Below are positions 1-64,000 of a stretch of 64,000 nucleotides of DNA, piece by piece; within the stretch, counting starts at the first letter, position 1; every line of letters starts with the position of its first letter. The notes under the pieces are model-generated. The model did no database searches, was not told where the DNA came from, and was given only the letters and a program-made list of their open reading frames with translations. The stretch comes from Raillietiella orientalis (lineage: Eukaryota): assembly GCA_036172245.1 (NCBI GenBank), contig JAYWIR010000003.1, forward strand, positions 6,696,001 through 6,760,000. The letters are read 5' to 3'. The translations under genes were made by a program, and so were the position numbers.

Positions 1-3000
1 GTCTTCCTGTAGTGGGGAGCTTCCTCGACGGTACCTGCGCATGGAATGCAAGGGAATGGAAAGTGCCGAGGAGGAAATAGGGGGGGAAAGAAGAAGAAGA
101 AGAAGAAAAACAACTTTCCCGGCTTCGCTTCTTGCGCGTCGAAAGCGATCGTTTATTCCGTCGCTGGGGTTGCACGCCCCGGAATTTTTTCCTCCGTCCT
201 TCCTAATGAGCGTTCGCTGAAGGATGCTGGCTGCAGGAAGACGGCAGCGTGTCTCCCTGGACGGAGTTCCGGGGAAAAGCCGATGACTGAGGCCGTCTCT
301 TGGTGAGCGACTGCTAATCGCCACCATTTGTTTCCTCTGCAGATTGACATTCATGGCTACCTCGCCGGTAGTCAATGCGTCATTACTGCACGGCTTTTTT
401 TCTTTCTTTCTTTTTTTCCTTTTAGGAAAACTCTTTTTCCCTGCCGAACCCTTTCCGCTTTCGAAATGCTCGGAAATCGTGATTCTCAAAACTGGGATGA
501 AATTATTATTATGCTATCAGTTCGGTGTCCGTGGTCATAAATATTTTTTCCGTCTTGGGCTGCGCTGTTCCCAGATGACTGTTCATCAGCTGAGATTTCG
601 GATATTCACGATCCCGTTCACCCCCCCCCCCCTCCCCCCTTGAAAAAAAAAAAAAAAGGAAAAGAAAAAAGAAAGGAAAAGAATACGAAAATTGATTTGG
701 GGGAAGATTGACGGATGCAAACGGCTTGTAAGGTCCCTCGGATTTGAACGACCGATCAGATTTCATCGGCTGAATTTGCTGGGCCGATCCATCCAAATGG
801 AATCAGATCGGAAATCACAAAGACAACTTGCCGAAATAGGAACGAGGAGGCTGGACGAATCCCTCTCTCGATGCTTCCGAGATGAGCGAACGCATCCACG
901 GCGCTGGGGGAAACCTCGGGGCGGGAAGATGCAGCAGCCTCCGGATGCGTTCGAATCGGTTGGCGAAGGGGCCGCGGCAGCGGGGGGGATGCGACCTCAC
1001 CACCCGCAACCCACCCGGAGAAGAGCCGAACCTCGCGGCATCCTCGCCGTGGGGACTGGCATCCGTCCCGACCCGTAAACGAGGGGGCCACCATCTCGGG
1101 GTGCGCGGAGGGATGTGCTCGAAACACCACCACTGCGGTTTACGACTACGATCCGCAGAATGGATGTAAACATCCGAAGAAGGCTGCAAGTCGGATCGGA
1201 CGAGGAAAGAACGAGGGCGAAGTTTCCGGAGGGGGGAAAAAAAGTACGAAGGCTCGGTTCCTATGGAAACCGCCCTCCATCCCAAGAAGCGGGGGTGCCG
1301 AGCTTTCCACGTGGTGCTCCAGGTGGTTAACGAACTCTGGCGATGGTGAGAAGGCTTTGTGGGCTCCACTCTTTCGAGCGGCACCTGACCTTCGCACCTT
1401 CTGCGCGCAGCCTCTTGGGATGGCGGCTCCCTCGTTGGCCAGCTCGGGAACATCACCTTGGAGATCATGGGAGATGCCCAGCGGATTTCGGAATGATTCT
1501 TGCAACGCCCCCGCGTGGGATCTTCGACCCCGGCACGGAAGGGCTTCAAGGAGTGCGCCTTTTCCACAGTGCAACGGCCCATAGCGTTTGTAATCAGCCC
1601 ACGGCCTCCATGGTTTGCTTCTTCTTTCTTTTTTCTTGTTGTTTTTCGCCAATGCTTTCTTTTCGCAGGTGGGAACGGAATTCCATGAAAAATCGAACCG
1701 ACACGGTGACGCTTCTTGCGTCCTCTTTCCACAGCTCCGAAGACATCGGCTTGGCAACTGGTCGCGACGGAGATCGAGCTGGCTGCTTTCATCGCAGCTC
1801 GCAACCAATCCATGCCTTTTGCTTTTCTTAGGACTTCCCTGCCATTGACGACAGCGTGCCCTACTGAGGTTCCCAAGTGCCGGGAAAGTTCTCCAGGCAG
1901 GTGGGGGGCAGAAGCCCGTCGAGATCTGGCTTGGGCGTTTTCAGCTTCGTTCCTCGTCCTTTTCTCTTTCTGGTCCCACGCAACTCTTCACGAACTCTTC
2001 CTCCTCCAAAAGGGAAAAGACAAGGAAAAGAAAAGAAACACCCCGCAAAGCTGCGACATCCCGAGACCCCGAGACCAATGCAGCACGTGCGCACGAACGC
2101 TTCCAGCCTCTTGCAAGGTGGAAGTTCCCAGGGGAGTCTCAGAAACAGAAAGGTGCTTGCTGGAGAACGAGCAGCATCTTTCGACGAGTCGTCAAGCAAT
2201 CGCGTTGCCGTTTCCTGCATCCATGGCAAACGCATGTGTCTGTGTACGTCTCCGTTTCCTCGCTTGCTCGAGTGTACGATGCGGCGCTTGGTTCCTCCAA
2301 TCAGGGGACCAGGAAGAGAGAGAGAGAAAGAGGGGGGGGGGGGGAACCTAGGGGAACCGGAACCAGTTCTCCGATCGTGCCTCCATCCGAATTCCATCAT
2401 CGTAATCGCTGTGGGCATTCGCTAGCCAAAAAGGAAGGGTCACACGGTGCTTGGCACCTGCTTCATCTTCAGGGACTGCGCCATCCCTCCCCGAGGGGTT
2501 TCCGAGTTTCAGCTCTGAGTTGCCATCCGGAAAGGAAAAGAAAGGTGGAAACACCGCGGCGACTCGCGATCTCACCGAGGTGATCCCAACCGTACAAATG
2601 GAAATCCTGTACGAATGGAGAGGTCAGAGATTGGGGGGGGGAGAGAGGAGTCGAATCACGGAGGATCCCTCCGTGATTCGACTCCGGTGAGATCTCTCCC
2701 CCCCCCCCCCCGTAAATTAGGCAAATGTCACAGGTGTCCCCAACGTCAGTCCTGGAACCAATCGTTCGAGAGAGGAATCACACATGTGTACATGCATGCA
2801 CGTACACACACACAGTCCATTGGTCGCGATTCCGAATGTGGTGATCCGATGGAAGCACGGGCGCATCTCCGCACACAAAGGAAGGAAGGAGAAACACACT
2901 CTTTCTGAACCAATTATCTCGCTGCTGCGAATCGTTTCGAAACTCTCTCCCCCCCCCCCCCCGCCCGCCCCCTTTTTCCGGGGGAACACGCAGTCCTTGT

Positions 3001-3984
3001 TTGCGCACATCCACTTACCTGCGTGTCAAACGGGCGGGTCAGCCAAGTGTTCCCTGTGCGCTGGATACCACCGCTTTTGTTTCCAGGGCTACGGCTGACC
3101 ATTCGCCGGCGAGCCGCATTCTTGCGCTCCCAGCAGCAGCAGCTGTTCGGCTGCGTTGCTTTCCTTCAACCCTTTCATCCACCCGCGCGCGCGCGCCGCC
3201 CTTCTTCCCCCCCCCCCCCCGTAAAGGAAAAGTACTGCTTCGGGCTATCTGCGGAATTTCCCCTCGTTCCTAATTAGAGATTACGGCGATAGGTACCGCG
3301 CTGGGTCGCGTCTGCCAACGGTCTGAGGCTGATCGCGGGAGGAGCCAGCAGAGATGCTGCGCAAACATTGTGCGGTCCGAGTGCGGAGTCTGCGTATCCC
3401 GCGAGCGTTTTCGGGGGGGGACAGGGAACCGGCGCAGTCTTGCCTCCCCCGCGGAACACGAGGCTCGGGGAGCCGCAGGACAAGTCGCCCCCAGGCGTGC
3501 CGTATAAACAGCGGGAAAAGGGTTGCGTGCTCCTCTTCGTCACAATGGGGTGTTTTTGTGTACGGGAGGGGGCGTGCGGGGGGGAGAGGGGGAAGGAGGG
3601 GTGATTACCGATTCGTTTGCCTGCATCGTGTCACTCACGGGTACTTCCGAAAACTCGTGCTAAAAACAAAAAAAGAAAAAAAAGAAAAAGAAAAGAAGAA
3701 AAAAAAAAAAAAAAGATTGCATTGTGTTTCTCCACCACGGTCTTGTCCGCTTTTTTCGTTTCGCTTTCCCCCTTCCCCTCCCCCCCCCATTTTCGAAAAA
3801 GTGGGAGGAAAATGGAGGGAGAAAAAAAAAAAAAAAAAAACATCCGCAGCCGCCTGCACTCATCACCATAGCAATGTGTGGCGCTCATTTGCCGGGCAGT
3901 CCGGCTATTGATCAAAACGGCCTCTTGCGGTGCGTGCGCGTATGTGGCCGGTGGTGGTGCGCGCTGACTGACTGCCTGTGCACT

Positions 3985-4015
<31 letters not shown>

Positions 4016-7000
4016 TTTTTTCCTTTCTTTCTTTCCTTCTTTTTCTTTTTCTTTCTTTCTTCCTCTCCCCCTCCCCTCCCCCCCCTCTCTCTCTCTTGCG
4101 CGCGCGCTCTCTCCCTCCCTCCCTCCCTCTTTCTCTCTCTCTCTCTCCGGAGTAGCAGCAGCAACAGCTCGAAAAGTGTTCTGTACATGTACACCGTCCA
4201 TTTTTTCAGATGCCATGCCAGAATTTCCAGAATCGGCCATTTTTAAAGATGCCTTTTTAGACACCGTGTGTTGTTGTTGTTTGGTCACTCGGAGTTTTCA
4301 CACTCGGGGGCGATACTGGACAGTCGCGGTAAGTGCCTCCATCCATTTTTCGGTTGTGCTCGCTGCCCACGGGAATTCCACTTTGCCGACACGTCGTGTC
4401 GACCGTGAGCGTGTTTTTTATTCAAGGGAATCCCTTTTTCGTTTCGCATTTTCTTCTTCTTCCCCCCCCCCTTCCTCGTTATTCTTCTTCTTCTTCTTCT
4501 TGTTGTTGCCGCCGCCGCTCTCCATTAATAAAACCGGGAAAGGTGCACACGCGTTCCCATCTCGCCACTTGGACGCAAGTCGGTGCCCGAAAGCAAAAAA
4601 AAAAAAAAAAAAAGGGGGAAAAAAAAAAAAAGAAAAGCAAGAGACACACGCTCGAGCGGAGGTCAAGCATACGTTGAACTCTCGCGTATGTGACCACTTT
4701 GTATCTTACGGCATCGCCCCGGTCCTATAGGAATGCCGGAGCCAGCGAGTTCCGCCGGGCGAGTGGCTCTGCATTGATCCCCTCCTCATTGCGTATTGAT
4801 TGCTCCGTGTGTGTGCCTATAGCGTGAGAGGGCATTAACGGCATGCAAGAGCGAAGCGACAGACCCTGTCCCCATATTGCACTCGCCTGAGGAGCGCGCA
4901 ACCGGAGCTCGCCGCCCCATTCCCCCCCCCCTCTCCCCCCCCCCCCAGTTGCCGTGCTCGCGCTCTCGCATGCCGCCGATCTGAGCCCCCCACCGCCGCC
5001 GCCGCCGCCGCCGCCGCTGTTCCGAGTGTGCTCCGGAGGAGGAAGAGCTCCGCCGCCGCCGCCACCACCACCATCACCCCAGTGACAGTGCCACCGCCGC
5101 CATGAGGCACCTTTCCCGGGAACGCACCTGAGCCTGCGCGCCGACAGTGCGAGGAATCGGCGAGGTCGTAGCAGCAGCCGAAGAGAGAGAGAGGGGGAAG
5201 GCCACACACACGACAGGTTTCGGGAACAGCCCTCCGATGAGGTCGCCTTGATGGATACCCTCGCTCGCCCGTTCCCGCACAATATGGTATTATCTCTCTG
5301 TACGAGTTTTCCATTCCAAGTGTCTCGGCAAAAGTAACGGCAAAAAAAAAAAAAAAAACGGAGCGTCGTGCGCTGTAAAGTCCGTTCCGAATCTTCCAAA
5401 GTCCAAAAGAACGCCGACAGTGAAGGGTGGTTGCAGCCACCACCCGCGTCTGCTGCTCGGATGTACCACCAGGGACCTCGAGGTAGCGAGCACCTTTTCC
5501 GTGGCACGAGGGTCCTTCCGGAAGCGCGGAAGCTGGTCTCGAGAAGAAGAATTCACGTGACCCCTCTCGGAGGCTGCGTCTGTCTCTCCCACGCACGGAA
5601 TCGCGGCGCTGCATCTCCTGCCGTCTTCGCCGGTGGCTGCTGACCGACCCGCGCTCTCCACCTCGGAGGTGCCACCCGGGACCCCTTTGAAAGGGAAAAA
5701 GATGCCGCGGCGCCGTCCCGAGATGACCGGACGCGGGGGATCTCGTCGCCGCAGAAACGCCCTGGATGCACCTCCTCCGGCGGTCGTGGGCCCGGGCCCC
5801 TGTGGCGCAGCAGCAGCAGCAGCAGCAGCAGCGTTTTCCCACCCGATTGCGTGGAATCGCCGTGACTCGTGGGGCCGTCCTGCCCGAACTTTCCGCCGCG
5901 CTCGGGTGGAACCCCTGATGCCCCGGAGGTGCATCCCTTGCACGTAAGGGGGAGATCCCCCGAAATTCGAGTCTCCAGGCGCGCGTGGACCACAGCCAAG
6001 CCACGTGACTCACTCGGCCCTGCAGGAGGCCCGCCCGTGGGCTCCATCTTTCCGACTTGATTTCGACCCCTATGTTGAGGTTGCGGCGACCGAGCAAATG
6101 GCGGTCGGTGGCGTCCATCCGCTCGCACCATGGCAACGCGCTCCTCGTGGTGCGGTTCCCGAAATTTGCGTGCGCATCCGAAACGACTCTGCGTGGGGTG
6201 CGAAGGTCGCCGCGGCAACGCCAAGTGCGACACTGCTTTTCCAAAATGAAGGTCCGATCCCTTCCGTCCTGATTTCTCCCGGAAGAATTTCCAGTTGCCT
6301 TTAACCGCCGCCGAAGTAGCGTTCCACCCCCCACCCACCCTCAAAAGGAAAAAAAGAAAAAAAATGCCACACGTATATCATCAAAGCCGTCCGCATATTG
6401 GGTTATTGCCGTCAGCAATATAACGAATTTTGGCAAATAGCAAAAGTCGAAGCAAAAAAGTTGCCGTAGCCTTTTGCTTCATATTGCTGACTTTCTCCGG
6501 AACACAGGGGGAGTAAACATCTCTGTGCTAACATCTCTGCAGGAGCGATGGCGGATTCTCCCCTCCCCCCTCCCCCCCTCGAGGGCAAACAAATCAAAAA
6601 TAGTTTGGAGCAAGGAGAGAGAGGGTTTTGTGGTCGATATCTTCTTCTTGGACGTCTGGCGGTGCGCGTGTTGCTGCATGGTCTCCGATCGGCCTGAGAC
6701 CACTTGAAGGGCAACCGGCCGGAAGGCAGGCTCTTTGCCCTTTGCGCCCCTCCCCCGCCCCCCGTGAGGAAGGAAGCCACCGCGTGCGAGACGACACTTT
6801 GCAAGAAGCAGCTCCATGGTCCGTGACCTGAGCCCTCAGTCCCTCGTCCCTCGTGGGTCTCCGACTTCCGGACGGTCGGCAGCTGCTCCGTTGCCAGGCG
6901 TGCCGAAATGCCACCGAACCGACCCACGTCGGGCATCGCCATGGGGATGAATACCCTCGGTGCCTGATGCGATTCGCAGTCCCCCCCCCCCCAAAAAAAA

Positions 7001-10000
7001 AAAAAAAAAAACAAAAAACAAAAAACAAAATCCGCGGGCCGTGTTCAAATCGAAAGGGATTTTTTTTTTTCTTCTTCCTTTCTTTCCCTCCCCGACGTGG
7101 GGGTGAGAGAGATCTGCATGCGAGAAACGTCCATCTCCGAAGGTGCCCGACCGAAGCGGCGACCCCCACAGGAAGTGGCGAAGGGTGGGAAGGGGTGGGG
7201 ATCCCGTTTTCCCTCCCTGCTCTGTTTCCATCGGGAAGCGTCGCGGTTGAATTTCTCAAGAAGGAAGGGAAACGCACGGTGGTTACGCTCTCCCCCTCCC
7301 CTCCCGTCCCGCCCGCGTTCCTCGGGATGCCTCCTTTCCGAGATGGATTCCGATCCTGTCCCTTGCGGGATGAATGACGAAACGCGCGTTACCTCTGTGC
7401 ACCTGTGATTTTGCAGTTGCACACCGGTCCCCCCCCCCCCTCCCCATCAATCGGAAAGAAATTCCAGTTCGGGATGTGGTGCTCCTGCATGCGGTGTGCC
7501 GAGAGCATCTCTTTTGCCGTTTCGCGGGGAAGATCCTCCTCCCACGCCCGAAGGCAGCGATAGGCGGGAAGCTGCGAGGAGGACTCTCTCTCGTCCGTGG
7601 TGATGCATGTTGACGATCCCGACCTCTTCCTGCAAATATCCACAGGGGACGACCCAGTTCGCCGAAACTCTTCAGCCCACTTCGCCTTGGTCAGTGCATT
7701 CGTTTTTTGCTCCGCGTTTGGTTTTCGGATTTCTCCCATAGAAGTCGTGCCGGAAAATTCCATCAAACTGGTTTGACTCTGCAGAGGGGTGTTTTCTCTC
7801 CCTCTCCCTCTCTCTCTCTCCCTCCTCTCTTGTATGTATCATCCGAGGTGGTGGGTGGATCTAACGGTCCTGCAGTTTAAGCTCCGAAGAGGCCATGCCG
7901 CTTGTTGGGTGGGTGCGCGCGTGCGCGTCGCCAGGAGGCATGACCACTGCAAGCGGGAGCGAAAATGGGACCGCGCTCTCACTTCAAACGGAAACCGTTT
8001 CCCGCGTTCCCTCGGGTATTCAGATGGGCTGCCCTCTTGGCGAGTCCATCCCCGGTGCTCCTCACGCGCCTTCCTAAAATTCTCACCTTCGAGCAGAACC
8101 CCCACCCCCCACCCCCGCGAAGCAGCGAGTCCTCCGGACACGGACGCACGCGCGCGCGTGTCGCGACACTCTTCTGCTGCAGCCGATTCTTCTTCTTCTT
8201 CTTCTTCTTCGTGTGCTCCTCTCAACGCTGGAACGGAACCGCGGTGAGAGCTGCGAAAGCGCGGCCCCGTTCGCTTCCGAATTTTCCGTCTCCAGCCTCC
8301 GGATGATCCTCGGTTGCCCATTGCGCTGTCGCGTCTTCCCGAAGGCAGTCCGCCGCCGTCTGGCCAAGGTCATCTCTCCCGGAGGCTGGAACGCGGACGG
8401 GGACCAGCAGCGAACTGGGGTATCAGGTGCTTCGCCCGGTTGGAATTTATGCCTCCGATGGTAAATATTTGCGTATCCCACAGTGCGCTTCGCGCGCTGC
8501 GTCCATAAATCTCCGGGGAAGAAGAACGCACGCGGACGAACTGATTTCGAGATTGATCCGGTCCGCGCGCTGCGGCTGGAGCCCCCCGGGGCCCCGGGGT
8601 CCCTTCCGCCGCCGCGCCGCCACACTGCCCAGGCATCGCCCCCGAAGCGCGCGGGCAATGGGGAACCGCCGCCCCGCCGACGCAAACTCAAACTCTGTAA
8701 GGCACATCATCAAAATGATGAATGATGCAAAGACATCCATCCATCTAAGGAAAGCACATCTGTTGTTTTCTTCGATTCCGATAATTAAAGTGCGTAAGTA
8801 TTGCATTGCTGCTCGCATTTCTTTGTGCTTTTATGCGTTCCGTATTGCTGCCTCCGCGGCCAGTCCGTTCTCCTTGATCACGTTTGAAGGGTGCTCTCCC
8901 GGCTTCCCTGGAGCAGTCCCCGGCGCTCGGCGGACGGATACGCGCCGCGCGGTCCATCCCCCCTCCCCGCCCCCCTCGCCAGCCGTGGAAAAAGAAGAAG
9001 AAGAAGAAGAAGAAGAAAAAAAAGGCGCGTCGAGGAACTCTGGAGGAGCGGCGCTTCCCTTCTTCCGAAAAAACACGACGGATGGTGATTTGTTTTCCGA
9101 CGAGGATGCTGCTGCTGCTGCTGCTGCTGCTCTCCAGCGCCGCCCGGTCGCACAGTTTCCATGTATCCTTCGAGTTGCCACCGCTCCTTTGCGTCGGCCA
9201 CGCATCGAAAGAGCCGCACGGATGCAAATGAAGCCGACCAGAATTTGAAGTCGGTAGGAGTCATCCCTCCAGCTCGCATGTTGCTTTCTTTCCTCCCTCT
9301 CTCCCTCTCTTAAAAAGTGCACGGTGCGACCTCAGTAACGCAGTGTGTGGAGCCGTCTTGCGCCCGTCGCTACGGGGAGGAAAAGAGGAAGGAACACTCG
9401 GGGGTGTTCCAGGCTCCCTCGCGCTCGCACATCCCTTCGCTCCCGAGGCCTTCCAGGGAGGAGCCGAAAGCTGCTGGCCATGGGGACCGCGGTGGTGTTC
9501 GCGGTCCCCGTGGCAGTGTTTCCAGTGTTTCGGCGTCTGAACCGCTCTCGGTGTTGACTCGAATCGGCCACGGAATCGCCCTCGCGTCGCTCTTGCCTGT
9601 CCTCGCCTTCGGCGTCTCCGGAGACACCTCCCCCCCTCCCCAGGAAAGGGATGGTGCGCGCGCGAGGACTCCGCAGCGCCCCGGCTGAGGTCGCAGGGCG
9701 AATCTGGCCTGGTCATCGCTGCTGGGCTTGCGTGATCGAGGGGACCTGCTTGGGCGAACGTCCTCAGCGTTCCGATCGGTCCCCGACCGTGCGATGCTGA
9801 AATCAGACGCGGGATGGGATGGAGCGGTTCCTAGGAAACGGTCCTTCGAGCCCGCGTGCGCCTGACCTCCCCCGTGTTGACTCGGGACAGCACGGGACAG
9901 CAGCAACCGAGGAGGTTTGGTTCGAAACTCGGCTCGCCTTTGCCTCGCCTCCTCGCCTTCCGAGATTCCACCCTTTCGCTTCATCTCTCATCCGAAATCT

Positions 10001-13000
10001 TGATAAAACCGAAATAAATCTCATCGGATTGGGGGGAGCCCCAATGTATCAAGTTTCCTGCAATGGAGTGGAAGAGACAAGAAACTGAGGAGGATGAGAG
10101 CAAGGAATGGAAAGTACCAAAAGTTCCCGAAGCACAAAGTTGCGATCGTTTCGCAAGGATCACGGGATTTGTTACCTCCGCGAAATAAAAGACGCGAATT
10201 ACGGAAGCTGGATAATGAGATTCTGAAATGCTCGATCCATTCATAAATCCCGGAAAGTGAGGTCACGAGCATGATGAATACGCAACTTTGCGCCTCGTTT
10301 AAAATGAGGCACGCAAGAGAGGTAATTTGATGTAAGTTCCAAAGATGGCGATGGAGGCTGCGTCTGGAGACGGCTTCGGAACGCTGTCCTGAGCATTCCC
10401 TTTCCCCCCCCCCCTCCCCCATTCCCGTTTCCTATTTAGATATAGATCCCCGAATTTGGTTTCCTTTTTTTCTTTTCCTTTTTTAAAAGAAAAGAAAAGT
10501 CCTGGGAAGAGGAATGGGATATCCAGGGACTCCATGTCGCATCATTCCATTCATCGAAGATTTATCCGTCGTGCTCTTCGAACTTCTCTCCACGATTTGG
10601 GTGGAAACGCTCGTAGCAGAAGCAGCAGCCGCGGCACCTTCCTCCTTGAATTTTTTTCCGGGGAAAGCCATAGACCGGGATGACGAGGATCCGGGGCGAA
10701 CCTCGTGCCCTGTGCACACCTACCGAACGTGGGGGCGAGTCCCCACGTGAGTTTCCCGTGCATCATCGGGAAGCGTGCGGATCACGTCGGCACGTCCCGA
10801 CGATGAAGGATCTTCGGGATTCACCCGGAGGTGAATCCTGAAGCCGGATTCTCTCATCCCGTATCCCGGAGCCAAGCATTGCCGAGTCTGCTGGGAGTCC
10901 GCGAGGCAGGGAAAAAGCGCCCCTCGGTGTCTGCCCACGTACCAGGGGTGGCAGCACCCCTTTCCTCCAGCCGACGCGGCCAGCTCCCGCTACCATGGGA
11001 ACAAGGGAGGCGCCGCCGTCGCCAAAAGGCAAGATCGGCTTGCGCCAGCGGGGCCGCGTTTATTATAATAATTATTACTGCTGACGGCCGGCGTTTCGAA
11101 GCACTTTCTGTTTCTCTGCTTCATTTGCTTCCGTGCCGGAAAATAAGTCTTCCGGGAAGATCCCGAGAACTTTAGCAGTCCTTTCGTGACGCGGGGTGCA
11201 TCTGGTTGCCATGGGTTGCGGTCTCGCCTGACCTCGCGGCCACCCGAGATCGGTGCGCATACTTTTTGTCGCGATCTGTCCGTTCGCGCCGAGCGAAACG
11301 AAGGTCCGTCCGTTCGGAAATGCTCTTTGGTCGTCGTACCCTGACCTCGGAGTGACGGGCAGGTGGACTCTCAGCTAGGTCATAGCTGCTGGCTTTCTTT
11401 ACGCTTCGGGTGGTGTTTCAAAGGAACGACTTTTGCTTGGTGCCTGCACCCCCCAGCAGCTCACGCCGCAAGGTCGCTCGCCATCGGCCAGTTGATTCCG
11501 ACGGAAAGAATCCTCCTCTTCTTGCGGTTCCAAAGCCCGAAATGGCACCAGAAGTGATCTCGAGAAGTCCCTGGCGGGAGAGCGATCCCCTTGATGGAAG
11601 GGGAAAACGCCGCCGGGAGTTTGCTGGAGAGTCGCACCGTGCGAAAAGCAGGGGAACACCGCACATGTGCGGACACCTCGAGTGAATGGTTGGGAAAGAT
11701 AGCATTAGCAAAAAGAGGAGGAGGACCGTTCCCATTGATTTCTTCTCCCTCTCCCCCTCTCTCTCGGAAAAGCTCTTCACTCGCCTCTCGAGCTGCGCTC
11801 CGTCCCTGCCTATGCAGCGTTTTTTTCCCCAAAGGGAAGTGTTCCTTAGGTCACAGAAGTGACCAAAGAAGCAAATGGCGCCACCGCGCTCGGCATACGG
11901 GAATTCCCCGTTTCGGTTGCTCGAGGATTCGATAGGCGCTTCGCAATTCCAAGCGAATCGGTACGCCGAAGAAACGGATGGGAGTGTACGTTCCGTCTGT
12001 GCGCTGCACCACCCACCAGGGAAAAACAACGTGTGCACCAGAAACAGCCGTGCGCAGAGGGAGGGTGCGTTCTTGGAATTTTGGCGATTCCATAAAAAGC
12101 AAGAAAAGGGGGGGGGGGGAAATAGGAAGACCGAACTTCGGTGCCGAGGAACTCTCGAGATCAGTTATCCGGAATGTCCGGAAATGGGGGAGGGGGGGGG
12201 GGTGCTCACGCCAGTTACGCGCCAAATGGAGAATCAAGAGCAAAGTTCGACGATTGGTAAGGTCCCGTCTGACGAGCATGCAGACGTTTTTTTTTTTTCC
12301 CCTTCTTCTTCTTCTTCTTCTTCTTTTCCTCGCTCTCCTCACCCCCCCCCCCCTTCCCCCCTCCTCACTCCTTCATCTCGAACGAAAACTTCGTAGCTGA
12401 TGTGTCTCTCAGATGAAGGATTGAAATGTATCATTGGCTGCGTTTGGGTTTGAGCCACTTCCACCACACTCGGACGAAGCCTTTTTGCTCCACTTAGCGC
12501 ACCGGTCGGGCGTCTGTGGACAACGGGGGTCTTAGAGGAGCTGCTTCTTTGCAACGGCCACTCCCCCGTTCTCGTGAGGGGGGGAGGGGAGGCAAACATT
12601 CCGCCGTCCGCGCACACAACGTCGTATTAGTAAAAGTACCATGCGTCGGGCGTACGATTTCTCCCTCCCTCTCTCTCTCTTCTTTTCTCTTTCATTGCGC
12701 TTCTTCCCCATCTCCAGCACGACGAACCGCAGCGTCTTCTAAACGCCTTCTAAACGGTCCGCGAGCCTCCATCCCCGGCAGATGTCGCTGCTCCGGGGAG
12801 ATGCACCGAACGTACCAAATGCGGATGGCGCTGTTTGTAAACGGATTCTGAAGGAGGATGGGAGTTATTTATACATCGCTTCCTCCTCCTCCCTCTTCTC
12901 TTCCCTGCCATGAGACGCTCGGGCTCCGGAGAGGTGAACCCGAATGCGCAGGGGAGCGCGTCCCCTGGGGACGTGCGCGGGCCCCGGCGGTCCTGCCTTT

Positions 13001-15915
13001 CAGCGAGCGCCGACGGCTGCCTTTTATCAGCAGCGGCGATGTGCACTCGCGTATTAATTTTAATGACCCACTCGTAATTATTTGCATTCTCAGATAAACA
13101 CAAAGCACCGTTTTTTTCTCTCTCTTTTCCCCCCCCCCCTTCCTTCCTTCCTTCCTTTCTTCCTCCCTCCCCCTTCCTTTTCTCAAGTGTTGTGTGTGTG
13201 TCGGGCACGCTGTCCCTTCGTGCCGTTCCCGTACCCGGTCCCCCCACTCACTCCCACGCGACTGTACACTGCGCTTGGTGTATACACGCTGCGGGGGGGG
13301 GGAAACGCTCGTTCCTCCCGGCCCGGTCGGGGTCGGCTCGCTCGCTTTCGCGTGTGCGTGCGCGTCGCTGCCTCCGCGGCCGTGTCGTTCGGGATTAAGG
13401 ACGTGGCTTTAGTGCTTAAAGTCCTGAGGCTCACTTACTCCCTTCGTGCTTCGCGTGTTCCAAGTGCACTCGGAGGAATCGCCAGGATTACTCGATTGCA
13501 GGACGCACGAGAAAGCTTCTGGAAACGCCACGAGCGTCCTTTCCTTCCCGGCAATTTCGCCCCGGTAATCCAGCCCCTGACCGATCACAAGGAGCAGCTT
13601 GATCCCTTTGCGGGATCGGTATGCCGGAATTCGAGACGGTCCCCCCCCCCCCTTCGTCCTCCGCGGGGGGGGAGGGGCACGCCTCATCTCTGAGCGTCTC
13701 GAAGCACTGCCACTCCTTTCGCTCACTCCTTTCGGTCTCCCTCCTGGAGTTCTTCCTGACGTCCTGTTTGCTCCAGCCTCCGGAATTCGATTTCCTTGTT
13801 TGGAACGCCTGGGCGCCTGAGGGGGGCACTTTCAAAAACTGTGAGGGAAGGAGGAAAGAGTTTGGAAAGATCTCCGCCGGCCGGCGGGGACGACACGAGC
13901 GGGTCTTTCCATCGGTCCCTGTGGGGTGTTTGCAACGGTGACCCATAGCGGTGGCGGACACCACCGGGGATCGCACGCACCCCTTCCTTGCTCAAGGCTG
14001 GACACCGTGCACTTTCCGTGTTCTCACCTGGTTGCTTTCCGCCTGACCGCATCGGCAAGAGTGACCAGCCGCCTTTAGCGATTAGGGACCTCGCGTTCGC
14101 ACCCATTCGCCCTGCAAGCGTCTTCGCCGAGAGTGATCTTCCGTGCCTTGCATTCTCCGAAAGAGCGCGGTCTGCACCACCGCCCCCACCACCACCACCA
14201 CCAGAAGTGCACGCTCATCGCGGCAGGAGAAGAATTCCGATTTCCCCCCGGCGCGCTATTTTTTCACACCTCAGCGAAACGGCTGCAAATGCCCTCTCCA
14301 TCGCGTGTGAAACGTGCTTTTCGCGGCCCGGTGCCCCCGGTCACATGAGAGGATGACCTGGGTGTGGAAGAACGCGCCAAAGCTGCCCGCTGCCGGCACG
14401 CAGGGGACGGGCACCAAGTCGATCACCCAAGAAGAACCCCGTTCCCCGTGTGCCCCCGTCCGGGCGCGCGCTGGGGGTCGGGGGAGGGGGGAGGGGGTGA
14501 AGTGTGAAACGCCGAAAGCACGCGCGTTCCCTTAAAGAAGAGGAGGACCCTTCCCGGATGGGGGTATCCCTCCGCCGCCCTTCTGGTGCTTGGAATTCCC
14601 CCGCCACGAGTGGTGCCTGCCGAGGTGGAAGCGGCGCCGCAAAGCCGAGCTCCCGGACCCACGTGCCCCCTCCGTGGTGTCGCAAGCTGGTACTCGATTG
14701 CCCTGGAGGCTTGCTGTCCCGTTCTTTGGCCTTGCTGCTTCGGAGTTCAGATGGGACATTGGCGAAAACGCATTGCGGCGGCGAATCGTGCGTATTCCTT
14801 TTGGTGCTTATCTTCCCTCCTCCTCCTCCTCCGCCTGAGTTTTCTTGCCCTGCTTGTTGTTCTTTCTATGGGGGATGGGGGCGGGAGTGGTGGTGGGGGG
14901 GAGGGGACGTTTGCTTTGGTGAAAGCAGTCGTGTCGCACTGTGGCCATCACCGCTTGCCTGTTGCGTATCGGCTGGACCCCAGAATTCACGCTGTGGCCA
15001 TCGTATCTGTACAACTGTACACGAAATCAGTGCAAAGTCGCTGTCGGGCGCTCCATCGCTGACCGGGCACGTGCCCTGGCGTGTCTCCCCCACCCCCCCA
15101 CCCTCTCGTGAGGCCCTTTCGCAAAGTCCCAGCCTTCCTCCTGTGCGCCTTTTTCCTTCTTTTATTGTCCATCCTTTGAATTCCCTTCGAAGCGTCCCTT
15201 TTTTCTCTGGAGTGAGCACCGTCCGCGAGAGCAGCAGCAAATGCACTGAGGTGTTCTCTCGATGATGTTTGTAGCCGTCCTTCTTGTTGCTGCCGTTGTT
15301 GTTGTTGTTGTTGTTGTGCGTGAGCGGGTGGGTGGGTGGTAGGAATTCTTTTTGAAAAAAGTTATTTGCGTGCGGAAACGCGCTGTCGCAATTTCCGAGG
15401 TGTCTCCCTGCGATCGCTCTCCATTGTGATTTGCGAGGAACGTCTTGCGGCTTCGGGAGAAAAATTCTTCGCCATCCAGACGGCGGCGGAGGAACGGTGA
15501 ATCATCCGTTTCTATGAATACGCGCGCACACCCTCCTCATTTCGACTCGCTTTAATTAGGAAGGCCGACGCAGTGTGTTCCCCCCCCCCTTGTTCTTGTG
15601 GTGTTTTCGCGAAGCGTGGCCCTCCCCCACCCCCCGCATGTGCATCCGACGACGACAAGTACCACCACCGGGAAGGATGCAAATCGCTTCCAGAAAGTGG
15701 ATGCGATGGCAACGCGCGGCTGCCCGCCCGATCCCCCCTCCCCTCCCCCCCCCCCCTCCCCTCATCCACGACGGGATGGCGGGAACGCGGGAGGAATAAA
15801 TAGGTGTACCGTCTTCCCGTCTGAAAGTCGCGCACCAGGGCGGGCGTGCCAACAGCAGATTCAGCGTGCCATCCGCCTTGGCTGCTGCTGCCAAGCGCAA
15901 CCGAAACAAAAGAGA

Positions 15916-15925
15916 CTAAAAATAG
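15916..15925 (+). promoter_or_regulatory. Perfect MEF2 binding site CTAAAAATAG
   Basis: Exact match to CTA(A/T)4TAG in GC-rich DNA ~6.9 kb upstream of the Mef2 ATG. Confidence 0.55.
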
Positions 15926-16816
15926 TTCCATCTGCGATTCGGAAGAGCTTCGATCTTCTGCGACACGTGCTCTCGGAGGATCGCTCCTCATCCGTCCTCC
16001 GCACTCGCCGTCCCACCGCGCGGCTGCTGCTGCTGGTGGCGCTGGTGAGCCACCGGCGCGTGGATGGATCCAAACCGCCTCGCTCTCTCGAGGGCCTCCC
16101 CGAGGAAGCGACCCCCCTTCCTCTCTCTCCCCGTTTTTTTTCTTCTTCTTCCTTGCGGTTGCGTTTATTTCCTATTTTATTTTATTTTTCGAAAACCCCG
16201 CCGTGGCCACGGGGGGGGTTTCCGGTGGACGGCTGGGGGGGGGAGGGGTGACTCGGAGCAACTCATCCCTTTCCTCGAAGAGGGAGGAGATTGCTGATCG
16301 CTGATGATTTATAAACAGATAGGCAGCCTCCTCCGGGGTGAGAGTAAACAAACTCGTGTGTGGAGCAGCTGTTCTTCCTGCATTACGCACAGGAATCCGA
16401 AAGGTTCATCAACCCTTCCGTGGGCACCCGGGGCATCGCGCCTGCGGGGAGCTCCTGGCCCCATCCCGGCTCTTCCTGGCCTCCGCCTCCACTTTGGTGC
16501 GCGCGCGCGCTCCCCGCGTGGAAGCTGCGCGCGCCTCCTTTTGCGCACATCACGTGAAAACAGCCGTGCCTTTATTTATTTGCAGGAGGGGCGGGGGGGG
16601 GGGGAGGAAGGGAAAGGAAAAGAGGGGAACGGGGGGGGGGGGAGAGGAAGAAAGAAGAAGGAGAAGAAGGAAAAAAAAAAAAAAAAAGGAAAAAAAGAGA
16701 GCGGGAAGGGAAGGTGGGGTAGAGGGGGTATCCTATCCTTGACATTTATTATACCTCGTCAGAGAAGATGGATTTGACATTGAAAGTGGACATTGGTCTG
16801 ATTTTATTTTCGGATT

Positions 16817-16826
16817 CTATTTTTAG
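16817..16826 (-). promoter_or_regulatory. Perfect MEF2 binding site (CTATTTTTAG on +)
   Basis: Exact match to CTA(A/T)4TAG within an AT-rich patch ~6 kb upstream of the Mef2 ATG. Confidence 0.55.
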
Positions 16827-17358
16827 CACACTTTAAAACTGGCACAAGGAGATTTACGATGATGTCACTCGGCAACGCCGCTGCTTCGCCCGCGGGCATT
16901 TTCTCCCATTTACGCTATCTCGAAATCGCCAGTATGAAGGATGAGGAGGAGGAGGAGGTTGCGATGATGCAAGGAGGAGGAGGGAGGGAGGAAGGGGGGG
17001 GGGAAGGGGAGGGGATTGTGTTAGCGAGGCCCCGTGCAGGCTGTTGCTTCACGCGGCGCATTGTTACCCGGCCGACGGTTGTCATGGTTATGGCCGCCCT
17101 GCGCCGCGGCTGCTCACTTTTGCACGGCTGACGTGAGCGCACCGCGCCTTTCGTGAGGGAGGGGGGCGCGCGGGCTGACCTCACCTTTCCCTCCGCGAGC
17201 TGCGGCTGGTGGTGACTTAGTTTGTGTTCGGCTTACGCACGATTTGCCGCAGCACGTGCCAAGAGGGGGACGAGCGGGAAACGGGAAAGGAAAAAAAAAA
17301 GGAAGAAAAGGAAGAAAAGGAAGGAAAAAAGGCCTCCTCTCTCTCTCTTTTTTTCCTT

Positions 17359-17390
<32 letters not shown>

Positions 17391-17417
17391 CCCCTCTTTC
17401 CCATATGCTTTTTGCAG

Positions 17418-17523
17418 TTGTTGCCATTTTTGGCGAACGCTTTCGGAGGAAATCGTATACGGAAACTTTTGGGATGAGTCCAGGAGAGGTATCGCGCTCG
17501 GGTAACGTGCTGCTGCTGTGCAG
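17418..17523 (+). other. Candidate non-coding 5' UTR exon of Mef2
   Basis: A long poly-T tract (about 17349-17400) and TTTTTGCAG acceptor end at 17417; a CAG|GTAAAC donor begins at 17524. Confidence 0.4.
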
Positions 17524-18657
17524 GTAAACGAATTGCTTCACGTTTTGTAATGGTGGTGGCCGAATGACGATGATGGGGGGTGCGCGGGGGTGGTGCTTCT
17601 CCCTCGTCGTCGTCGCCCCTTCACCCTCCCCCCCTCCCCCCCCCCCCACCCCACCCCCTCCGAGCGTCGTCGCATACGAAACCGCAGGGAGGGAGGGTGC
17701 GTACGCGTGCGTGCGTACGGATCGGAGAGAGGGGCGGAGGACGACGAGAATCATTTCGCTCGCGGCGGCGTCTTCCTGATTTCCCCGTCTGTCGAAAAAG
17801 GCTCCCTCCCCCTTTTCTCCGTCGTTGTCATTGCCGTCACCATCGCCATCATCACCATCGCCATCATCATCGTCATCATCATGACGATTCTTATTATTGT
17901 TGTTGCCGTTACCGCATTCTCCGGCTGCTTCCTCGAGTAATTAGATCGCGGGCGATGGGATCCGGGGGGGGAGGGAGGGAGGTTCTCCCCCCCCCCCTCC
18001 CTCCCTCTTTCCTGCCATAAACATGTCACCTGCACTCGAGACAAAAGAATGCAAAACCGGAAGCGGAGCGGAGCGTTCTCTTTGCAAGGATTGCCCTTTC
18101 GTTGCGCTCCCTCTTAGCGTGTGTGACATTTGCGGGGGATAGAACGCACGTGTTCCGGAATGTAATTGATGATTAGCCATTAAAGACTGATCTGCATCTT
18201 CCTTTCATTTCGGCCTGCGAGCGCTCCAGGTGTTGTTTCCGATGATCCGTCGCAGCGGCACCGGCGCCAGCAGCAGCAAACAGAAGCCGCGGCGGCTCTT
18301 ACGTTTCATTTCTTACGTTTTCGGACTCCTTTCCTCCTCCCCCCCCCCCCCCTTTTTTTTTTTTTTTTTCCTTTTTTTTTTTCTCCCTCCTCCTTCTTCC
18401 CCCCCTCTCTCCTTCCCCTCGGAAAGGGAGGAGGAAGAAGAAGGAAGGAACCCGAAAATCCTCCTCCGCGTCGAGCAAGGCAGTAGGTGTGCTCCCCATG
18501 TGCCGCTGCGCCCGTGCCCCCCATCGGATCGTTGAGGGAGGAATGCTTCCGAGCCATGGTGATCCCATTGTGTGTACACTGATTGATAATGAGATCTGTG
18601 TAAGTACACTCCCATTCGAGCCAAAGAGGGAAAAGGAAAAAAAAAAAATGAATTTTT

Positions 18658-18664
<7 letters not shown>

Positions 18665-18719
<55 letters not shown>
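18665..18719. repeat. (CT/GA)n microsatellite
   Basis: Near-perfect CT repeat, directly visible. Confidence 0.9.
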
Positions 18720-18734
<15 letters not shown>

Positions 18735-20334
18735 CCTTTTTTTTTTTTTCTTTTCCTTTTCCCTTTTTTGATAAGATACGGCGTTCATTCTCGAGATTAT
18801 TTTAAGTTTCTCATGATTTCTTAAATAAAATAAGGAGCCATTCCTGGCGGAACCCACCCGAATTTCAAGATCTTCCCAGGAGGGGACTTCTGTTTTTGTG
18901 AGATCCGAAAGGAAAAAGGAAAAAGCGTTCTCCAAGGAGAATTTTTCTTTCCAGAATTTAGCAATTTTCTTTTGTTTTTTTTTTTTGTTTTTTTTTTTTT
19001 TTTTTGGGGGGGGGGGGAAGGGGGTTGCACGCGTGCGTAGGTGCCATGTAGTGGAAGGGAAAAAGAGAGAGAGAGAGAGAGAGAAAAAAAAAAACATGTA
19101 CATTCTCAAGAGAGTTTTCCTTTCTTTCTTCCCCCCTCCCCCCCGTTCCCTGGCTGGGATTGCACCGTTTCCCCCTCTCCCTGCATCCCGGGAGTCAGCT
19201 CTTCGTGGACCCTTTGTGAAATGAAATTCGGGCGTCTCTTCACTGTGTACGTATACAAGTGGCATGGGGTTTGCATTTGCTTGTACGGTACCGTGCTGCA
19301 TGCTGCATGCCTGCAGTAGATCCAAGTGGAGCGTGAGGGGGTGCACGTGTGTGTGTGTGTGTGTACCCCACGACTGGTAAAACGGGTCCGCCTTGGATGC
19401 CTGCGGATCCGACCTCCTGGAAGCACACGCAATGTGGAGCCGCCGCCGCCGCCGCCTCCAGCGCAGAAGATGGCGCCACGACTGGACTCTTGACCGTTCC
19501 GAAGAGTACGTGCGTGTGCACTTGGGGTACGGGGGGTGGGCAGCCTTTTGGTACCATGAGGGACCGGGCGGCGGCTGCGGGGGGTACCTGCGGTTCCCGT
19601 CGCGCGGGATGCTTTCGGATGCTGCCGGAAGTCACTCTCCCGATCCGCCCCGCCGCTTCCCGAAGATCCCCTTCCGATCGCGAAATTCGCGTCGCGTCGT
19701 CACCTGCGTGCACCTGCTGCCCCCGGCCCCTCCTCCTCCGAGGAGCTTCCCGGAAGGATTTGGCACGTGCTGTGGGGAACGCGCGGGGCCGAGGATCGGC
19801 CGCTGCAGTGCGGATTCGGGGAACCCCGCGGGCGTGCGCCCTCCCGCGGCCAGGGGTGGAGCGAGCGACGGGCGGACCCGCGGAGCCGACGGCCGTCCCG
19901 CGAATGCGAGCTCCGGGATACTCCCTGGCGAATAAGGGAGGAAGCGTGCGCAGAGCCTTCCGCCATTTCCCACGGAGCGCTTCCGCTGGCGCGGCCCCCC
20001 CGGCGGCCCCCGGTGGGCGGCTCGACGCCGGCGCTGCCTTCACCAGCGCCGAGTCCCGCGGTGGAGGAACCTCCCCTCCTCGAGGGGGGTTGTTCCCCCC
20101 CCCCTTCCGGGAGTTTTCTTTCCTCCCTCTCGCCTCCCCCCCTCCGCCTGCCCCCCGCCGACCGGAGAGGAGCGCTGGGGTCGACCCGAAGGCTCCGACG
20201 GGGCGGCGCACGGACAGCCGCCTTTTTTTTTTTCTGCTGGAGGTCTCTCCGAGCACGCGGGCAGCCGCCGTGAGCCCACGGCGACCGCAGCGCACTCGCC
20301 GCCGCGGAGCCCTATTGATTGTCGCCGACGGTGT

Positions 20335-20366
<32 letters not shown>

Positions 20367-20843
20367 GCCCCGTGAGGAGGAGGGGGGCGGGCGGACCAAG
20401 TTCGCCTTGAACCGTGCGCGCGTCTCCCGCGGGAGATGCGCGCGACCTGCATTGATGCACTCGCCGCGTGACATTGCCCGCCAGCGATCCACGGGGGCCG
20501 CAAGTACCATTCGGCGCTTCCGGGCCGCTCGTTCCGGTCAGACGTACTGCGAAAGCGGATTGAAAAAGTGTCGTCGTCTCCAGAAGGAAGGAAGGAAGGA
20601 GGAAGGAGCATGGGGTGGGAATTACCGTCACAGTACCAGCGACCAATAGCGTACGCTTGGCACATGTCGCTGAGGTGAAATGTTGGCGAGCTGCTCGTGC
20701 CTTAAGTACTGCAGGAGTTTTGCAGCAGGTATTCGCTGGAAATGTTGCCAAGAAGGATTTTCGTTGTCCCCCCCCCCCCTTCCACCCCACCCCCCGCCGA
20801 CTCCCCCCCCCCCTCTCTCTCTTCTCCCTGCGTGCGTGCGTGC

Positions 20844-20907
20844 GTGTGTGTGATTGTGTGTGTGTGTGTGTGTGTGTGTGATTGTGTGTGTGTGTGTGTG
20901 TGTGTGT
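20844..20907. repeat. Interrupted (TG)n microsatellite
   Basis: TG runs interrupted twice by AT. Confidence 0.9.
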
Positions 20908-21958
20908 TCTCCCCTCCCCCTCCCGAAAGTTTCTGCCTCCTCCTCCTCCTCCCTCATCCGAGCTCCCTTATGTTTAATGCTCTCGTCCTCTTGGACTTTA
21001 TTTTAAGAATACCTGCTGGTTGGATAGAAGGTTTGTTAATTTTAGTGCGCAAAGTCCCCGTTTTGTCTGTGCTAAATTTATTCAGTGGTTCTAAAAATTG
21101 TGTATATTGTGCTATTTTCTTCCGCGGCATCCCTTAACTTGTGGCAAAAGTTGTTTTCCTTTTTTTCCCCCCCCCCTTATTCTTCCCTCCCCCTCCCCCC
21201 CGCCGCCCCCTTCCCCCCCGTTATTTTCGAAACGGTCAATGGATTTGAAGGGATTTCATTGATGGGAACGGTCCCTGCAAATTGTATACGCCACCCTGTA
21301 TGTTCACCTTACAGCATGTCTTTTTTTTCTTTTAAGGGGGGTGGGTGGGTGGGTAGGGGGTGGGGGTGGGGATGGGGGGAGGGATGCCGTTGCTTTTGTT
21401 CGCGAAGAGAGTTCTTTCGTTTCGGGATGTCGTTTATCCGTCCGTGCGCACCTTTTGCAGATTCAGTACCGCGCGTTTGCCCCCTCTTCCTTTCCTCCGT
21501 TCTTCCCCCTCCCCCCCCCCTCTTTCTCCCCCCCTCCCCCTTGTTTTTTGGGAAAGAAAGAAAAAAAAGGAAGGAAGGAAGGCACACGCCTCCTGCAGCT
21601 TTCCTTCCAGTCTGGGGAAAATTCTTGCTTGCTACGTGCATATCCTGTGCTCCCGTCGCGATCGAGTGGAAGCTGCTTCCCTTCCTTCCCCCCCCCCCTC
21701 CCCACACACACACACACACACATCCACCTCTGTCCCCCCCCCCCCCCCTCGAGTTGATAAAGGGATGTTCGCGGTGCCTCCTCCGGGTTTTCCCCCGTCT
21801 CGCAATCTGCAAAGGCAGGAGGATCCCTGGACGTGGAGCAGTGCGGCGGCGGCGTTCGGCCGGGCATGGGGGAAGAGTAAGGACTCGGAGGGAACGGAAT
21901 TCCTGCATGCAGATCCGGAAGACACGTTTTCTTCTTCTTCTTCTTTTTTTTTTTTTTT

Positions 21959-21997
<39 letters not shown>

Positions 21998-22582
21998 TTG
22001 GCCTTGGAATAATAAAATCGATTTATCGTGACGTCATCCCTCGGTCTCACTATCTGATTAGATAATTTAGGTATTTATCTTTGGTGTTAACTGGGTAAAC
22101 CGAACTTAGCGCCGATTCCTTAAGATAAAGGAAATTCACTTACGGTCGGAAATAATTTCTTCCCGAAGTTACGGATGCGCGCGGATTTCCCCCCATGCAG
22201 GGCAGCCGCCGGGATCATCGTCATCGTCATCATAACTTTTGCTTCCCATCCCGAGCGGCGTGGAGTGTGCATGTGGAACCTCCCTCTGCCCCCCGGTCAG
22301 CACCGACCCCCGTTCAACCACTAATGCCATTCGTTCCCTAATCAGCAGACACCTTCGTTTCCCCCCCACCCCCACTCTTTCTTTCTTTTTTTCTTCTCCC
22401 TCCCTTTTTTTTCCCTTTCCAAAAAGAAAAAAAAAAGAACGCTCACAACAACAACAACAAAAAAAAAAAAAAAAAAAAAAAAAAGCCGAAAAACGGAATT
22501 TATCAGGAAAAGTGTTTGGAAATCATTGTGTTTGTGCCTCCCAAACCCCCAAAGTACAGTTCACGCAACTTTCCATAGACGG

Positions 22583-22646
22583 CTAACGATCTGAACGTTT
22601 TTTTTTTTTTTTTTTTTTTTTTTTCCTTTTTTTTCTTTTTTCCCAG
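22583..22646 (+). other. Strong 3' splice site for the first Mef2 coding exon (branch point CTAAC, long poly-T tract, CCCAG)
   Basis: CTAAC at 22583-22587, a T-rich tract at 22598-22641 and CAG at 22644-22646, 150 nt before the ATG. Confidence 0.7.
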
Positions 22647-22796
22647 GTAAAAGAACGGTGACATGACCCGGTCTTCACCCAGTCACATACACCAACTATA
22701 ATCTGTATGTGAAGTGATATTATTTTCTCGTACCAAAAACCCAGCCAGCCGCATTCAAGCAGACCTCGCATTTCGCCCCCGCACCGCAAGCCGAAG

Positions 22797-24197
22797 ATGG
22801 GCCGGAAGAAAATCCAGATTTCCAGAATCACAGACGAGCGCAACCGCCAGGTTGGTAACCGCACCGCACTGCCCGTGTGTGCCCCAGACCGACCCCCTTC
22901 CCCACCGCCGCCTCCCCCCCCCCCCCCCCACTCCACCCCACCCCACCCCATGTAGGTCACGTTCAACAAACGCAAATTCGGAGTCATGAAAAAGGCGTAC
23001 GAACTCAGTGTGCTGTGTGACTGCGAGATCGCGCTCATCATCTTCTCCTCGTCCAACAAACTGTACCAATACGCCAGCACGGACATGGACAAAGTGCTGC
23101 TCAAGTACACGGAGTACAACGAGCCTCACGAGTCGCTCACGAACAAGGACATAATCGAGGTTGGTGGCGTCCCCCTCCCCGCCTCGCACCGGGCGCCCGA
23201 CGGCCCCGGGGTCCACTTTGCAGGCGCTGAACAAGAAGGAGCACAAGAACGGGAACTGCAGCCCCGACAGCCCGGACGGCGACGCGGACTGCGACTACAC
23301 CATCGCCTCGAGGCACGACAGCAAGTACAGCAAGATAGACGACGAATTCGACGGCCTCGTCATGCAGCGCGGCGCCATAAACGGTGGAAGAGTAAGTTGC
23401 GTTTGACGTTTCCGGAAATAAAATGCCGTCTCGGACGCAGACTCCTTACAATCTGCCCGTGGCCTTCGCTCACGATTCGGGAACGCCGTCCAGCGTGTCA
23501 GGCAGCACGCTGATGCACAGCCCTCGCCCGTCGTCGTCGTCGTCGGCATACCTGGACGTGGGCAGCACCAACGGCTACGCGGGACGCACTTCTCCCCAGT
23601 CCGCGTCTCCCGGACCGAGCAACCTGGCGACCAAGAGCCTCAGGCACTCGGACGCACCTGCCAGCCTTCCTGCGCGTAACGCGAACCTCCGCGTGCTGCC
23701 AGTGCTTGATGACGGCGGACGGGCGGCGGGCACATCCGTTCCGGCGCTGTCTGCTTACCCTTCTTCGTTTAGCCAGGACTTTGCCGAGCTTGGACTTGCA
23801 GGATTTGGTTGGCCCCCAACAGCTCCGCAAGGACCTCTGTCAGCAGCTGTGCAAGCAGCTGGCTTACCTACTTCAGTGCCTCATTTGTCTATTTCGACTA
23901 GTACCCCACCTCCCCCAATGAGTCCCCAATCTCTAGGCCCTCGCATTAAAGCGGAGCCCATATCTCCACCCCGCAGTATTGAACTCCGGATTGACTCTAG
24001 TCAGTCAAGTGCCACCCAGCTATCGCCCTCAGGTGAGTGCACTGAGCAGCTCTGTAACAGGAGGTGCAGGATGTTGAATTTTTGCAGGCCACCTGACACC
24101 AGTACCCTGTCATTCCTCCAACCCAGATGCCATTCAAGACTATGAACCCTTGCCACCTCTCAAGCGACCACGTTTAATTGATGGATGGCCATCTTAG
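22797..24197 (+). CDS. Mef2: Myocyte enhancer factor 2 (MADS/MEF2 transcription factor); exons 22797-22850, 22956-23159, 23224-23391, 23441-24032, 24088-24197
   Basis: Spliced translation begins [94 protein letters not shown]. It also contains the IKAEPISPP phospho-SUMO motif and ends [11 protein letters not shown]. All four introns are GT-AG and keep the frame. Confidence 0.97.
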
Positions 24198-24263
24198 TGC
24201 CCAATGGAGCTCAAATATATTTTGATACATTGAACTCTGGATGCGTTGTGTTTACAGGAACGA

Positions 24264-25537
24264 TCACAACAAGCGCCATCGGTGAACGTTGAACGCTAAC
24301 ATGAACACGGCGAAACCGCCCAGCGCACAAATCCAAGGTGTCAGGCGCCAACAGGACCTTGAACCGGCTGCTGCTTTGGGCTGACCCAGCATTCGGCGGT
24401 AGAGCTGGCGTTCTTGCTCACCTTCCTGACGCAATCTCTGCTGGAGGCCGGCCAGGAGCTGTTGCACTGCAGCCGAGGCAGGCTCCACTTGGAGGGCCTT
24501 TTGCAAGTCCGCTATGGCTTCTTGTAAACTGCCCTGGGCGGATAACACTTGGGCGTGGCGAAACAGAGCTTTCACGTTACAGGGATCACAGCACAGAACG
24601 GCTTCGAGGGCTCGCAGAGCAGCAGGCAAAGATCCCAGCTTGAGCTGGGCTGCCGCCAGGTTATTTTGTGTCTGCAGGCGCATCTCGAGAAGAGGGCGCA
24701 CTTCTTCTGGAGAATCACTGGATTCCTCATCCAAAAATTCTATCGCTCTCCGGTAGCATTGAACCGCGTGGCTATACTCAGCTCTACGATACCAAAAGTT
24801 GCCCCGTTCTCGCTTTCTTCTCCTAGAAACCGCTAAAGGAAATACGTCGACTCGTCGATCTACTGACCCTATCTGCAAACGCATCTTTACGGGATGACAC
24901 TCGGGCTCGGGCTCTATCTTCAGCAGGGAAACTTCGTACACGAGCCAAGTATCTGGGGGCACCATGCAGTCAAGTCCTTGAGAACCATATGCAAAGCGTG
25001 GGGCCATCACAACCTCCGCAGTTTCCATGAGCTCCATGAACGGCAATGCCATATCTAGTCCTTGCACAACCTGCACTTGAGCATGTATACCTTCAATGCT
25101 TTGCACATAGCAGAAAAGGACCCTCACCTCTAGGTCACCAACATGACAGTGATACTCCTCAAGCCTTTCAACCTCTTCTCCACTTTCCTTCTGTCGGCCA
25201 ACAGCATTCAAAACAACGTAGCTGCCCCACTGCGGCTTGACACCAGATTCTCCACAATGCAACACCTATTTCATGCTGCTGGCAAACCGACATCAACACG
25301 TCAAGTCCGACTCACCCTCTTGCAAAGTTCGTCACTGTCCACTATTTGAACCCATTCCGAGCTGCAAACATCACTGCTCTGCTGCGCAGGGGATGTTTCC
25401 TTCGCACCCTCTTTATTGCCGTTATCTAAGACTACATCTCCACATGAGTTCTCTATGTGCTCTGAATGTTGCTCTCCTTCCAGAGCCATGTTGCTCAGCC
25501 TAAAAGGTGTACCATCAAGCTTCCCTGTTTCACCCAT
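24264..25537 (-). CDS. FKBP8: FKBP8/FKBP38-like protein (FKBP domain, TPR repeats, C-terminal transmembrane helix); exons 25537-25316, 25265-25128, 25070-24868, 24822-24264
   Basis: FKBP-like motifs VGDLE|VVQGLDMAL and APRFAYGSQG...VPPDTWLVYEV. TPR motifs RERGNFWY, NNLAAAQLKL and NVKALFR. Hydrophobic C-terminal tail WICALGGFAVFMLAF. GT-AG introns of 50, 57 and 45 nt. Confidence 0.9.
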
Positions 25538-25598
25538 GACTGAGGGACCACTTCCCCACCCACCCTTAACAACACAAGTGCACGTCAAATGTATTTTG

Positions 25599-26578
25599 TC
25601 AGTGGGTTACAGCACCAGGTCTCCGCCTACCCTGCAACATCGCAAAAAAACGTTAATGATTCACAGTCCGGAGCTTCTCCCGTCCCATTTACCTGCAATC
25701 GATGCAGTTCTGCGCTCATCTGATGGTAGCGGCTTCGTTCTGTCTCCAGCTGGGCATGCAACTCTGTTACCTGCTGCATCAGCTCGGACTTGAGCTGCAT
25801 TTCCTGTTCCAGAAGGGCTGCAAGCTGGTTTTGATCCTGCAGCTCAGCCTGCGCTAACATTTCACATAACATCTGATTGCGTTTTTGTGCAATGTGCAAC
25901 TCTTCCTCCTGGTGGGACATCTGCTCATGCAGCTCACTGATTTCTTTTTTGCTATCTTCAAGTTGCTGTTGCAAATTGTCCAACAAACGCAATGCCTCAT
26001 CATATGAACTGGGATGGGCTATAGATTTGACCTGTGAATTTTTCTTCAACTCCAACTTTTGGGTTGACTCATACTCTAGCAGGGATTGGTGAAGGGCTGT
26101 CTGTAATTCTTTTTCAAAGACGTTGCTAGCTTCTTTTGGCAGACTGGTGTTTCCTTGCACTGCAGTACTTGCCTTTTCATCCGTTTTCTTTCTTTCTTTG
26201 TATTGCGAATCTTCAAAATTGGGCTGAGTTGCTGAGCACTTTGCCTTGCTTCCAACAGGAGGGCGCCGCCCAAAGGCAAGTGCTTGCAGCTACAGAGATT
26301 ATTACAAGTCAAGTTCAGCGGACAATAGGCACAACCTCCTGATCCACTTTCTTTTTATTTTGTTTCTTTGTTGCTCTTTTCACATTACTCACACCTTGTT
26401 GCTGAGAGTTACACTTGTTAGTGGCAACTTTGGTTATTGGGATTTTTTGTTGGAATTGATCTTTAGCAGGAGCTCCAGTTTTACTTTTTATCTTTTTAGC
26501 CTTGGATTTTTTTTCACTCGCACAATCTTCATCTTCAATTTTTAAAACCGAAAATCGAGATGCAACCACTACATCCAT
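25599..26578 (-). CDS. GKAP1: G kinase-anchoring protein 1-like coiled-coil protein (~290 aa); exons 26578-26336, 26289-25693, 25631-25599
   Basis: N-terminal ASRFSVLKIED, LQALAF, FEKELQTAL..SLLEYE, and a coiled coil with KRNQMLCEML and VTELHAQLETERSR match recalled GKAP1 motifs. The last exon reads GRRRPGAVTH*. Confidence 0.82.
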
Positions 26579-26892
26579 TTTTAAACTTAAACCTGTAAAT
26601 TCTATACACATTCACTGATTTCTACATAAGGTACATAGCATTGATACAAACAAATAATGGTCAACAGTAGGAACTAAACTGCATAAATGAAATTGAATCA
26701 GCATTTCATCGTCATAACCAAAAGGCATTGTTTCGAAAGCATACAATCGAACAGTGGTAAAGACAGGGATGAGAGAACCAAAACTCCCAATCCGGAAGGC
26801 ATGCATTTTTCAAAGTAGGATGTGCATGCAATAAAAAAACAAGAAAGTTTCCCGCAGAAGGAACACTCTTATGATGACGGAAACGCATTTAA

Positions 26893-26893
<1 letters not shown>

Positions 26894-26925
<32 letters not shown>
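26894..26925. repeat. (CA)16 microsatellite
   Basis: Directly visible. Confidence 0.9.
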
Positions 26926-26928
<3 letters not shown>

Positions 26929-28650
26929 GCACACAATCCATTTTACATACGTAATTGAAAAGTCCAGATGCCAACACGTAATAGTGTACGAGAAAAAATA
27001 TTATTGATTAATAATGTGTAATTTCGTCTCAATCAAAAAGCACAACGACAAGCAGCACTTTCCTGGAAAGAAACCTGTTTTTGATTAGGAAATTACCGAA
27101 TTCCGTAATCGGAATCGTCTGCTCAGAGCACGCTAATTACCGAGTGATCAACCTTCGTTCAACTTTACGTTTAACACGAAATTCTACACAAACAAATAAT
27201 ACTATGAGCGATCGATTGCACCTGAAGCAAAAACTGCAGGGGGGGGGGGGGGGAAGGAAAAAAATCCATTTCCCCCCCCTCCTCCCCTCCGATCCAAAAG
27301 ATGAAAACCTTTTCCATGATGGGAAACGAAATTAAAATGAAGAAATGTTGAAACACCTAGTCGATCGCGTTTCTCTCCCTCCCTCCCTCTCTCTCTCTCC
27401 CCCCCCTCTCCCTCCCTCCCTCTCTCTCCACCTCCCCCCCCCCCCTTTCTTTTCTTTCCTTTCTTTCCTTCCCCCCTTCTTTCCAGCTTGTCCGTAGAAT
27501 GTGTGGAAAGCCCCGTGGAAAACGCCACCAACGCGAACAGCAGCCACCGCGAATTAATTCCGACGGCGGTGGTGGTGAGAACCGTGCGTGACGATCATCT
27601 GGCGGAAGTGCCGACATTTTCGGTACAGATCCTGCGTGCTCGCGGGACGCTGAGGATGCACGGCGCCTTCCGGCGCGGGTACGCCGCGATCCCTTCCCAA
27701 AAAGCTCCTTTCTTCCCACGTGGGGAGAGGAGGCTGCGGCGGGCCGGAGCCACGATTCGATTCCTCGTCTTTCGTGCTTTCTTTCGTTCCCCTGCGAAAA
27801 ATTAACGTAAGACAGCCACGAGGCAGCCATCGCGGGTTGGCGGTTTCCCTCTTCGCGCGCGTTTCGTTTTTCGTGTCTCTCTCCCTCTGGGTCCCCGAGT
27901 TGGCGTACGGTACAGGCCCGGGCAGTTTGTACAGGCGCCGCATCTCCGCGGAGGTGCCCGGGCGCGGTGCCCTTCAAGCCATTCGAACGCCCTGGGCTTG
28001 AGGGCGGGCGGGGGCGCGGATTTCTTCCAAGGGTCCTCCGAAACCCGCATCCAGGACCGTGCTCCTGTACACCTCCGTGTACGTCTCTCTCCTGTACTGA
28101 TTCCCAAGTACCCGAAACTGCGGAAGCAGGCCGAGGCGCGGAACGAGCGGCGACCCGAAGCTCGCGCGCTGGGACGTTTCTGAGGCAACCGGACCGGAGG
28201 AGCAGGGAGCCCGCTGCGGAACCTTCTCCGTCCGTGGGGACCGCCGGGAACGTGGACCACGCGGAATGCCACGAGTGACGTCGCCATGGCTGCTGCCGAA
28301 CGATCGAAAAGGCAAAAAGGCGGTTGCCTGCTCGGGTTGCGGCTCGGCGCCACGAACCACACGGCTCGAGCCGACCACGGCAGAGCCCGGCTGGCGATCG
28401 CCCGGGCAACGCGAGAGGACGAGCTCGGGGAAGCGATCCTCTCCCGAGCCCGGGGGCGGCCGGGACGTGACCAGCAGAGGAAAGGTTTGAGAACCCTGCA
28501 TCCGCAGGGTTCTCAAACTCATCGCCCCTTAACAAAAGGCCTTCGCGAAGTTCGTTTCGGAAGCACTTCCACGTGCACGCACACACTTCCGGCGGCGAAA
28601 GCCATGCATGCCGAGCCGCTTGTCCGTTCCTTTCGGAAATCGCTTTGCCG

Positions 28651-28652
<2 letters not shown>

Positions 28653-28692
<40 letters not shown>
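28653..28692. repeat. (CT)20 microsatellite
   Basis: Directly visible. Confidence 0.9.
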
Positions 28693-28694
<2 letters not shown>

Positions 28695-31600
28695 ATGTTT
28701 ACTCGAGCGAGGAAGGCAGGACAGCGCGGCAGAAGGCGGTGGTGGTGAACCTTCTGGAAAGGCGCTGAGAGGGAAAAGGGGACTTCGGTGCCCTTCGGGA
28801 AAGCACTCCTCGGCAGTGCACCACGGATGCGGCGGCGGCGGCGGCGTGCTGGGAAAAGGCGGCCGCGGTGCGCGCTGATGCTGTGCACCGTGGAGATAAA
28901 ATGTTATCGCAAAATAAACAGAGCCCGAAAAAACTGAATGAGGCGAACGCTGGGATGGGAACAGATAGAGGTACATCAGGTTGATGTTGCGAGATGGTTG
29001 CTCGCTGGAATCGCCCGAACCCCAAGCCCTCGGGAAGTTTATCACAAGATGGTCGACAGGAGAGAGGAGGAGAACGCTGCGCCCCCCGCGCGGTTGTCGA
29101 TAGCGTTTCACTCCCGGATCGCAGGGTGATACAGGAGGAGATGGTCCAGCTACCGTTTGAGCATGAGCATCATCCCGGCTTTCGTTCTTGTTTATGGATG
29201 CAGCTCTCCAGCTTCTTCTCTCCAGCTTCTTCCAGCCGACGACAAGGGGGGGAAACCCGGATGTCGGAAGGGGATCTGGAGAGCCGGGGGTGAAAAAGCG
29301 GACAGCGCACTCTGCCGCCCCCGAAGGCCCCGTGGCGCCAAGGACCGCCGCGTTCGCCGAAGACGCGCCGGCCGCACCCTGCCGGTTCGCAACGAGACCC
29401 CGGACGGTGGATGCACGGAAGCTGACCTCGAGGACCGCGGGCCACGAGTCCGACCGCCCTCTCTGCTCGGTCCCCACTGAAGGATCGCAGCAGAAGCGGC
29501 GCCGCCCTCCAGTCGACCACGCTGCACCCGGGCGGGTTGGGGGGCTCCCCCCCTCCCGTCCCGCAGGCGTCCGCGCGGTTCGAAGGGGGCGGTTCGTTCC
29601 GGGCACGCACTGCCGCTGGCGTGGATTCGTCCGTCAGCGCTCGGCTTGGAGGACGCGCATCAGCTGAGAAGGAGAGGAGGGGGGAGGGGAGGTCGGAGCG
29701 AGCGGCGGCGGCGGCGGCGGCGGCGGATGGAGAGGTGAGCCGGGAGCTGGCCGGAAGAGTTCCCGCCGAGGAGGGGCGGGCGGAGATGGCCGCCGCGCGC
29801 TCGCGCCGTCTACCAGCAAGACCCGCAAGCAGCTGCGGACCCCTGGTGGAGACCGGCTGGCGCGTCCCCCGAGGCCTGGGCCGGAGGGGGATGACGCTCC
29901 CGCAGACCTTTCCTCCGAGGCCGCTCCCTGCTCCCCTGAGTCTGTGGGTGGCATCCCTCTGGGAACGCGGAGCCTCCACCTCACCCCGGATGCGGGGATT
30001 CCCCTGAGGGGCCACTGACCTCCCGTTCACCGTCCCCCGGGAGGCGTCGGAAGCGAACGAGGGCGCCGCTACGGGCAGGCAAGGAGGGGCGGGGGGGGGG
30101 GGGGAGCGTCAACGCTCGGCAAGCTCGTCTCCCCCGGACTGAGAAACGAGGGGGCGCACCCCCCACTGCCATCCTTCCCGGAAGGGGGGCGCTGGCTGCG
30201 GCGCAGGATACTCGCCTGACCAGTTGCGGTGCGCGCCGCCGGGAGGGAGGCGGATGGGGGGCGTCCGAAGGGAGAGAAGGAGTTCGCCTCTCCACCCGAC
30301 AGAGGGGCGACCTTCCCGGCCCCGCGAGATGACGTCGCTCCCCCCCCCTCGCGCGGTGAGCTCCGGTCCTCCCGTCGGGGCCTCCGACGCGCGGCGGCGG
30401 CGGCGGCGGCGGCGGAGGAAGAGGAGGAGGAGGAGCAGGAGGGGGGGGGGGACATCCGGGGTGGTGCACGCTGCCGCTTCCCGGGACCTCCGCGCGACGC
30501 GGCCTTCGCACGCTCCCACCGGAAGTCGCGCGCGACTTCCCGAGTCTGCACCTGCCGGTGCCGGGAAAGGGAAGAAAGAGGGGGCGGGGAGGGGGGAGGA
30601 GTTCTTCCCGGGAAGACGGCGCGAGCGGGAGCGGCGGCGGGGAAGGAGGGAAAAGGGAAGCCGCCGCCGGGCACGCTGCCAGCCTCGCGCGGGCGGGCGG
30701 AAGGCCGACGACCGCGACAGCGCGAGCGTCCGCGGGCGGCCGGGCCGCTCCGGCGGCGGGCGAATCTCGCGGGCGGGATCGCGCCTGCGAGAGTCGTCCC
30801 GCGTCACCGCCCGCTGACACGCTCGGGGCGTCCCACGGGCTGGAACGCCCGCCCCTTTCGCTGATGTCAATCCGGGAGCAGCGCACCTGCGGGGGCTGGC
30901 TGGAATTCGTCTTCCCGGTTTCCCTTCGCGCGTACGTCACCGGGAGCCCCCAGCGCTCGCCTGGAGGGGCCGCCGGTTTGCGAGGCGGGGGAGGGGGGCG
31001 CACGCGCGTCTCCCGTCTCCTCCCCGGGAAGGAGCTGTCCGCCCTCCCGTTCTGCAGAGTTCATCTCGCCCGATCGTCCGAGAGAGAGCGGCAGAAAGAG
31101 ACACGGCGCGAGGAGGGCGGGCAGAGGAGAGATCGAAGATGGTCCTCCCGCTGAAAAGAAGGCCGGAAGGGGGAGGCGGATGGTGCGGGACCCACTTCTG
31201 CTCCCTGCCTGCTTTCTCCTCCTTCCCTTCCTTCCCCCGCCGTCGCGACGCAGGTCTCGCCCGGGTGGTGGTGCGCGTGCGCACCGCGACTTCGGCAGGT
31301 GACGCGCCTCCGAGATTCCGCCTCTGGTTTCCACGACGACGGCGCATGCCTGGGCACCGGCTGCGGCTGCCGTCTCTCTCGCGGGCGTCTCCCGCTCTCC
31401 TTCCCGTCAGCTGCGGCGCGGGGCACGTGGTCGCGCAACATCTGGGGAGGCAGCGGGATCTTTAAGGAGGCACGCGAGGCGGGCTCCTGGGGGAAACGCG
31501 GCCGAGGAGGGAATGAGCGAAGGGGGAACACCTGGACGCGCGCGCGAGGCGGCCCCCGGAAGGAGGCCCGCGCGACTCGCGCGCTGACGGCTTCTGCCGG

Positions 31601-34039
31601 AACTCCGGCGCAGGCGCAACTCCTCGAAGCTTCGCGGATTCCCCGCTTGCATCGCTGCACAGCAGCACCGACCTTTCCGCCCCCTTCCCGGTAACGAACG
31701 ACGACTGCGCGAGGGAGATGCCGATGCTTCGTTGCCCTGGACGCTTCGGGATGCTTCCCGGTGCGTGGGGACGGTCGCAGCGCCGGGGTCCCGTTTCGGG
31801 GAGGCCTGCCCGCACGCGCACGTCCGAGGAAGGGGGGGGGGGGAGGGGGAGCGACGGAGCCGTCCTCCTCTGACCGGCTGCCAGTGGGAGGAACCGGAAC
31901 GTCCCGGAGCCGACTCCCAGCCGAAAGGCAGCCCTTCCAGGAGCCGCTGGGTTTCCCCGGGGTTCGAGACGTTGCGCGGCCGAGGCTCCCGGCTTCCGCC
32001 ACCAGAGGGCTGGCTGCCTTCTCGGGGGAAACCGGGCGGAAAGCCTGCGCAGGGTCCGCGGCAGGGGAGGACGGGTAGGCCCACATGCCACACAGCACCT
32101 CCGCACGTGGTCCCCATCCTTCGCACGCCACCAGCAGCGCGAGCCTCGCGGTCGCCAGACGCCGCCGCTAGAGGGCGCGTCTCCATCCCGGCCGCAAGCG
32201 CGGAGCAGAGACCAGGAGGGGGAAGCCTTGTCTCCTCCTCTGCGACTGCCCCGGGAGGGCTTCTCGAGTGGAGGCCCCTGCCGGAGAGGACCCTTGCGCG
32301 CCGTGCCCCGCGAAGAATGCGGAGTGAGATCTGGTTTCTTCCAGCAGTATGGGGGAGAAGGAGGTAGGGGAGCAGACACCCAGCAGCTGCGCCGCGGCCG
32401 AAGCAGAATCAGACGTTACCGTGACTGAGGACGCCACCTCGAGGAGACAGTGGCGGCCTCCACGTTTAAGATGACGGGGGCACCACAGTGAACGCAGTGG
32501 TCACGGGCGCCAGGAGTAGCTGATCCACCACCGAGGCACAGGGGCAGCGGCAGACCTCCCATGTCCGACCGGCCGAGGGGACGCAGAGGCCTTAGCGGAC
32601 GCCATGGTAGGGACAGCTGCAGTTGGAACCTCAATGAAGGCAGACCGTCCGACTCGGCGGCAGCGGCGAAGGCGAGTCAACGCGGCGACTCGTGCCGTAA
32701 GGTTGGGGTGACACAGCGATCCTCCAGAGGGAAAAACGTGCCACGCCGACGACAGCAGAGAATGGAGTCACGACGGAGGTGGTGCCACTTGGGACTCGCT
32801 CATGAGTGCTCTGCGTCACGGTTCTCCCCTTCTTCCCCCCCTACCCCCGGCGGTCCGCTTCACCCACGCGGCGGGGGGGAGAGACAGAACCAGCGGTCAT
32901 CCCCACCCACTTCGGCGGGTCGGTCTCTCACCCTGATCCCGGTGCGTCGCTGCCCGAGACCGAGACCTCCTTGGCGACGGGGGGGAAGAGGCACAGAGAG
33001 GGCACAGAGGGCTCTCTCCCCTCTTCTGGCGTTGTTCCACGAGCGCCGGCCGCCGAAGGAGCCAGATATCGGCCGAGGGATGCGCGGAGGCAGGCGTCTG
33101 CGTCGCCACCCGCTCGACCCCAGGAAGAGCGCGCGCGCGCCGTTCCGGAATGCAGCAAGGCGAGGTTGAGGCGGGGAGGAGGGCGGGCATCTGCGGGGAA
33201 GAGGGGAGGGGCCGCTGGCTTCCTGCTCCTCCGACTCTTCTTCCCCCTTTCGAAAGTGAACCTCAGCAAAGGAGCCGGGGGAGGGGCTGAGTCTCCTAGA
33301 CCTGAGTTCCGTCGGTGGTGCCGCACCATGCTGCACTGCACCCACCAGCTTCGTTCCGCGCCGGGAAAGACCCTCGACAAGGAAGGAGCGACACCTGGCT
33401 TTGAGCGAAGTCAAACACATGGAGCGCAGTCCCCACGCGAGGCTCCCTCCCGGTGGATGTCCCTACCCCCTCCCCGCCGTCGTTTTCGAACTCACGTAAC
33501 CCAGGAAGCGCCATCGCTCCCTTCTCTTTTCGGGTTCCTGGAATTTCCTCCCGGAAAGCGGCCAAGCAAAACGGTTCCAGGAGGGAGCTGCCACTGACAG
33601 CTGCCATTCCCCGGGGAACACGTACGGCGGAAACCCAGTTCCGGCTTCACGGGGGAAAGCGTCCCTCCGCCTCCCCTCCTCACGAGAACGCCTGGCTCGG
33701 CGGAGAGCAGCCACACCGCTGGCTGGCTGGCAATGCGACTCCTTCCCGTTCAACAACCCGCCGCCCCCGTGCGCTTCCCTGGACCATTACGAACCTAAGA
33801 AGACGCTGAAATGCGAACGGAAGCGACCGCAATGAAGCGAGCAACGGGGTGGATGCGCCCCGTCTCGACAGCTGGCGCTCCGCCCGTTCTTGCCGATGCT
33901 ACTCCGCCACTAAGAGCGACGCCAGCAAGACTCGACCGTGAACTCCCTGCAAGGACTACTCACCCGCCCGCACACGCACGCGCAAACACAAACACTGGGT
34001 GCACTCGGTCAGGATGGAGGTGTTTTATTATAAAACGAA

Positions 34040-35354
34040 TCAATTCACAGACTTCAGCTCGATCTCGAAAACAAGTGTGCTGTTCGGGGGAATGTCGGAT
34101 TCCTCCTCAGCACCGTATGCCATTTTCGGAGGAATCGTAAGTCTCCTTTTACCTCCCACTTTCATACCCTCCAGGCCGATGTCGAGTCCTTTGATGACGT
34201 CACCTTTACCCAGTTTGAATTTCAAAGGCTTTCCTCCGAGCAAGCTGTCGAACTCTTTGCCGCCACTCTTTAAACGACCAACATAGAAAATGCCCACTGT
34301 TTTTCCGGAGGAAGCTTCCGGTCCAGAACCGACAGCGAGATCCTCCGACAAAATGCCTCCCTTCTTCATGACCTTATTGAGGGCTTTCGCACTGTCACTG
34401 GGAAGATTCTTGTGACTGCTTGGGGTAGAGACATCCTTCTTGATCTCGTTTTTCTTTGCGGACACATCCCCGTTGGGGAAGATGTTCTTTTTGGCCGATC
34501 TCTGACCAGATTGGGCTTCTTTGCTGCTTTTCGCGACCGCATCATCGAAACTTTTAGAAAATTTGGCCTGAGGGTGTTTGTCTTGAGTTGGCTTTTTGAG
34601 AGCGGACTTGTTCTTGAGGGCAGAATTCTGTGACTTGTCCTGCGCTGCTTTCTTACTCTTCCCAACTAGCAATGTGCTCATCTCCTCTGCAAATGATCTG
34701 TTTTCTACGTTAAGCAGCCACCAATGCTCACCTTCCGTATCCATCTCATCGTCCGAATCATTGAGCTCATCGTCCTCATCAGTGTCTTCGTAGGGCAGCA
34801 TGTCCAAATCTGCAAGCATGCCATGCCAAGTAATCCTTACCAAGTGTAATATGCGTACCACTGCAACCCTCGTCCTCGTCCTCGTCATCCTCGTCTTCGT
34901 CATCGGAATCATCCTCATCTTCTACTTCGATGGGAATTTTCCTTGGTGCTTTCTCAGCCTTTACGTCTGAATCCTGGCTGGGCACGTGAGGCCGCTTTCG
35001 CTTGCGATCGGCCAGCAGTGCTTCTTCCTCTTCCTCCGAAAGGAGGGAATCATCGTCCAACAAATATCCGCTCAAGTACACTGGACCATGCCCTTGTACA
35101 GAAAATGACAGCTTTTTGTCCCTGGGAGTGAAGTTCAAGTCCACAGGTTGTTGTGAGTGTGTGTGTGACAGATTGCACAGCACGAATTCCTCCTTATCCA
35201 CTTTCAGGAGAAGCACTGTTGAACCTTGAGCTGAAGATGAAGCTTTACGGCCATCCAGGGCTGCCATTGATATGTGAAATGCTCTTTTCACTACGTGAAC
35301 ATAATCTTTGCCTGGTTCGAGGGCCAGCCCCCAAAAACATCCTTCTTCTTCCAT
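34040..35354 (-). CDS. FKBP39: Nucleoplasmin-like-domain FKBP peptidyl-prolyl isomerase (FKBP39/Fpr3-4 type histone chaperone); exons 35354-34859, 34809-34040
   Basis: N-terminal NPL domain (FWGLALEPGK, FHISMAAL, LCNL, GPVYLSGY), acidic and basic tracts, and a C-terminal FKBP domain (YVGRL, EFDS, VIKGLDIGLEGMKVGGKRRLTIPPKMAYG, IPPNSTLVFEIEL). One 49-nt GT-AG intron. AATAAA at 34029-34024. Confidence 0.92.
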
Positions 35355-35390
35355 CTACATAGAAAAACAGTACAAACAGGCGAATTTGAA

Positions 35391-38300
35391 TCAAGGCAAG
35401 CTTATTTTATCCCTTCCACCCGTTTCATTCCCCAATCTGCACAAGAGCTCCCCTGCCCGACGAGCAAGCTCCGAAAAGGACGGCCTCTTCCCCGGTTGTA
35501 AATCCCAACAAGGAAGCATCAGTAAAGTGTAAACTTGGTCAGGACAGGCAGGAGGGCAAGACCACCTTGTTCCTTGTTTCAGCTGCTGCAGATGTGCAGC
35601 CAACTGATCCCCCTGTCCCAGAAGGATGGGTTTTTCACCCCAAGAAAAAATTTCATACAGCACTACACCGTATGACCACACATCTGATTCCACGGAGAAC
35701 TTGCGGTTCTCAATTGCTTCTGGTGCATACCTAGCCTCAATTAAGTACACAGTAGCTTCACAGTGCACCTTACCATCTTACAGGAAGATCACGATCAGTA
35801 TGCATGCGATAATAGTCACTATCCCCTAAAGAGCGAGACAAACCAAAATCCGATATTTTCACAAGATAGGGGTTAGCAACTAGAACATTGCGGGCTGCTA
35901 AGTCACGATGAACAACTCTCTGACATGCAAGATAATCCATGCCACACGCCACATCAAGTGCGTACTTCATCTGATTATGCAAGCTCAATGTGAACTGTTG
36001 ACTAATCAGATGCATTAACAAAGAACCAAGTGGCATAAACTCCATTATCAAAATGAGCTCTCCACCCACTTGTGCTATACCCATCATGCTGACCACATTT
36101 AGATGGGAAAAGTGTTTCATCAAATTAATTTCATGCAATAATTCTTCGTTATGGGCCTTCAGCTTTTTGGCAGCAACTATCTGGTCATCATGACCAATTA
36201 GCAATGCACGTCTCACTTCTCCATAGTGACCTTGGCCTAATGGTTCCAACAGCTGCACTTGCAGATAATGGACATCCTCTACCAATGACTGATGCGTACT
36301 GTATGCTTGATTTTCTTCAATTTGTTCATATATGTTATTCATTGCGACACCTGAAACTCTGAATACCATTCTGTACCTCTGCAACTTTACCTTGCAATAA
36401 TAAATGGGTTAGACAGCGCAGAACTTCAGATGCTGAGCAACGTTTTTTGATATCCTTTTCCCAACAAGATGTCATAATATTTATGACTCTGTTGGAACAG
36501 TTCTGAGGAAAAGGAAGTGATTCGCCTTGCTTCCAATGCAAACAAGGGTTTCGTCCTTCAGAAAAGATTTCCCATAATGTGGTGCCAAAAGCAAAGATAT
36601 CAGCTGGAGGCTTCTTAACTACACCATTCATGCATTCTGGTGCTAACCAAGGAGCACTGGTTTAAAAAACCCTGTTAACCACACGATACACTCTACTCTA
36701 TTCTTACTCTACAGACTCTGCTATGGGTAACCCAGGGTCTCCTAGAAGCACTACCAAGTTTTCCAGAACAGAAGTTCCTTCTGAGTATTTAACAAAGAAA
36801 TTCCGTGCACGGATTTTACCATGGATCCATTCCATTTGTTCCTACAAATCAATACTAAAGACTGATGTGCTCAACACTACTTACCAAATAGTGTAAACTA
36901 CGTGCAGCAAAGCAAGCAATTCGTAATAAATGGGCAAACTGAAGATGCCCTTGTCGGCAAACTAAAAATCGATCCAGAGAACCTAATGGCATTTGTGTGA
37001 TTACAATGCCAAGGATGTTTTTGCTTAAAACAATGCCTTGTATAGGAACAAATAGGCCTGCTGTCCAATGACTAATCCGATCGCACAAGGCCAAAAAATC
37101 CTAATGTCAGTCAGCATGCCTAACGTAAAGGTAATTACTGACTTCTAAAAATTGCTTTCGAAATGCAGGATTTAAAGTGCGCACTAAGCATTTGCGGCCT
37201 TTGACTTCCCACACACTAGTGAACTTTCCAAAGTGAAGGCAAGCACCTAGAGATATCTCAGAAGATGGAAAGAGCTGAACTACTCCTGGAATTTCATTGC
37301 AGTCCTTTCTGATGGAGACAAATAAAGGTGAGGGATCTGTAAAGGAAACTAACAAGTTATTGACTTTGCCACAACAATTACCAAATTCTGATGGTGGCAC
37401 TAGCTGTGATAAAAACCAACAGGACTGTCTGTCCAGCAATTCTCTTAGGTGATCAAACTTTTCTTCATTATCATCTAAAGACCATTTTCCTCCAACTTGC
37501 TTAATCTTGAAAGAAGCTGGTGCCTTCCTTAAATCAACCTTGAAAATCCACATCATTAGTCTAACTTACCCATTCACCAGGCAAACATCCAAGAAATAGC
37601 AATCACATTCTTCACTGCTCTCACGCAGAAGATAACTACCTTTAGCATAGTTAGTATGCTGCTTGAGTTTATGGGATGCAAATGCATAGCTAACAGGAAC
37701 ATGCCATGGTGGTCAAAAACTGGACTTACCCAAATGGACCATGACAACGTAGTGATATCAGAGAGGCTACCGAAGAACATGGCAATTCTAAGCACAAACA
37801 TGAATGCCATGATTTCAACAGATGATGGTAAACGTCAAGGCAGCAAACAAAATCATAGGCCTCCTCAGTAGAACTGAACGTAAAATTCATGGGTTGTCCC
37901 TTCTGATACCACAAGCAAACTCTGGCTTCAGTAAGCAATGCATAAGACAAGTCTTCAATGGTGCATATCAGTTCAGCCTACATAAAACTGCATCATTTTC
38001 TGAACTTTCCATATCCATCAAAATGTTGAAGAACATGTTTTTACAATAAATATGAGAAAAAGGTTTTCACATAGAATGCTGCTTAGCATACAATGACATT
38101 TAGATATAATTTTTATGATTACACATCATAATTTAGGTATTATACTTTGCCTTATACCTAACCATAAGAAATTATATCTAAATTGTTCCAGAGTAATTAG
38201 AAAAAAGGTTGTTTTATCGATGCTTAGCAAAAAGAAAATTCAAATATGATGACAAAAAAACGGCTATATTTAAATTTCATTGTATGCTAAGCGTTGATAA

Positions 38301-40893
38301 AATGATGCTTACAACCATCTAAAACAGCTGTGTTGGAACAAAATCCATTTTAGAGCACATTCTACTTTTTGCCTCCACTTTATAAAATTAGAATTGGCTG
38401 AAAATGAAAACAGAAAACCGTTTTTTCTGATTACTAGGCTGCATAGTTCATAGCTATCTTACAGCTCTCACCAATCACAGGTTGAAAACAAAAAAAAGAA
38501 AAAAGCATTTTCTTGCCCTTACAAGGTTTCTGAACACAGGCTGTCTTGCATTTGAAATCATGCCGTAATCAAATAGTTAATGTACCAGGAACAGCAACAC
38601 CTTCATATGCAAAACACCTACACACACACCTGCACATTGGCAGTGAAGGACATTTGCATTATAAAACTAAAATGCTAAGTTTCAATATATCTAACCTTAC
38701 AGTTCATGAAAATATGGAGTATTTTCACAAGAACCTTTACTAAATAAATATGCTGATACTGAGCTCCCTCAGAGAGTGCAAATTACTATTTTCCCATGAA
38801 GTAACATGCGAATTTTCTTTTCTAGTTTTTTTTAAAATTTGCAAATAAAATATAGAAATTTAATTTTTCTTTTTTCTTGAAGCAATCAATTGATGGATAC
38901 TTTCTGTAAATTTTGTAGAAAATTTAAATTGAGTATTCCTTTACTACTGAAGTATTATGTAGTCCGTGATTTAGATTACAAATTCAAAAACAAATTCTTC
39001 AAACAGAAGACCATGAAACTTAAGGTATTAGAAAACTTAATAAAACTTATGGGAACAGTTTTGTCTTTAGAAGACCAATAAACTTTAGGTTGCAATCATT
39101 ACCCTGGAGACAAAATTCAACACTTAGGGATATTTTTACCTAGCACCTGACATCAATTTCATATTTGTAGTACCAAGGCAATTACAAACAGAAAGTTTTT
39201 TTCCCTACATAACCGCAAACTTAATTCTAGCAATTTGCAAAATCCTCCTAACTAAAAAACTTCCACATGTACATATACAAAGCCAATATACAAACAAACC
39301 ATGGAACAATTGAAACATTTGCCAACATAACATTCTATAAGTCTTTTACTTTAATTTCTTATAGATATTTCTGGGTAGACACACAAGCAGATTTAAGTAA
39401 GCAAGTTACAAAAAGCTCCAACAATCAAATATTTCAGTTGTATTTCCATAAACGTTCATGGAGCCTCAGCACAATTGACATCTATGATATAAAGCAACAC
39501 ATCATCAATAAAATTACGAACGTTTTAAGTTCGACTAGTAAAATTTTATATCAGATGGACGATGAGATAAAAGATAATAGTGCAAGAAAACTTATGTGGG
39601 CAGCAAAGAAATTTCTGCAGAGCTTTTTTGAAGTTAATACTATCTGTCATAAGATGATTACTTAATTTCACCAGGGTGACAGAGATTACTTAAAATGTTA
39701 CTGAATGAACATAATGTTTTGATGTTTTGCATGCACAAAAATATTGCTAGTCATACAATGGTCATTTTTCAAGGCACATTTTAGTTTTAATGAAAACCTC
39801 ATATAGAATTGTTCAGCCACCTACATCTCATTTGAGAAAACTGATTTCTCTAGTCTTTAAACATCTTGAATGCATACCAATTACATTCGGTGTTCTGAAA
39901 TCAAAAATTAACAACAACTTTAAAATGCTGATCACAAATTCTCACAATTTACATATGAATCAATTTACATTTAGAATCAACTGGAGATAATGCGCCTTTA
40001 TCGAAAAATTACAGAATCACTAAATGCTTTCATTACAAATATTATAGCACTTTACACAAAGGGCTCGGAGAGAAGTCTGAATGTATTTCAAAACTTTTCT
40101 CACGAAACCACCAAACAGAATGCAAAAGTTTTCAAATACACACCTCTTTTAAGGAACAATCCTGAGAACGACTATACAATCCTGCCTTCATTCTCAGTGG
40201 ACTCATAATTTGTATGACACTTTTCATATTTTTTAATTCTGTGCAACTAATTTGAATTTTGCAATTATAGCTTTCACAACCTAAATTTTCATTTAACGAA
40301 CACAGAGTATTCAAATACACCAATTTTATTTCGGTGGCACTTAATAGGCATTCATCCATAATTTTCCTGAGTTGCTTGATAACCTTGGTTTTTATGTATT
40401 TCATTTCCAGTCCCTTATAAAAGTTTTTTGGCAGAAAATCTTTCAGTTCTACTGCATCGCCCACATCCTTGGTCATACGATCCGTAAATTTTGCGCGATT
40501 CTCCAGATTTTTCCTGTATATATCCATAACTACAATGCCCAATAACTTCTCTGAGTGAAGTTTATCAATCTTGAGATCACCTATTAGAAGTTCTTCTCTC
40601 AATTGTTGAAAGCAATATTCAAACAAGTTATTGTCAAAAATCATCAAGCTTCTGAAGTCGAGTGGAAAATACCTTATTTTAAGCATGGCATCGCCAGTTC
40701 CCATCGATTTCATTTCGTGAATCCAAGTTTTCGTATCCGATCTCCAGAACCCCAAACACATCGCACTGATTGGTTTTATTTTCAGCGTCCTGCAGCATTT
40801 CCTAATAAGACTGCTGATATTATCATCATCGCCATAAAACAAATTCACATTCTCAAATGGTGCAACCGTATGCACCACCAACGGATTCGACAT
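35391..40893 (-). CDS. JAK: Janus kinase (hopscotch-like): FERM, SH2-like, pseudokinase and kinase domains; multi-exon, with a ~2.17-kb intron at 37978-40143. The start could instead be the ATG at 40923. Not all internal junctions were resolved.
   Basis: FERM segments KIRYFP...FEYCFQQLRE and CTIEDL. CHGPFG followed by SH2-like GSYLLRES. Pseudokinase IHGKIRARN and ADIFAFGTTLWEIFS. Kinase GQGHYGEV, HRDLAARN, KISDFGL, DYY activation loop, PVRW|YAPE and SDVWSYG. Confidence 0.92.
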
Positions 40894-43800
40894 ATTGCAA
40901 CCAAAGCGACTCCTGGAGCACATGGCTCACGGTTGCTACACGATTTTTTTAATTTCAGGAGAAATTCGTTTCAAATCTCAAGCATTCCCATTTGTTTTGG
41001 TCAGCGTATTGAATTTTTATGCAAAATCTACCTCAATGAATGTTCTGAAATCGTGGAAGCTTTTATTTCAAAGCATTTTCTATCAAGATGAATACGTTTA
41101 ATTTTAAAATCAGATGCTCTGTGTTGCACAGTTTTTAAGTTTTTTCAAGTTCCGCATTTAAGGAACGCTCTTTGATACACACGTCGATGCTTCGATATGA
41201 GTAAACTAGCAGAATTCTGATGAACAGTGCCATGCTGACATTTAAATGAGCAATTTTGGGTTTTATTTTCCTCAATTCATGATGGAAAAAAAAGGTTAAT
41301 TTAAAACACAATTCTACGAAGAGATAGACGACTGTCAAGTTAACTATCAACGTTAATGATATTCTTTTTCCAGATGCTCTGTGATGTTTCATAGCTATCC
41401 ATGGAAATCTTTCAGATGGCACTGATTTAGTTACCAATAGTATAGTCGTATGAAATCTATTCCATAACACTCCAAGAATTTGCAAGTTAATCTGTTAAGC
41501 ATTAGTAAATGTCTGCGGTATAATGAGTTTCATCCAAGAGAGTTTACTAAATGTGCCACAGCCAATAAATTATTGGGCAATTATATAATGGATCTCGTAC
41601 CATCATCCTTCATAAATATATATATAAATAATAGAGATTATTGTATAAGTTCAAAATCCTACATTACTGGCTTAGAAATGATCGCTATCTATCATTAGCA
41701 TTAATACAAACAAAAGAAAAAGAAATCACGAGTACCTAACTACTGTCAAATATCTTCAATGAGATATTGGAACTTTTGCATTTTTTATATCAGCAAAGGT
41801 GTCTCTACCCCCTTTTTACTGAGGTATATGGAATCTGCCTGTTCTGTACTCCTTCCTAACCTGAAGAATAGCAAAGCGTGAAAAGAAAGACCCCGCAATG
41901 AGATTTGGTGAATTTTTCACCTTTTTGTATGAAAAACTGCCTTTAAAAAACTGTTCCAGGGGTTCTTCCAGTTTTTTTTTTTTTTTCCCCTAGAGAAAAA
42001 TGATTGGACTTTCAAAGGAGTTTCATTATTGGCAATGGATACTAAAGCAGAATAACAGATGTCATCTTTTGAATCTTTCAGCCATATCGAAATACTTGCA
42101 AAAATGGATTTTGCACTCCAGATTTACATTTTGTACTCCAGAACTGTCTAACACGAGGAAAACATGTGTACTCTACGGTGACATAAGGGAACTCGATACA
42201 ACCATTGTAGGGTTTTCCATTCTGCAGGCAATCTCTAGACAAACTGGACAGTGGCAGTTGTTATGGTTGAAAATGGAATAATTGTGTACGTAGATTAGAC
42301 CTCCATCTGCTGCCTTCACGGACTGGAAGCTTTGCTCAACCATACAGCCCATCAAGAATCCACAGAAAGTTTATTTTTCGGAATACTCAGGCTGACAATG
42401 TCTCTGAAGATCCGCAGTCTATACTAAAGCAGACTGTAAAGATTTGCACGAGCATGTCAAGTCTTTTCGAGATGGAATGAAGAAAGGGATAAGTTCTCCA
42501 GTATGTTTGACCCATTCCCATCCTCTAACTACACAGCATTCCTTGTGAATATGACACCATACGCATTATGATATGAAGTATATTATTTGGAATGCACTGA
42601 AATGTAATTGATCCCATTAATAACCCCATGGAGTCATATCAGACTAAGGCACTGTATGCAGAATCAGCTGCGTATGAAGACTGCCTCGCGATACATATTT
42701 TTGTATTGCGAGGCGGTCTTACAGTTCCGTTGCAATACATTTGTAAATACTGTTGCAACTGATTCACTAACGGAAATTGAATTGATATGTACTTCCTTAA
42801 TTTGGAAGCGCAATACATTTTTAGTGAATTTTATTGTCCAGTTGATGCAATGCAACGGAAATTATTACATAGTCTTTGGCACAGGTATTTTTAAGGAAGA
42901 ATGTATATGGTCTATCGTACAACGAGCAGGGCAGTGAAAGGTATTTGTTGTTGACGAGTTCAACATTTGGATATGATCTAGACAGTAAACTAAAAATTAA
43001 AACCACTTGCTTTTGTCAAGAAATCATAAGAGCTATGCGGTTGTGGCTGTGAATGACGTAGTGGGACACCTTGAGGTAAGGGATTTGAGCTCACATATCC
43101 AATTTGGATTTCCTCAGTGTTTATTTTACCCTGCAGTGTTATTCTGAGAACAATTTATTTTAGGCATTGTACTTTGCACCGAAATACTGTTCTCTCGAAG
43201 CACTGCCACTGCATCCTAGGAGGGCGGGGATCAGCGGGGCAGCAGTGCCGACACCCCGCAGTGTTCTGCCCGAGACACATGGAACAATGTCCTGACTCAA
43301 GTGAATGCGGCGTTGCAGAAGTGCACACTGGAAACAGAAGCCCAAGTGAACATTCTGTTCGCTGCAGCGGTCACAGCGGTGGCTTTCCCTGAGATATCTT
43401 CCCGAATCTCCACTCGAGTCGAGACTTTTCATGAAAGTGCTCCAAACTCAAGAAGGAAAGTATTTTACAAATCACACGGACATTGATGTGTGTGTGTCTG
43501 TGAAAAAGAAAAATCAGACTGGGAGAACCACTCTTGATCTCAGAATTCAGATAAGGAAGAATCGGTGTGTTTTCAGTTCTGCCAAACACAAAAGAAACGA
43601 GCAGTCGAAAGTCCCCCAGACAGAGACGCCGAACGCGTGCGAATTCCCCGTTTTCCGCTATCTTTGTGCGTTTTAGAAGTACAATGACTCAGGCGTCTGG
43701 GACCGCCTTTTGCTAGTTACGTGGACCAGCTGTAAACGATGTCGCAACACCTCTCTTTGGTGTTTCTTTCTTCTCCGAGTTCAAAATGGTGAACGACTTT

Positions 43801-46383
43801 CTTCAGATTTGAAAACGAGTGTTTCTGGCTTAGTGTTTCTTTTTCCTCGGCTTTCCTCTACCCCACACACCATCTGGAGCACGATTGTTTTGCTTCTTCG
43901 GAGGTTGCTGCATCTCGTGCTTTCCGTTGGTTCAAGGTCCTCGAAAAGACGGCCGTGTCAAGAGAGCACGGTCGAGGAGACAACGTGCGGAGGGAGCGTT
44001 CCTCCGCCAGCCTCATGCTGCGAGATGAGCTCCTCGACGAGCTCTTTTGCACCGATTTCTGCACGAATCCGACCGTGTTCGGGGGGTAACCCTGGAGCCC
44101 ATTAGCGCGCGCGCGCTTCGAGCATTTCGGCATCCGGTTCTCCGAGCGCGCTGGAGCCAGGAGCGCGCGCGCGGTGCAGTAGGGATCAGAAACGTGGGGC
44201 GGATGCGAGGTGAACGTCTGCGTGGGTGGGAGGGCAAGCGCCCTACGACGACTGGTGGTTTCGAAGGATGAATGCATTCTTCCACCCGGACACCCGCCGC
44301 TCGCGAACCCCCCTCCCCCCCCGCACAAAACGCGGCAACGGGGATGAGTCGTATGACGCGCCATGCTCCGCGCGCACCTTCGCGCGCGTTTCCATGGTGA
44401 TCACGATGCCTCCTCCGACGTGAGGAAAAGATGATTTCACAGTGTTTCGCGTCCGGTATACATTATATGTTTAAGAGCACCATTTGTAGGATTTTTAAGC
44501 TTATTCCTACAATCTTCTTCGCTTCCTGTTGCTGGACTGGCTAACCCTTTACGAAAATTCATCAACCAGAATTTTCTCGTCTTCAGTTAATGTGAAATGT
44601 AGGTTAACTGAAGCTGAATCTTTTGGGCTAGTGGGATAATAGGCATTTGGACTAATAGGGTAACAGTGATCGATCTGTCGTTGGTTGGGGATAAGGCGAA
44701 CACGGGGTGCGGCGGGAGAGGCGATCGGAACCGACCGGAGCACGCGTTCTGGAAGGCGAAAGGGGTAGGATGCCATCGGGATAGGGCCGAAGTCAAATCG
44801 GAGCAGGTTCGGCGTAAGGCCCGCGTAGGGGACGGCCGTCGGCTGCGCGTTGGTCGTCACGAAGTTGCCGACCTCCCCCGGAAATCGCAAAAGGGAGGCG
44901 GGCGCGCACGAGAGCACCGTAACCGCGTGCGCATGCGCACGCCGGAGGAAGAAGCTCCTCGTTCCCCAGCGGAGCCCTCTGCGAGAAGGCCGACCCCAGC
45001 TCCGGGAGGAATGCTCGTCGGGGTGGGGGTGGGCGGCGGCAGCTCGAGCCAGTAGTGCCGCGCGGCGGAAACACCCGCAGAAACGCCTGCGGGTGCGCTC
45101 GCTCGCGTCTCGCCCGCCGCGCGAGCGGCTTTCTGGCGCGAGTTCGGTGCAGGGCGCGGCTGGAGGAGGCGCCCCCTCCCCCCTTCGCCCGCTGGCGTTT
45201 CTTTCTTCCTTCCTTTCTTTTTCCTCCTCCCCCTCCGCCTTCCGTCCTCGTCAGCCCGAACCCGACAAGGCGGCCCCCTTGGGCATTTCCTTCTTGTTTC
45301 ATTCCTCCGGCGGGGTCAGGCGACCCGCGCGAGTCCCCGGTGAAAGTGGAAGGTTCGACGTGTCCGGTCATCCTGCCGGCGGGGTCACGGCGAGGGGGTA
45401 GAGAGCGGAGGTCCCTCCTCCGCATCGGAGGATGTGCCTCCTGGCGACAGGTCGTCCCTGGGAGCCGAGCCAGGCCAGCGGGGGCATGCAACCTGATCGC
45501 ACAGTCGGGTCGGTTCGCCCCCTCCGTTGTTCCCCGACGAGCCGACGGCGTTTTCTCTTTCCTTCCCGTGCAAGTGACCCACCCCCTCGCCCTCGTGACG
45601 GCGGGTGCGCGACCACTCTCACTCTCTCTCTTCTTTTTCCCTTCCTGAGGTCGAGGTCGCCGGTGACGCCCCCTCGCCACCGGCCTTGCGTTCCGCCCAG
45701 GGGGCATGACCTCGGCGTCTCAGGACGCTCTGGTCGCGGCGGGGGCCTTTCGGGAGGAGGGGGCGTGGGGGATGAAGGACGCACGTGCGGGGGAAGCGAA
45801 GGCCGCGGATGGGGCAAACGAAGGGTGGGGAGCGGGAGCGCGTGGCGGCAGACGAGGAGGGGGCCAAGGGGGGAGACGAAGGTCGCGTGGCTGGCAGTTG
45901 CCGCAGCAACCCGCCCGCCTGCCGCCCTCCCTCGCTAGTCCAGCACCCTCCTCCCTCTCCCCCTTGGAAAGGGGGCACCCGCCCTCCCCACGCCCTTCCG
46001 GGTGGCGCGTGGACGCTCCGTCCGAAGCGAACAGCCCAAGGAAGTGCTTCCTTCGTCAACGCCTCTGACGACCGGCGGCGGTGGCAGCACGAGCACGTAC
46101 CCGTCCGCGGGGCGGGTGAGCTGCCCACGGCCCCGCCCCTTCCCGCGCGCCCCGGAATGAAAAAACGTGCGGGAAGACCCGGCTGGACTGAGAAGGACAC
46201 ACGGTGTTTGCACAGGCACCGCCACAGGGGGCGGTGCCGGCGGCGGCTTGGCGTCCTCCTCGTTTTCTCCGCTCTCGCTCCCTCGGCGACGGCGGCGGCG
46301 GCGGCGGCTGGGTGTCCCTCCCCCCCCCCCCTCGGAGAAGGGGGGGGGGAATAGGGTCAGTCCGACCTTCTCCCGGCCCGCCA

Positions 46384-48031
46384 CTAGGACAGCATGCAGT
46401 AGCCGTCGGACACAGCGGCGGCATCCGGCCTGGCGGGGTCTGCTGCGGCGGTGCTGCAGGAAGAGAGAGAAATGGCGCGCGGCGAGGGGCATCCCACTCA
46501 CCGGTTGAGCCGCATGTGGCTGCGCACCAGCTCGCCCTCGGCCAGGGCCGCCATGAGGGACAGTTCGCCGGCCAGCACGGTGGCGCAGATGACGCTGGCG
46601 AGTAGGGCGGCGTTCTCGCCTGGGCACCCTTCGGACGGGCCGGAGGCTCCCAGCAACTGCAAGCAGGCGCGCTGCGACGGCAGGGAGGTGCCCCCGCCCA
46701 CCGTGCCAACCTCCAGGCAGGGCATCGTGCAGGACACGCGCAGGGAGCGGTCCTCCTGGGCGTCCATCTGGGTCAGGCAGAAGGAGCTGCACACGACCTG
46801 GGCCAGGTCCTGCCCCGTGGCGAGGAAGATGGCAGCGACGATGTTGGCGGCGTGGGCGTTGCAGCCGCCGACAGCGCCCGCCAGAGCGGAGCCCACCAGG
46901 TTCTTGGAGACGTTGAGCGAGGCCAGGCGCCCGGCGGTGGTGCGCAGCGTCCCCTCCAGGACGGACGCCGGGACGACCGCCTCGCACACCACCTCGCGGC
47001 CGCGCCCGTTGATCCAGTTGAGCGCCGTCGCCTTCTTGTCCGCGCAGAAGTTGGCGCTCAAGGACACCACCTCCAGGTCCTCGAACTCCTGCTCGAGGGC
47101 GTGCAGGGCGACCTCCACCCCCTTGGTGACCATGTTCATGCCCATGGCGTCCCCCGTGCTCGCGCGGAAGCGCAGGTAGAGGGTGCACCCTGCTGGGCGG
47201 CAGTCCACACCCGCCAGCCGTGCGAACCTGGACGTCGAGTCGAACGCCGCCTTCAACCTCTGGAAGTGGGCGGCCTCGCGTAGCCAGTGGCGGGCGGCGC
47301 TGGCGGCGCAGGCGTGAGCGAAGGCAGGCGCGCGGGCGGCGGTACTCACTCGGCACGAGCGGCGGAGGGCAGGCGCACGGCCGCGCCGCGCGTCATGCCG
47401 ACCTCCACGACGCGGGCGCTGACACCCCCGGACTGGCGCAGGGCGGCACATCCGCGGTTGGTGCTGGCCACCAGGCAGCCCTCGGTGGTGGCCAGGGGCA
47501 CGAAGAAGGGCTTGCCGTCGACCGGCAGGGGGCCCACAACGCCCACGGGGACGGTAGCGTAGCCCACGACGTTCTCGCAGCACACGCCGCTGACCTTCTC
47601 GTACTCGTAGTGGTGGAAGGGCAGATCACCCAGAGCGCCCTCCTTCCCGGAAAGGGCCTCCACGGCTGCGCGCCGCACGCGCACCGCCCGACCGGCGTCG
47701 CCGAGGGCGCATTCCAGCTGGTGCATTCGCAGCCTCCTGGAAACAAGCAGCAGCTCGCGCAGCTCGTGGTCCGACAGGCACGAGAGAGAGGCGTGACCCT
47801 GGGGGCAAGAACGGGAGGGGAGCGATCGTGTCCCGCCCGACCTCTGCTTACTTTCAGGGGAGGAGCAGGAGATGGCTGCTGCTGCTGCTGCTGCTGCCCA
47901 CGAGCTGCAGAGCCGGCGCCACCGCCTTCGCCGGCCTCCCCGGCCGCAGGTGCTGCTAGCGGCGGCGGCGGCGGCGGCGAAGCGGGCGCCAAGCACGCGA
48001 ACTCCGGCGAGAAGCGGATGGCGTCCTCCAT
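46384..48031 (-). CDS. HMGCR: HMG-CoA reductase paralogue, catalytic domain only (~498 aa), C-terminal CaaX; exons 48031-47852, 47798-47350, 47299-46502, 46453-46384
   Basis: Motifs [51 protein letters not shown] and LVRSHM are intact. Intron positions match the second copy. The start Met at 48031 is inferred and less certain than the rest of the model. Confidence 0.9.
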
Positions 48032-50907
48032 GTCCTGGTGCGGGCGGGGTCAGAGTGAGATCACGGAGGAGGAGGAGGAGGGGGGGGGATGTCTCCGAGG
48101 GCACGCCAAGCGGTCGCGCGCTGCGCTCCTCCGCCCTCCCTCCCCCCACCCTCGCGACGGCGTGACGGGACGGTCCCGGGTCCCGCGGCACCAACTCACC
48201 GGCGGTCGCCCAGGCTCGGAGGGTCTCCCTTGTTGCTGCCGGCGAGGTCCGGCGAAAGTGCGGTCGGTGGGAGCGCGGCAGGTCACGTGCACTCCTGACG
48301 GCCGGGCTCGCGCCTCTTCTGTGCAGCCCGCCCCATCACCGCGGGAGGGTTTTTATGTTTCGGACGACCTCCGGGAGATTGGAAGGACGGGAACGCGCGC
48401 GTGGGGACCGTCTCTCCCGAAGCCCCTAATTGCTTGCCGGAAGGTCGGGTATCCGAGGAGCCCCGGACCGCATGCAAAGAGCCCTTCCCCCCGCCCCCTC
48501 CTCCTCTCCCTAACCCCTTCTCCGCGCGCGCATGCCGACGGGCAGGCGGCGGCGAAGCGCCTCCACCGCCACGCACCGCGGAACGCTCGCCAATTGCGCC
48601 ACCTCCCTGCCCCCCGCTCGCTCCGACCCACGAGGGCGTCCGCTCCCCGCCTCGCGCGCGCGAGGGCAACTCGGCCGCCCCGTAGTTGCCGGCCACCGAG
48701 CGCTCTCCGGTCCCGCGCGGGGCAGCTGACACCCAGAAGCGTGCCGTCGCCACGGAGCCCTCCTCCCGTAGCAGCAGGCGCGCGCGCTCGCGTGTCGGAT
48801 GAACGCACGACACCCCTCCCCTCCCCCCAGTGGGGTTGCTTCCGTCTGTGGTCCGATGGCGGCCAGGGCTCCACTGTCTCCACCGACAGTGGCAGGTCGG
48901 CTTCCGGGCGCGGCCCTAGGCTGCGGCAGATGGACACAAACAAAGGCGACCGAAGAGCTGCCCTCGCTCAACTGGGGAAGCGAAAATTAGGGCTTCCCCT
49001 GATGCAATGTCCCCTTCTCAGGAACGGCGAGCGACCCAGGTCGGACGGCTGTCTGGTTTTGCCCGGAGTTCCCGACAGGGCGTGTCGCAGCGGTCACTGT
49101 GCCGGTGTTTCCCGCGTGGCTGTCCACTACGGCTGCTGCCGTTTCGTGGCCTGCCCGACCGAGGCTCCGCGAGAGTGGGACACACTGAGGTTCCCCTGCA
49201 GCCGTCGACTTGTCGCGCATGCGTGGTGCTCGCCGGTCTGCTCCAAGCTGGCGCGGGAAGCTCCGGAAGGCAGAAGGGGAGGAAGAGGCGGTCGGGGGCG
49301 AAGCCCCGTTCGCAGTCCCCGAGACAAGGGCCCACCAGCTGGGACGATCCGCTCCGCGCCTTCGCTCCTAAGGATACGCCGAGCCAGAGGGGGGGAGGCC
49401 GTGGGGAGGGGAGGTGCCTGGGAGCCATCGTCTGGCGTCTCAGAAAGAGCTCCCTCCCGCAGTAAGGGTGCGTAGAACGCGCGCAGGACCGAACCCCGCT
49501 TGGGTCTGCACACCGGAAACGCGGAAGCAATCCTCCTCCCTCGTTTTTTTCCCTTCTTTCCTTCATTTCAAAGCTCTCGGAGGCAGCGAGCAGCATCCCG
49601 GATGCACTGCATCCTCCGTCTTGGGAAGCTACCGTGGTGCTGTCACCTTGCAGCGGTGACCTCTTGCCGCTGCTCTGGGGGAACGGCCTGGTCTCTGCTC
49701 GAGTCTAAGGAACCAGGCGCTTTTTCCTCCTCCTCCTCCTCCTCCTTTTTTCGTCTCCACCGGCTGCTGGAGCGGTGAGTCAGCTGGGAAATCCGTTGTG
49801 TCGAAGGGATGGTCGACGCCGCCCGCGGAGGCAGCATGCATCAAAAGAGTTCGGGGGGAAGGGAGAAAGCACAAAAGGGGATTTCGGAAAAAGTGCATCT
49901 CCTGAGCAGTCAACAAACTCGAGCTCGGAAGGTCAACGGCACAGGGTGAATCCAACCCATGCACATTTGACCCAAACGTCAAAAGATGCCTCAGTTACTC
50001 GTAACGGACGGCAACGGCGTGCGGTTCCACGCTCACCGTCGCTGTGCGCGATCGGTAAATCCTCTGCAGCGCGCGTGCGATCGGTTACCCACGGGGGTAG
50101 CGAGGGTGAGGACGCCTCTGGGCAGTTTTGCCGCTGCTCGAGCCTCGTGGACCTGGGTTCCGTCGGAATGAGCGTCGGGTCGGAAGGTGCCTTCCTGGAG
50201 GAGGGAGGGGGGGCGGGGGTTCTGGGCAAGAGCGACAGGAAAGCCTCTTCGGCGAGATGCGCCTCCGTATCTTCGGACAACAGGGCGAACGGTTTCGAGC
50301 GCACCTCAGTCGATAAGGCAGCTGCCCAGAGGCGTTGACAGCAGTGGTCGTGGACTTGGATCACTTATCCCGCGCCTTTTTTTCGCTCTTGGAAACGAGG
50401 GGGAGAGCAGGCGAGGGGATGTGCTACGCTTGGTCGTGCTCGAGCACGCCGTATAGTGGACGCGGGTGGCAGCACGTGGTTTTCTGGAGAGCTCCAGGCG
50501 CCGGAACACCTGCGTGATGACTCAAGGATTTCTCCAGCTCTCCAGGAATTCAGGGTTTCCCTTTCCTGGCTGATGACGATTTTTTCCACGAAGAGAAATT
50601 TTGTGGGCTACCCCACCGAATGTCATCAGAGATGGGTTCGCGTGCGCCGAACCCCCCCAATGGGCAGGATCGGTGTTCGGCTCACCCGATCTCTCTTATG
50701 GACGTGTATATTCCAAGGCAGAAAGAAGGAAGGCCGTCAAGAATCCAGAAATTTTCCGCAAATGATTTTTCCCAAGAGAATCGGCAGAGCGCGAGGGAGG
50801 GATGTGCAGCTATTCGACCCACTCAACGCAGCGATCCACTGGGGTGACGCGCAGGGTGGGATGTCTCATAACGCAGCTCGAGATCCTCCTTGTGATTTTT
50901 ATCTGCG

Positions 50908-50910
<3 letters not shown>

Positions 50911-50946
<36 letters not shown>
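50911..50946. repeat. (CA)18 microsatellite
   Basis: Directly visible. Confidence 0.9.
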
Positions 50947-50947
<1 letters not shown>

Positions 50948-53931
50948 GCAGTGGACGAGGACATTTCCGAATTCCGGCAGCGTGCGTGTCGCAACTGTGC
51001 ACGGCCTAATAGGCGAGTGACAGCGAAGAAAGTAGGAGCGCGCTTATCGCACAGTCGGAGGGCGGACGACCCATCGGATGCTTGAAAGTGGCAAGACACG
51101 AACACTGAAACGGAGTTCACCACATCTCGGAAGGCTCCCTTGCGAAAACTTGTTGCGAAACACGCTGGCAAATCCACTGGGAGGACAACGCGCGCGCTGT
51201 GCTTGCGAGACCACCCACAAGTCCCGTTCCGACGCTGAAGAGAGCCGATGCTCCAGATGTGTTCGCAGTCGCCGAGGAATGCAAACGCCGCTAGTTGATT
51301 ATGCATTCCGATGTTGGTTCCTTCGCTGCTCGTCTCGGGCTACACTGTTGCTCCTTGCATGGGGAACAGTTTTAAAACTGCTTCGGCGCGGCCTCCGAAC
51401 AAGCGATGGTGCGGCCGCGGGCAATCCCAGCTTCTCGGCTCCGAAGACGTCTGCTTTCATTCGATCCCACGGTCTTGCTTCTTCGGAGCGTGCGCCATTT
51501 TGGATTAGCCGCGCTCAATGCCCGGGGTGGACCCGACCAAGAAGACACGCCAGAGGACACTTCCCCTGGTGGCCGTTTTCGCAAGTGGGGGGAGCAACTT
51601 GCCGACCGGCCCGTGAACGATGGTTGGCCTTTTGTTTTTCGATGGCATGAGAAGGGGTGGAGGAGGTCAGAGGACAAGTCGGGGAGGGAATAAGGGTGAT
51701 GCGGCCGAGAGTCGCAGGGGGAGATTTTTTTTGCCAGCAACTCATGATCAGCTGCTGCGGATGGGACGTGACTTGCAATAGGAACGAGACAGTAGGGCTA
51801 AAGTTGATCTGACTAGGAAGGTAGGATTGTCGGGTGAAGGCTGAGGAGAAAGAAGAAGAAGAAGAACGGGGACAGACGCAGACTCTTGAGCTAAGAAGTA
51901 CTATTACTGCACGTCGTGGCGTGAGCGGAGAGATGGTGGGACGTGGGGAGAGGAACTGAGGGTGAGATACATTCCCAGCCTCAGATCGATTGCCAGTCAG
52001 CTGTTTGTCGAAACCGGGATCGGGAATCCGAGTGGAAACAAAAGGTGGCCTCGAGGGGGAGAATACGACGATGAGTCTCTTGGAAAAAGGGGCTATCAGC
52101 TCTGCTCTCAGCTTACCCGGGAAGTTGTTTGGGGCGACTGCTAGACGAGATCTCGTCGAAGCATTCCTTGACCTCCTCAGAGTGGGCGGCTGAGAGTAGG
52201 GAGACCGCGGGGCCGATCGTGGGGCGAACAAAGCCGCTCTTCGTTATCAGGGCAAGCGTTTACGCTTCCCAAAGTCGGTTGGCGAACCTCCTTGATGGAT
52301 TGCTGCTAGCGGTAGCGGTGATGCGCGGAGGAATAGCAACCCTTCCAGCAACATTCAACCTACCTTTTCACTGTTTGTCATTTTATTAAGGTTGAAGCCG
52401 GATAAGAGGAATCGAAGTACCATTTTATTCCGGTTGCCTTACAAAGATCTCCCTATCCTGTAATCCATTACGCGATAACACAATGGATGCAACACGTGAT
52501 GTGGCGGGATGTGTTACATCCATTGCAAGCTGCCCAAATCTTTTCCCTGTTCTCTTCACGAAGACAAAAAGAGCTTTGCTGCAGAATTCGAGCAAAATCT
52601 CCATAAATAACTGATCAAAAGGTTTGACTTCTGTAGAGATGACGAGCTCCCTGTTCCAATCTCTCGCAAGCGAAGAACTCTGCATGCAGAGACAGACGAT
52701 GGAAGAGACTTGGAGGAGCAGAATGGTGGGGAAGAGGAGTGAGTAATGGTAGCAAAGGGATCGTTTCTCTTTTCGCTCGGAGAAAACGGTGGGAAAAGAT
52801 AGGGCGGGTGTCAGGTCTCATCTGGGTGAGCTGCATCCGTTGCCATCGCATTAGGGTTGCGAACGGCGGAACCGGAACCTTGAACCAAGAGATTGGGGTT
52901 TCACTGTCTGCCGCATCAAGACTCGATAAATCAGTTGATTCACAGCAAGTTATCCATCAGGTGAAGAACTCTGCTGCAAGGACCGGCAAACATGTGTCTT
53001 CCTCCAAATCTCTGCACGAGTCATCCATGCTTTCATGGCATCCTTAACGAATGGAATGCCTACTTGCTAGCCTCTTTACAGCGTCAGACACTCTAGGCGT
53101 AGGACAGCACCCAGGTGAGTTTCAGTTCCCTATTTGGACGACTTTCTTCACTGCAACATGGCGACATGCATCTACTTGTTTATTTGTATTTTGCTTATAC
53201 TTTCCAGGTGCACTTAACGTTAGTGCATTCTGATATTTATTTATCGTTAAACGTATTAAGTTTCCACGTTCGGCAAGCGCGAGGTCTGGAGCAAATCCGG
53301 CCACCATAGGACGCTCTGCGAAGGAATTCATCTGCATCCGGCTTTTTTGAACCGTGCATGTGGGTTTCTGCAGGAATGCATGTTCGGACCCAAGCAAGGT
53401 GGACGAAGCACAGGCGAGGTGTGCACTATAAAATTTCCAGTATGGATCACGCAAACGATTGAAAGTCTAAAAGAAAAAGATTACCATTCCATGAGCAGCT
53501 GGACAATTTCTGCCGGGTCATGAAATTCAATTTTACAAAGGGATCGTAGTTTGCTGAAATGATGATTTGCATGATTACGAGCAAAGGTCCCAGAGTCCCG
53601 TCCTCGAGAGCCGATGCGTGCCCCCCACTTGAAATCCGGATTTTGCAAACGGAGCTCCTCAAACTCTAAATTTTTGCTGTTCAGAACATCCCTCCTAAGG
53701 AACAAATTCTTGTATCAAAGGTCGAGTGCTCTCACCCGTTTTCACTCACCACGAAAGGTGCGATTCGGTGCAGGCGAACGCGAGGAGGTTTCGGGCGGTG
53801 GCTTCGAAGAAAAGTGGTGGGCAAGTACGTGCCCTATTCCTGCTTGGAATGCTTGATGAGGCCACCCCTTTTCTTGCCAAAATGATAGTCGAAATTTTTT
53901 CAACTTTCAGATTGTAATAATAATACTCATT

Positions 53932-54240
53932 ATAATAATGCTGACTTCTGCTTTATTGCTAATTCTACTTTGGACTCGGTTAACACCAGGGATTTCGCTG
54001 CTGGTATTTGTAACTCTATTTTTTGCTCTACTTGGATTTATTGATGATTATTTAAAATTAAAGGCGAATCACCATCGTGGTTTACATGTAAAAACCAAAA
54101 TACTTCTTCAATTTATCGTTGCTCTGATTAGTGTGTCTACACTTAAGCTATATTCTGCTGAAAGTATTACAGCAACGTCCTTATTTAAAGGAATAATAGT
54201 CGACTTTGGCTACCTACATGCTTCGTTTGCTGCATTTGTA
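53932..54240 (+). pseudogene. mraY: Internal fragment of bacterial mraY (phospho-N-acetylmuramoyl-pentapeptide transferase), Wolbachia-like; probable endosymbiont-to-nucleus insertion
   Basis: Translation ILLWTRLTPGISLLVFVTLFFALLGFIDDYLKLKANHHRGLHVKTKILLQF...IIVDFGYL..FAAFV contains the MraY GFIDDYxK...GL..K.K motif. The upstream PTMGG and downstream SNAVNLTDGLDG motifs are absent. The segment is markedly AT-rich compared with its flanks. The Wolbachia assignment is from memory. Confidence 0.85.
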
Positions 54241-56577
54241 AGGACTGCCCATATCGAGTAAAGCTGAAGGTTTTTTGTGCATCTTTCACAAATTTGCGCT
54301 GTGGAAAGGTCAGGGTTTCGATATGCAAACAGTAGTTATTCGTTGCTAATTTGCGTAGAACAATATGAACGAACGTTGACTCGAGCAAAGTAGAAAGCTT
54401 TTCAGTGTGTAGAGATGCGGGAAATACCAAAGCGGCAGAAACCTTGCTGCTCATCTTCATTGAAATCAGTAATTTTAAGATGACCCACCGACCATGTCAT
54501 TCACCAGTTACGAACAACCGAAGTCACGCATGCATTTTAGACCTGCAAATGAATCCATACCATTATGATCACAAGTACAACGCATCAAAATATTTCGAAA
54601 TTACGTTAAGAAACTGAAAGTCGAGTCCTGGAAGAGAGGTCCTGACACTTCAGGAGTAAGTTCCTTTGAAAAGACGAACTCGAAACCTGTAGGAAATCAA
54701 GGCCAGCTCGAAGAAGTCACAAACTTCTCCTGAAAAGAGAAGGAAAAAAAGGTCAATGAGACGAAAACGCGAAGGGTGCATTTTCGCTCTCTGAAATAGT
54801 TGGTAGAGGATGGACGACTTTACTGACGTCCGTTCTTTCTCAATTTCGACGACTGCCACCTACTTGGTGCTTCTTGATCTTGCAGTGTGTCGGAGAACTG
54901 GAGCGACTTAAGATGAGTTCGAATAATTAGCCAGAATAGACGGTTTAATAAAAGGCGGTTTGGTATGTCAAGAACTGCCATATTCTACAGAGCACGTATA
55001 CGAAGGGCATGTGAGGAAGAGGGAACCACTGGGAGACGTCTTATCGCAGGCTGCCTCGTTCCTCGCACCCCAGAAAGCTTCTCGTACGGTCGCTCTTCGA
55101 CGCCCATCGGCAAAAGCCTTAGCCTCTTCCCTTTTTTGTAAGTAAGCGTCCAGGGTTTCCCGTGCCGTTGTGTCCTCCCCAGGGACAGATACTGTTGGCT
55201 TTGTGTTTTTGGCGGTTGGACATGCCGTTCACTACTGATGTTGGAATGCTTTTCGAATTTCAAACGGAACGACCTGGAACCCACTTTTCTGTGCACTCGA
55301 CAAGGAAGCGCGTTTGTTTGTTTGTTTTTTTTTTGAGGGGGCTGCCACCTAAACGAAACTTCATCTGGCTCCTGGTGATCTGGCAAGAGGTGGTTGCCGT
55401 GCCGAATTGTGCCACTCTGCGTTGGAAGACGTCACGTGATCTCGTATTGCGGTGCGTCCTCCTGAACCACTTGTTTTGCATCTTTCTAGAGTAAGGAAAC
55501 CTTAGCAAGCCCCACATCCGACTGCTCTTGGGCTCCGCTGGTCCAAAGGTTCACGAAACAGCTGGGAACTGTGGTTCTTGCGCCACTGTGGTAAGTTTTT
55601 ACGCTGTACTATTAGCTCATTCCACTGTGAATGCCAACGGCCCAGGTTTCAGTCGAACTTCCAATGCTTTGAATGTGCACACATCCCTTTATAATTTTCA
55701 TAGCTTAGCCATGGCCAGGAATCGTTTATTCGTGTTTTTTTTTTTTCCTTCCAGACACCTTTTTCGAAGCGAAACCTCTTTTACTAGTAAAAACTTCAGG
55801 CAGCCCCCGACGAGGTGTCCGAAGTCCTTGAACGTGAACTGTCGCAAACAGAAATCACCTGCATCGCATTCATTGCAAGAAAATTTTGCGTTTGAAATCT
55901 TTACGAAACCCATTTCTCCGCCTGCTTGCTATCCCTCTCGCGATGTCATTTAAAAAAGTTGGCATCAAGGCTGTCATAGTGTAAACTCTTTAGTCTTTCG
56001 GTCGAATGCATTTGGAAATGTGTTCAAAATGACGAATAATTATTGTTTAGGTGCTTACCTATTGCATATCTAAATGTTTACCTTGAGTTTCACGAATTTT
56101 TACAACAGCTTAATTTGTTCAGAGTAGCTAAACATGTTTTCTATCCTGCATCAAGCAATTAAACAGACTGGAATCAGTCCATGTGGAAAATACTGTTTCC
56201 TTTTAAAGACAGGAAGTGAAAGGTTAGCTTATTTATTAAAGAACTGGGAATTGTAAAAGTACTTGATGCAGAGATGTGGCAGAATCGACTGCTTTGCTCG
56301 CAAGAAGCATGCAAACTGCTGCAAAAAATACAGGATTTTCATTATAATATGCAAGATAAGTATTAAGATGAAAGTACTTGAATAGGAAGAACAACAGACA
56401 ATGCTGTTTGGGCTGCAAAAGAGAAAATGATTCCACTAATGCTTAATTATGATAAGCCTCTTCCACCTATTTCATATAAATACGGGAATGCCTTGGAAAC
56501 TTCGATAAAAAGTGTCTGCAAATTCATGAGAGAGAGAGAAAAGGGACTTTTTAAAGTATTTCTTGTATTTCCTCTTC

Positions 56578-59307
56578 TTATGGAGACAAACAATTTACGG
56601 CTGTTACAGAGCTGAAAGTAAAAAAAAAAAAAAAAACTGCTTATTCTTTAAAAAGAGTAAAAAATATGCACCAACCGATTGTGTTTCATGTGGCTGCGCA
56701 CCAGTTCTCCTTCTGCCAGTGCTGCCATTAGAGATAGTTCAGCAGCTAGCACAGTTGCACAAACAATACGTGCCAGCTGCGAAGCATTTTCTCCTGGCTT
56801 GCCAGAAGCACCTGCAACTCCAAGCAGGTGAAGACAAGCAGACTGTGAAGGTAATGTGGTGCCACCTCCAACAGTACCAACTTCAAGAGAAGGCATAGTG
56901 CAAGATATACAAAGAGAATCATTTTCTCCAACTTCCATTTGTGTGAGGCAGAAAGAGCTGCTCACTACCTGGGCAGGATCCTGGCCAGTAGCCACAAAAA
57001 TTGCTGCCACAATATTTGCTGCATGGGCATTGCAGCCACCAATAGCACCGGCCATGGCAGAGCCAACTAAATTTTTGGACACATTCAAGGAGGATAAACG
57101 TGCAGCTGTTGTACGCAGCACGTTGGATAAGGTGGAAGCTGGAATAGCTGCCTCACAAACAACTAGATGGCCACGGCCTTCCAGCCAATTTATGGCAGTT
57201 GCCTTCTTATCAGCACAGTAATTGGCACTTAGTGCAATAACCTCCAAAGGAGGAAACTCTTCTTTCATAACATGCAAAGCAGCTTCCACCCCTTTGGTGA
57301 CCATGTTCATGCCCATTGCATCTCCAGTGTTTGCCACAAATCTCATGTAAAGTGTGCGACCCGCAAGTTTGCAAGTGATGTGTTTCAACTGAGCAAATCG
57401 GGAAGTAGCATCGAATGCGGCTTTCACCTGCTTGAAATGAGAATGGTGGGAAATCCACTGCCGAACCATTCTAACAACAAACAGCACTGATTTCTTGAGC
57501 AGATAATTTACACTTACTCAGCTTGGGCCACAGATGGCATGCGAACAGCTGGTCCACGGGTCATTCCAGTGTCGATTACGTGACTGGTCACACCACCTGA
57601 CTGCCGAAGAGCAGCACATCCACGATTTGTGCTTGCTACAAGGCAACCCTCAGTGGTGGCTAGTGGCACAACTACTGGAAGTCCGTCAAGAATAAGAGGC
57701 CCGACAGCTCCAACTGGCATGGTAGCAAATCCAATAATGTTTTCACAGCAAGATCCAATCACTCGTTGGTACTCATAATGACGAAACGGTAGCTGTGCTA
57801 GTGCACCCTGCCTGCCGCTCAGTACTTCCACAGCTTTACGTCGTATGTACACTGCTCTTTCAGGATTGCCCAGTGCATCTTCCAGTTGATGCATACGTAG
57901 TTGGCGAGAATCCAGCAACTTGAAAATTTCTGCATCAGACAGCATGGATGCACCACCCTGAACAATAGCTTCATTTCAATCTCAGGATGATCATTCGTGT
58001 TTACCTTCTGTAATTTTGTGTTGCACTGATCTTCATCCTGGTTATGCTGGGGATTACTTATTTTCTTGTCTGCAACATCATCATTTTCAAGATCAGCACC
58101 AAGTTTGAAATGCGACACTGGCGAACAACATGGCTCTTGTATTTTACAATCCTTGAGATATGCTTGCTTGTCAAATAGAATGTGCTTGAAAGCCAGGGAA
58201 ACTGCCACAATGGCTACTACAATCCGCTCCACACTATTACTCATCCACCTGCATATCGCACATTACTCTAAAGGCTGTACACACACTCCACTTGCCTCAA
58301 ACAGGGATAGTGGAAAGACTGGAAGAAGGCAGAGCTTCTGTATGGTAGTAAAGTTCCCTGTGGACTTCCCAGTACACAGCCTAGCACATGAACATAAAGG
58401 AGCACAAAAACCATGACTAGTTTCACGCGCTGCGTCACAGGGTTATCCTGTTGCACAGGCCAGTGCATGTTTGAATGCTCTGATGTATTGGCCTGCTGGC
58501 TGGTCAGCTGGATTAGAAGTGCTAGCATAGCCGGATGAAAGACCATCAGGGTTACATAATTTACTGCTATGGCAGCACACGCATAGGCACTCAGTATGTG
58601 TACGCGTTTCATATCCGAAAACGTGCCGACACCTATGAGCAGCACTCCAACAATTGTGTCCAGCGTGAATCCAGGACCAAAAGACTGCAAGGCTTGTGCC
58701 AAGCCATCTCGAACTCCTGTCGCTGGGTGGATGGCGAGGACGTGCTGGGTTATGGATCCAATTCTTTTGATGTCTAGCAAAAGCAAGAAAAAGAACAACG
58801 CATCTCTTAAAAGAGAAAAGAGCATCAATTCTTTTGAGAAACATAGGCATCTTACCTGAGGTCGCCGGCAGTTATTCCCAAGACGTGCAGGCAGACGCAA
58901 CAGAACAGCACAAATGAAAACGCCAGGAAAGCCACCGTGATGCCTAAAAATCAGCTAGCGTCGTACACCGTACACCGGTTGCATCTAGCGTTACCCAGTA
59001 CGTTGGCTCTGCTCTCTTGCAGCCTTTTCAACTGCTGTACGACGTACAGCACCGACGCGCAGCGAAGCACCGTCATGAAAATGACATCGGCTGCACGGTA
59101 TTCCTATAGCTCGGTCATCCTTTGCGAAACCGTGCCTGCGACGGAAAGACTTACGTTGTGAGGTTCATCAGGATGTACTGCGTTAACTTTGGCAAGAAGT
59201 TTCAGGTTACACGTGAGTAGGCATGTGACCACCGACGTGCTGAAGACGACCACTTCCCAAGGGTAGGATGCACACAAAGCACCGTGCCTCCGAAACGTAT
59301 AAAACAT
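56578..59307 (-). CDS. HMGCR: Full-length membrane-anchored HMG-CoA reductase (~790 aa); exons 59307-59155, 59103-58995, 58943-58856, 58805-58296, 58248-58005, 57957-57518, 57470-56676, 56611-56578
   Basis: N-terminal [17 protein letters not shown]. Sterol-sensing-domain segments [19 protein letters not shown] and NPVTQRVK. Catalytic motifs [36 protein letters not shown] and SHMKHNRS. The eight exons join in frame if intron 58249-58295 is GC-AG. Confidence 0.95.
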
Positions 59308-62300
59308 GCCGTGAACGGTCTTTCCACGCAAGAACAGAAGACGACCTTCTCTAAAACACACATCCACGGTTATTTCCATACAATTCGAGTCAACAAGGCA
59401 GGCGCGGGTCCAGCGTCGGAGGCACATCGGGACGAATCATCGAGATTTCACAACGGGGATCGAGCAAAAAAATGAAAAATATCGGGAGAGAAATCCTCGC
59501 AAATGCAAAAAAAAAAAAAAAATTACACACAACCGCATAAACAACGCATCGGAATGTGCTAAATCATCTATAAAGTGTAGATATATTCATCTATCATCTA
59601 TGCGTGTCGCATCAATAAACCATACCGCAAGCAATTGGTTTTTTTTTTTTTTTTTTCCTTTTCTTTCGTTACGTGCAACTATTCGATCAATTAAAATTTT
59701 GTGATGCACATTTTCCAGCTGCCACCAAGCAAAACCAAAGCATTTTACAGAAGGATACGTACACTCGTCAAAAGTAAACACGAGAAACATTTTCAATTCA
59801 TTCATATCCCTTTCCAAAGAAAAGAGGGACATTACAAAAATCGAAAGTTGTATTCAAAGGCCGGGATGAAGTGGGGAACAAAACGAGGTCAAATAACATG
59901 GGATTTTCTAATTTGGCTTGGACACTGCTGTAATCATTTGGAGGACTCCAAAACGCCGGGAGGATTCGCATGCTGGGAGTGGGAAGGGTGGGGGGATGGA
60001 GGGAGGAGGAGGAAGAAGAAGAAGAAAAAACAAAATGAAAATTATTCACGCATAATTCTCAAAATTCGTGCAGGCAGTGCTTTCCGATTCCGCCCTCCCC
60101 CCCTTCATCGATCCAATTCCAAACTGCTGCAAGTTTCTCACTTGGTCGAGGGAGCAAAGAGAAATTGCGTTCGTGCTGGAATGCGGTGCCGAGGACCAGA
60201 TGTTTACAAGAGCCGCCGAAGAGACCTCAATTTGGCTTGCAGGGCACCCCATTCGGCATGCAAATGCGATCAACGCAGTCCGCACGTGGAATGCCCATCG
60301 GAGAGCTGTGAATCGCGAAGCGGTCTGTGGTGACCGTGTCGAAAAACCTCCCTTCCACCGTGCAGAAGGCTGTCGTGTGTCGTCGCATCTCAGTCCGTTG
60401 CGTAGGAAACACTCGTGGCATCAGCGGTTTCTTCGGCGACAAGCTGACCTATTAATGGAGCCGTGGTTGTTCGGTGGGTATCGCGGGGTTACCGCTCGCG
60501 GTGACGGTGCACCCTGGAAAGGGAACGCGGGCGATTTCACGTGCGGGGCGAAAATCACAAACCACACACCAACTCGTGTGGTGGTGTTCATGGTCACAGA
60601 AAAGGCGGACAAACCCCGAAAGCCGTCGCTCCCCCCCCCCCCCCCCCATGCAGACGCAAGGACTCCGAAAAGGACCGGAACCACTCTCGAAACGGAACCT
60701 CTGCAAAGTGCCAGCAAAAAAAGAAAGAAAGAAAAAAAAACACCTCAAGTTCGAAGCGAGAAAATGGAACTGAAAATGGGGCGGAATCACGGAAATGTGC
60801 AAATGAAGGTTATGAACGTTGCACGGCCAATACTTTACGAGATGCCACAACGTCGCCAATGCAACCTCACGCGAGCAACGAAAGGCAATAAGTGCCGCTG
60901 CAGACTCCGGCAACCTGGCGATGAGGCATTCCCGAAGGACCGATCCGATCTGATGCGCAACTGGGGTGCTCCACCGAAGAGCCGTTCCCCGCCCCACTTC
61001 CAACCACAAGCAACGTGTTGGGCCCATCCATAACAAGCGGCGGACCACCGTCCCTCGGGTGGGGAAGCCCGCCTTCCGTTCTCCGTGATGCATCAAACCA
61101 GATCACTTGGGATCCACGGCAGGCTGCAAGGCAAACTGCGATCGGAAAAGCCATTGGGTTCTCCCAAAGCGTGACCCTCACACGGAAGATTCGAGATGCG
61201 TGGGTCGTGCCGCCAGGCACGACGCAGAGGCGGGCGAAACGTCACCAGTGGACCGTCTCGCAAACGTTTGGCAGAGGAAAAGCCCGTTCGAAAATTCTAC
61301 TGGAAATTCTACACGGTCATGGAATGGGAAAGCGAAGGGGAGGGGAGGGGGGGGGGAGTCCGATCCAGGATTTCCACGCCCTTCCAAATGCGTGTGGGGA
61401 ACCTCGTGGCACGCTTTGGGTTTGCTGCCCAAGCAGCCGAGCGAAAGGGAAGGAGAGGGGCAGCCTTCATGCAAGCTCAATTGAAAATAAACAAAAGCAA
61501 GTCGCCAGTTCGGTTGCCCTTTTAAAGAACAGAAAGTTCTCCATCCACTGCACGTCAAAGGAAAGTGAAAATCGCGGCACGAAACGAATCCCAAGTGCTT
61601 ACAAACGCGGGGGTTGAGGGGCTCAAGTCTGGCGCATGGGGGCCGAACTTCGGCACGCAAATGCAGTTCGTGGTGATCAACAGCCTCCTGCGATGCAGCT
61701 TTGTGCGAAGCCGAGCGAGCGGGCGCTTTTACGATCGAGCTAAGGAAACACCGGTTGGCTTCGTTCGATCGTTTCCCCAGCTCGATCGTGCTTCACTGAC
61801 CACTGTACTGACCACATCTTCGGAGCCAGACCTGAAGACGAGCCACCGGTGGCTGGCTGGAGGAGAGAGCTCGGGAACTTCATTCGGTTACGGCCCACTG
61901 GGAAGGGCACCGAACTTGGAAATCTGAACCAGCGACCCGACCCAACTTCAGCCGCGACTTGGTAAGCGGGAAACTCGGAATGAGAAGCGTCCCAGGGTGA
62001 CCAAAACAACCGCTCGTCGGTGTGTGGGATGCGCCCTTGATGAAGAGGATGGATTGCATACGGAATCGTGTCCTGAAATGCATCTCGGCCACATACGAGC
62101 AAAACACTAGAAAACAGCATTACTATCAATCACAATGGTTTTAAAGACAAACTTTTGCATAAATACCCAGTCACGAGCAGATGACTGTTGATTTTGAAAA
62201 TAGACCAAAAAAAAAAAAAAAAACTGGCACAGAATTCATTTTTTTTTCGTGATCAAGAAATCCATTTGAAGAACGGCGGGGAAATATATTTCAGGAAAAG

Positions 62301-64000
62301 CATCCCGAAGTTTTGCTGGGCACACCATGGCCAGTGGCACTGTTCCCGACAAGCTTCCTTCGCCAGAAAAGCACGACAGCGTTTCCATATTCACAGTCGA
62401 CAGGGGTACTGGTCGCGATGACGACCGATCTTCGGGCAGCTTGCTGAACAAAAGATCGGATCGGATCTGCGTGTCGGATGGGAGCAACAGCGTTCGAGCT
62501 GCTGCCTCAGGTATAGCTTGTGCGTGCAGGGGTGCCACGTCCAACTCGGGTCGGCGAGCTAACGGACTACAAGCGACGCACAATTCTCGGGACATTACTG
62601 AAGAATTCACAAAACGCCGTTTTCTCAGCCACTCTCCTGCTAAATTCGTAGAACCTGATCGCCGAACACTTAAATTACTTGGGTCGACACGAAAGTGAAC
62701 CTGGAAAAACAGCAGGAAACAAATACCTTTGGAGTAAGACCATTTGCAAACGTGCAGTCAACTGCCGGTTCCTAGGTGACGGAAATTCCTTCCAAAAATG
62801 AGAAACATTCCCGCATTCGTATGCATTCCATTTATTCAAATCGGAGGGAACTAGCGATCCACGGACTCGGGAGATCCGAATATCATCCAGTTTTTCTTTT
62901 TTTTTCTTTCCCCCCCCCCCCCTTCCGATTTCGAACACACTTCAACGGGAAGCCACCTTCAAGTGCCGTCGCTAGCAGAGTCCGCTACACCATTTATTTA
63001 AGTGACGAGCACGGGCACACCATCGTGATATGCCCAAACGTGGCTCGGAAATGAAGCAACTCCTCGACCTCTTGCAGATCAGGGAAGTCCTTTTTCAAGG
63101 CCAGCTCCAAGTTCACTTCGAAAAACATCCTTGTTTGAGAACGCGAAGCACGAAGATGCCTCTTCGGAGTGAAAAGTGCATTCTCAATGATCCCTTGCGA
63201 TTAGGTACGGTACGGTTTAAGACACCGTACAACAAAACAATCATTTACCTGACCAAAAACAAAAGCAGTGTGCGACACGAACACATAACGAGGAAACAGT
63301 TGAGATTACCTTTCGCCATGCCAATGCGAAAACCACTGGCGTGAAAGACTGTACGAGGTGACACCTTTTTCGAATGAACAACCCTCCAAAAAGAACTCAC
63401 CGACAGAAAACAAAGTCGCAAACGCCAATGATACAAATTTCAGGGTTCGTCCGAAACCAGAAGGTTCTTGCTCGGGAGAGCTTTTTTACCAGACCCCTGA
63501 AAGCAAGAACTTCCGCACTCGTTGATGGCGTTCTTCGGAGGTTTCCGTCACTCTCTCGCCACGCTTGAGAATGATGCCAAATTTCAGTTGTCGCCCGTCA
63601 TCCACGGCGGATGCCCAATCATCTCACACACACATCTGATGCAACATACTGGCATGATGCAAGCACACGCGAGTGTGTGCACCGCAAACGCCCTACAAAG
63701 TAAAGCACTTGGAGAACCACACACAGAATGCCCATTCGGTTCGGCAGAGCGCTTCTGCTTGCTTACACGGCTTTGGGCGAAGCTCTCTGCGCTCCAGCAG
63801 CAGAGATCTCTCCGGGCAGAGCTTTTTTCCAAGACAAGTCTGCCACCACTGGCGTTCCACAGAAAAAGGAGCTGCGAAAAGGAGGGAAAAGTCCGTTGGC
63901 TGCTTGAACCGCAAGGGTTTGCACTGGTTCCGTCAGTACAAAAGGGTTAACCCCTTTCTGGACCCCGGCACAAGAACCATTCTGCATCGCAGTCATCTAT

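Follow-up and report, generated by a model that had tools for sequence, protein, structure and literature searches.

In animals, operons whose transcripts are resolved by trans-splicing have several separate origins, among them those in nematodes, tunicates, flatworms and chaetognaths, and the cause is debated. To our knowledge, copepods and amphipods are the only arthropods in which trans-splicing has been described. In the passages cited here, distances between cistrons in established systems are short, typically about 100 nt in Caenorhabditis and 23-30 nt in Oikopleura (PMC1488885), with medians of 99 bp in C. elegans, 31 bp in O. dioica and 1 bp in Ciona (PMC7986045). Same-strand gaps below 100 nt account for 9.2% of Ciona gene pairs in group I of one study and for under 1.1% in each of its three other groups (PMC1488885), and tunicates are described as using one leader for single genes and operons alike (PMC1488885, PMC7986045). 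In the chaetognath Paraspadella gotoi, operons defined by gaps of less than 250 bp are given as containing 18% of genes, and many tandem duplicates lie about 10 kb apart (PMC12460157). Among arthropods, the cited part of a Drosophila study based on FlyBase counts 159 dicistronic pairs, or 2.5% of protein-coding genes, most of them inconsistent with scanning (PMC4528330). Copepods are described as trans-splicing a spliced leader, which is followed by 5' UTRs of 17-24 nt, and as having AAUAAA in only about half of their mRNAs (PMC4664967), and spliced-leader trans-splicing is also reported in the amphipod Parhyale (PMC5111886). The relevant passage of a 2021 survey states that copepods and amphipods are without reported operons (PMC7986045), and no paper on arthropod operons was found among the literature matches listed.

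The locus considered here lies within a window of 64,000 nucleotides (the whole stretch of DNA analysed, to which all positions refer) and contains two tightly spaced gene pairs, GKAP1/FKBP8 and JAK/FKBP39, whose gaps fit the operon distances given in the cited passages (PMC1488885, PMC7986045, PMC12460157). Like the tunicate operons of Oikopleura dioica and Ciona, the pairs consist of unrelated same-strand genes tens of bases apart with a candidate acceptor at or next to the start codon, in a setting where a canonical AAUAAA is often lacking (PMC1488885, PMC7986045). Unlike those operons, they are predicted from gene layout, in a host that is more likely an arthropod than a tunicate; and whereas the Oikopleura genome is uniformly compact, the window also holds multi-kb gaps and a 2-kb intron. 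With Caenorhabditis operons of the SL2 type the pairs share a short gap, and the GU-rich run between GKAP1 and FKBP8 may correspond to the U- or GU-rich element that lies there ahead of the downstream acceptor, as described in the cited passage (PMC1488885). Unlike those operons, however, the spacers of the window are shorter (36 and 61 nt) and lack AAUAAA. The presence of JAK and GKAP1, on what we take to be the gene content of nematodes, argues against a nematode host. Tight pairs accompanied by tandem HMGCR copies 10 kb apart recall the chaetognath, whereas the FKBP8 of the window matches arthropods best, a Wolbachia fragment points to an arthropod and the homologue searches gave no relative of chaetognath type. 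Drosophila dicistronic genes such as stoned and Adh/Adhr likewise belong to an arthropod and have gaps of -34 to 319 nt in the cited account (PMC4528330), a range that covers both gaps here, but the window differs in its long reading frames, its normal number of upstream ATGs and its two pairs among eight genes. Finally, copepod and amphipod trans-splicing offers an arthropod setting with short leader-to-ATG distances and an AAUAAA that is often absent (PMC4664967), although the survey passage reports no operons there (PMC7986045) and the leader cores of these groups do not occur above chance in the window.

Gene content and spacing

All four genes of the two pairs lie on the minus strand. The coding part of the GKAP1-like gene (25599..26578) translates without stops and is supported by homologues, with exons at 26578-26393 (or to about 26336 if a weaker donor is used), 26289-25693 and 25631-25599, the last ending in the stop codon TGA at 25601-25599. 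No Pfam family matched its protein at the Pfam cut-off, and a word-index homologue search with the large exon scored none of 874 candidates; a full HMM search with this exon later succeeded, returning 46 proteins at E<=1e-3 (best 1.8e-11). Four of the eight homologue clusters looked up have members named G kinase-anchoring protein 1, from Lingula, Ixodes, Hydra and Diadema, and the other four lack such a name. The motifs SRFSVLKIEDED and LQALAFG agree with the fetched homologues, and the protein combines homology to named GKAP1 with an N-terminal SRF..LK, L..LAFG and a C-terminal coiled coil. Homology reaches the last residue of exon 2. Splicing of the last intron (25632..25692; 61 nt, GTAAAT...TTGCAG, phase 0) gives a tail of 10 residues with three arginines, and a K/R-rich C-terminal tail of 4-14 residues is present in eight of ten fetched homologues; retention of the intron gives a tail of 21 residues without K or R. 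The earlier note had named an error in the last exon as a threat to its reading; retention of this intron would move the gap to the FKBP8 ATG no further than 89 nt.

The FKBP8-like gene (coding part 24264..25537) starts at the ATG at 25537-25535 and has exons at 25537-25316, 25265-25128 and 25070-24264, separated by introns of 50 and 57 nt, with a further 45-nt intron possible. Its protein matches Pfam FKBP_C (E 4.6e-8) and TPR_1/2/11, and the best named of its 459 homologues are arthropod FKBP8 proteins at 35-44% identity. With its FKBP domain, the TPR repeats after it and a putative C-terminal membrane anchor, a hydrophobic stretch seen by eye in the translation, the protein has the arrangement of the FKBP8/FKBP38 class. 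Local alignments to 40 homologues begin at residues 15-73 of the model. Upstream, the frame is shut by TAA at 25609-25607 and has no ATG ahead of 25537; the only other in-frame ATG near the gene start lies 48 nt downstream, which sets the gap at 109 nt at most. In a quick tree the protein sits on a branch of 2.29, weakly (75) beside decapods. Its stop codon lies tail to tail with that of MEF2, 118 nt away.

The earlier note had placed the GKAP1 stop 61 nt before the FKBP8 ATG and described a second pair of the same layout, again with an FKBP downstream; positions, gene identities and repetition were all borne out. The second pair, 9 kb from the first, begins with a JAK-like kinase gene (35391..40923) matching Pfam FERM_M/FERM_F2 and PK_Tyr_Ser-Thr (E 6.5e-47), with a second, weak kinase-like exon. 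Its stop, TGA at 35393-35391, is followed by a spacer of 36 nt (35355..35390) ending in TGTTTTTCTATGTAG, so that TAG directly abuts the ATG, at 35354, of an FKBP39-like gene (34040..35354) with nucleoplasmin-like (NPL, E 1.6e-22) and FKBP_C (E 2.3e-31) domains.

Same-strand gaps in the window fall into two classes, 36 and 61 nt in the tight pairs versus 5.6 and 7.5 kb in the two others measured, and this split argues that the pairs are real units rather than random neighbours. Four of eight recognised genes sit in tight pairs, and the tight spacing exceeds chance; the eight are Pfam matches to open reading frames, and any genes missed in the large GC-rich gaps would alter the spacing argument. 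Against the 2.5% of genes that are polycistronic in the fly, according to the cited passage, such a proportion is very unusual (PMC4528330). Both gaps also fall, on one strand, below the limit of about 100-250 nt used for short-gap operons. A gap as short as that between GKAP1 and FKBP8, with a second such pair nearby, suggests co-transcription of the two genes.

As to the remainder of the window, Pfam searches of 115 open reading frames of at least 140 aa and 103 shorter ones from AT-rich blocks added only a second HMGCR copy, the weak kinase exon and a Wolbachia mraY fragment. The HMGCR copies form a tandem pair 10 kb apart; in a quick tree they group together (99), their very long shared stem lying apart from every other sequence, and their animal matches, from fish, bivalves, insects and cnidarians, are 60-65% identical, with no close relative. 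HMGCR alone is duplicated, no GC-rich second copies of GKAP1, FKBP8, JAK or FKBP39 being found in the window. Rfam and tRNA scans of the window gave no match, and exact searches of metagenome and metatranscriptome contigs with the first coding bases of FKBP8 and of FKBP39 gave 0 matches each.

Signals within the spacers

The spacer between GKAP1 and FKBP8 (25538..25598) was scanned for 15 poly(A)-type hexamers and contains the variant AATACA alone, 3 nt after the GKAP1 stop (25590..25595), with neither AATAAA nor ATTAAA; the only other hexamer match in 25750-25300 is an AATAAA at 25417, inside FKBP8 exon 1. Beyond AATACA lie TTGAC (25588-25584), a GU-rich run, TTGTGTTGTT (25568..25577), and two candidate acceptors. 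The first of these, AAG at 25565..25567, is in frame with FKBP8 and has a T-rich run upstream; the GU-rich run, whose role is conjectural, might belong to a poly(A) site as its downstream element or supply the pyrimidine tract for this acceptor. The second, CAG at 25542-25540, is overlapped by TCAGTC (25538..25543), which directly precedes the ATG.

The AATACA, TTGAC and CAG to which the earlier note had drawn attention are present where it had placed them, but their reading as recognisable processing signals is not supported, none being above chance. Across the window, 19-20% of ATGs are preceded at 1-3 nt by the end of an AG, and 8-9% by that of a YAG. The 20 nt before the CAG are 40% pyrimidine, a value that lies under the background mean of 0.475, is the lowest when set against 12 cis acceptors and is equalled or exceeded by 80% of 890 AGs taken as background. 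The FKBP39 acceptor is stronger: its upstream 20 nt are 75% pyrimidine, which only 2.5% of the 890 background AGs reach and which exceeds all 12 cis acceptors examined.

The same note had also judged a fusion protein unlikely. The last GKAP1 donor (25693, phase 0) joined after the CAG does run out of frame, meeting a stop 14 codons on, but the in-frame AAG, 25 nt further upstream, had been overlooked: GKAP1 exon 2 joined to 25564 leaves 93 codons open and gives a possible GKAP1-FKBP8 fusion reading. Overlooked too was TCAGTC. The arthropod initiator consensus is TCAGTY, which this motif fits, and it is the sole minus-strand match in 27300-24200, where about 1.5 are expected.

Proposed trans-splicing and its competitors

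The account tentatively preferred here, and judged possible rather than probable, is that GKAP1 and FKBP8 are transcribed together and that spliced-leader trans-splicing then separates their messages. A single primary transcript would begin upstream of GKAP1 and traverse both genes; GKAP1 mRNA would be cleaved and polyadenylated within the 61-nt spacer, near AAUACA and the GU-rich run; and a spliced leader would be joined to the CAG or the AAG, one of which would act as an unpaired acceptor, yielding a capped FKBP8 mRNA. The second pair may follow the same route through the strong acceptor abutting the FKBP39 ATG, FKBP8 and FKBP39 being in that case downstream cistrons that receive the same leader. 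Whilst gene identities, ends and spacing are direct observations for the first pair, each of these steps is a proposal. Several observations lend it weight. Gaps of 61 and 36 nt are too short to hold a 3' UTR, a promoter and a 5' UTR side by side. An acceptor that both surpasses 12 cis acceptors and touches the FKBP39 ATG is hard to explain unless splicing occurs there. The fit to published operon distances, the occurrence of spliced-leader trans-splicing in some arthropods and a share of tight pairs well beyond the fly rate, all given above, also speak for it. That a fast-evolving, probably arthropod lineage generally places unrelated genes in polycistronic units resolved in this way, which would match the genome-wide mechanism suggested in the earlier note, is a broader and more doubtful proposition.

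Several points weaken the trans-splicing reading. The FKBP8 acceptor is ordinary, and a YAG at that position is no rarity; the spacer lacks AATAAA and ATTAAA, and the bases of TCAGTC also match an initiator motif; the absence of reported operons in copepods and amphipods, according to the survey passage (PMC7986045), counts against it, as does the fact that trees leave the place of the host within the arthropods unsettled. Copepod and Parhyale leader cores have 0 exact matches in the window and 3 with one mismatch, against 1.2 expected (13 of 100 shuffles reach 3). A leader gene is not expected within this window in any case.

The strongest competitor, itself fairly unlikely, is a mature dicistronic mRNA of the fly type, capped and polyadenylated, from which FKBP8 would be translated by internal entry or re-initiation and without trans-splicing. 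An arthropod-like host, indicated by the best FKBP8 matches and the Wolbachia fragment, speaks for it, together with gaps inside the fly stop-to-start range in the cited account (PMC4528330) and a spacer free of canonical poly(A) hexamers. Such a message would, however, carry 15 ATGs upstream of that of FKBP8, not below chance (shuffle mean 15.0), which makes scanning through it unlikely; leaky scanning was rejected on the same count. Predicted folding of the RNA around the spacer (25640-25500) shows no stability beyond that of shuffled sequences (z 0.72), and the strong acceptor abutting the FKBP39 ATG is left unexplained. Two pairs per eight genes is far above the fly rate, and the proteins here, at about 270 to more than 800 residues, contrast with fly cases in which small peptides are described as over-represented (PMC4528330).

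It is distinctly unlikely, though worth weighing, that the two genes are independent and overlapping, FKBP8 having a promoter at the GKAP1 end, with its start at position 25541 (the A in TCAGTC) or farther back within GKAP1, and GKAP1 mRNA ending in the spacer or in FKBP8 exon 1. TCAGTC, the lone TCAGTY on its strand in 3.1 kb, stands exactly before the ATG, and the AATAAA at 25417 could terminate GKAP1 mRNA. The locus is compact elsewhere, as at the MEF2 and FKBP8 stops, and a small genome need not mean operons, as the cited passage on Dimorphilus illustrates (PMC7854359). Yet a start at 25541 would leave a leader of 4 nt, too short for normal initiation at 25537, so that translation would fall to the in-frame ATG 16 codons downstream, itself preceded by an out-of-frame ATG. 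Chance alone would place a TCAGTY within 60 nt about 3% of the time, which makes the motif no better a signal than the acceptor; nothing of this type occurs in the FKBP39 spacer, and the large gaps elsewhere show a genome that is not uniformly compact.

Alternative cis-splicing within one unit, through a shared non-coding leader exon joined either to the GKAP1 start exon or to the acceptor ahead of FKBP8, or through the fusion of GKAP1 exon 2 to the AAG, is quite improbable. The open frame across that junction and the T-rich run upstream of the AAG are in its favour, as are acceptor-like AGs upstream of the ATGs of GKAP1 (by 14 nt) and JAK (by 12 nt), which make leader introns possible; but any acceptor is in frame by chance one time in three, and no leader exon was found. 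Nor did a fused form turn up: BLASTP on length-filtered sets matched neither the GKAP1 model of the window and 12 GKAP1 homologues to 120 FKBP8 homologues, nor the FKBP8 model to 59 GKAP1-type proteins. That the tight spacing is an artefact, whether of a misplaced start or last exon, of a pseudogene or of misassembly, is very improbable indeed, for although both models are predictions from sequence, their reading frames are intact, homologues support and cover them up to the gap, and the alternative start and retained intron described above leave the genes close together.

Implications

Should the pairs prove to be dicistronic mRNAs or overlapping genes, their spacing would be an ordinary trait of a locally compact locus. 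If instead the tight pairs are true operons, they would add a new independent case for comparison; and if trans-splicing resolves them as proposed, Arthropoda would gain its first operons of this kind and the system another independent origin.

Two tightly spaced gene pairs

Pfam scans of open reading frames recognised eight genes in the window: MEF2 (plus strand), GKAP1, FKBP8, a JAK-like kinase, an FKBP39-like gene, two HMG-CoA reductase (HMGCR) copies and a bacterial fragment. On the minus strand, the stop codon of the GKAP1-like gene (TGA, 25601-25599) is followed, across a spacer of 61 nt (25598-25538), by the ATG of the FKBP8-like gene (25537-25535). An earlier note had proposed that this operon-like layout is repeated within the window, with an FKBP downstream each time, and both points hold: the JAK-like kinase (40923-35391, minus strand, by Pfam; TGA 35393-35391) ends 36 nt before the ATG of the FKBP39-like gene (35354-34040, minus strand), in which Pfam recognises nucleoplasmin-like and FKBP domains. 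The four same-strand gaps measured on the minus strand are 36 nt, 61 nt, 5.6 kb and 7.5 kb, a two-way split that is the strongest fact for treating the tight pairs as real units, bearing in mind that genes without a Pfam domain could hide in the GC-rich gaps. As animal genomes hold roughly ten FKBP genes, the placement of two of them downstream in tight pairs is unlikely to have arisen by chance. The FKBP8-like (24264-25537) and FKBP39-like (34040-35354) genes, both on the minus strand and 9 kb apart, belong to different families, with about 30% identity in the FKBP domain. One JAK-like intron (37980-40146, minus strand) is about 2.1 kb long at roughly 30% GC, against 45-100 nt for the remaining introns of the kinase gene and the introns of neighbouring genes.

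Gene models on either side of the spacer

By sequence comparison the upstream gene, whose product begins MDVVVASRFSVLKIEDED, is a GKAP1 homologue. A word-index homologue search returned no match for it; a full HMM search returned 46 proteins at E<=1e-3 (best 1.8e-11), and four of the eight clusters looked up have members named G kinase-anchoring protein 1 (Lingula, Ixodes, Hydra, Diadema), the remaining four being without that name. The homologues share an N-terminal SRF..LK motif, an L..LAFG motif, placed here at the start of exon 2, and a C-terminal coiled coil. The translated model has coding exons at 26578-26393, 26289-25693 and 25631-25599 (minus strand). Of ten homologues compared, eight close with a K/R-rich tail 4-14 residues past the coiled coil, and two carry long tails of unrelated sequence. 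With the last exon spliced on, the tail has 10 residues, three of them arginine; with the last intron retained it has 21, none of them K or R, and translation stops at 25629-25627. The last exon proposed in the earlier note is therefore the better model, its tail resembling those of the homologues. Were it wrong, the gap would be 89 nt. In intron 1 (26290-26392, minus strand) a possible alternative, weaker donor (GAG|GTTGTG) would give an intron of 46 nt, versus 103 nt from GGT|GTGAGT, and would add an in-frame lysine-rich stretch such as precedes the L..LAFG motif in homologues. Acceptor-like AGs lie 14 nt upstream of the GKAP1 ATG (26593-26594, pyrimidine content a weak 0.45) and 12 nt upstream of the JAK ATG (40936-40937, a weak 0.35), both on the minus strand; they could be leader-intron sites or trans-splice sites of these upstream genes, or chance.

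The FKBP8-like gene (coding exons 25537-25316, 25265-25128 and 25070-24264, minus strand; introns of 50 and 57 nt) encodes FKBP_C and TPR domains recognised by Pfam and, in translation, a hydrophobic C-terminus. It has 459 homologues, the best named being arthropod FKBP8 at 35-44% identity, and local alignments to 40 of them start at model residues 15-73. Since the frame is closed upstream by TAA 25609-25607, and the only in-frame start candidates are the ATG at 25537 and one 48 nt downstream, the gap is at most about 109 nt. On its downstream side FKBP8 (minus strand) meets MEF2 (plus strand) tail to tail at 24143-24266, with 118 nt from one stop codon to the other, a distance that requires 3' UTRs that are either very short or overlapping.

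Host placement and base composition

Arthropod sequences are the best matches to FKBP8, at about 40%. Between the window's HMGCR and the listed animal hits, which range from fish to cnidarians, identity is 60-65%, and this evenness therefore gives no preference on host group; in FKBP8 and HMGCR trees the window sequences sit on very long branches without resolution. A 311-bp stretch (53931-54241, plus strand) has 82% DNA and 63-70% protein identity to Wolbachia mraY; of the 321 positions in the mraY profile it spans 41-144 only. The fragment appears to be endosymbiont DNA inserted into the nuclear genome, which would indicate an arthropod host. FKBP8 matches, HMGCR, trees and mraY fragment point to a probable host that is a fast-evolving arthropod without a close relative in the searched databases. 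The HMGCR copies (46501-48335 and 56648-58954, minus strand, 10 kb apart) are 72% identical in protein, differ in GC content, one having about 44% and the other about 70%, and pair together in the tree on a very long stem; the sterol-sensing exon has no match in the GC-rich copy. Base composition along the window switches blockwise from 30% to 73% GC and back: GKAP1/FKBP8, JAK/FKBP39 and one HMGCR copy lie in low-GC blocks, MEF2 and the other HMGCR copy in high-GC DNA, and long runs of G, C, GA and GGGA occur in the GC-rich stretches.

Signals within the spacer

The AATACA (25595-25590), TTGAC (25588-25584) and putative acceptor CAG (25542-25540) noticed earlier on the minus strand are all present in the spacer; as processing marks for GKAP1-FKBP8 they do not rise above chance. 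An AG ends 1-3 nt upstream of 19-20% of all window ATGs, and a YAG of 8-9%. Pyrimidines make up 40% of the 20 nt that precede the CAG, the same share as in the poorest of 12 cis acceptors (whose mean is 0.54) and a lower one than the mean (0.475) of 890 background AGs, 80% of which are equal or better. Neither AATAAA nor ATTAAA occurs in the 61 nt, the nearest AATAAA being at 25417, within FKBP8 exon 1.

Two features had been overlooked, both on the minus strand: TCAGTC (25543-25538), which contains the CAG and is the sole TCAGTY on that strand in 3.1 kb, and an AAG (25567-25565), after TTGTGTTGTT, in frame with FKBP8. TCAGTC thus fits TCAGTY, the arthropod initiator consensus. The suggestion that a fusion protein is unlikely stands for the CAG: the last GKAP1 donor, spliced to the base that follows it, runs out of frame into a stop 14 codons on. 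A junction of the AAG with GKAP1 exon 2 would keep 93 codons open into FKBP8. BLAST of the window's two models against homologue sets (120 FKBP8-type, 59 GKAP1-type) found no fused protein.

Competing readings

Five readings were weighed, and co-transcription in some form, whether as trans-spliced operon, dicistronic mRNA or through cis-splicing, is probable. The likeliest, held tentatively, is polycistronic transcription resolved by spliced-leader trans-splicing: GKAP1 and FKBP8 would be made as one transcript and separated by addition of the leader. The spacing of the tight pairs fits, matching intercistronic distances from the literature (PMC1488885, PMC7986045, PMC12460157), as does their high local density. 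A strong acceptor at the FKBP39 ATG fits too: TGTTTTTCTATGTAG directly adjoins the start codon, and the acceptor, at 75% pyrimidine, exceeds all 12 cis acceptors and is matched by only 2.5% of background AGs. Trans-splicing with very short 5' UTRs in copepods and amphipods, as described in PMC4664967 and PMC5111886, also favours it; the weak acceptor before the FKBP8 ATG counts against it, as does the lack of any operon report for arthropods (copepods, amphipods) in PMC7986045.

A dicistronic mRNA of the fly type is rather doubtful. In flies 159 dicistronic pairs, covering 2.5% of genes, show gaps that range from -34 to 319 nt (PMC4528330), but the 15 ATGs in the upstream message equal the shuffle mean (15.0), the fold of the spacer region is ordinary (z 0.72) and the FKBP39 acceptor is left unexplained. 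An internal FKBP8 promoter using TCAGTC is unlikely: a start there would leave a 4-nt leader, and that type of motif is missing from the JAK/FKBP39 pair. Cis-splicing in alternative forms, with one leader exon serving both genes or with a fusion via the in-frame AAG, is improbable. An artefactual spacing is highly improbable, because homology supports the models on both sides of the gap.

In function, the layout of the GKAP1-FKBP8 pair resembles that of tunicate, nematode and chaetognath operons, and membership of that class is withheld because spacing is the one feature found in common. For now the pair is a well-documented lead that has ordinary competing explanations; if the trans-spliced operon were confirmed, it would add a known kind of operon to a phylum for which none has been described.

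What the first reader, a model, noticed from the sequence alone, without database searches (positions are those of the whole stretch)
46384..48200. HMG-CoA reductase paralogue lacking its membrane/sterol-sensing domain and ending in a CaaX farnesylation box
Seen: this copy keeps every catalytic motif, but its N-terminus is only a 60-aa polyP/polyQ low-complexity stretch. I found no transmembrane-domain exons between 48.2 and 56.5 kb. Its spliced last exon reads RTAAADPARPDAAAVSDGYCMLS*, whereas the full-length neighbour ends AVNCLSP*. Established: animal HMGCR is ER-anchored and regulated through its N-terminal membrane domain; truncated forms (yeast tHMG1) escape that control; C-a-a-S (e.g. 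H-Ras CVLS) is a farnesyltransferase substrate; FPP is a downstream product of HMGCR. Inference: this may be a natural deregulated HMGCR whose localisation depends on modification by its own pathway product, a possible feedback loop for high-flux isoprenoid output such as juvenoids or pheromones.
Basis: partly seen in the sequence, partly recalled or inferred. Interest (0 to 1): 0.85.

Follow-up and report, generated by a model that had tools for sequence, protein, structure and literature searches.

The report
Membrane-less HMG-CoA reductase copy ending CMLS
Next to an ordinary full-length HMG-CoA reductase gene lies an old, very GC-rich second copy that keeps the whole catalytic domain, has no membrane domain, and ends in a textbook farnesylation signal; whether it is expressed or lipid-modified could not be tested.

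Summary
On the minus strand, 46384-48031 reads as a 4-exon, 498-codon gene (copy A) with three GT..AG introns of 53, 50 and 48 nt. All three sit at the same positions and phases as introns of the full-length neighbour (copy B, 56578-59307).

- **Catalytic domain:** A covers the whole HMG-CoA_red Pfam domain. It keeps 82 of 87 columns invariant in 182 database reductases; B keeps 83.
- **Relationship:** A is 70% identical to B and is its sister in a tree, inside Pancrustacea.
- **Age:** the duplication is ancient. Synonymous sites are saturated and dN is 0.22.
- **Membrane domain:** three searches found membrane-domain coding sequence only in B, none in the 8.5 kb between the copies.
- **C-terminus:** A ends CMLS, which a published yeast model scores like H-Ras CVLS. 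B ends CLSP, scored negative.

Weak points:
- Exon 1 (polyP/polyQ) shows no coding periodicity.
- B's membrane exons could in principle splice in frame into A's exon 2.
- No RNA data, no orthologue and no whole genome were available.
- A near-terminal Cys is ancestral in animal reductases, so the CaaX fit is less improbable than it looks.

Verdict: probably a real soluble paralogue. Farnesylation is plausible and the proposed feedback loop is speculative.

The parts
47852..48031 (-). Copy A, putative exon 1. The ATG is at 48031 and it encodes 60 codons: MEDAIRF..., then (CCG)n polyP, (CAG)7 polyQ, ending ...PPLK.
   Evidence: Open frame with an in-frame TGA 18 nt upstream. The donor AAA|GTAAGC is followed by a 53-nt intron. 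It has no Pfam match, no GC3 periodicity and a maximum KD19 hydropathy of 0.53. Coding status is uncertain.
47350..47798 (-). Copy A exon 2: N-terminal part of the catalytic portion (GHASLSCLSDHELRELL ... RLPSAARA).
   Evidence: Pfam PF00368 positions 2-108, E 1e-32. The phase-0 acceptor sits at the same place as in copy B. GC3 is 0.87.
46502..47299 (-). Copy A exon 3: the rest of the catalytic domain, up to ...LVRSHMRLNR.
   Evidence: Pfam PF00368 positions 112-367 of 368, E 3e-90. Matches human HMGCR structures 1dq8 and 2q1l at E about 4e-93. GC3 is 0.95.
46384..46453 (-). Copy A exon 4: tail TAAADPARPDAAAVSDGYCMLS plus the TAG stop (46386-46384).
   Evidence: Preceded by a 48-nt GT..AG intron with the tract TTTCTCTCTCTTCCTGCAG. 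The intron position and phase match copy B's last intron. GC3 is 0.83.
46387..46398 (-). CaaX box codons: Cys-Met-Leu-Ser.
   Evidence: Read directly from the sequence. In the S2 File of PMC9231725, CMLS is 1 in all six prediction columns, like CVLS; CLSP is 0 in all six (column headers not seen).
56578..59307 (-). Copy B: the full-length HMGCR neighbour and sister paralogue. ATG at 59307, stop TAA at 56580-56578, ends ...[10 protein letters not shown].
   Evidence: Sterol-sensing domain PF12349 at 58271-58954. PF00368 at 57518-57957 and 56678-57469. At least 8 hydrophobic segments. N-terminal profile hits at 57822-59436. Only the last three exon borders were fixed exactly.

Best explanation
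Copy A is an old, lineage-specific tandem duplicate of the 3' part of the HMG-CoA reductase gene. It survives as a gene of its own and encodes a catalytic-domain-only, therefore soluble, class I reductase. This enzyme would escape whatever control the membrane/sterol-sensing domain gives copy B.

Its C-terminal CMLS sits at the end of an Ala/Pro/Asp-rich tail, 24 residues after the catalytic His. It is most likely farnesylated. That would give a weak lipid anchor to cytosolic membrane faces in place of the lost transmembrane domain.

Shown:
- An intact 4-exon frame.
- Introns shared with B.
- A complete catalytic domain under purifying selection.
- No membrane-domain sequence nearby.
- A canonical CaaX string.

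Inferred:
- Independent transcription.
- Use of exon 1 as the start (otherwise Met85 in exon 2).
- Solubility.
- Farnesylation and membrane tethering.
For: Gene structure:
- The three introns (53, 50, 48 nt; GT..AG) sit at the same positions and phases as in B, so A is a DNA-level duplicate and not a retrocopy.
- All introns I fixed exactly in both copies are about 47-64 nt, so a 10-kb intron from B into A would be out of character.

Relationship to B:
- A and B are 70% identical (294 of 422).
- They share 36 residues that are rare (under 5%) in 182 other HMGCRs.
- They are sisters with SH-aLRT 100.

Selection:
- dN is 0.219 over 411 codons, while 143 of 184 four-fold sites differ, so synonymous sites are saturated.
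- There is no stop or frameshift.
- A keeps 82 of 87 invariant columns and 161 of 178 columns conserved at 95% or more. B keeps 83 and 162.
- The Pfam domain is fully covered.

No membrane domain:
- Searches find none outside B.
- Between 43 and 53 kb, codon-position GC periodicity appears in A's exons 2-3 and in one borderline window at 44781-44960, downstream of A's stop; none lies upstream of exon 2.
- A has no hydrophobic segment except the conserved catalytic helix at residues 440-464.

Separate regulation:
- CpG observed/expected is 0.91-1.0 over A and 0.33-0.58 over B.
- B has an AATAAA 343 nt after its stop.

CaaX:
- CMLS has the same six positive calls as H-Ras CVLS in a yeast prenylation/cleavage model. 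CLSP has none.
- Yeast FTase specificity depends mainly on the a2 and X positions, and I/L/M/V are favourable at a2.
Against: - No expression evidence of any kind: no run was listed.
- No orthologue is available to show that the tail or the truncation is conserved. The best database identity was 63% and the best metagenome identity 60%.
- Exon 1 has no coding periodicity and is built of CCG/CAG repeats.
- No AATAAA or ATTAAA occurs within 3.2 kb after A's stop.
- B's linker-exon donor (phase 0) is frame-compatible with A's exon 2 acceptor.
- A near-terminal Cys is ancestral: 108 of 173 tails carry one, most often at -6. B also has Cys at -4. The canonical box therefore needed only two further favourable residues.
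- The prenylation predictions are for yeast enzymes, and I did not see the table's column headers.
- A's protein composition is driven by GC. GARP residues make up 36.1%, above all 182 database sequences. Part of its divergence is therefore mutational, not adaptive.
Confidence: 0.4

Rival explanations
1. A is a real soluble catalytic-only paralogue, but the CMLS ending is a by-product. The ancestral near-terminal Cys happens to lie four residues from the stop. The enzyme stays cytosolic and unprenylated, or the tail folds back over the active site as the C-terminal flap does in the human enzyme.
For: - Cys within the last 12 residues occurs in 108 of 173 complete HMGCR tails.
- B has Cys at -4 in a non-substrate context, CLSP, with all six predictions negative.
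- Five database tails that are arthropod by name (or, P0183, unnamed) have Cys at -4 with non-canonical boxes: CVSN twice, CKQS, CNNA and CSPP.
- No orthologue shows that the box is conserved.
Against: - CMLS scores exactly like the canonical CVLS.
- The 22-residue Ala/Pro/Asp-rich tail looks like an exposed linker.
- Exon 4 keeps a coding-like GC3 of 0.83.
Confidence: 0.3
2. A is not a separate gene. It is an alternative 3' cassette of one HMGCR locus. B's membrane and linker exons splice past B's own catalytic exons into A's exon 2, giving a full-length isoform with a second catalytic domain and a CaaX end. Exon 1 is then non-coding or an alternative first exon.
For: - B's linker-exon donor (CAG AAG|gt) and A's exon-2 acceptor (cag|GGT) are both phase 0 and lie at homologous positions.
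- Exon 1 lacks coding periodicity.
- Crab HMGR is reported to give two transcripts from one locus (PMC9409210 passages).
Against: - It needs a roughly 10-kb intron across B's terminal exon and its AATAAA at 56237. Every intron fixed exactly in both copies is about 47-64 nt.
- A strong GTAAGC donor lies exactly 53 nt upstream of the exon-2 acceptor, in frame with an ATG.
- The very different CpG depletion of A and B argues for different germline methylation, hence different transcription units.
Confidence: 0.12
3. A is a silent or recently silenced relic. It is an unexpressed duplicate, kept looking intact by the GC-rich context in which stop codons are rare.
For: - At 72% GC, open frames are long by chance. 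A 781-codon antisense ORF overlaps the gene.
- There is no nearby canonical poly(A) signal.
- There is no RNA evidence.
- A's terminal branch is 1.6 times B's, 0.58 against 0.36.
Against: - With synonymous sites saturated, a neutral copy would not keep 82 of 87 invariant columns, the same as the functional neighbour.
- It would also not keep three precise splice junctions and the reading frame over 1.3 kb.
- GC3 of 0.87-0.95 stands far above the 0.70-0.75 of the flanks and shows frame-specific constraint.
Confidence: 0.1

Closest known systems
Metazoan class I HMG-CoA reductase (human HMGCR; structures 1dq8, 2q1l)
   Same: A has a complete NADPH-type catalytic domain. Exon 3 matches the human catalytic portion at E about 4e-93. 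Pfam PF00368 is fully covered and the catalytic and cofactor motifs are present.
   Different: - There is no N-terminal eight-helix membrane/sterol-sensing domain.
- The Ser after HNR is Thr in A. It is Ser in 149 of 163 aligned sequences. That this Ser is the human AMPK site is recalled, not tested.
- The tail ends in CaaX.
Soluble and short HMGR forms of decapod crustaceans. Lobster mandibular organ: Li et al. 2004, Biochem J 381:831, of which I saw only the title, in reference lists. Scylla paramamosain HMGR-Pa and HMGR-Pb: PMC9409210, passages.
   Same: This is arthropod HMGR made in a form without the full membrane region, in the setting of methyl farnesoate synthesis. The crab has ORFs of 2904 and 1965 nt.
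   Different: - The crab paper states that the two transcripts come from the same location. I recall the same for lobster, but could not read that paper.
- Here the short form is a separate gene copy, 30% diverged in protein, of very different base composition, and with a CaaX end.
Engineered truncated yeast Hmg1 (tHMG1) and the naturally soluble HMGR of trypanosomatids (both recalled, not checked here)
   Same: These are catalytic-domain-only eukaryotic HMGRs that are active without the membrane anchor. tHMG1 escapes feedback control.
   Different: tHMG1 is man-made and the trypanosomatid enzyme belongs to a distant lineage. As far as I recall, neither has a prenylation box.
Cnidarian full-length HMGCRs ending ...KNCAVL (P0110 Acropora muricata, P0132 Actinia tenebrosa, and the unnamed P0117 and P0189)
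   Same: These are HMGCRs whose last four residues form a canonical CaaX box. CAVL is positive in 5 of 6 prediction columns.
   Different: - They keep the membrane and sterol-sensing domains (Pfam listing).
- By recall, X = Leu points to geranylgeranylation rather than farnesylation.
- The lineage is unrelated, so the box arose independently.
Canonical farnesylated CaaX proteins such as H-Ras (CVLS)
   Same: Cys at -4, an aliphatic a2 (Leu) and X = Ser. The prediction profile in PMC9231725 S2 File is identical.
   Different: The carrier is a metabolic enzyme whose own pathway makes the farnesyl donor. There is no polybasic stretch or second lipidation site next to the box. A single Tyr-Cys precedes it.

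Membership tests
Class I (eukaryotic, NADPH) HMG-CoA reductase, Pfam PF00368 | Full-length catalytic domain | tested here: met
   Exon 2 matches profile positions 2-108 (E 1e-32) and exon 3 matches 112-367 of 368 (E 3e-90). Human structures match at E about 4e-93.
Class I (eukaryotic, NADPH) HMG-CoA reductase, Pfam PF00368 | Catalytic Glu/Lys/Asp/His and cofactor motifs (ENV.G, DKK, GQD, SHM, DAMGMNM, GTVGGGT). The assignment of catalytic roles is recalled from the human enzyme. | tested here: met
   All the strings are present in the translation. A keeps 82 of 87 invariant columns and none of its 5 departures lies in these motifs.
Class I (eukaryotic, NADPH) HMG-CoA reductase, Pfam PF00368 | Reductase activity | not testable with these tools
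   This needs a recombinant enzyme assay or complementation.
Canonical metazoan HMGCR architecture (membrane anchor plus sterol-sensing domain plus catalytic domain) | N-terminal multi-pass membrane domain with a sterol-sensing domain | tested here: not met
   B has it: PF12349 at E 2.4e-10. For A, searches find none anywhere in 1-56600. The first 90 residues have a maximum KD19 hydropathy of 0.53. Caveat: trans-gene splicing from B is not excluded.
CaaX farnesyltransferase substrates | Cys at -4, permissive a2, and X in the FTase-preferred set | tested here: met
   The ending is CMLS. It is positive in all six columns of PMC9231725 S2 File, as is CVLS. The a2 rule comes from PMC10320760. These are yeast-based predictions, and I did not see the column headers.
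CaaX farnesyltransferase substrates | The box is really the C-terminus of the expressed protein, and is cytosolic and accessible | tested here: inconclusive
   The splice sites are canonical and homologous to B's, but no RNA run was listed. Intron retention would end the protein at ...NR.
CaaX farnesyltransferase substrates | Covalent prenylation of the Cys | not testable with these tools
   This needs metabolic labelling or mass spectrometry.
Processed retrogene or pseudogene | Loss of parental introns; disabling mutations | tested here: not met
   Three introns are retained at the parental positions. There is no stop or frameshift in 1497 nt.

The most novel reading that the evidence does not exclude
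The rate-limiting enzyme of the mevalonate pathway has been rebuilt in this crustacean-like lineage as a soluble protein. Its membrane attachment is written by its own pathway product. When farnesyl diphosphate is plentiful, the enzyme is farnesylated at CMLS and moves to membranes. When it is scarce, newly made enzyme stays cytosolic. That would be a product-gated switch of location, and hence of activity or turnover, replacing sterol-sensing control in an animal that makes no sterols. The independently conserved CAVL ending of cnidarian HMGCRs hints that prenylation of this enzyme may be a wider, overlooked theme.
Probability: 0.1. Interest if true: 0.85.

Novelty: new variant of a known kind. 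Interest (0 to 1): 0.5.

Why it matters
HMG-CoA reductase is the control point of isoprenoid synthesis. In arthropods that pathway feeds juvenile hormone and methyl farnesoate, protein prenylation, dolichol and ubiquinone.

Known control works through the membrane domain. Soluble forms have been described in decapods only as alternative transcripts. A separate gene for a catalytic-only enzyme, maintained by selection, would be a natural counterpart of the engineered truncated enzymes used to raise isoprenoid flux.

A working CaaX box on it would link the enzyme's location to the supply of its own downstream product. As far as my listings went, none of my literature searches surfaced such an arrangement. 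All of this rests on sequence alone, so its present value is as a sharply testable lead.

Tried and rejected
- **Whole genome:** none is held for this window.
- **Sequencing runs:** none was listed for 46300-48100, and there is no RNA holder. Expression and splicing could therefore not be checked, and read laying was not used.
- **Orthologue hunt:**
  - A exon 3 against the protein collection ('longer' lengths): best identity 63%.
  - B exon 3: best identity 65%.
  - A exon 3 against metagenome contigs: 80 loci kept, best identity 60%.
  - No orthologue of A or close relative of the host was found.
- **Host identification:** the FERM exon of a neighbouring gene gave no hit at E <= 1e-10. Cluster look-up of the tree's sister sequences P0061 and P0071 gave no organism names.
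- **Earlier scan notes:** nothing was found.
- **Self-comparison:** blastn of 43.5-52.5 kb against the window found only the A-B exon-3 match (65% over 696 nt), so the duplication borders cannot be traced.
- **Other genes between A and B:** a Pfam scan of 77 ORFs of 70 or more codons in 42-56.6 kb found only a bacterial mraY fragment.
- **Literature:**
  - The Li et al. 2004 and 2010 lobster papers are not held.
  - The search for 'CMLS' hit only a journal abbreviation.
  - One supplement part of PMC10320760 listed two scores per CXXX without headers. It did not include CMLS and I made no use of it.
- **Rejected readings:**
  - Retrocopy, because the introns are shared.
  - Transposon or repeat capture, because the flanks hold no repeats.
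  - Assembly artefact, because the sequence is continuous with no N.
Full report
**What is there**

Two HMG-CoA reductase (HMGCR) genes lie head to tail on the minus strand of the window.

Copy B (ATG 59307, stop 56580-56578) is an ordinary full-length animal enzyme.
- Its ORF pieces at 57822-59436 match a profile built from 154 N-terminal membrane regions, at E 4e-42 to 0.03.
- The piece at 58271-58954 matches the sterol-sensing domain PF12349.
- It contains at least eight hydrophobic segments.
- Its two large 3' exons carry the PF00368 catalytic domain.

Copy A lies 8.5 kb downstream, inside a block of about 70% GC that spans 44-50 kb. Reading the minus strand and assembling it in a script gives these exons:
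- 48031-47852
- 47798-47350
- 47299-46502
- 46453-46384

The introns are 53, 50 and 48 nt, all GT..AG with pyrimidine tracts. The CDS is 1497 nt and encodes 498 residues ending ...NRTAAADPARPDAAAVSDGYCMLS*. Copy B ends ...[12 protein letters not shown] after a homologous short last intron.

**A is a DNA-level duplicate, old, and under selection**

All three A introns sit at the same codon positions and phases as introns of B:
- before G[GH]AS, phase 0
- inside the A[ED] codon, phase 2
- after ...NR, phase 2

A is therefore not a retrocopy.

Evidence that A and B are sister copies:
- A and B are 70% identical, 294 of 422 aligned residues.
- Each is at most 63-65% identical to anything among the best 120 hits of two database searches.
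- In a quick maximum-likelihood tree, A and B are sisters with SH-aLRT 100 on a long stem. The tree had 56 rows: A, B and 54 sequences that I chose from the 193 retrieved. It gives SH-aLRT support only.
- The pair sits inside a Pancrustacea group (support 97), next to two unnamed environmental sequences (support 89).
- They share 36 residues that are rare (under 5%) in 182 other HMGCRs. Eleven of the 193 were dropped from that count for lacking an N-terminal margin before the TTEG motif.

Evidence for age and constraint:
- At the nucleotide level only exon 3 still aligns, at 65% over 696 nt.
- Four-fold sites differ at 143 of 184, which is saturation, while dN is 0.219 over 411 codons.
- Despite this age, A keeps 82 of 87 columns that are invariant in the 182 sequences, and 161 of 178 columns conserved at 95% or more. 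B keeps 83 and 162.
- The catalytic and cofactor strings are all present.
- Exon 3 matches the human catalytic-portion structures at E about 4e-93.

A decaying copy would not look like this. A has been a working reductase for most or all of its history.

**Composition**

- A has 71.5% GC, with GC3 of 0.87 and 0.95 in exons 2 and 3. B's GC3 is 0.35-0.38.
- GC3 exceeds the 0.70-0.75 of the flanks, so the frame is constrained.
- The GC pressure has also shifted the protein. GARP residues make up 36.1%, above all 182 database sequences. FYMINK residues make up 11.4%, below all of them.
- The tree tool likewise flags A's composition, and A's terminal branch is 0.58 against 0.36 for B.
- CpG observed/expected is 0.33-0.58 across B and 0.91-1.0 across A. 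In invertebrates with gene-body methylation, that pattern usually separates broadly expressed genes from restricted or inducible ones. This is general knowledge and an inference here. It also argues that A and B are different transcription units.

**No membrane domain for A**

Three searches agree.
- tblastn with 8 full-length HMGCRs placed N-terminal matches only at 58134-59358. None of the 8 hit 48.05-56.6 kb.
- The 154-sequence N-terminal profile, run against every six-frame piece of 15 or more residues, hit only B. The best minus-strand pieces in the gap scored E about 8.5 and 13.
- B's own membrane ORF pieces, searched against 1-56600, gave nothing better than E 0.18, scattered on both strands.

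Further support:
- Between 43 and 53 kb, codon-position GC periodicity of 0.30 or more occurs only in A's exons 2-3 and in one borderline window at 44781-44960.
- A's only hydrophobic stretch, residues 440-464, is the conserved helix of the catalytic domain.

**The uncertain 5' end**

Points in favour of exon 1 as the start:
- It has an ATG in good context (G at -3 and at +4).
- There is an in-frame TGA 18 nt upstream.
- A consensus GTAAGC donor lies exactly one short intron upstream of the ancestral acceptor.

Points against:
- It is made of CCG and CAG repeats.
- It has no family match.
- Its positional GC of 0.82/0.67/0.72 looks like the non-coding flanks.
- At this GC content a 60-codon open frame is not unusual.

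If exon 1 is not translated, the first Met in the catalytic frame is Met85, which would still give a catalytic-only protein.

The serious alternative is that B's linker exon splices into A's exon 2. Both sites are phase 0 and homologous. Against this:
- It would need a roughly 10-kb intron, when all introns I fixed exactly in both copies are about 47-64 nt.
- B's own terminal exon and its AATAAA at 56237 lie in between.
- The CpG contrast argues for separate transcription units.

No sequencing run was listed, so this stays open.

One more oddity: no AATAAA or ATTAAA occurs within 3.2 kb downstream of A's stop.

**The CaaX box**

CMLS has Cys at -4, Leu at a2 and Ser at X.
- B's CLSP is 0 in all six columns.
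- PMC10320760 reports that yeast farnesyltransferase accepts a majority of CXXX sequences. It is restricted mainly at a2 and X, with I/L/M/V favourable at a2 (passages).

How surprising is the box? Less than it seems. Counts below come from the 193 database HMGCRs.
- 20 of the 193 end at or near ...HNR and appear to be truncated models.
- Of the other 173, 108 have a Cys within the last 12 residues, most often at -6 (69 of them).
- 12 of the 193 have Cys at -4.
- B has Cys at -4 too, so this placement probably predates the duplication. A needed only favourable a2 and X residues.

Among named arthropod (and one unnamed) sequences the -4 boxes are non-canonical, with 0 to 3 of six positive calls:
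- CVSN, twice
- CKQS
- CNNA
- CSPP

However, four full-length cnidarian HMGCRs end in the canonical CAVL: Acropora, Actinia and two unnamed sequences. A CaaX end therefore does not go with truncation.

**Most likely mechanism**

I read A as a separate gene for a soluble catalytic-only reductase, free of membrane-domain control. Its accessible CMLS end is probably farnesylated and gives it a weak membrane tether.

My estimates:
- About 0.7 that A is an independent, functional, membrane-less enzyme.
- About 0.4 that it is also farnesylated.
- About 0.1 that localisation gated by the pathway's own product is a regulatory loop. Nothing here tests that.

A small further difference may also point to altered regulation. 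The Ser that follows HNR in 149 of 163 aligned sequences is Thr in A. That this Ser is the AMPK site of the human enzyme is recalled, not tested.

**Comparison with what is known**

- Soluble HMGR in lobster is known to me from the title of Li et al. 2004, seen in reference lists only. The paper is not held.
- The mud crab has two HMGR transcripts, with ORFs of 2904 and 1965 nt, stated to come from the same location (PMC9409210 passages).
- Those are isoforms of one gene. Here the short form is a separate, 30%-diverged paralogue.
- My searches for a prenylated or CaaX-bearing HMGCR, or for a duplicated crustacean HMGCR, listed nothing relevant. I looked only at the listings, which were 15 of 298 and 12 of 575 for the two broad searches. 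'Not found' is therefore weak.

I class the finding as a new variant of a known kind.

**Host**

The species was not identified. The tree points to an arthropod host, probably a non-insect pancrustacean. So does a 133-codon fragment of a Wolbachia-like mraY at 53860-54258:
- 69% and 67% identity to two Wolbachia genomes
- at most 44% identity to other bacteria
- profile positions 41-144 of 321

Noticed in passing
window 53860-54258 (+): A 133-codon ORF is a fragment of bacterial mraY (TIGR00445, E 1e-15, profile positions 41-144 of 321). Its best matches are Wolbachia genomes at 69% and 67% amino-acid identity (L081, L082); other bacteria reach at most 44%. It looks like an old nuclear insert of Wolbachia-like DNA between the two HMGCR copies.
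   Followed up: partly
database proteins P0110 (Acropora muricata), P0132 (Actinia tenebrosa), P0117, P0189: Four full-length cnidarian-type HMGCRs all end ...KNCAVL, a canonical CaaX box, conserved between a stony coral and a sea anemone. This is a possible unrecognised prenylation site on an ordinary membrane-bound HMGCR.
   Followed up: partly
window 46453-46451 (Thr codon after ...LNR) in copy A: The Ser that follows HNR in 149 of 163 aligned HMGCRs is Thr in copy A and Ser in copy B. That this Ser is the AMPK phosphorylation site of the human enzyme is recalled. The His of HNR is also Leu in A.
   Followed up: partly
window 56000-59000 against 45000-49000: CpG observed/expected is 0.33-0.58 over copy B and 0.91-1.0 over copy A. 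This suggests B is methylated in the germline (broad expression) and A is not.
   Followed up: no
window 28000-34000: A second block of 66-73% GC holds many long ORFs (up to 758 codons, 27360-29633, minus strand), but none of the 17 ORFs scanned here had a Pfam match. Its nature is unknown.
   Followed up: no
window 24267-25265 (-), 34043-35354 (-), 35773-40926 (-): Neighbouring genes on the minus strand are an FKBP with TPR repeats, a nucleoplasmin-like FKBP (NPL plus FKBP_C), and a FERM plus tyrosine-kinase gene (FAK- or JAK-like). The FERM exon had no database hit at E <= 1e-10.
   Followed up: partly
database proteins P0007, P0012, P0013, P0015, P0032, P0033, P0074, P0124: Eight unnamed catalytic-only HMGCR predictions of 523-574 residues have the tail ...TCIKHVS (or that string just before the end), and the five of them in the tree form one clade beside Lingula. 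They are probably single-exon ORF calls on eukaryotic contigs, not true truncated enzymes.
   Followed up: no
window about 50900-50990: A (CA)n/(TG)n microsatellite, read as THTHTH... or CVCVCV... in the ORF list.
   Followed up: no
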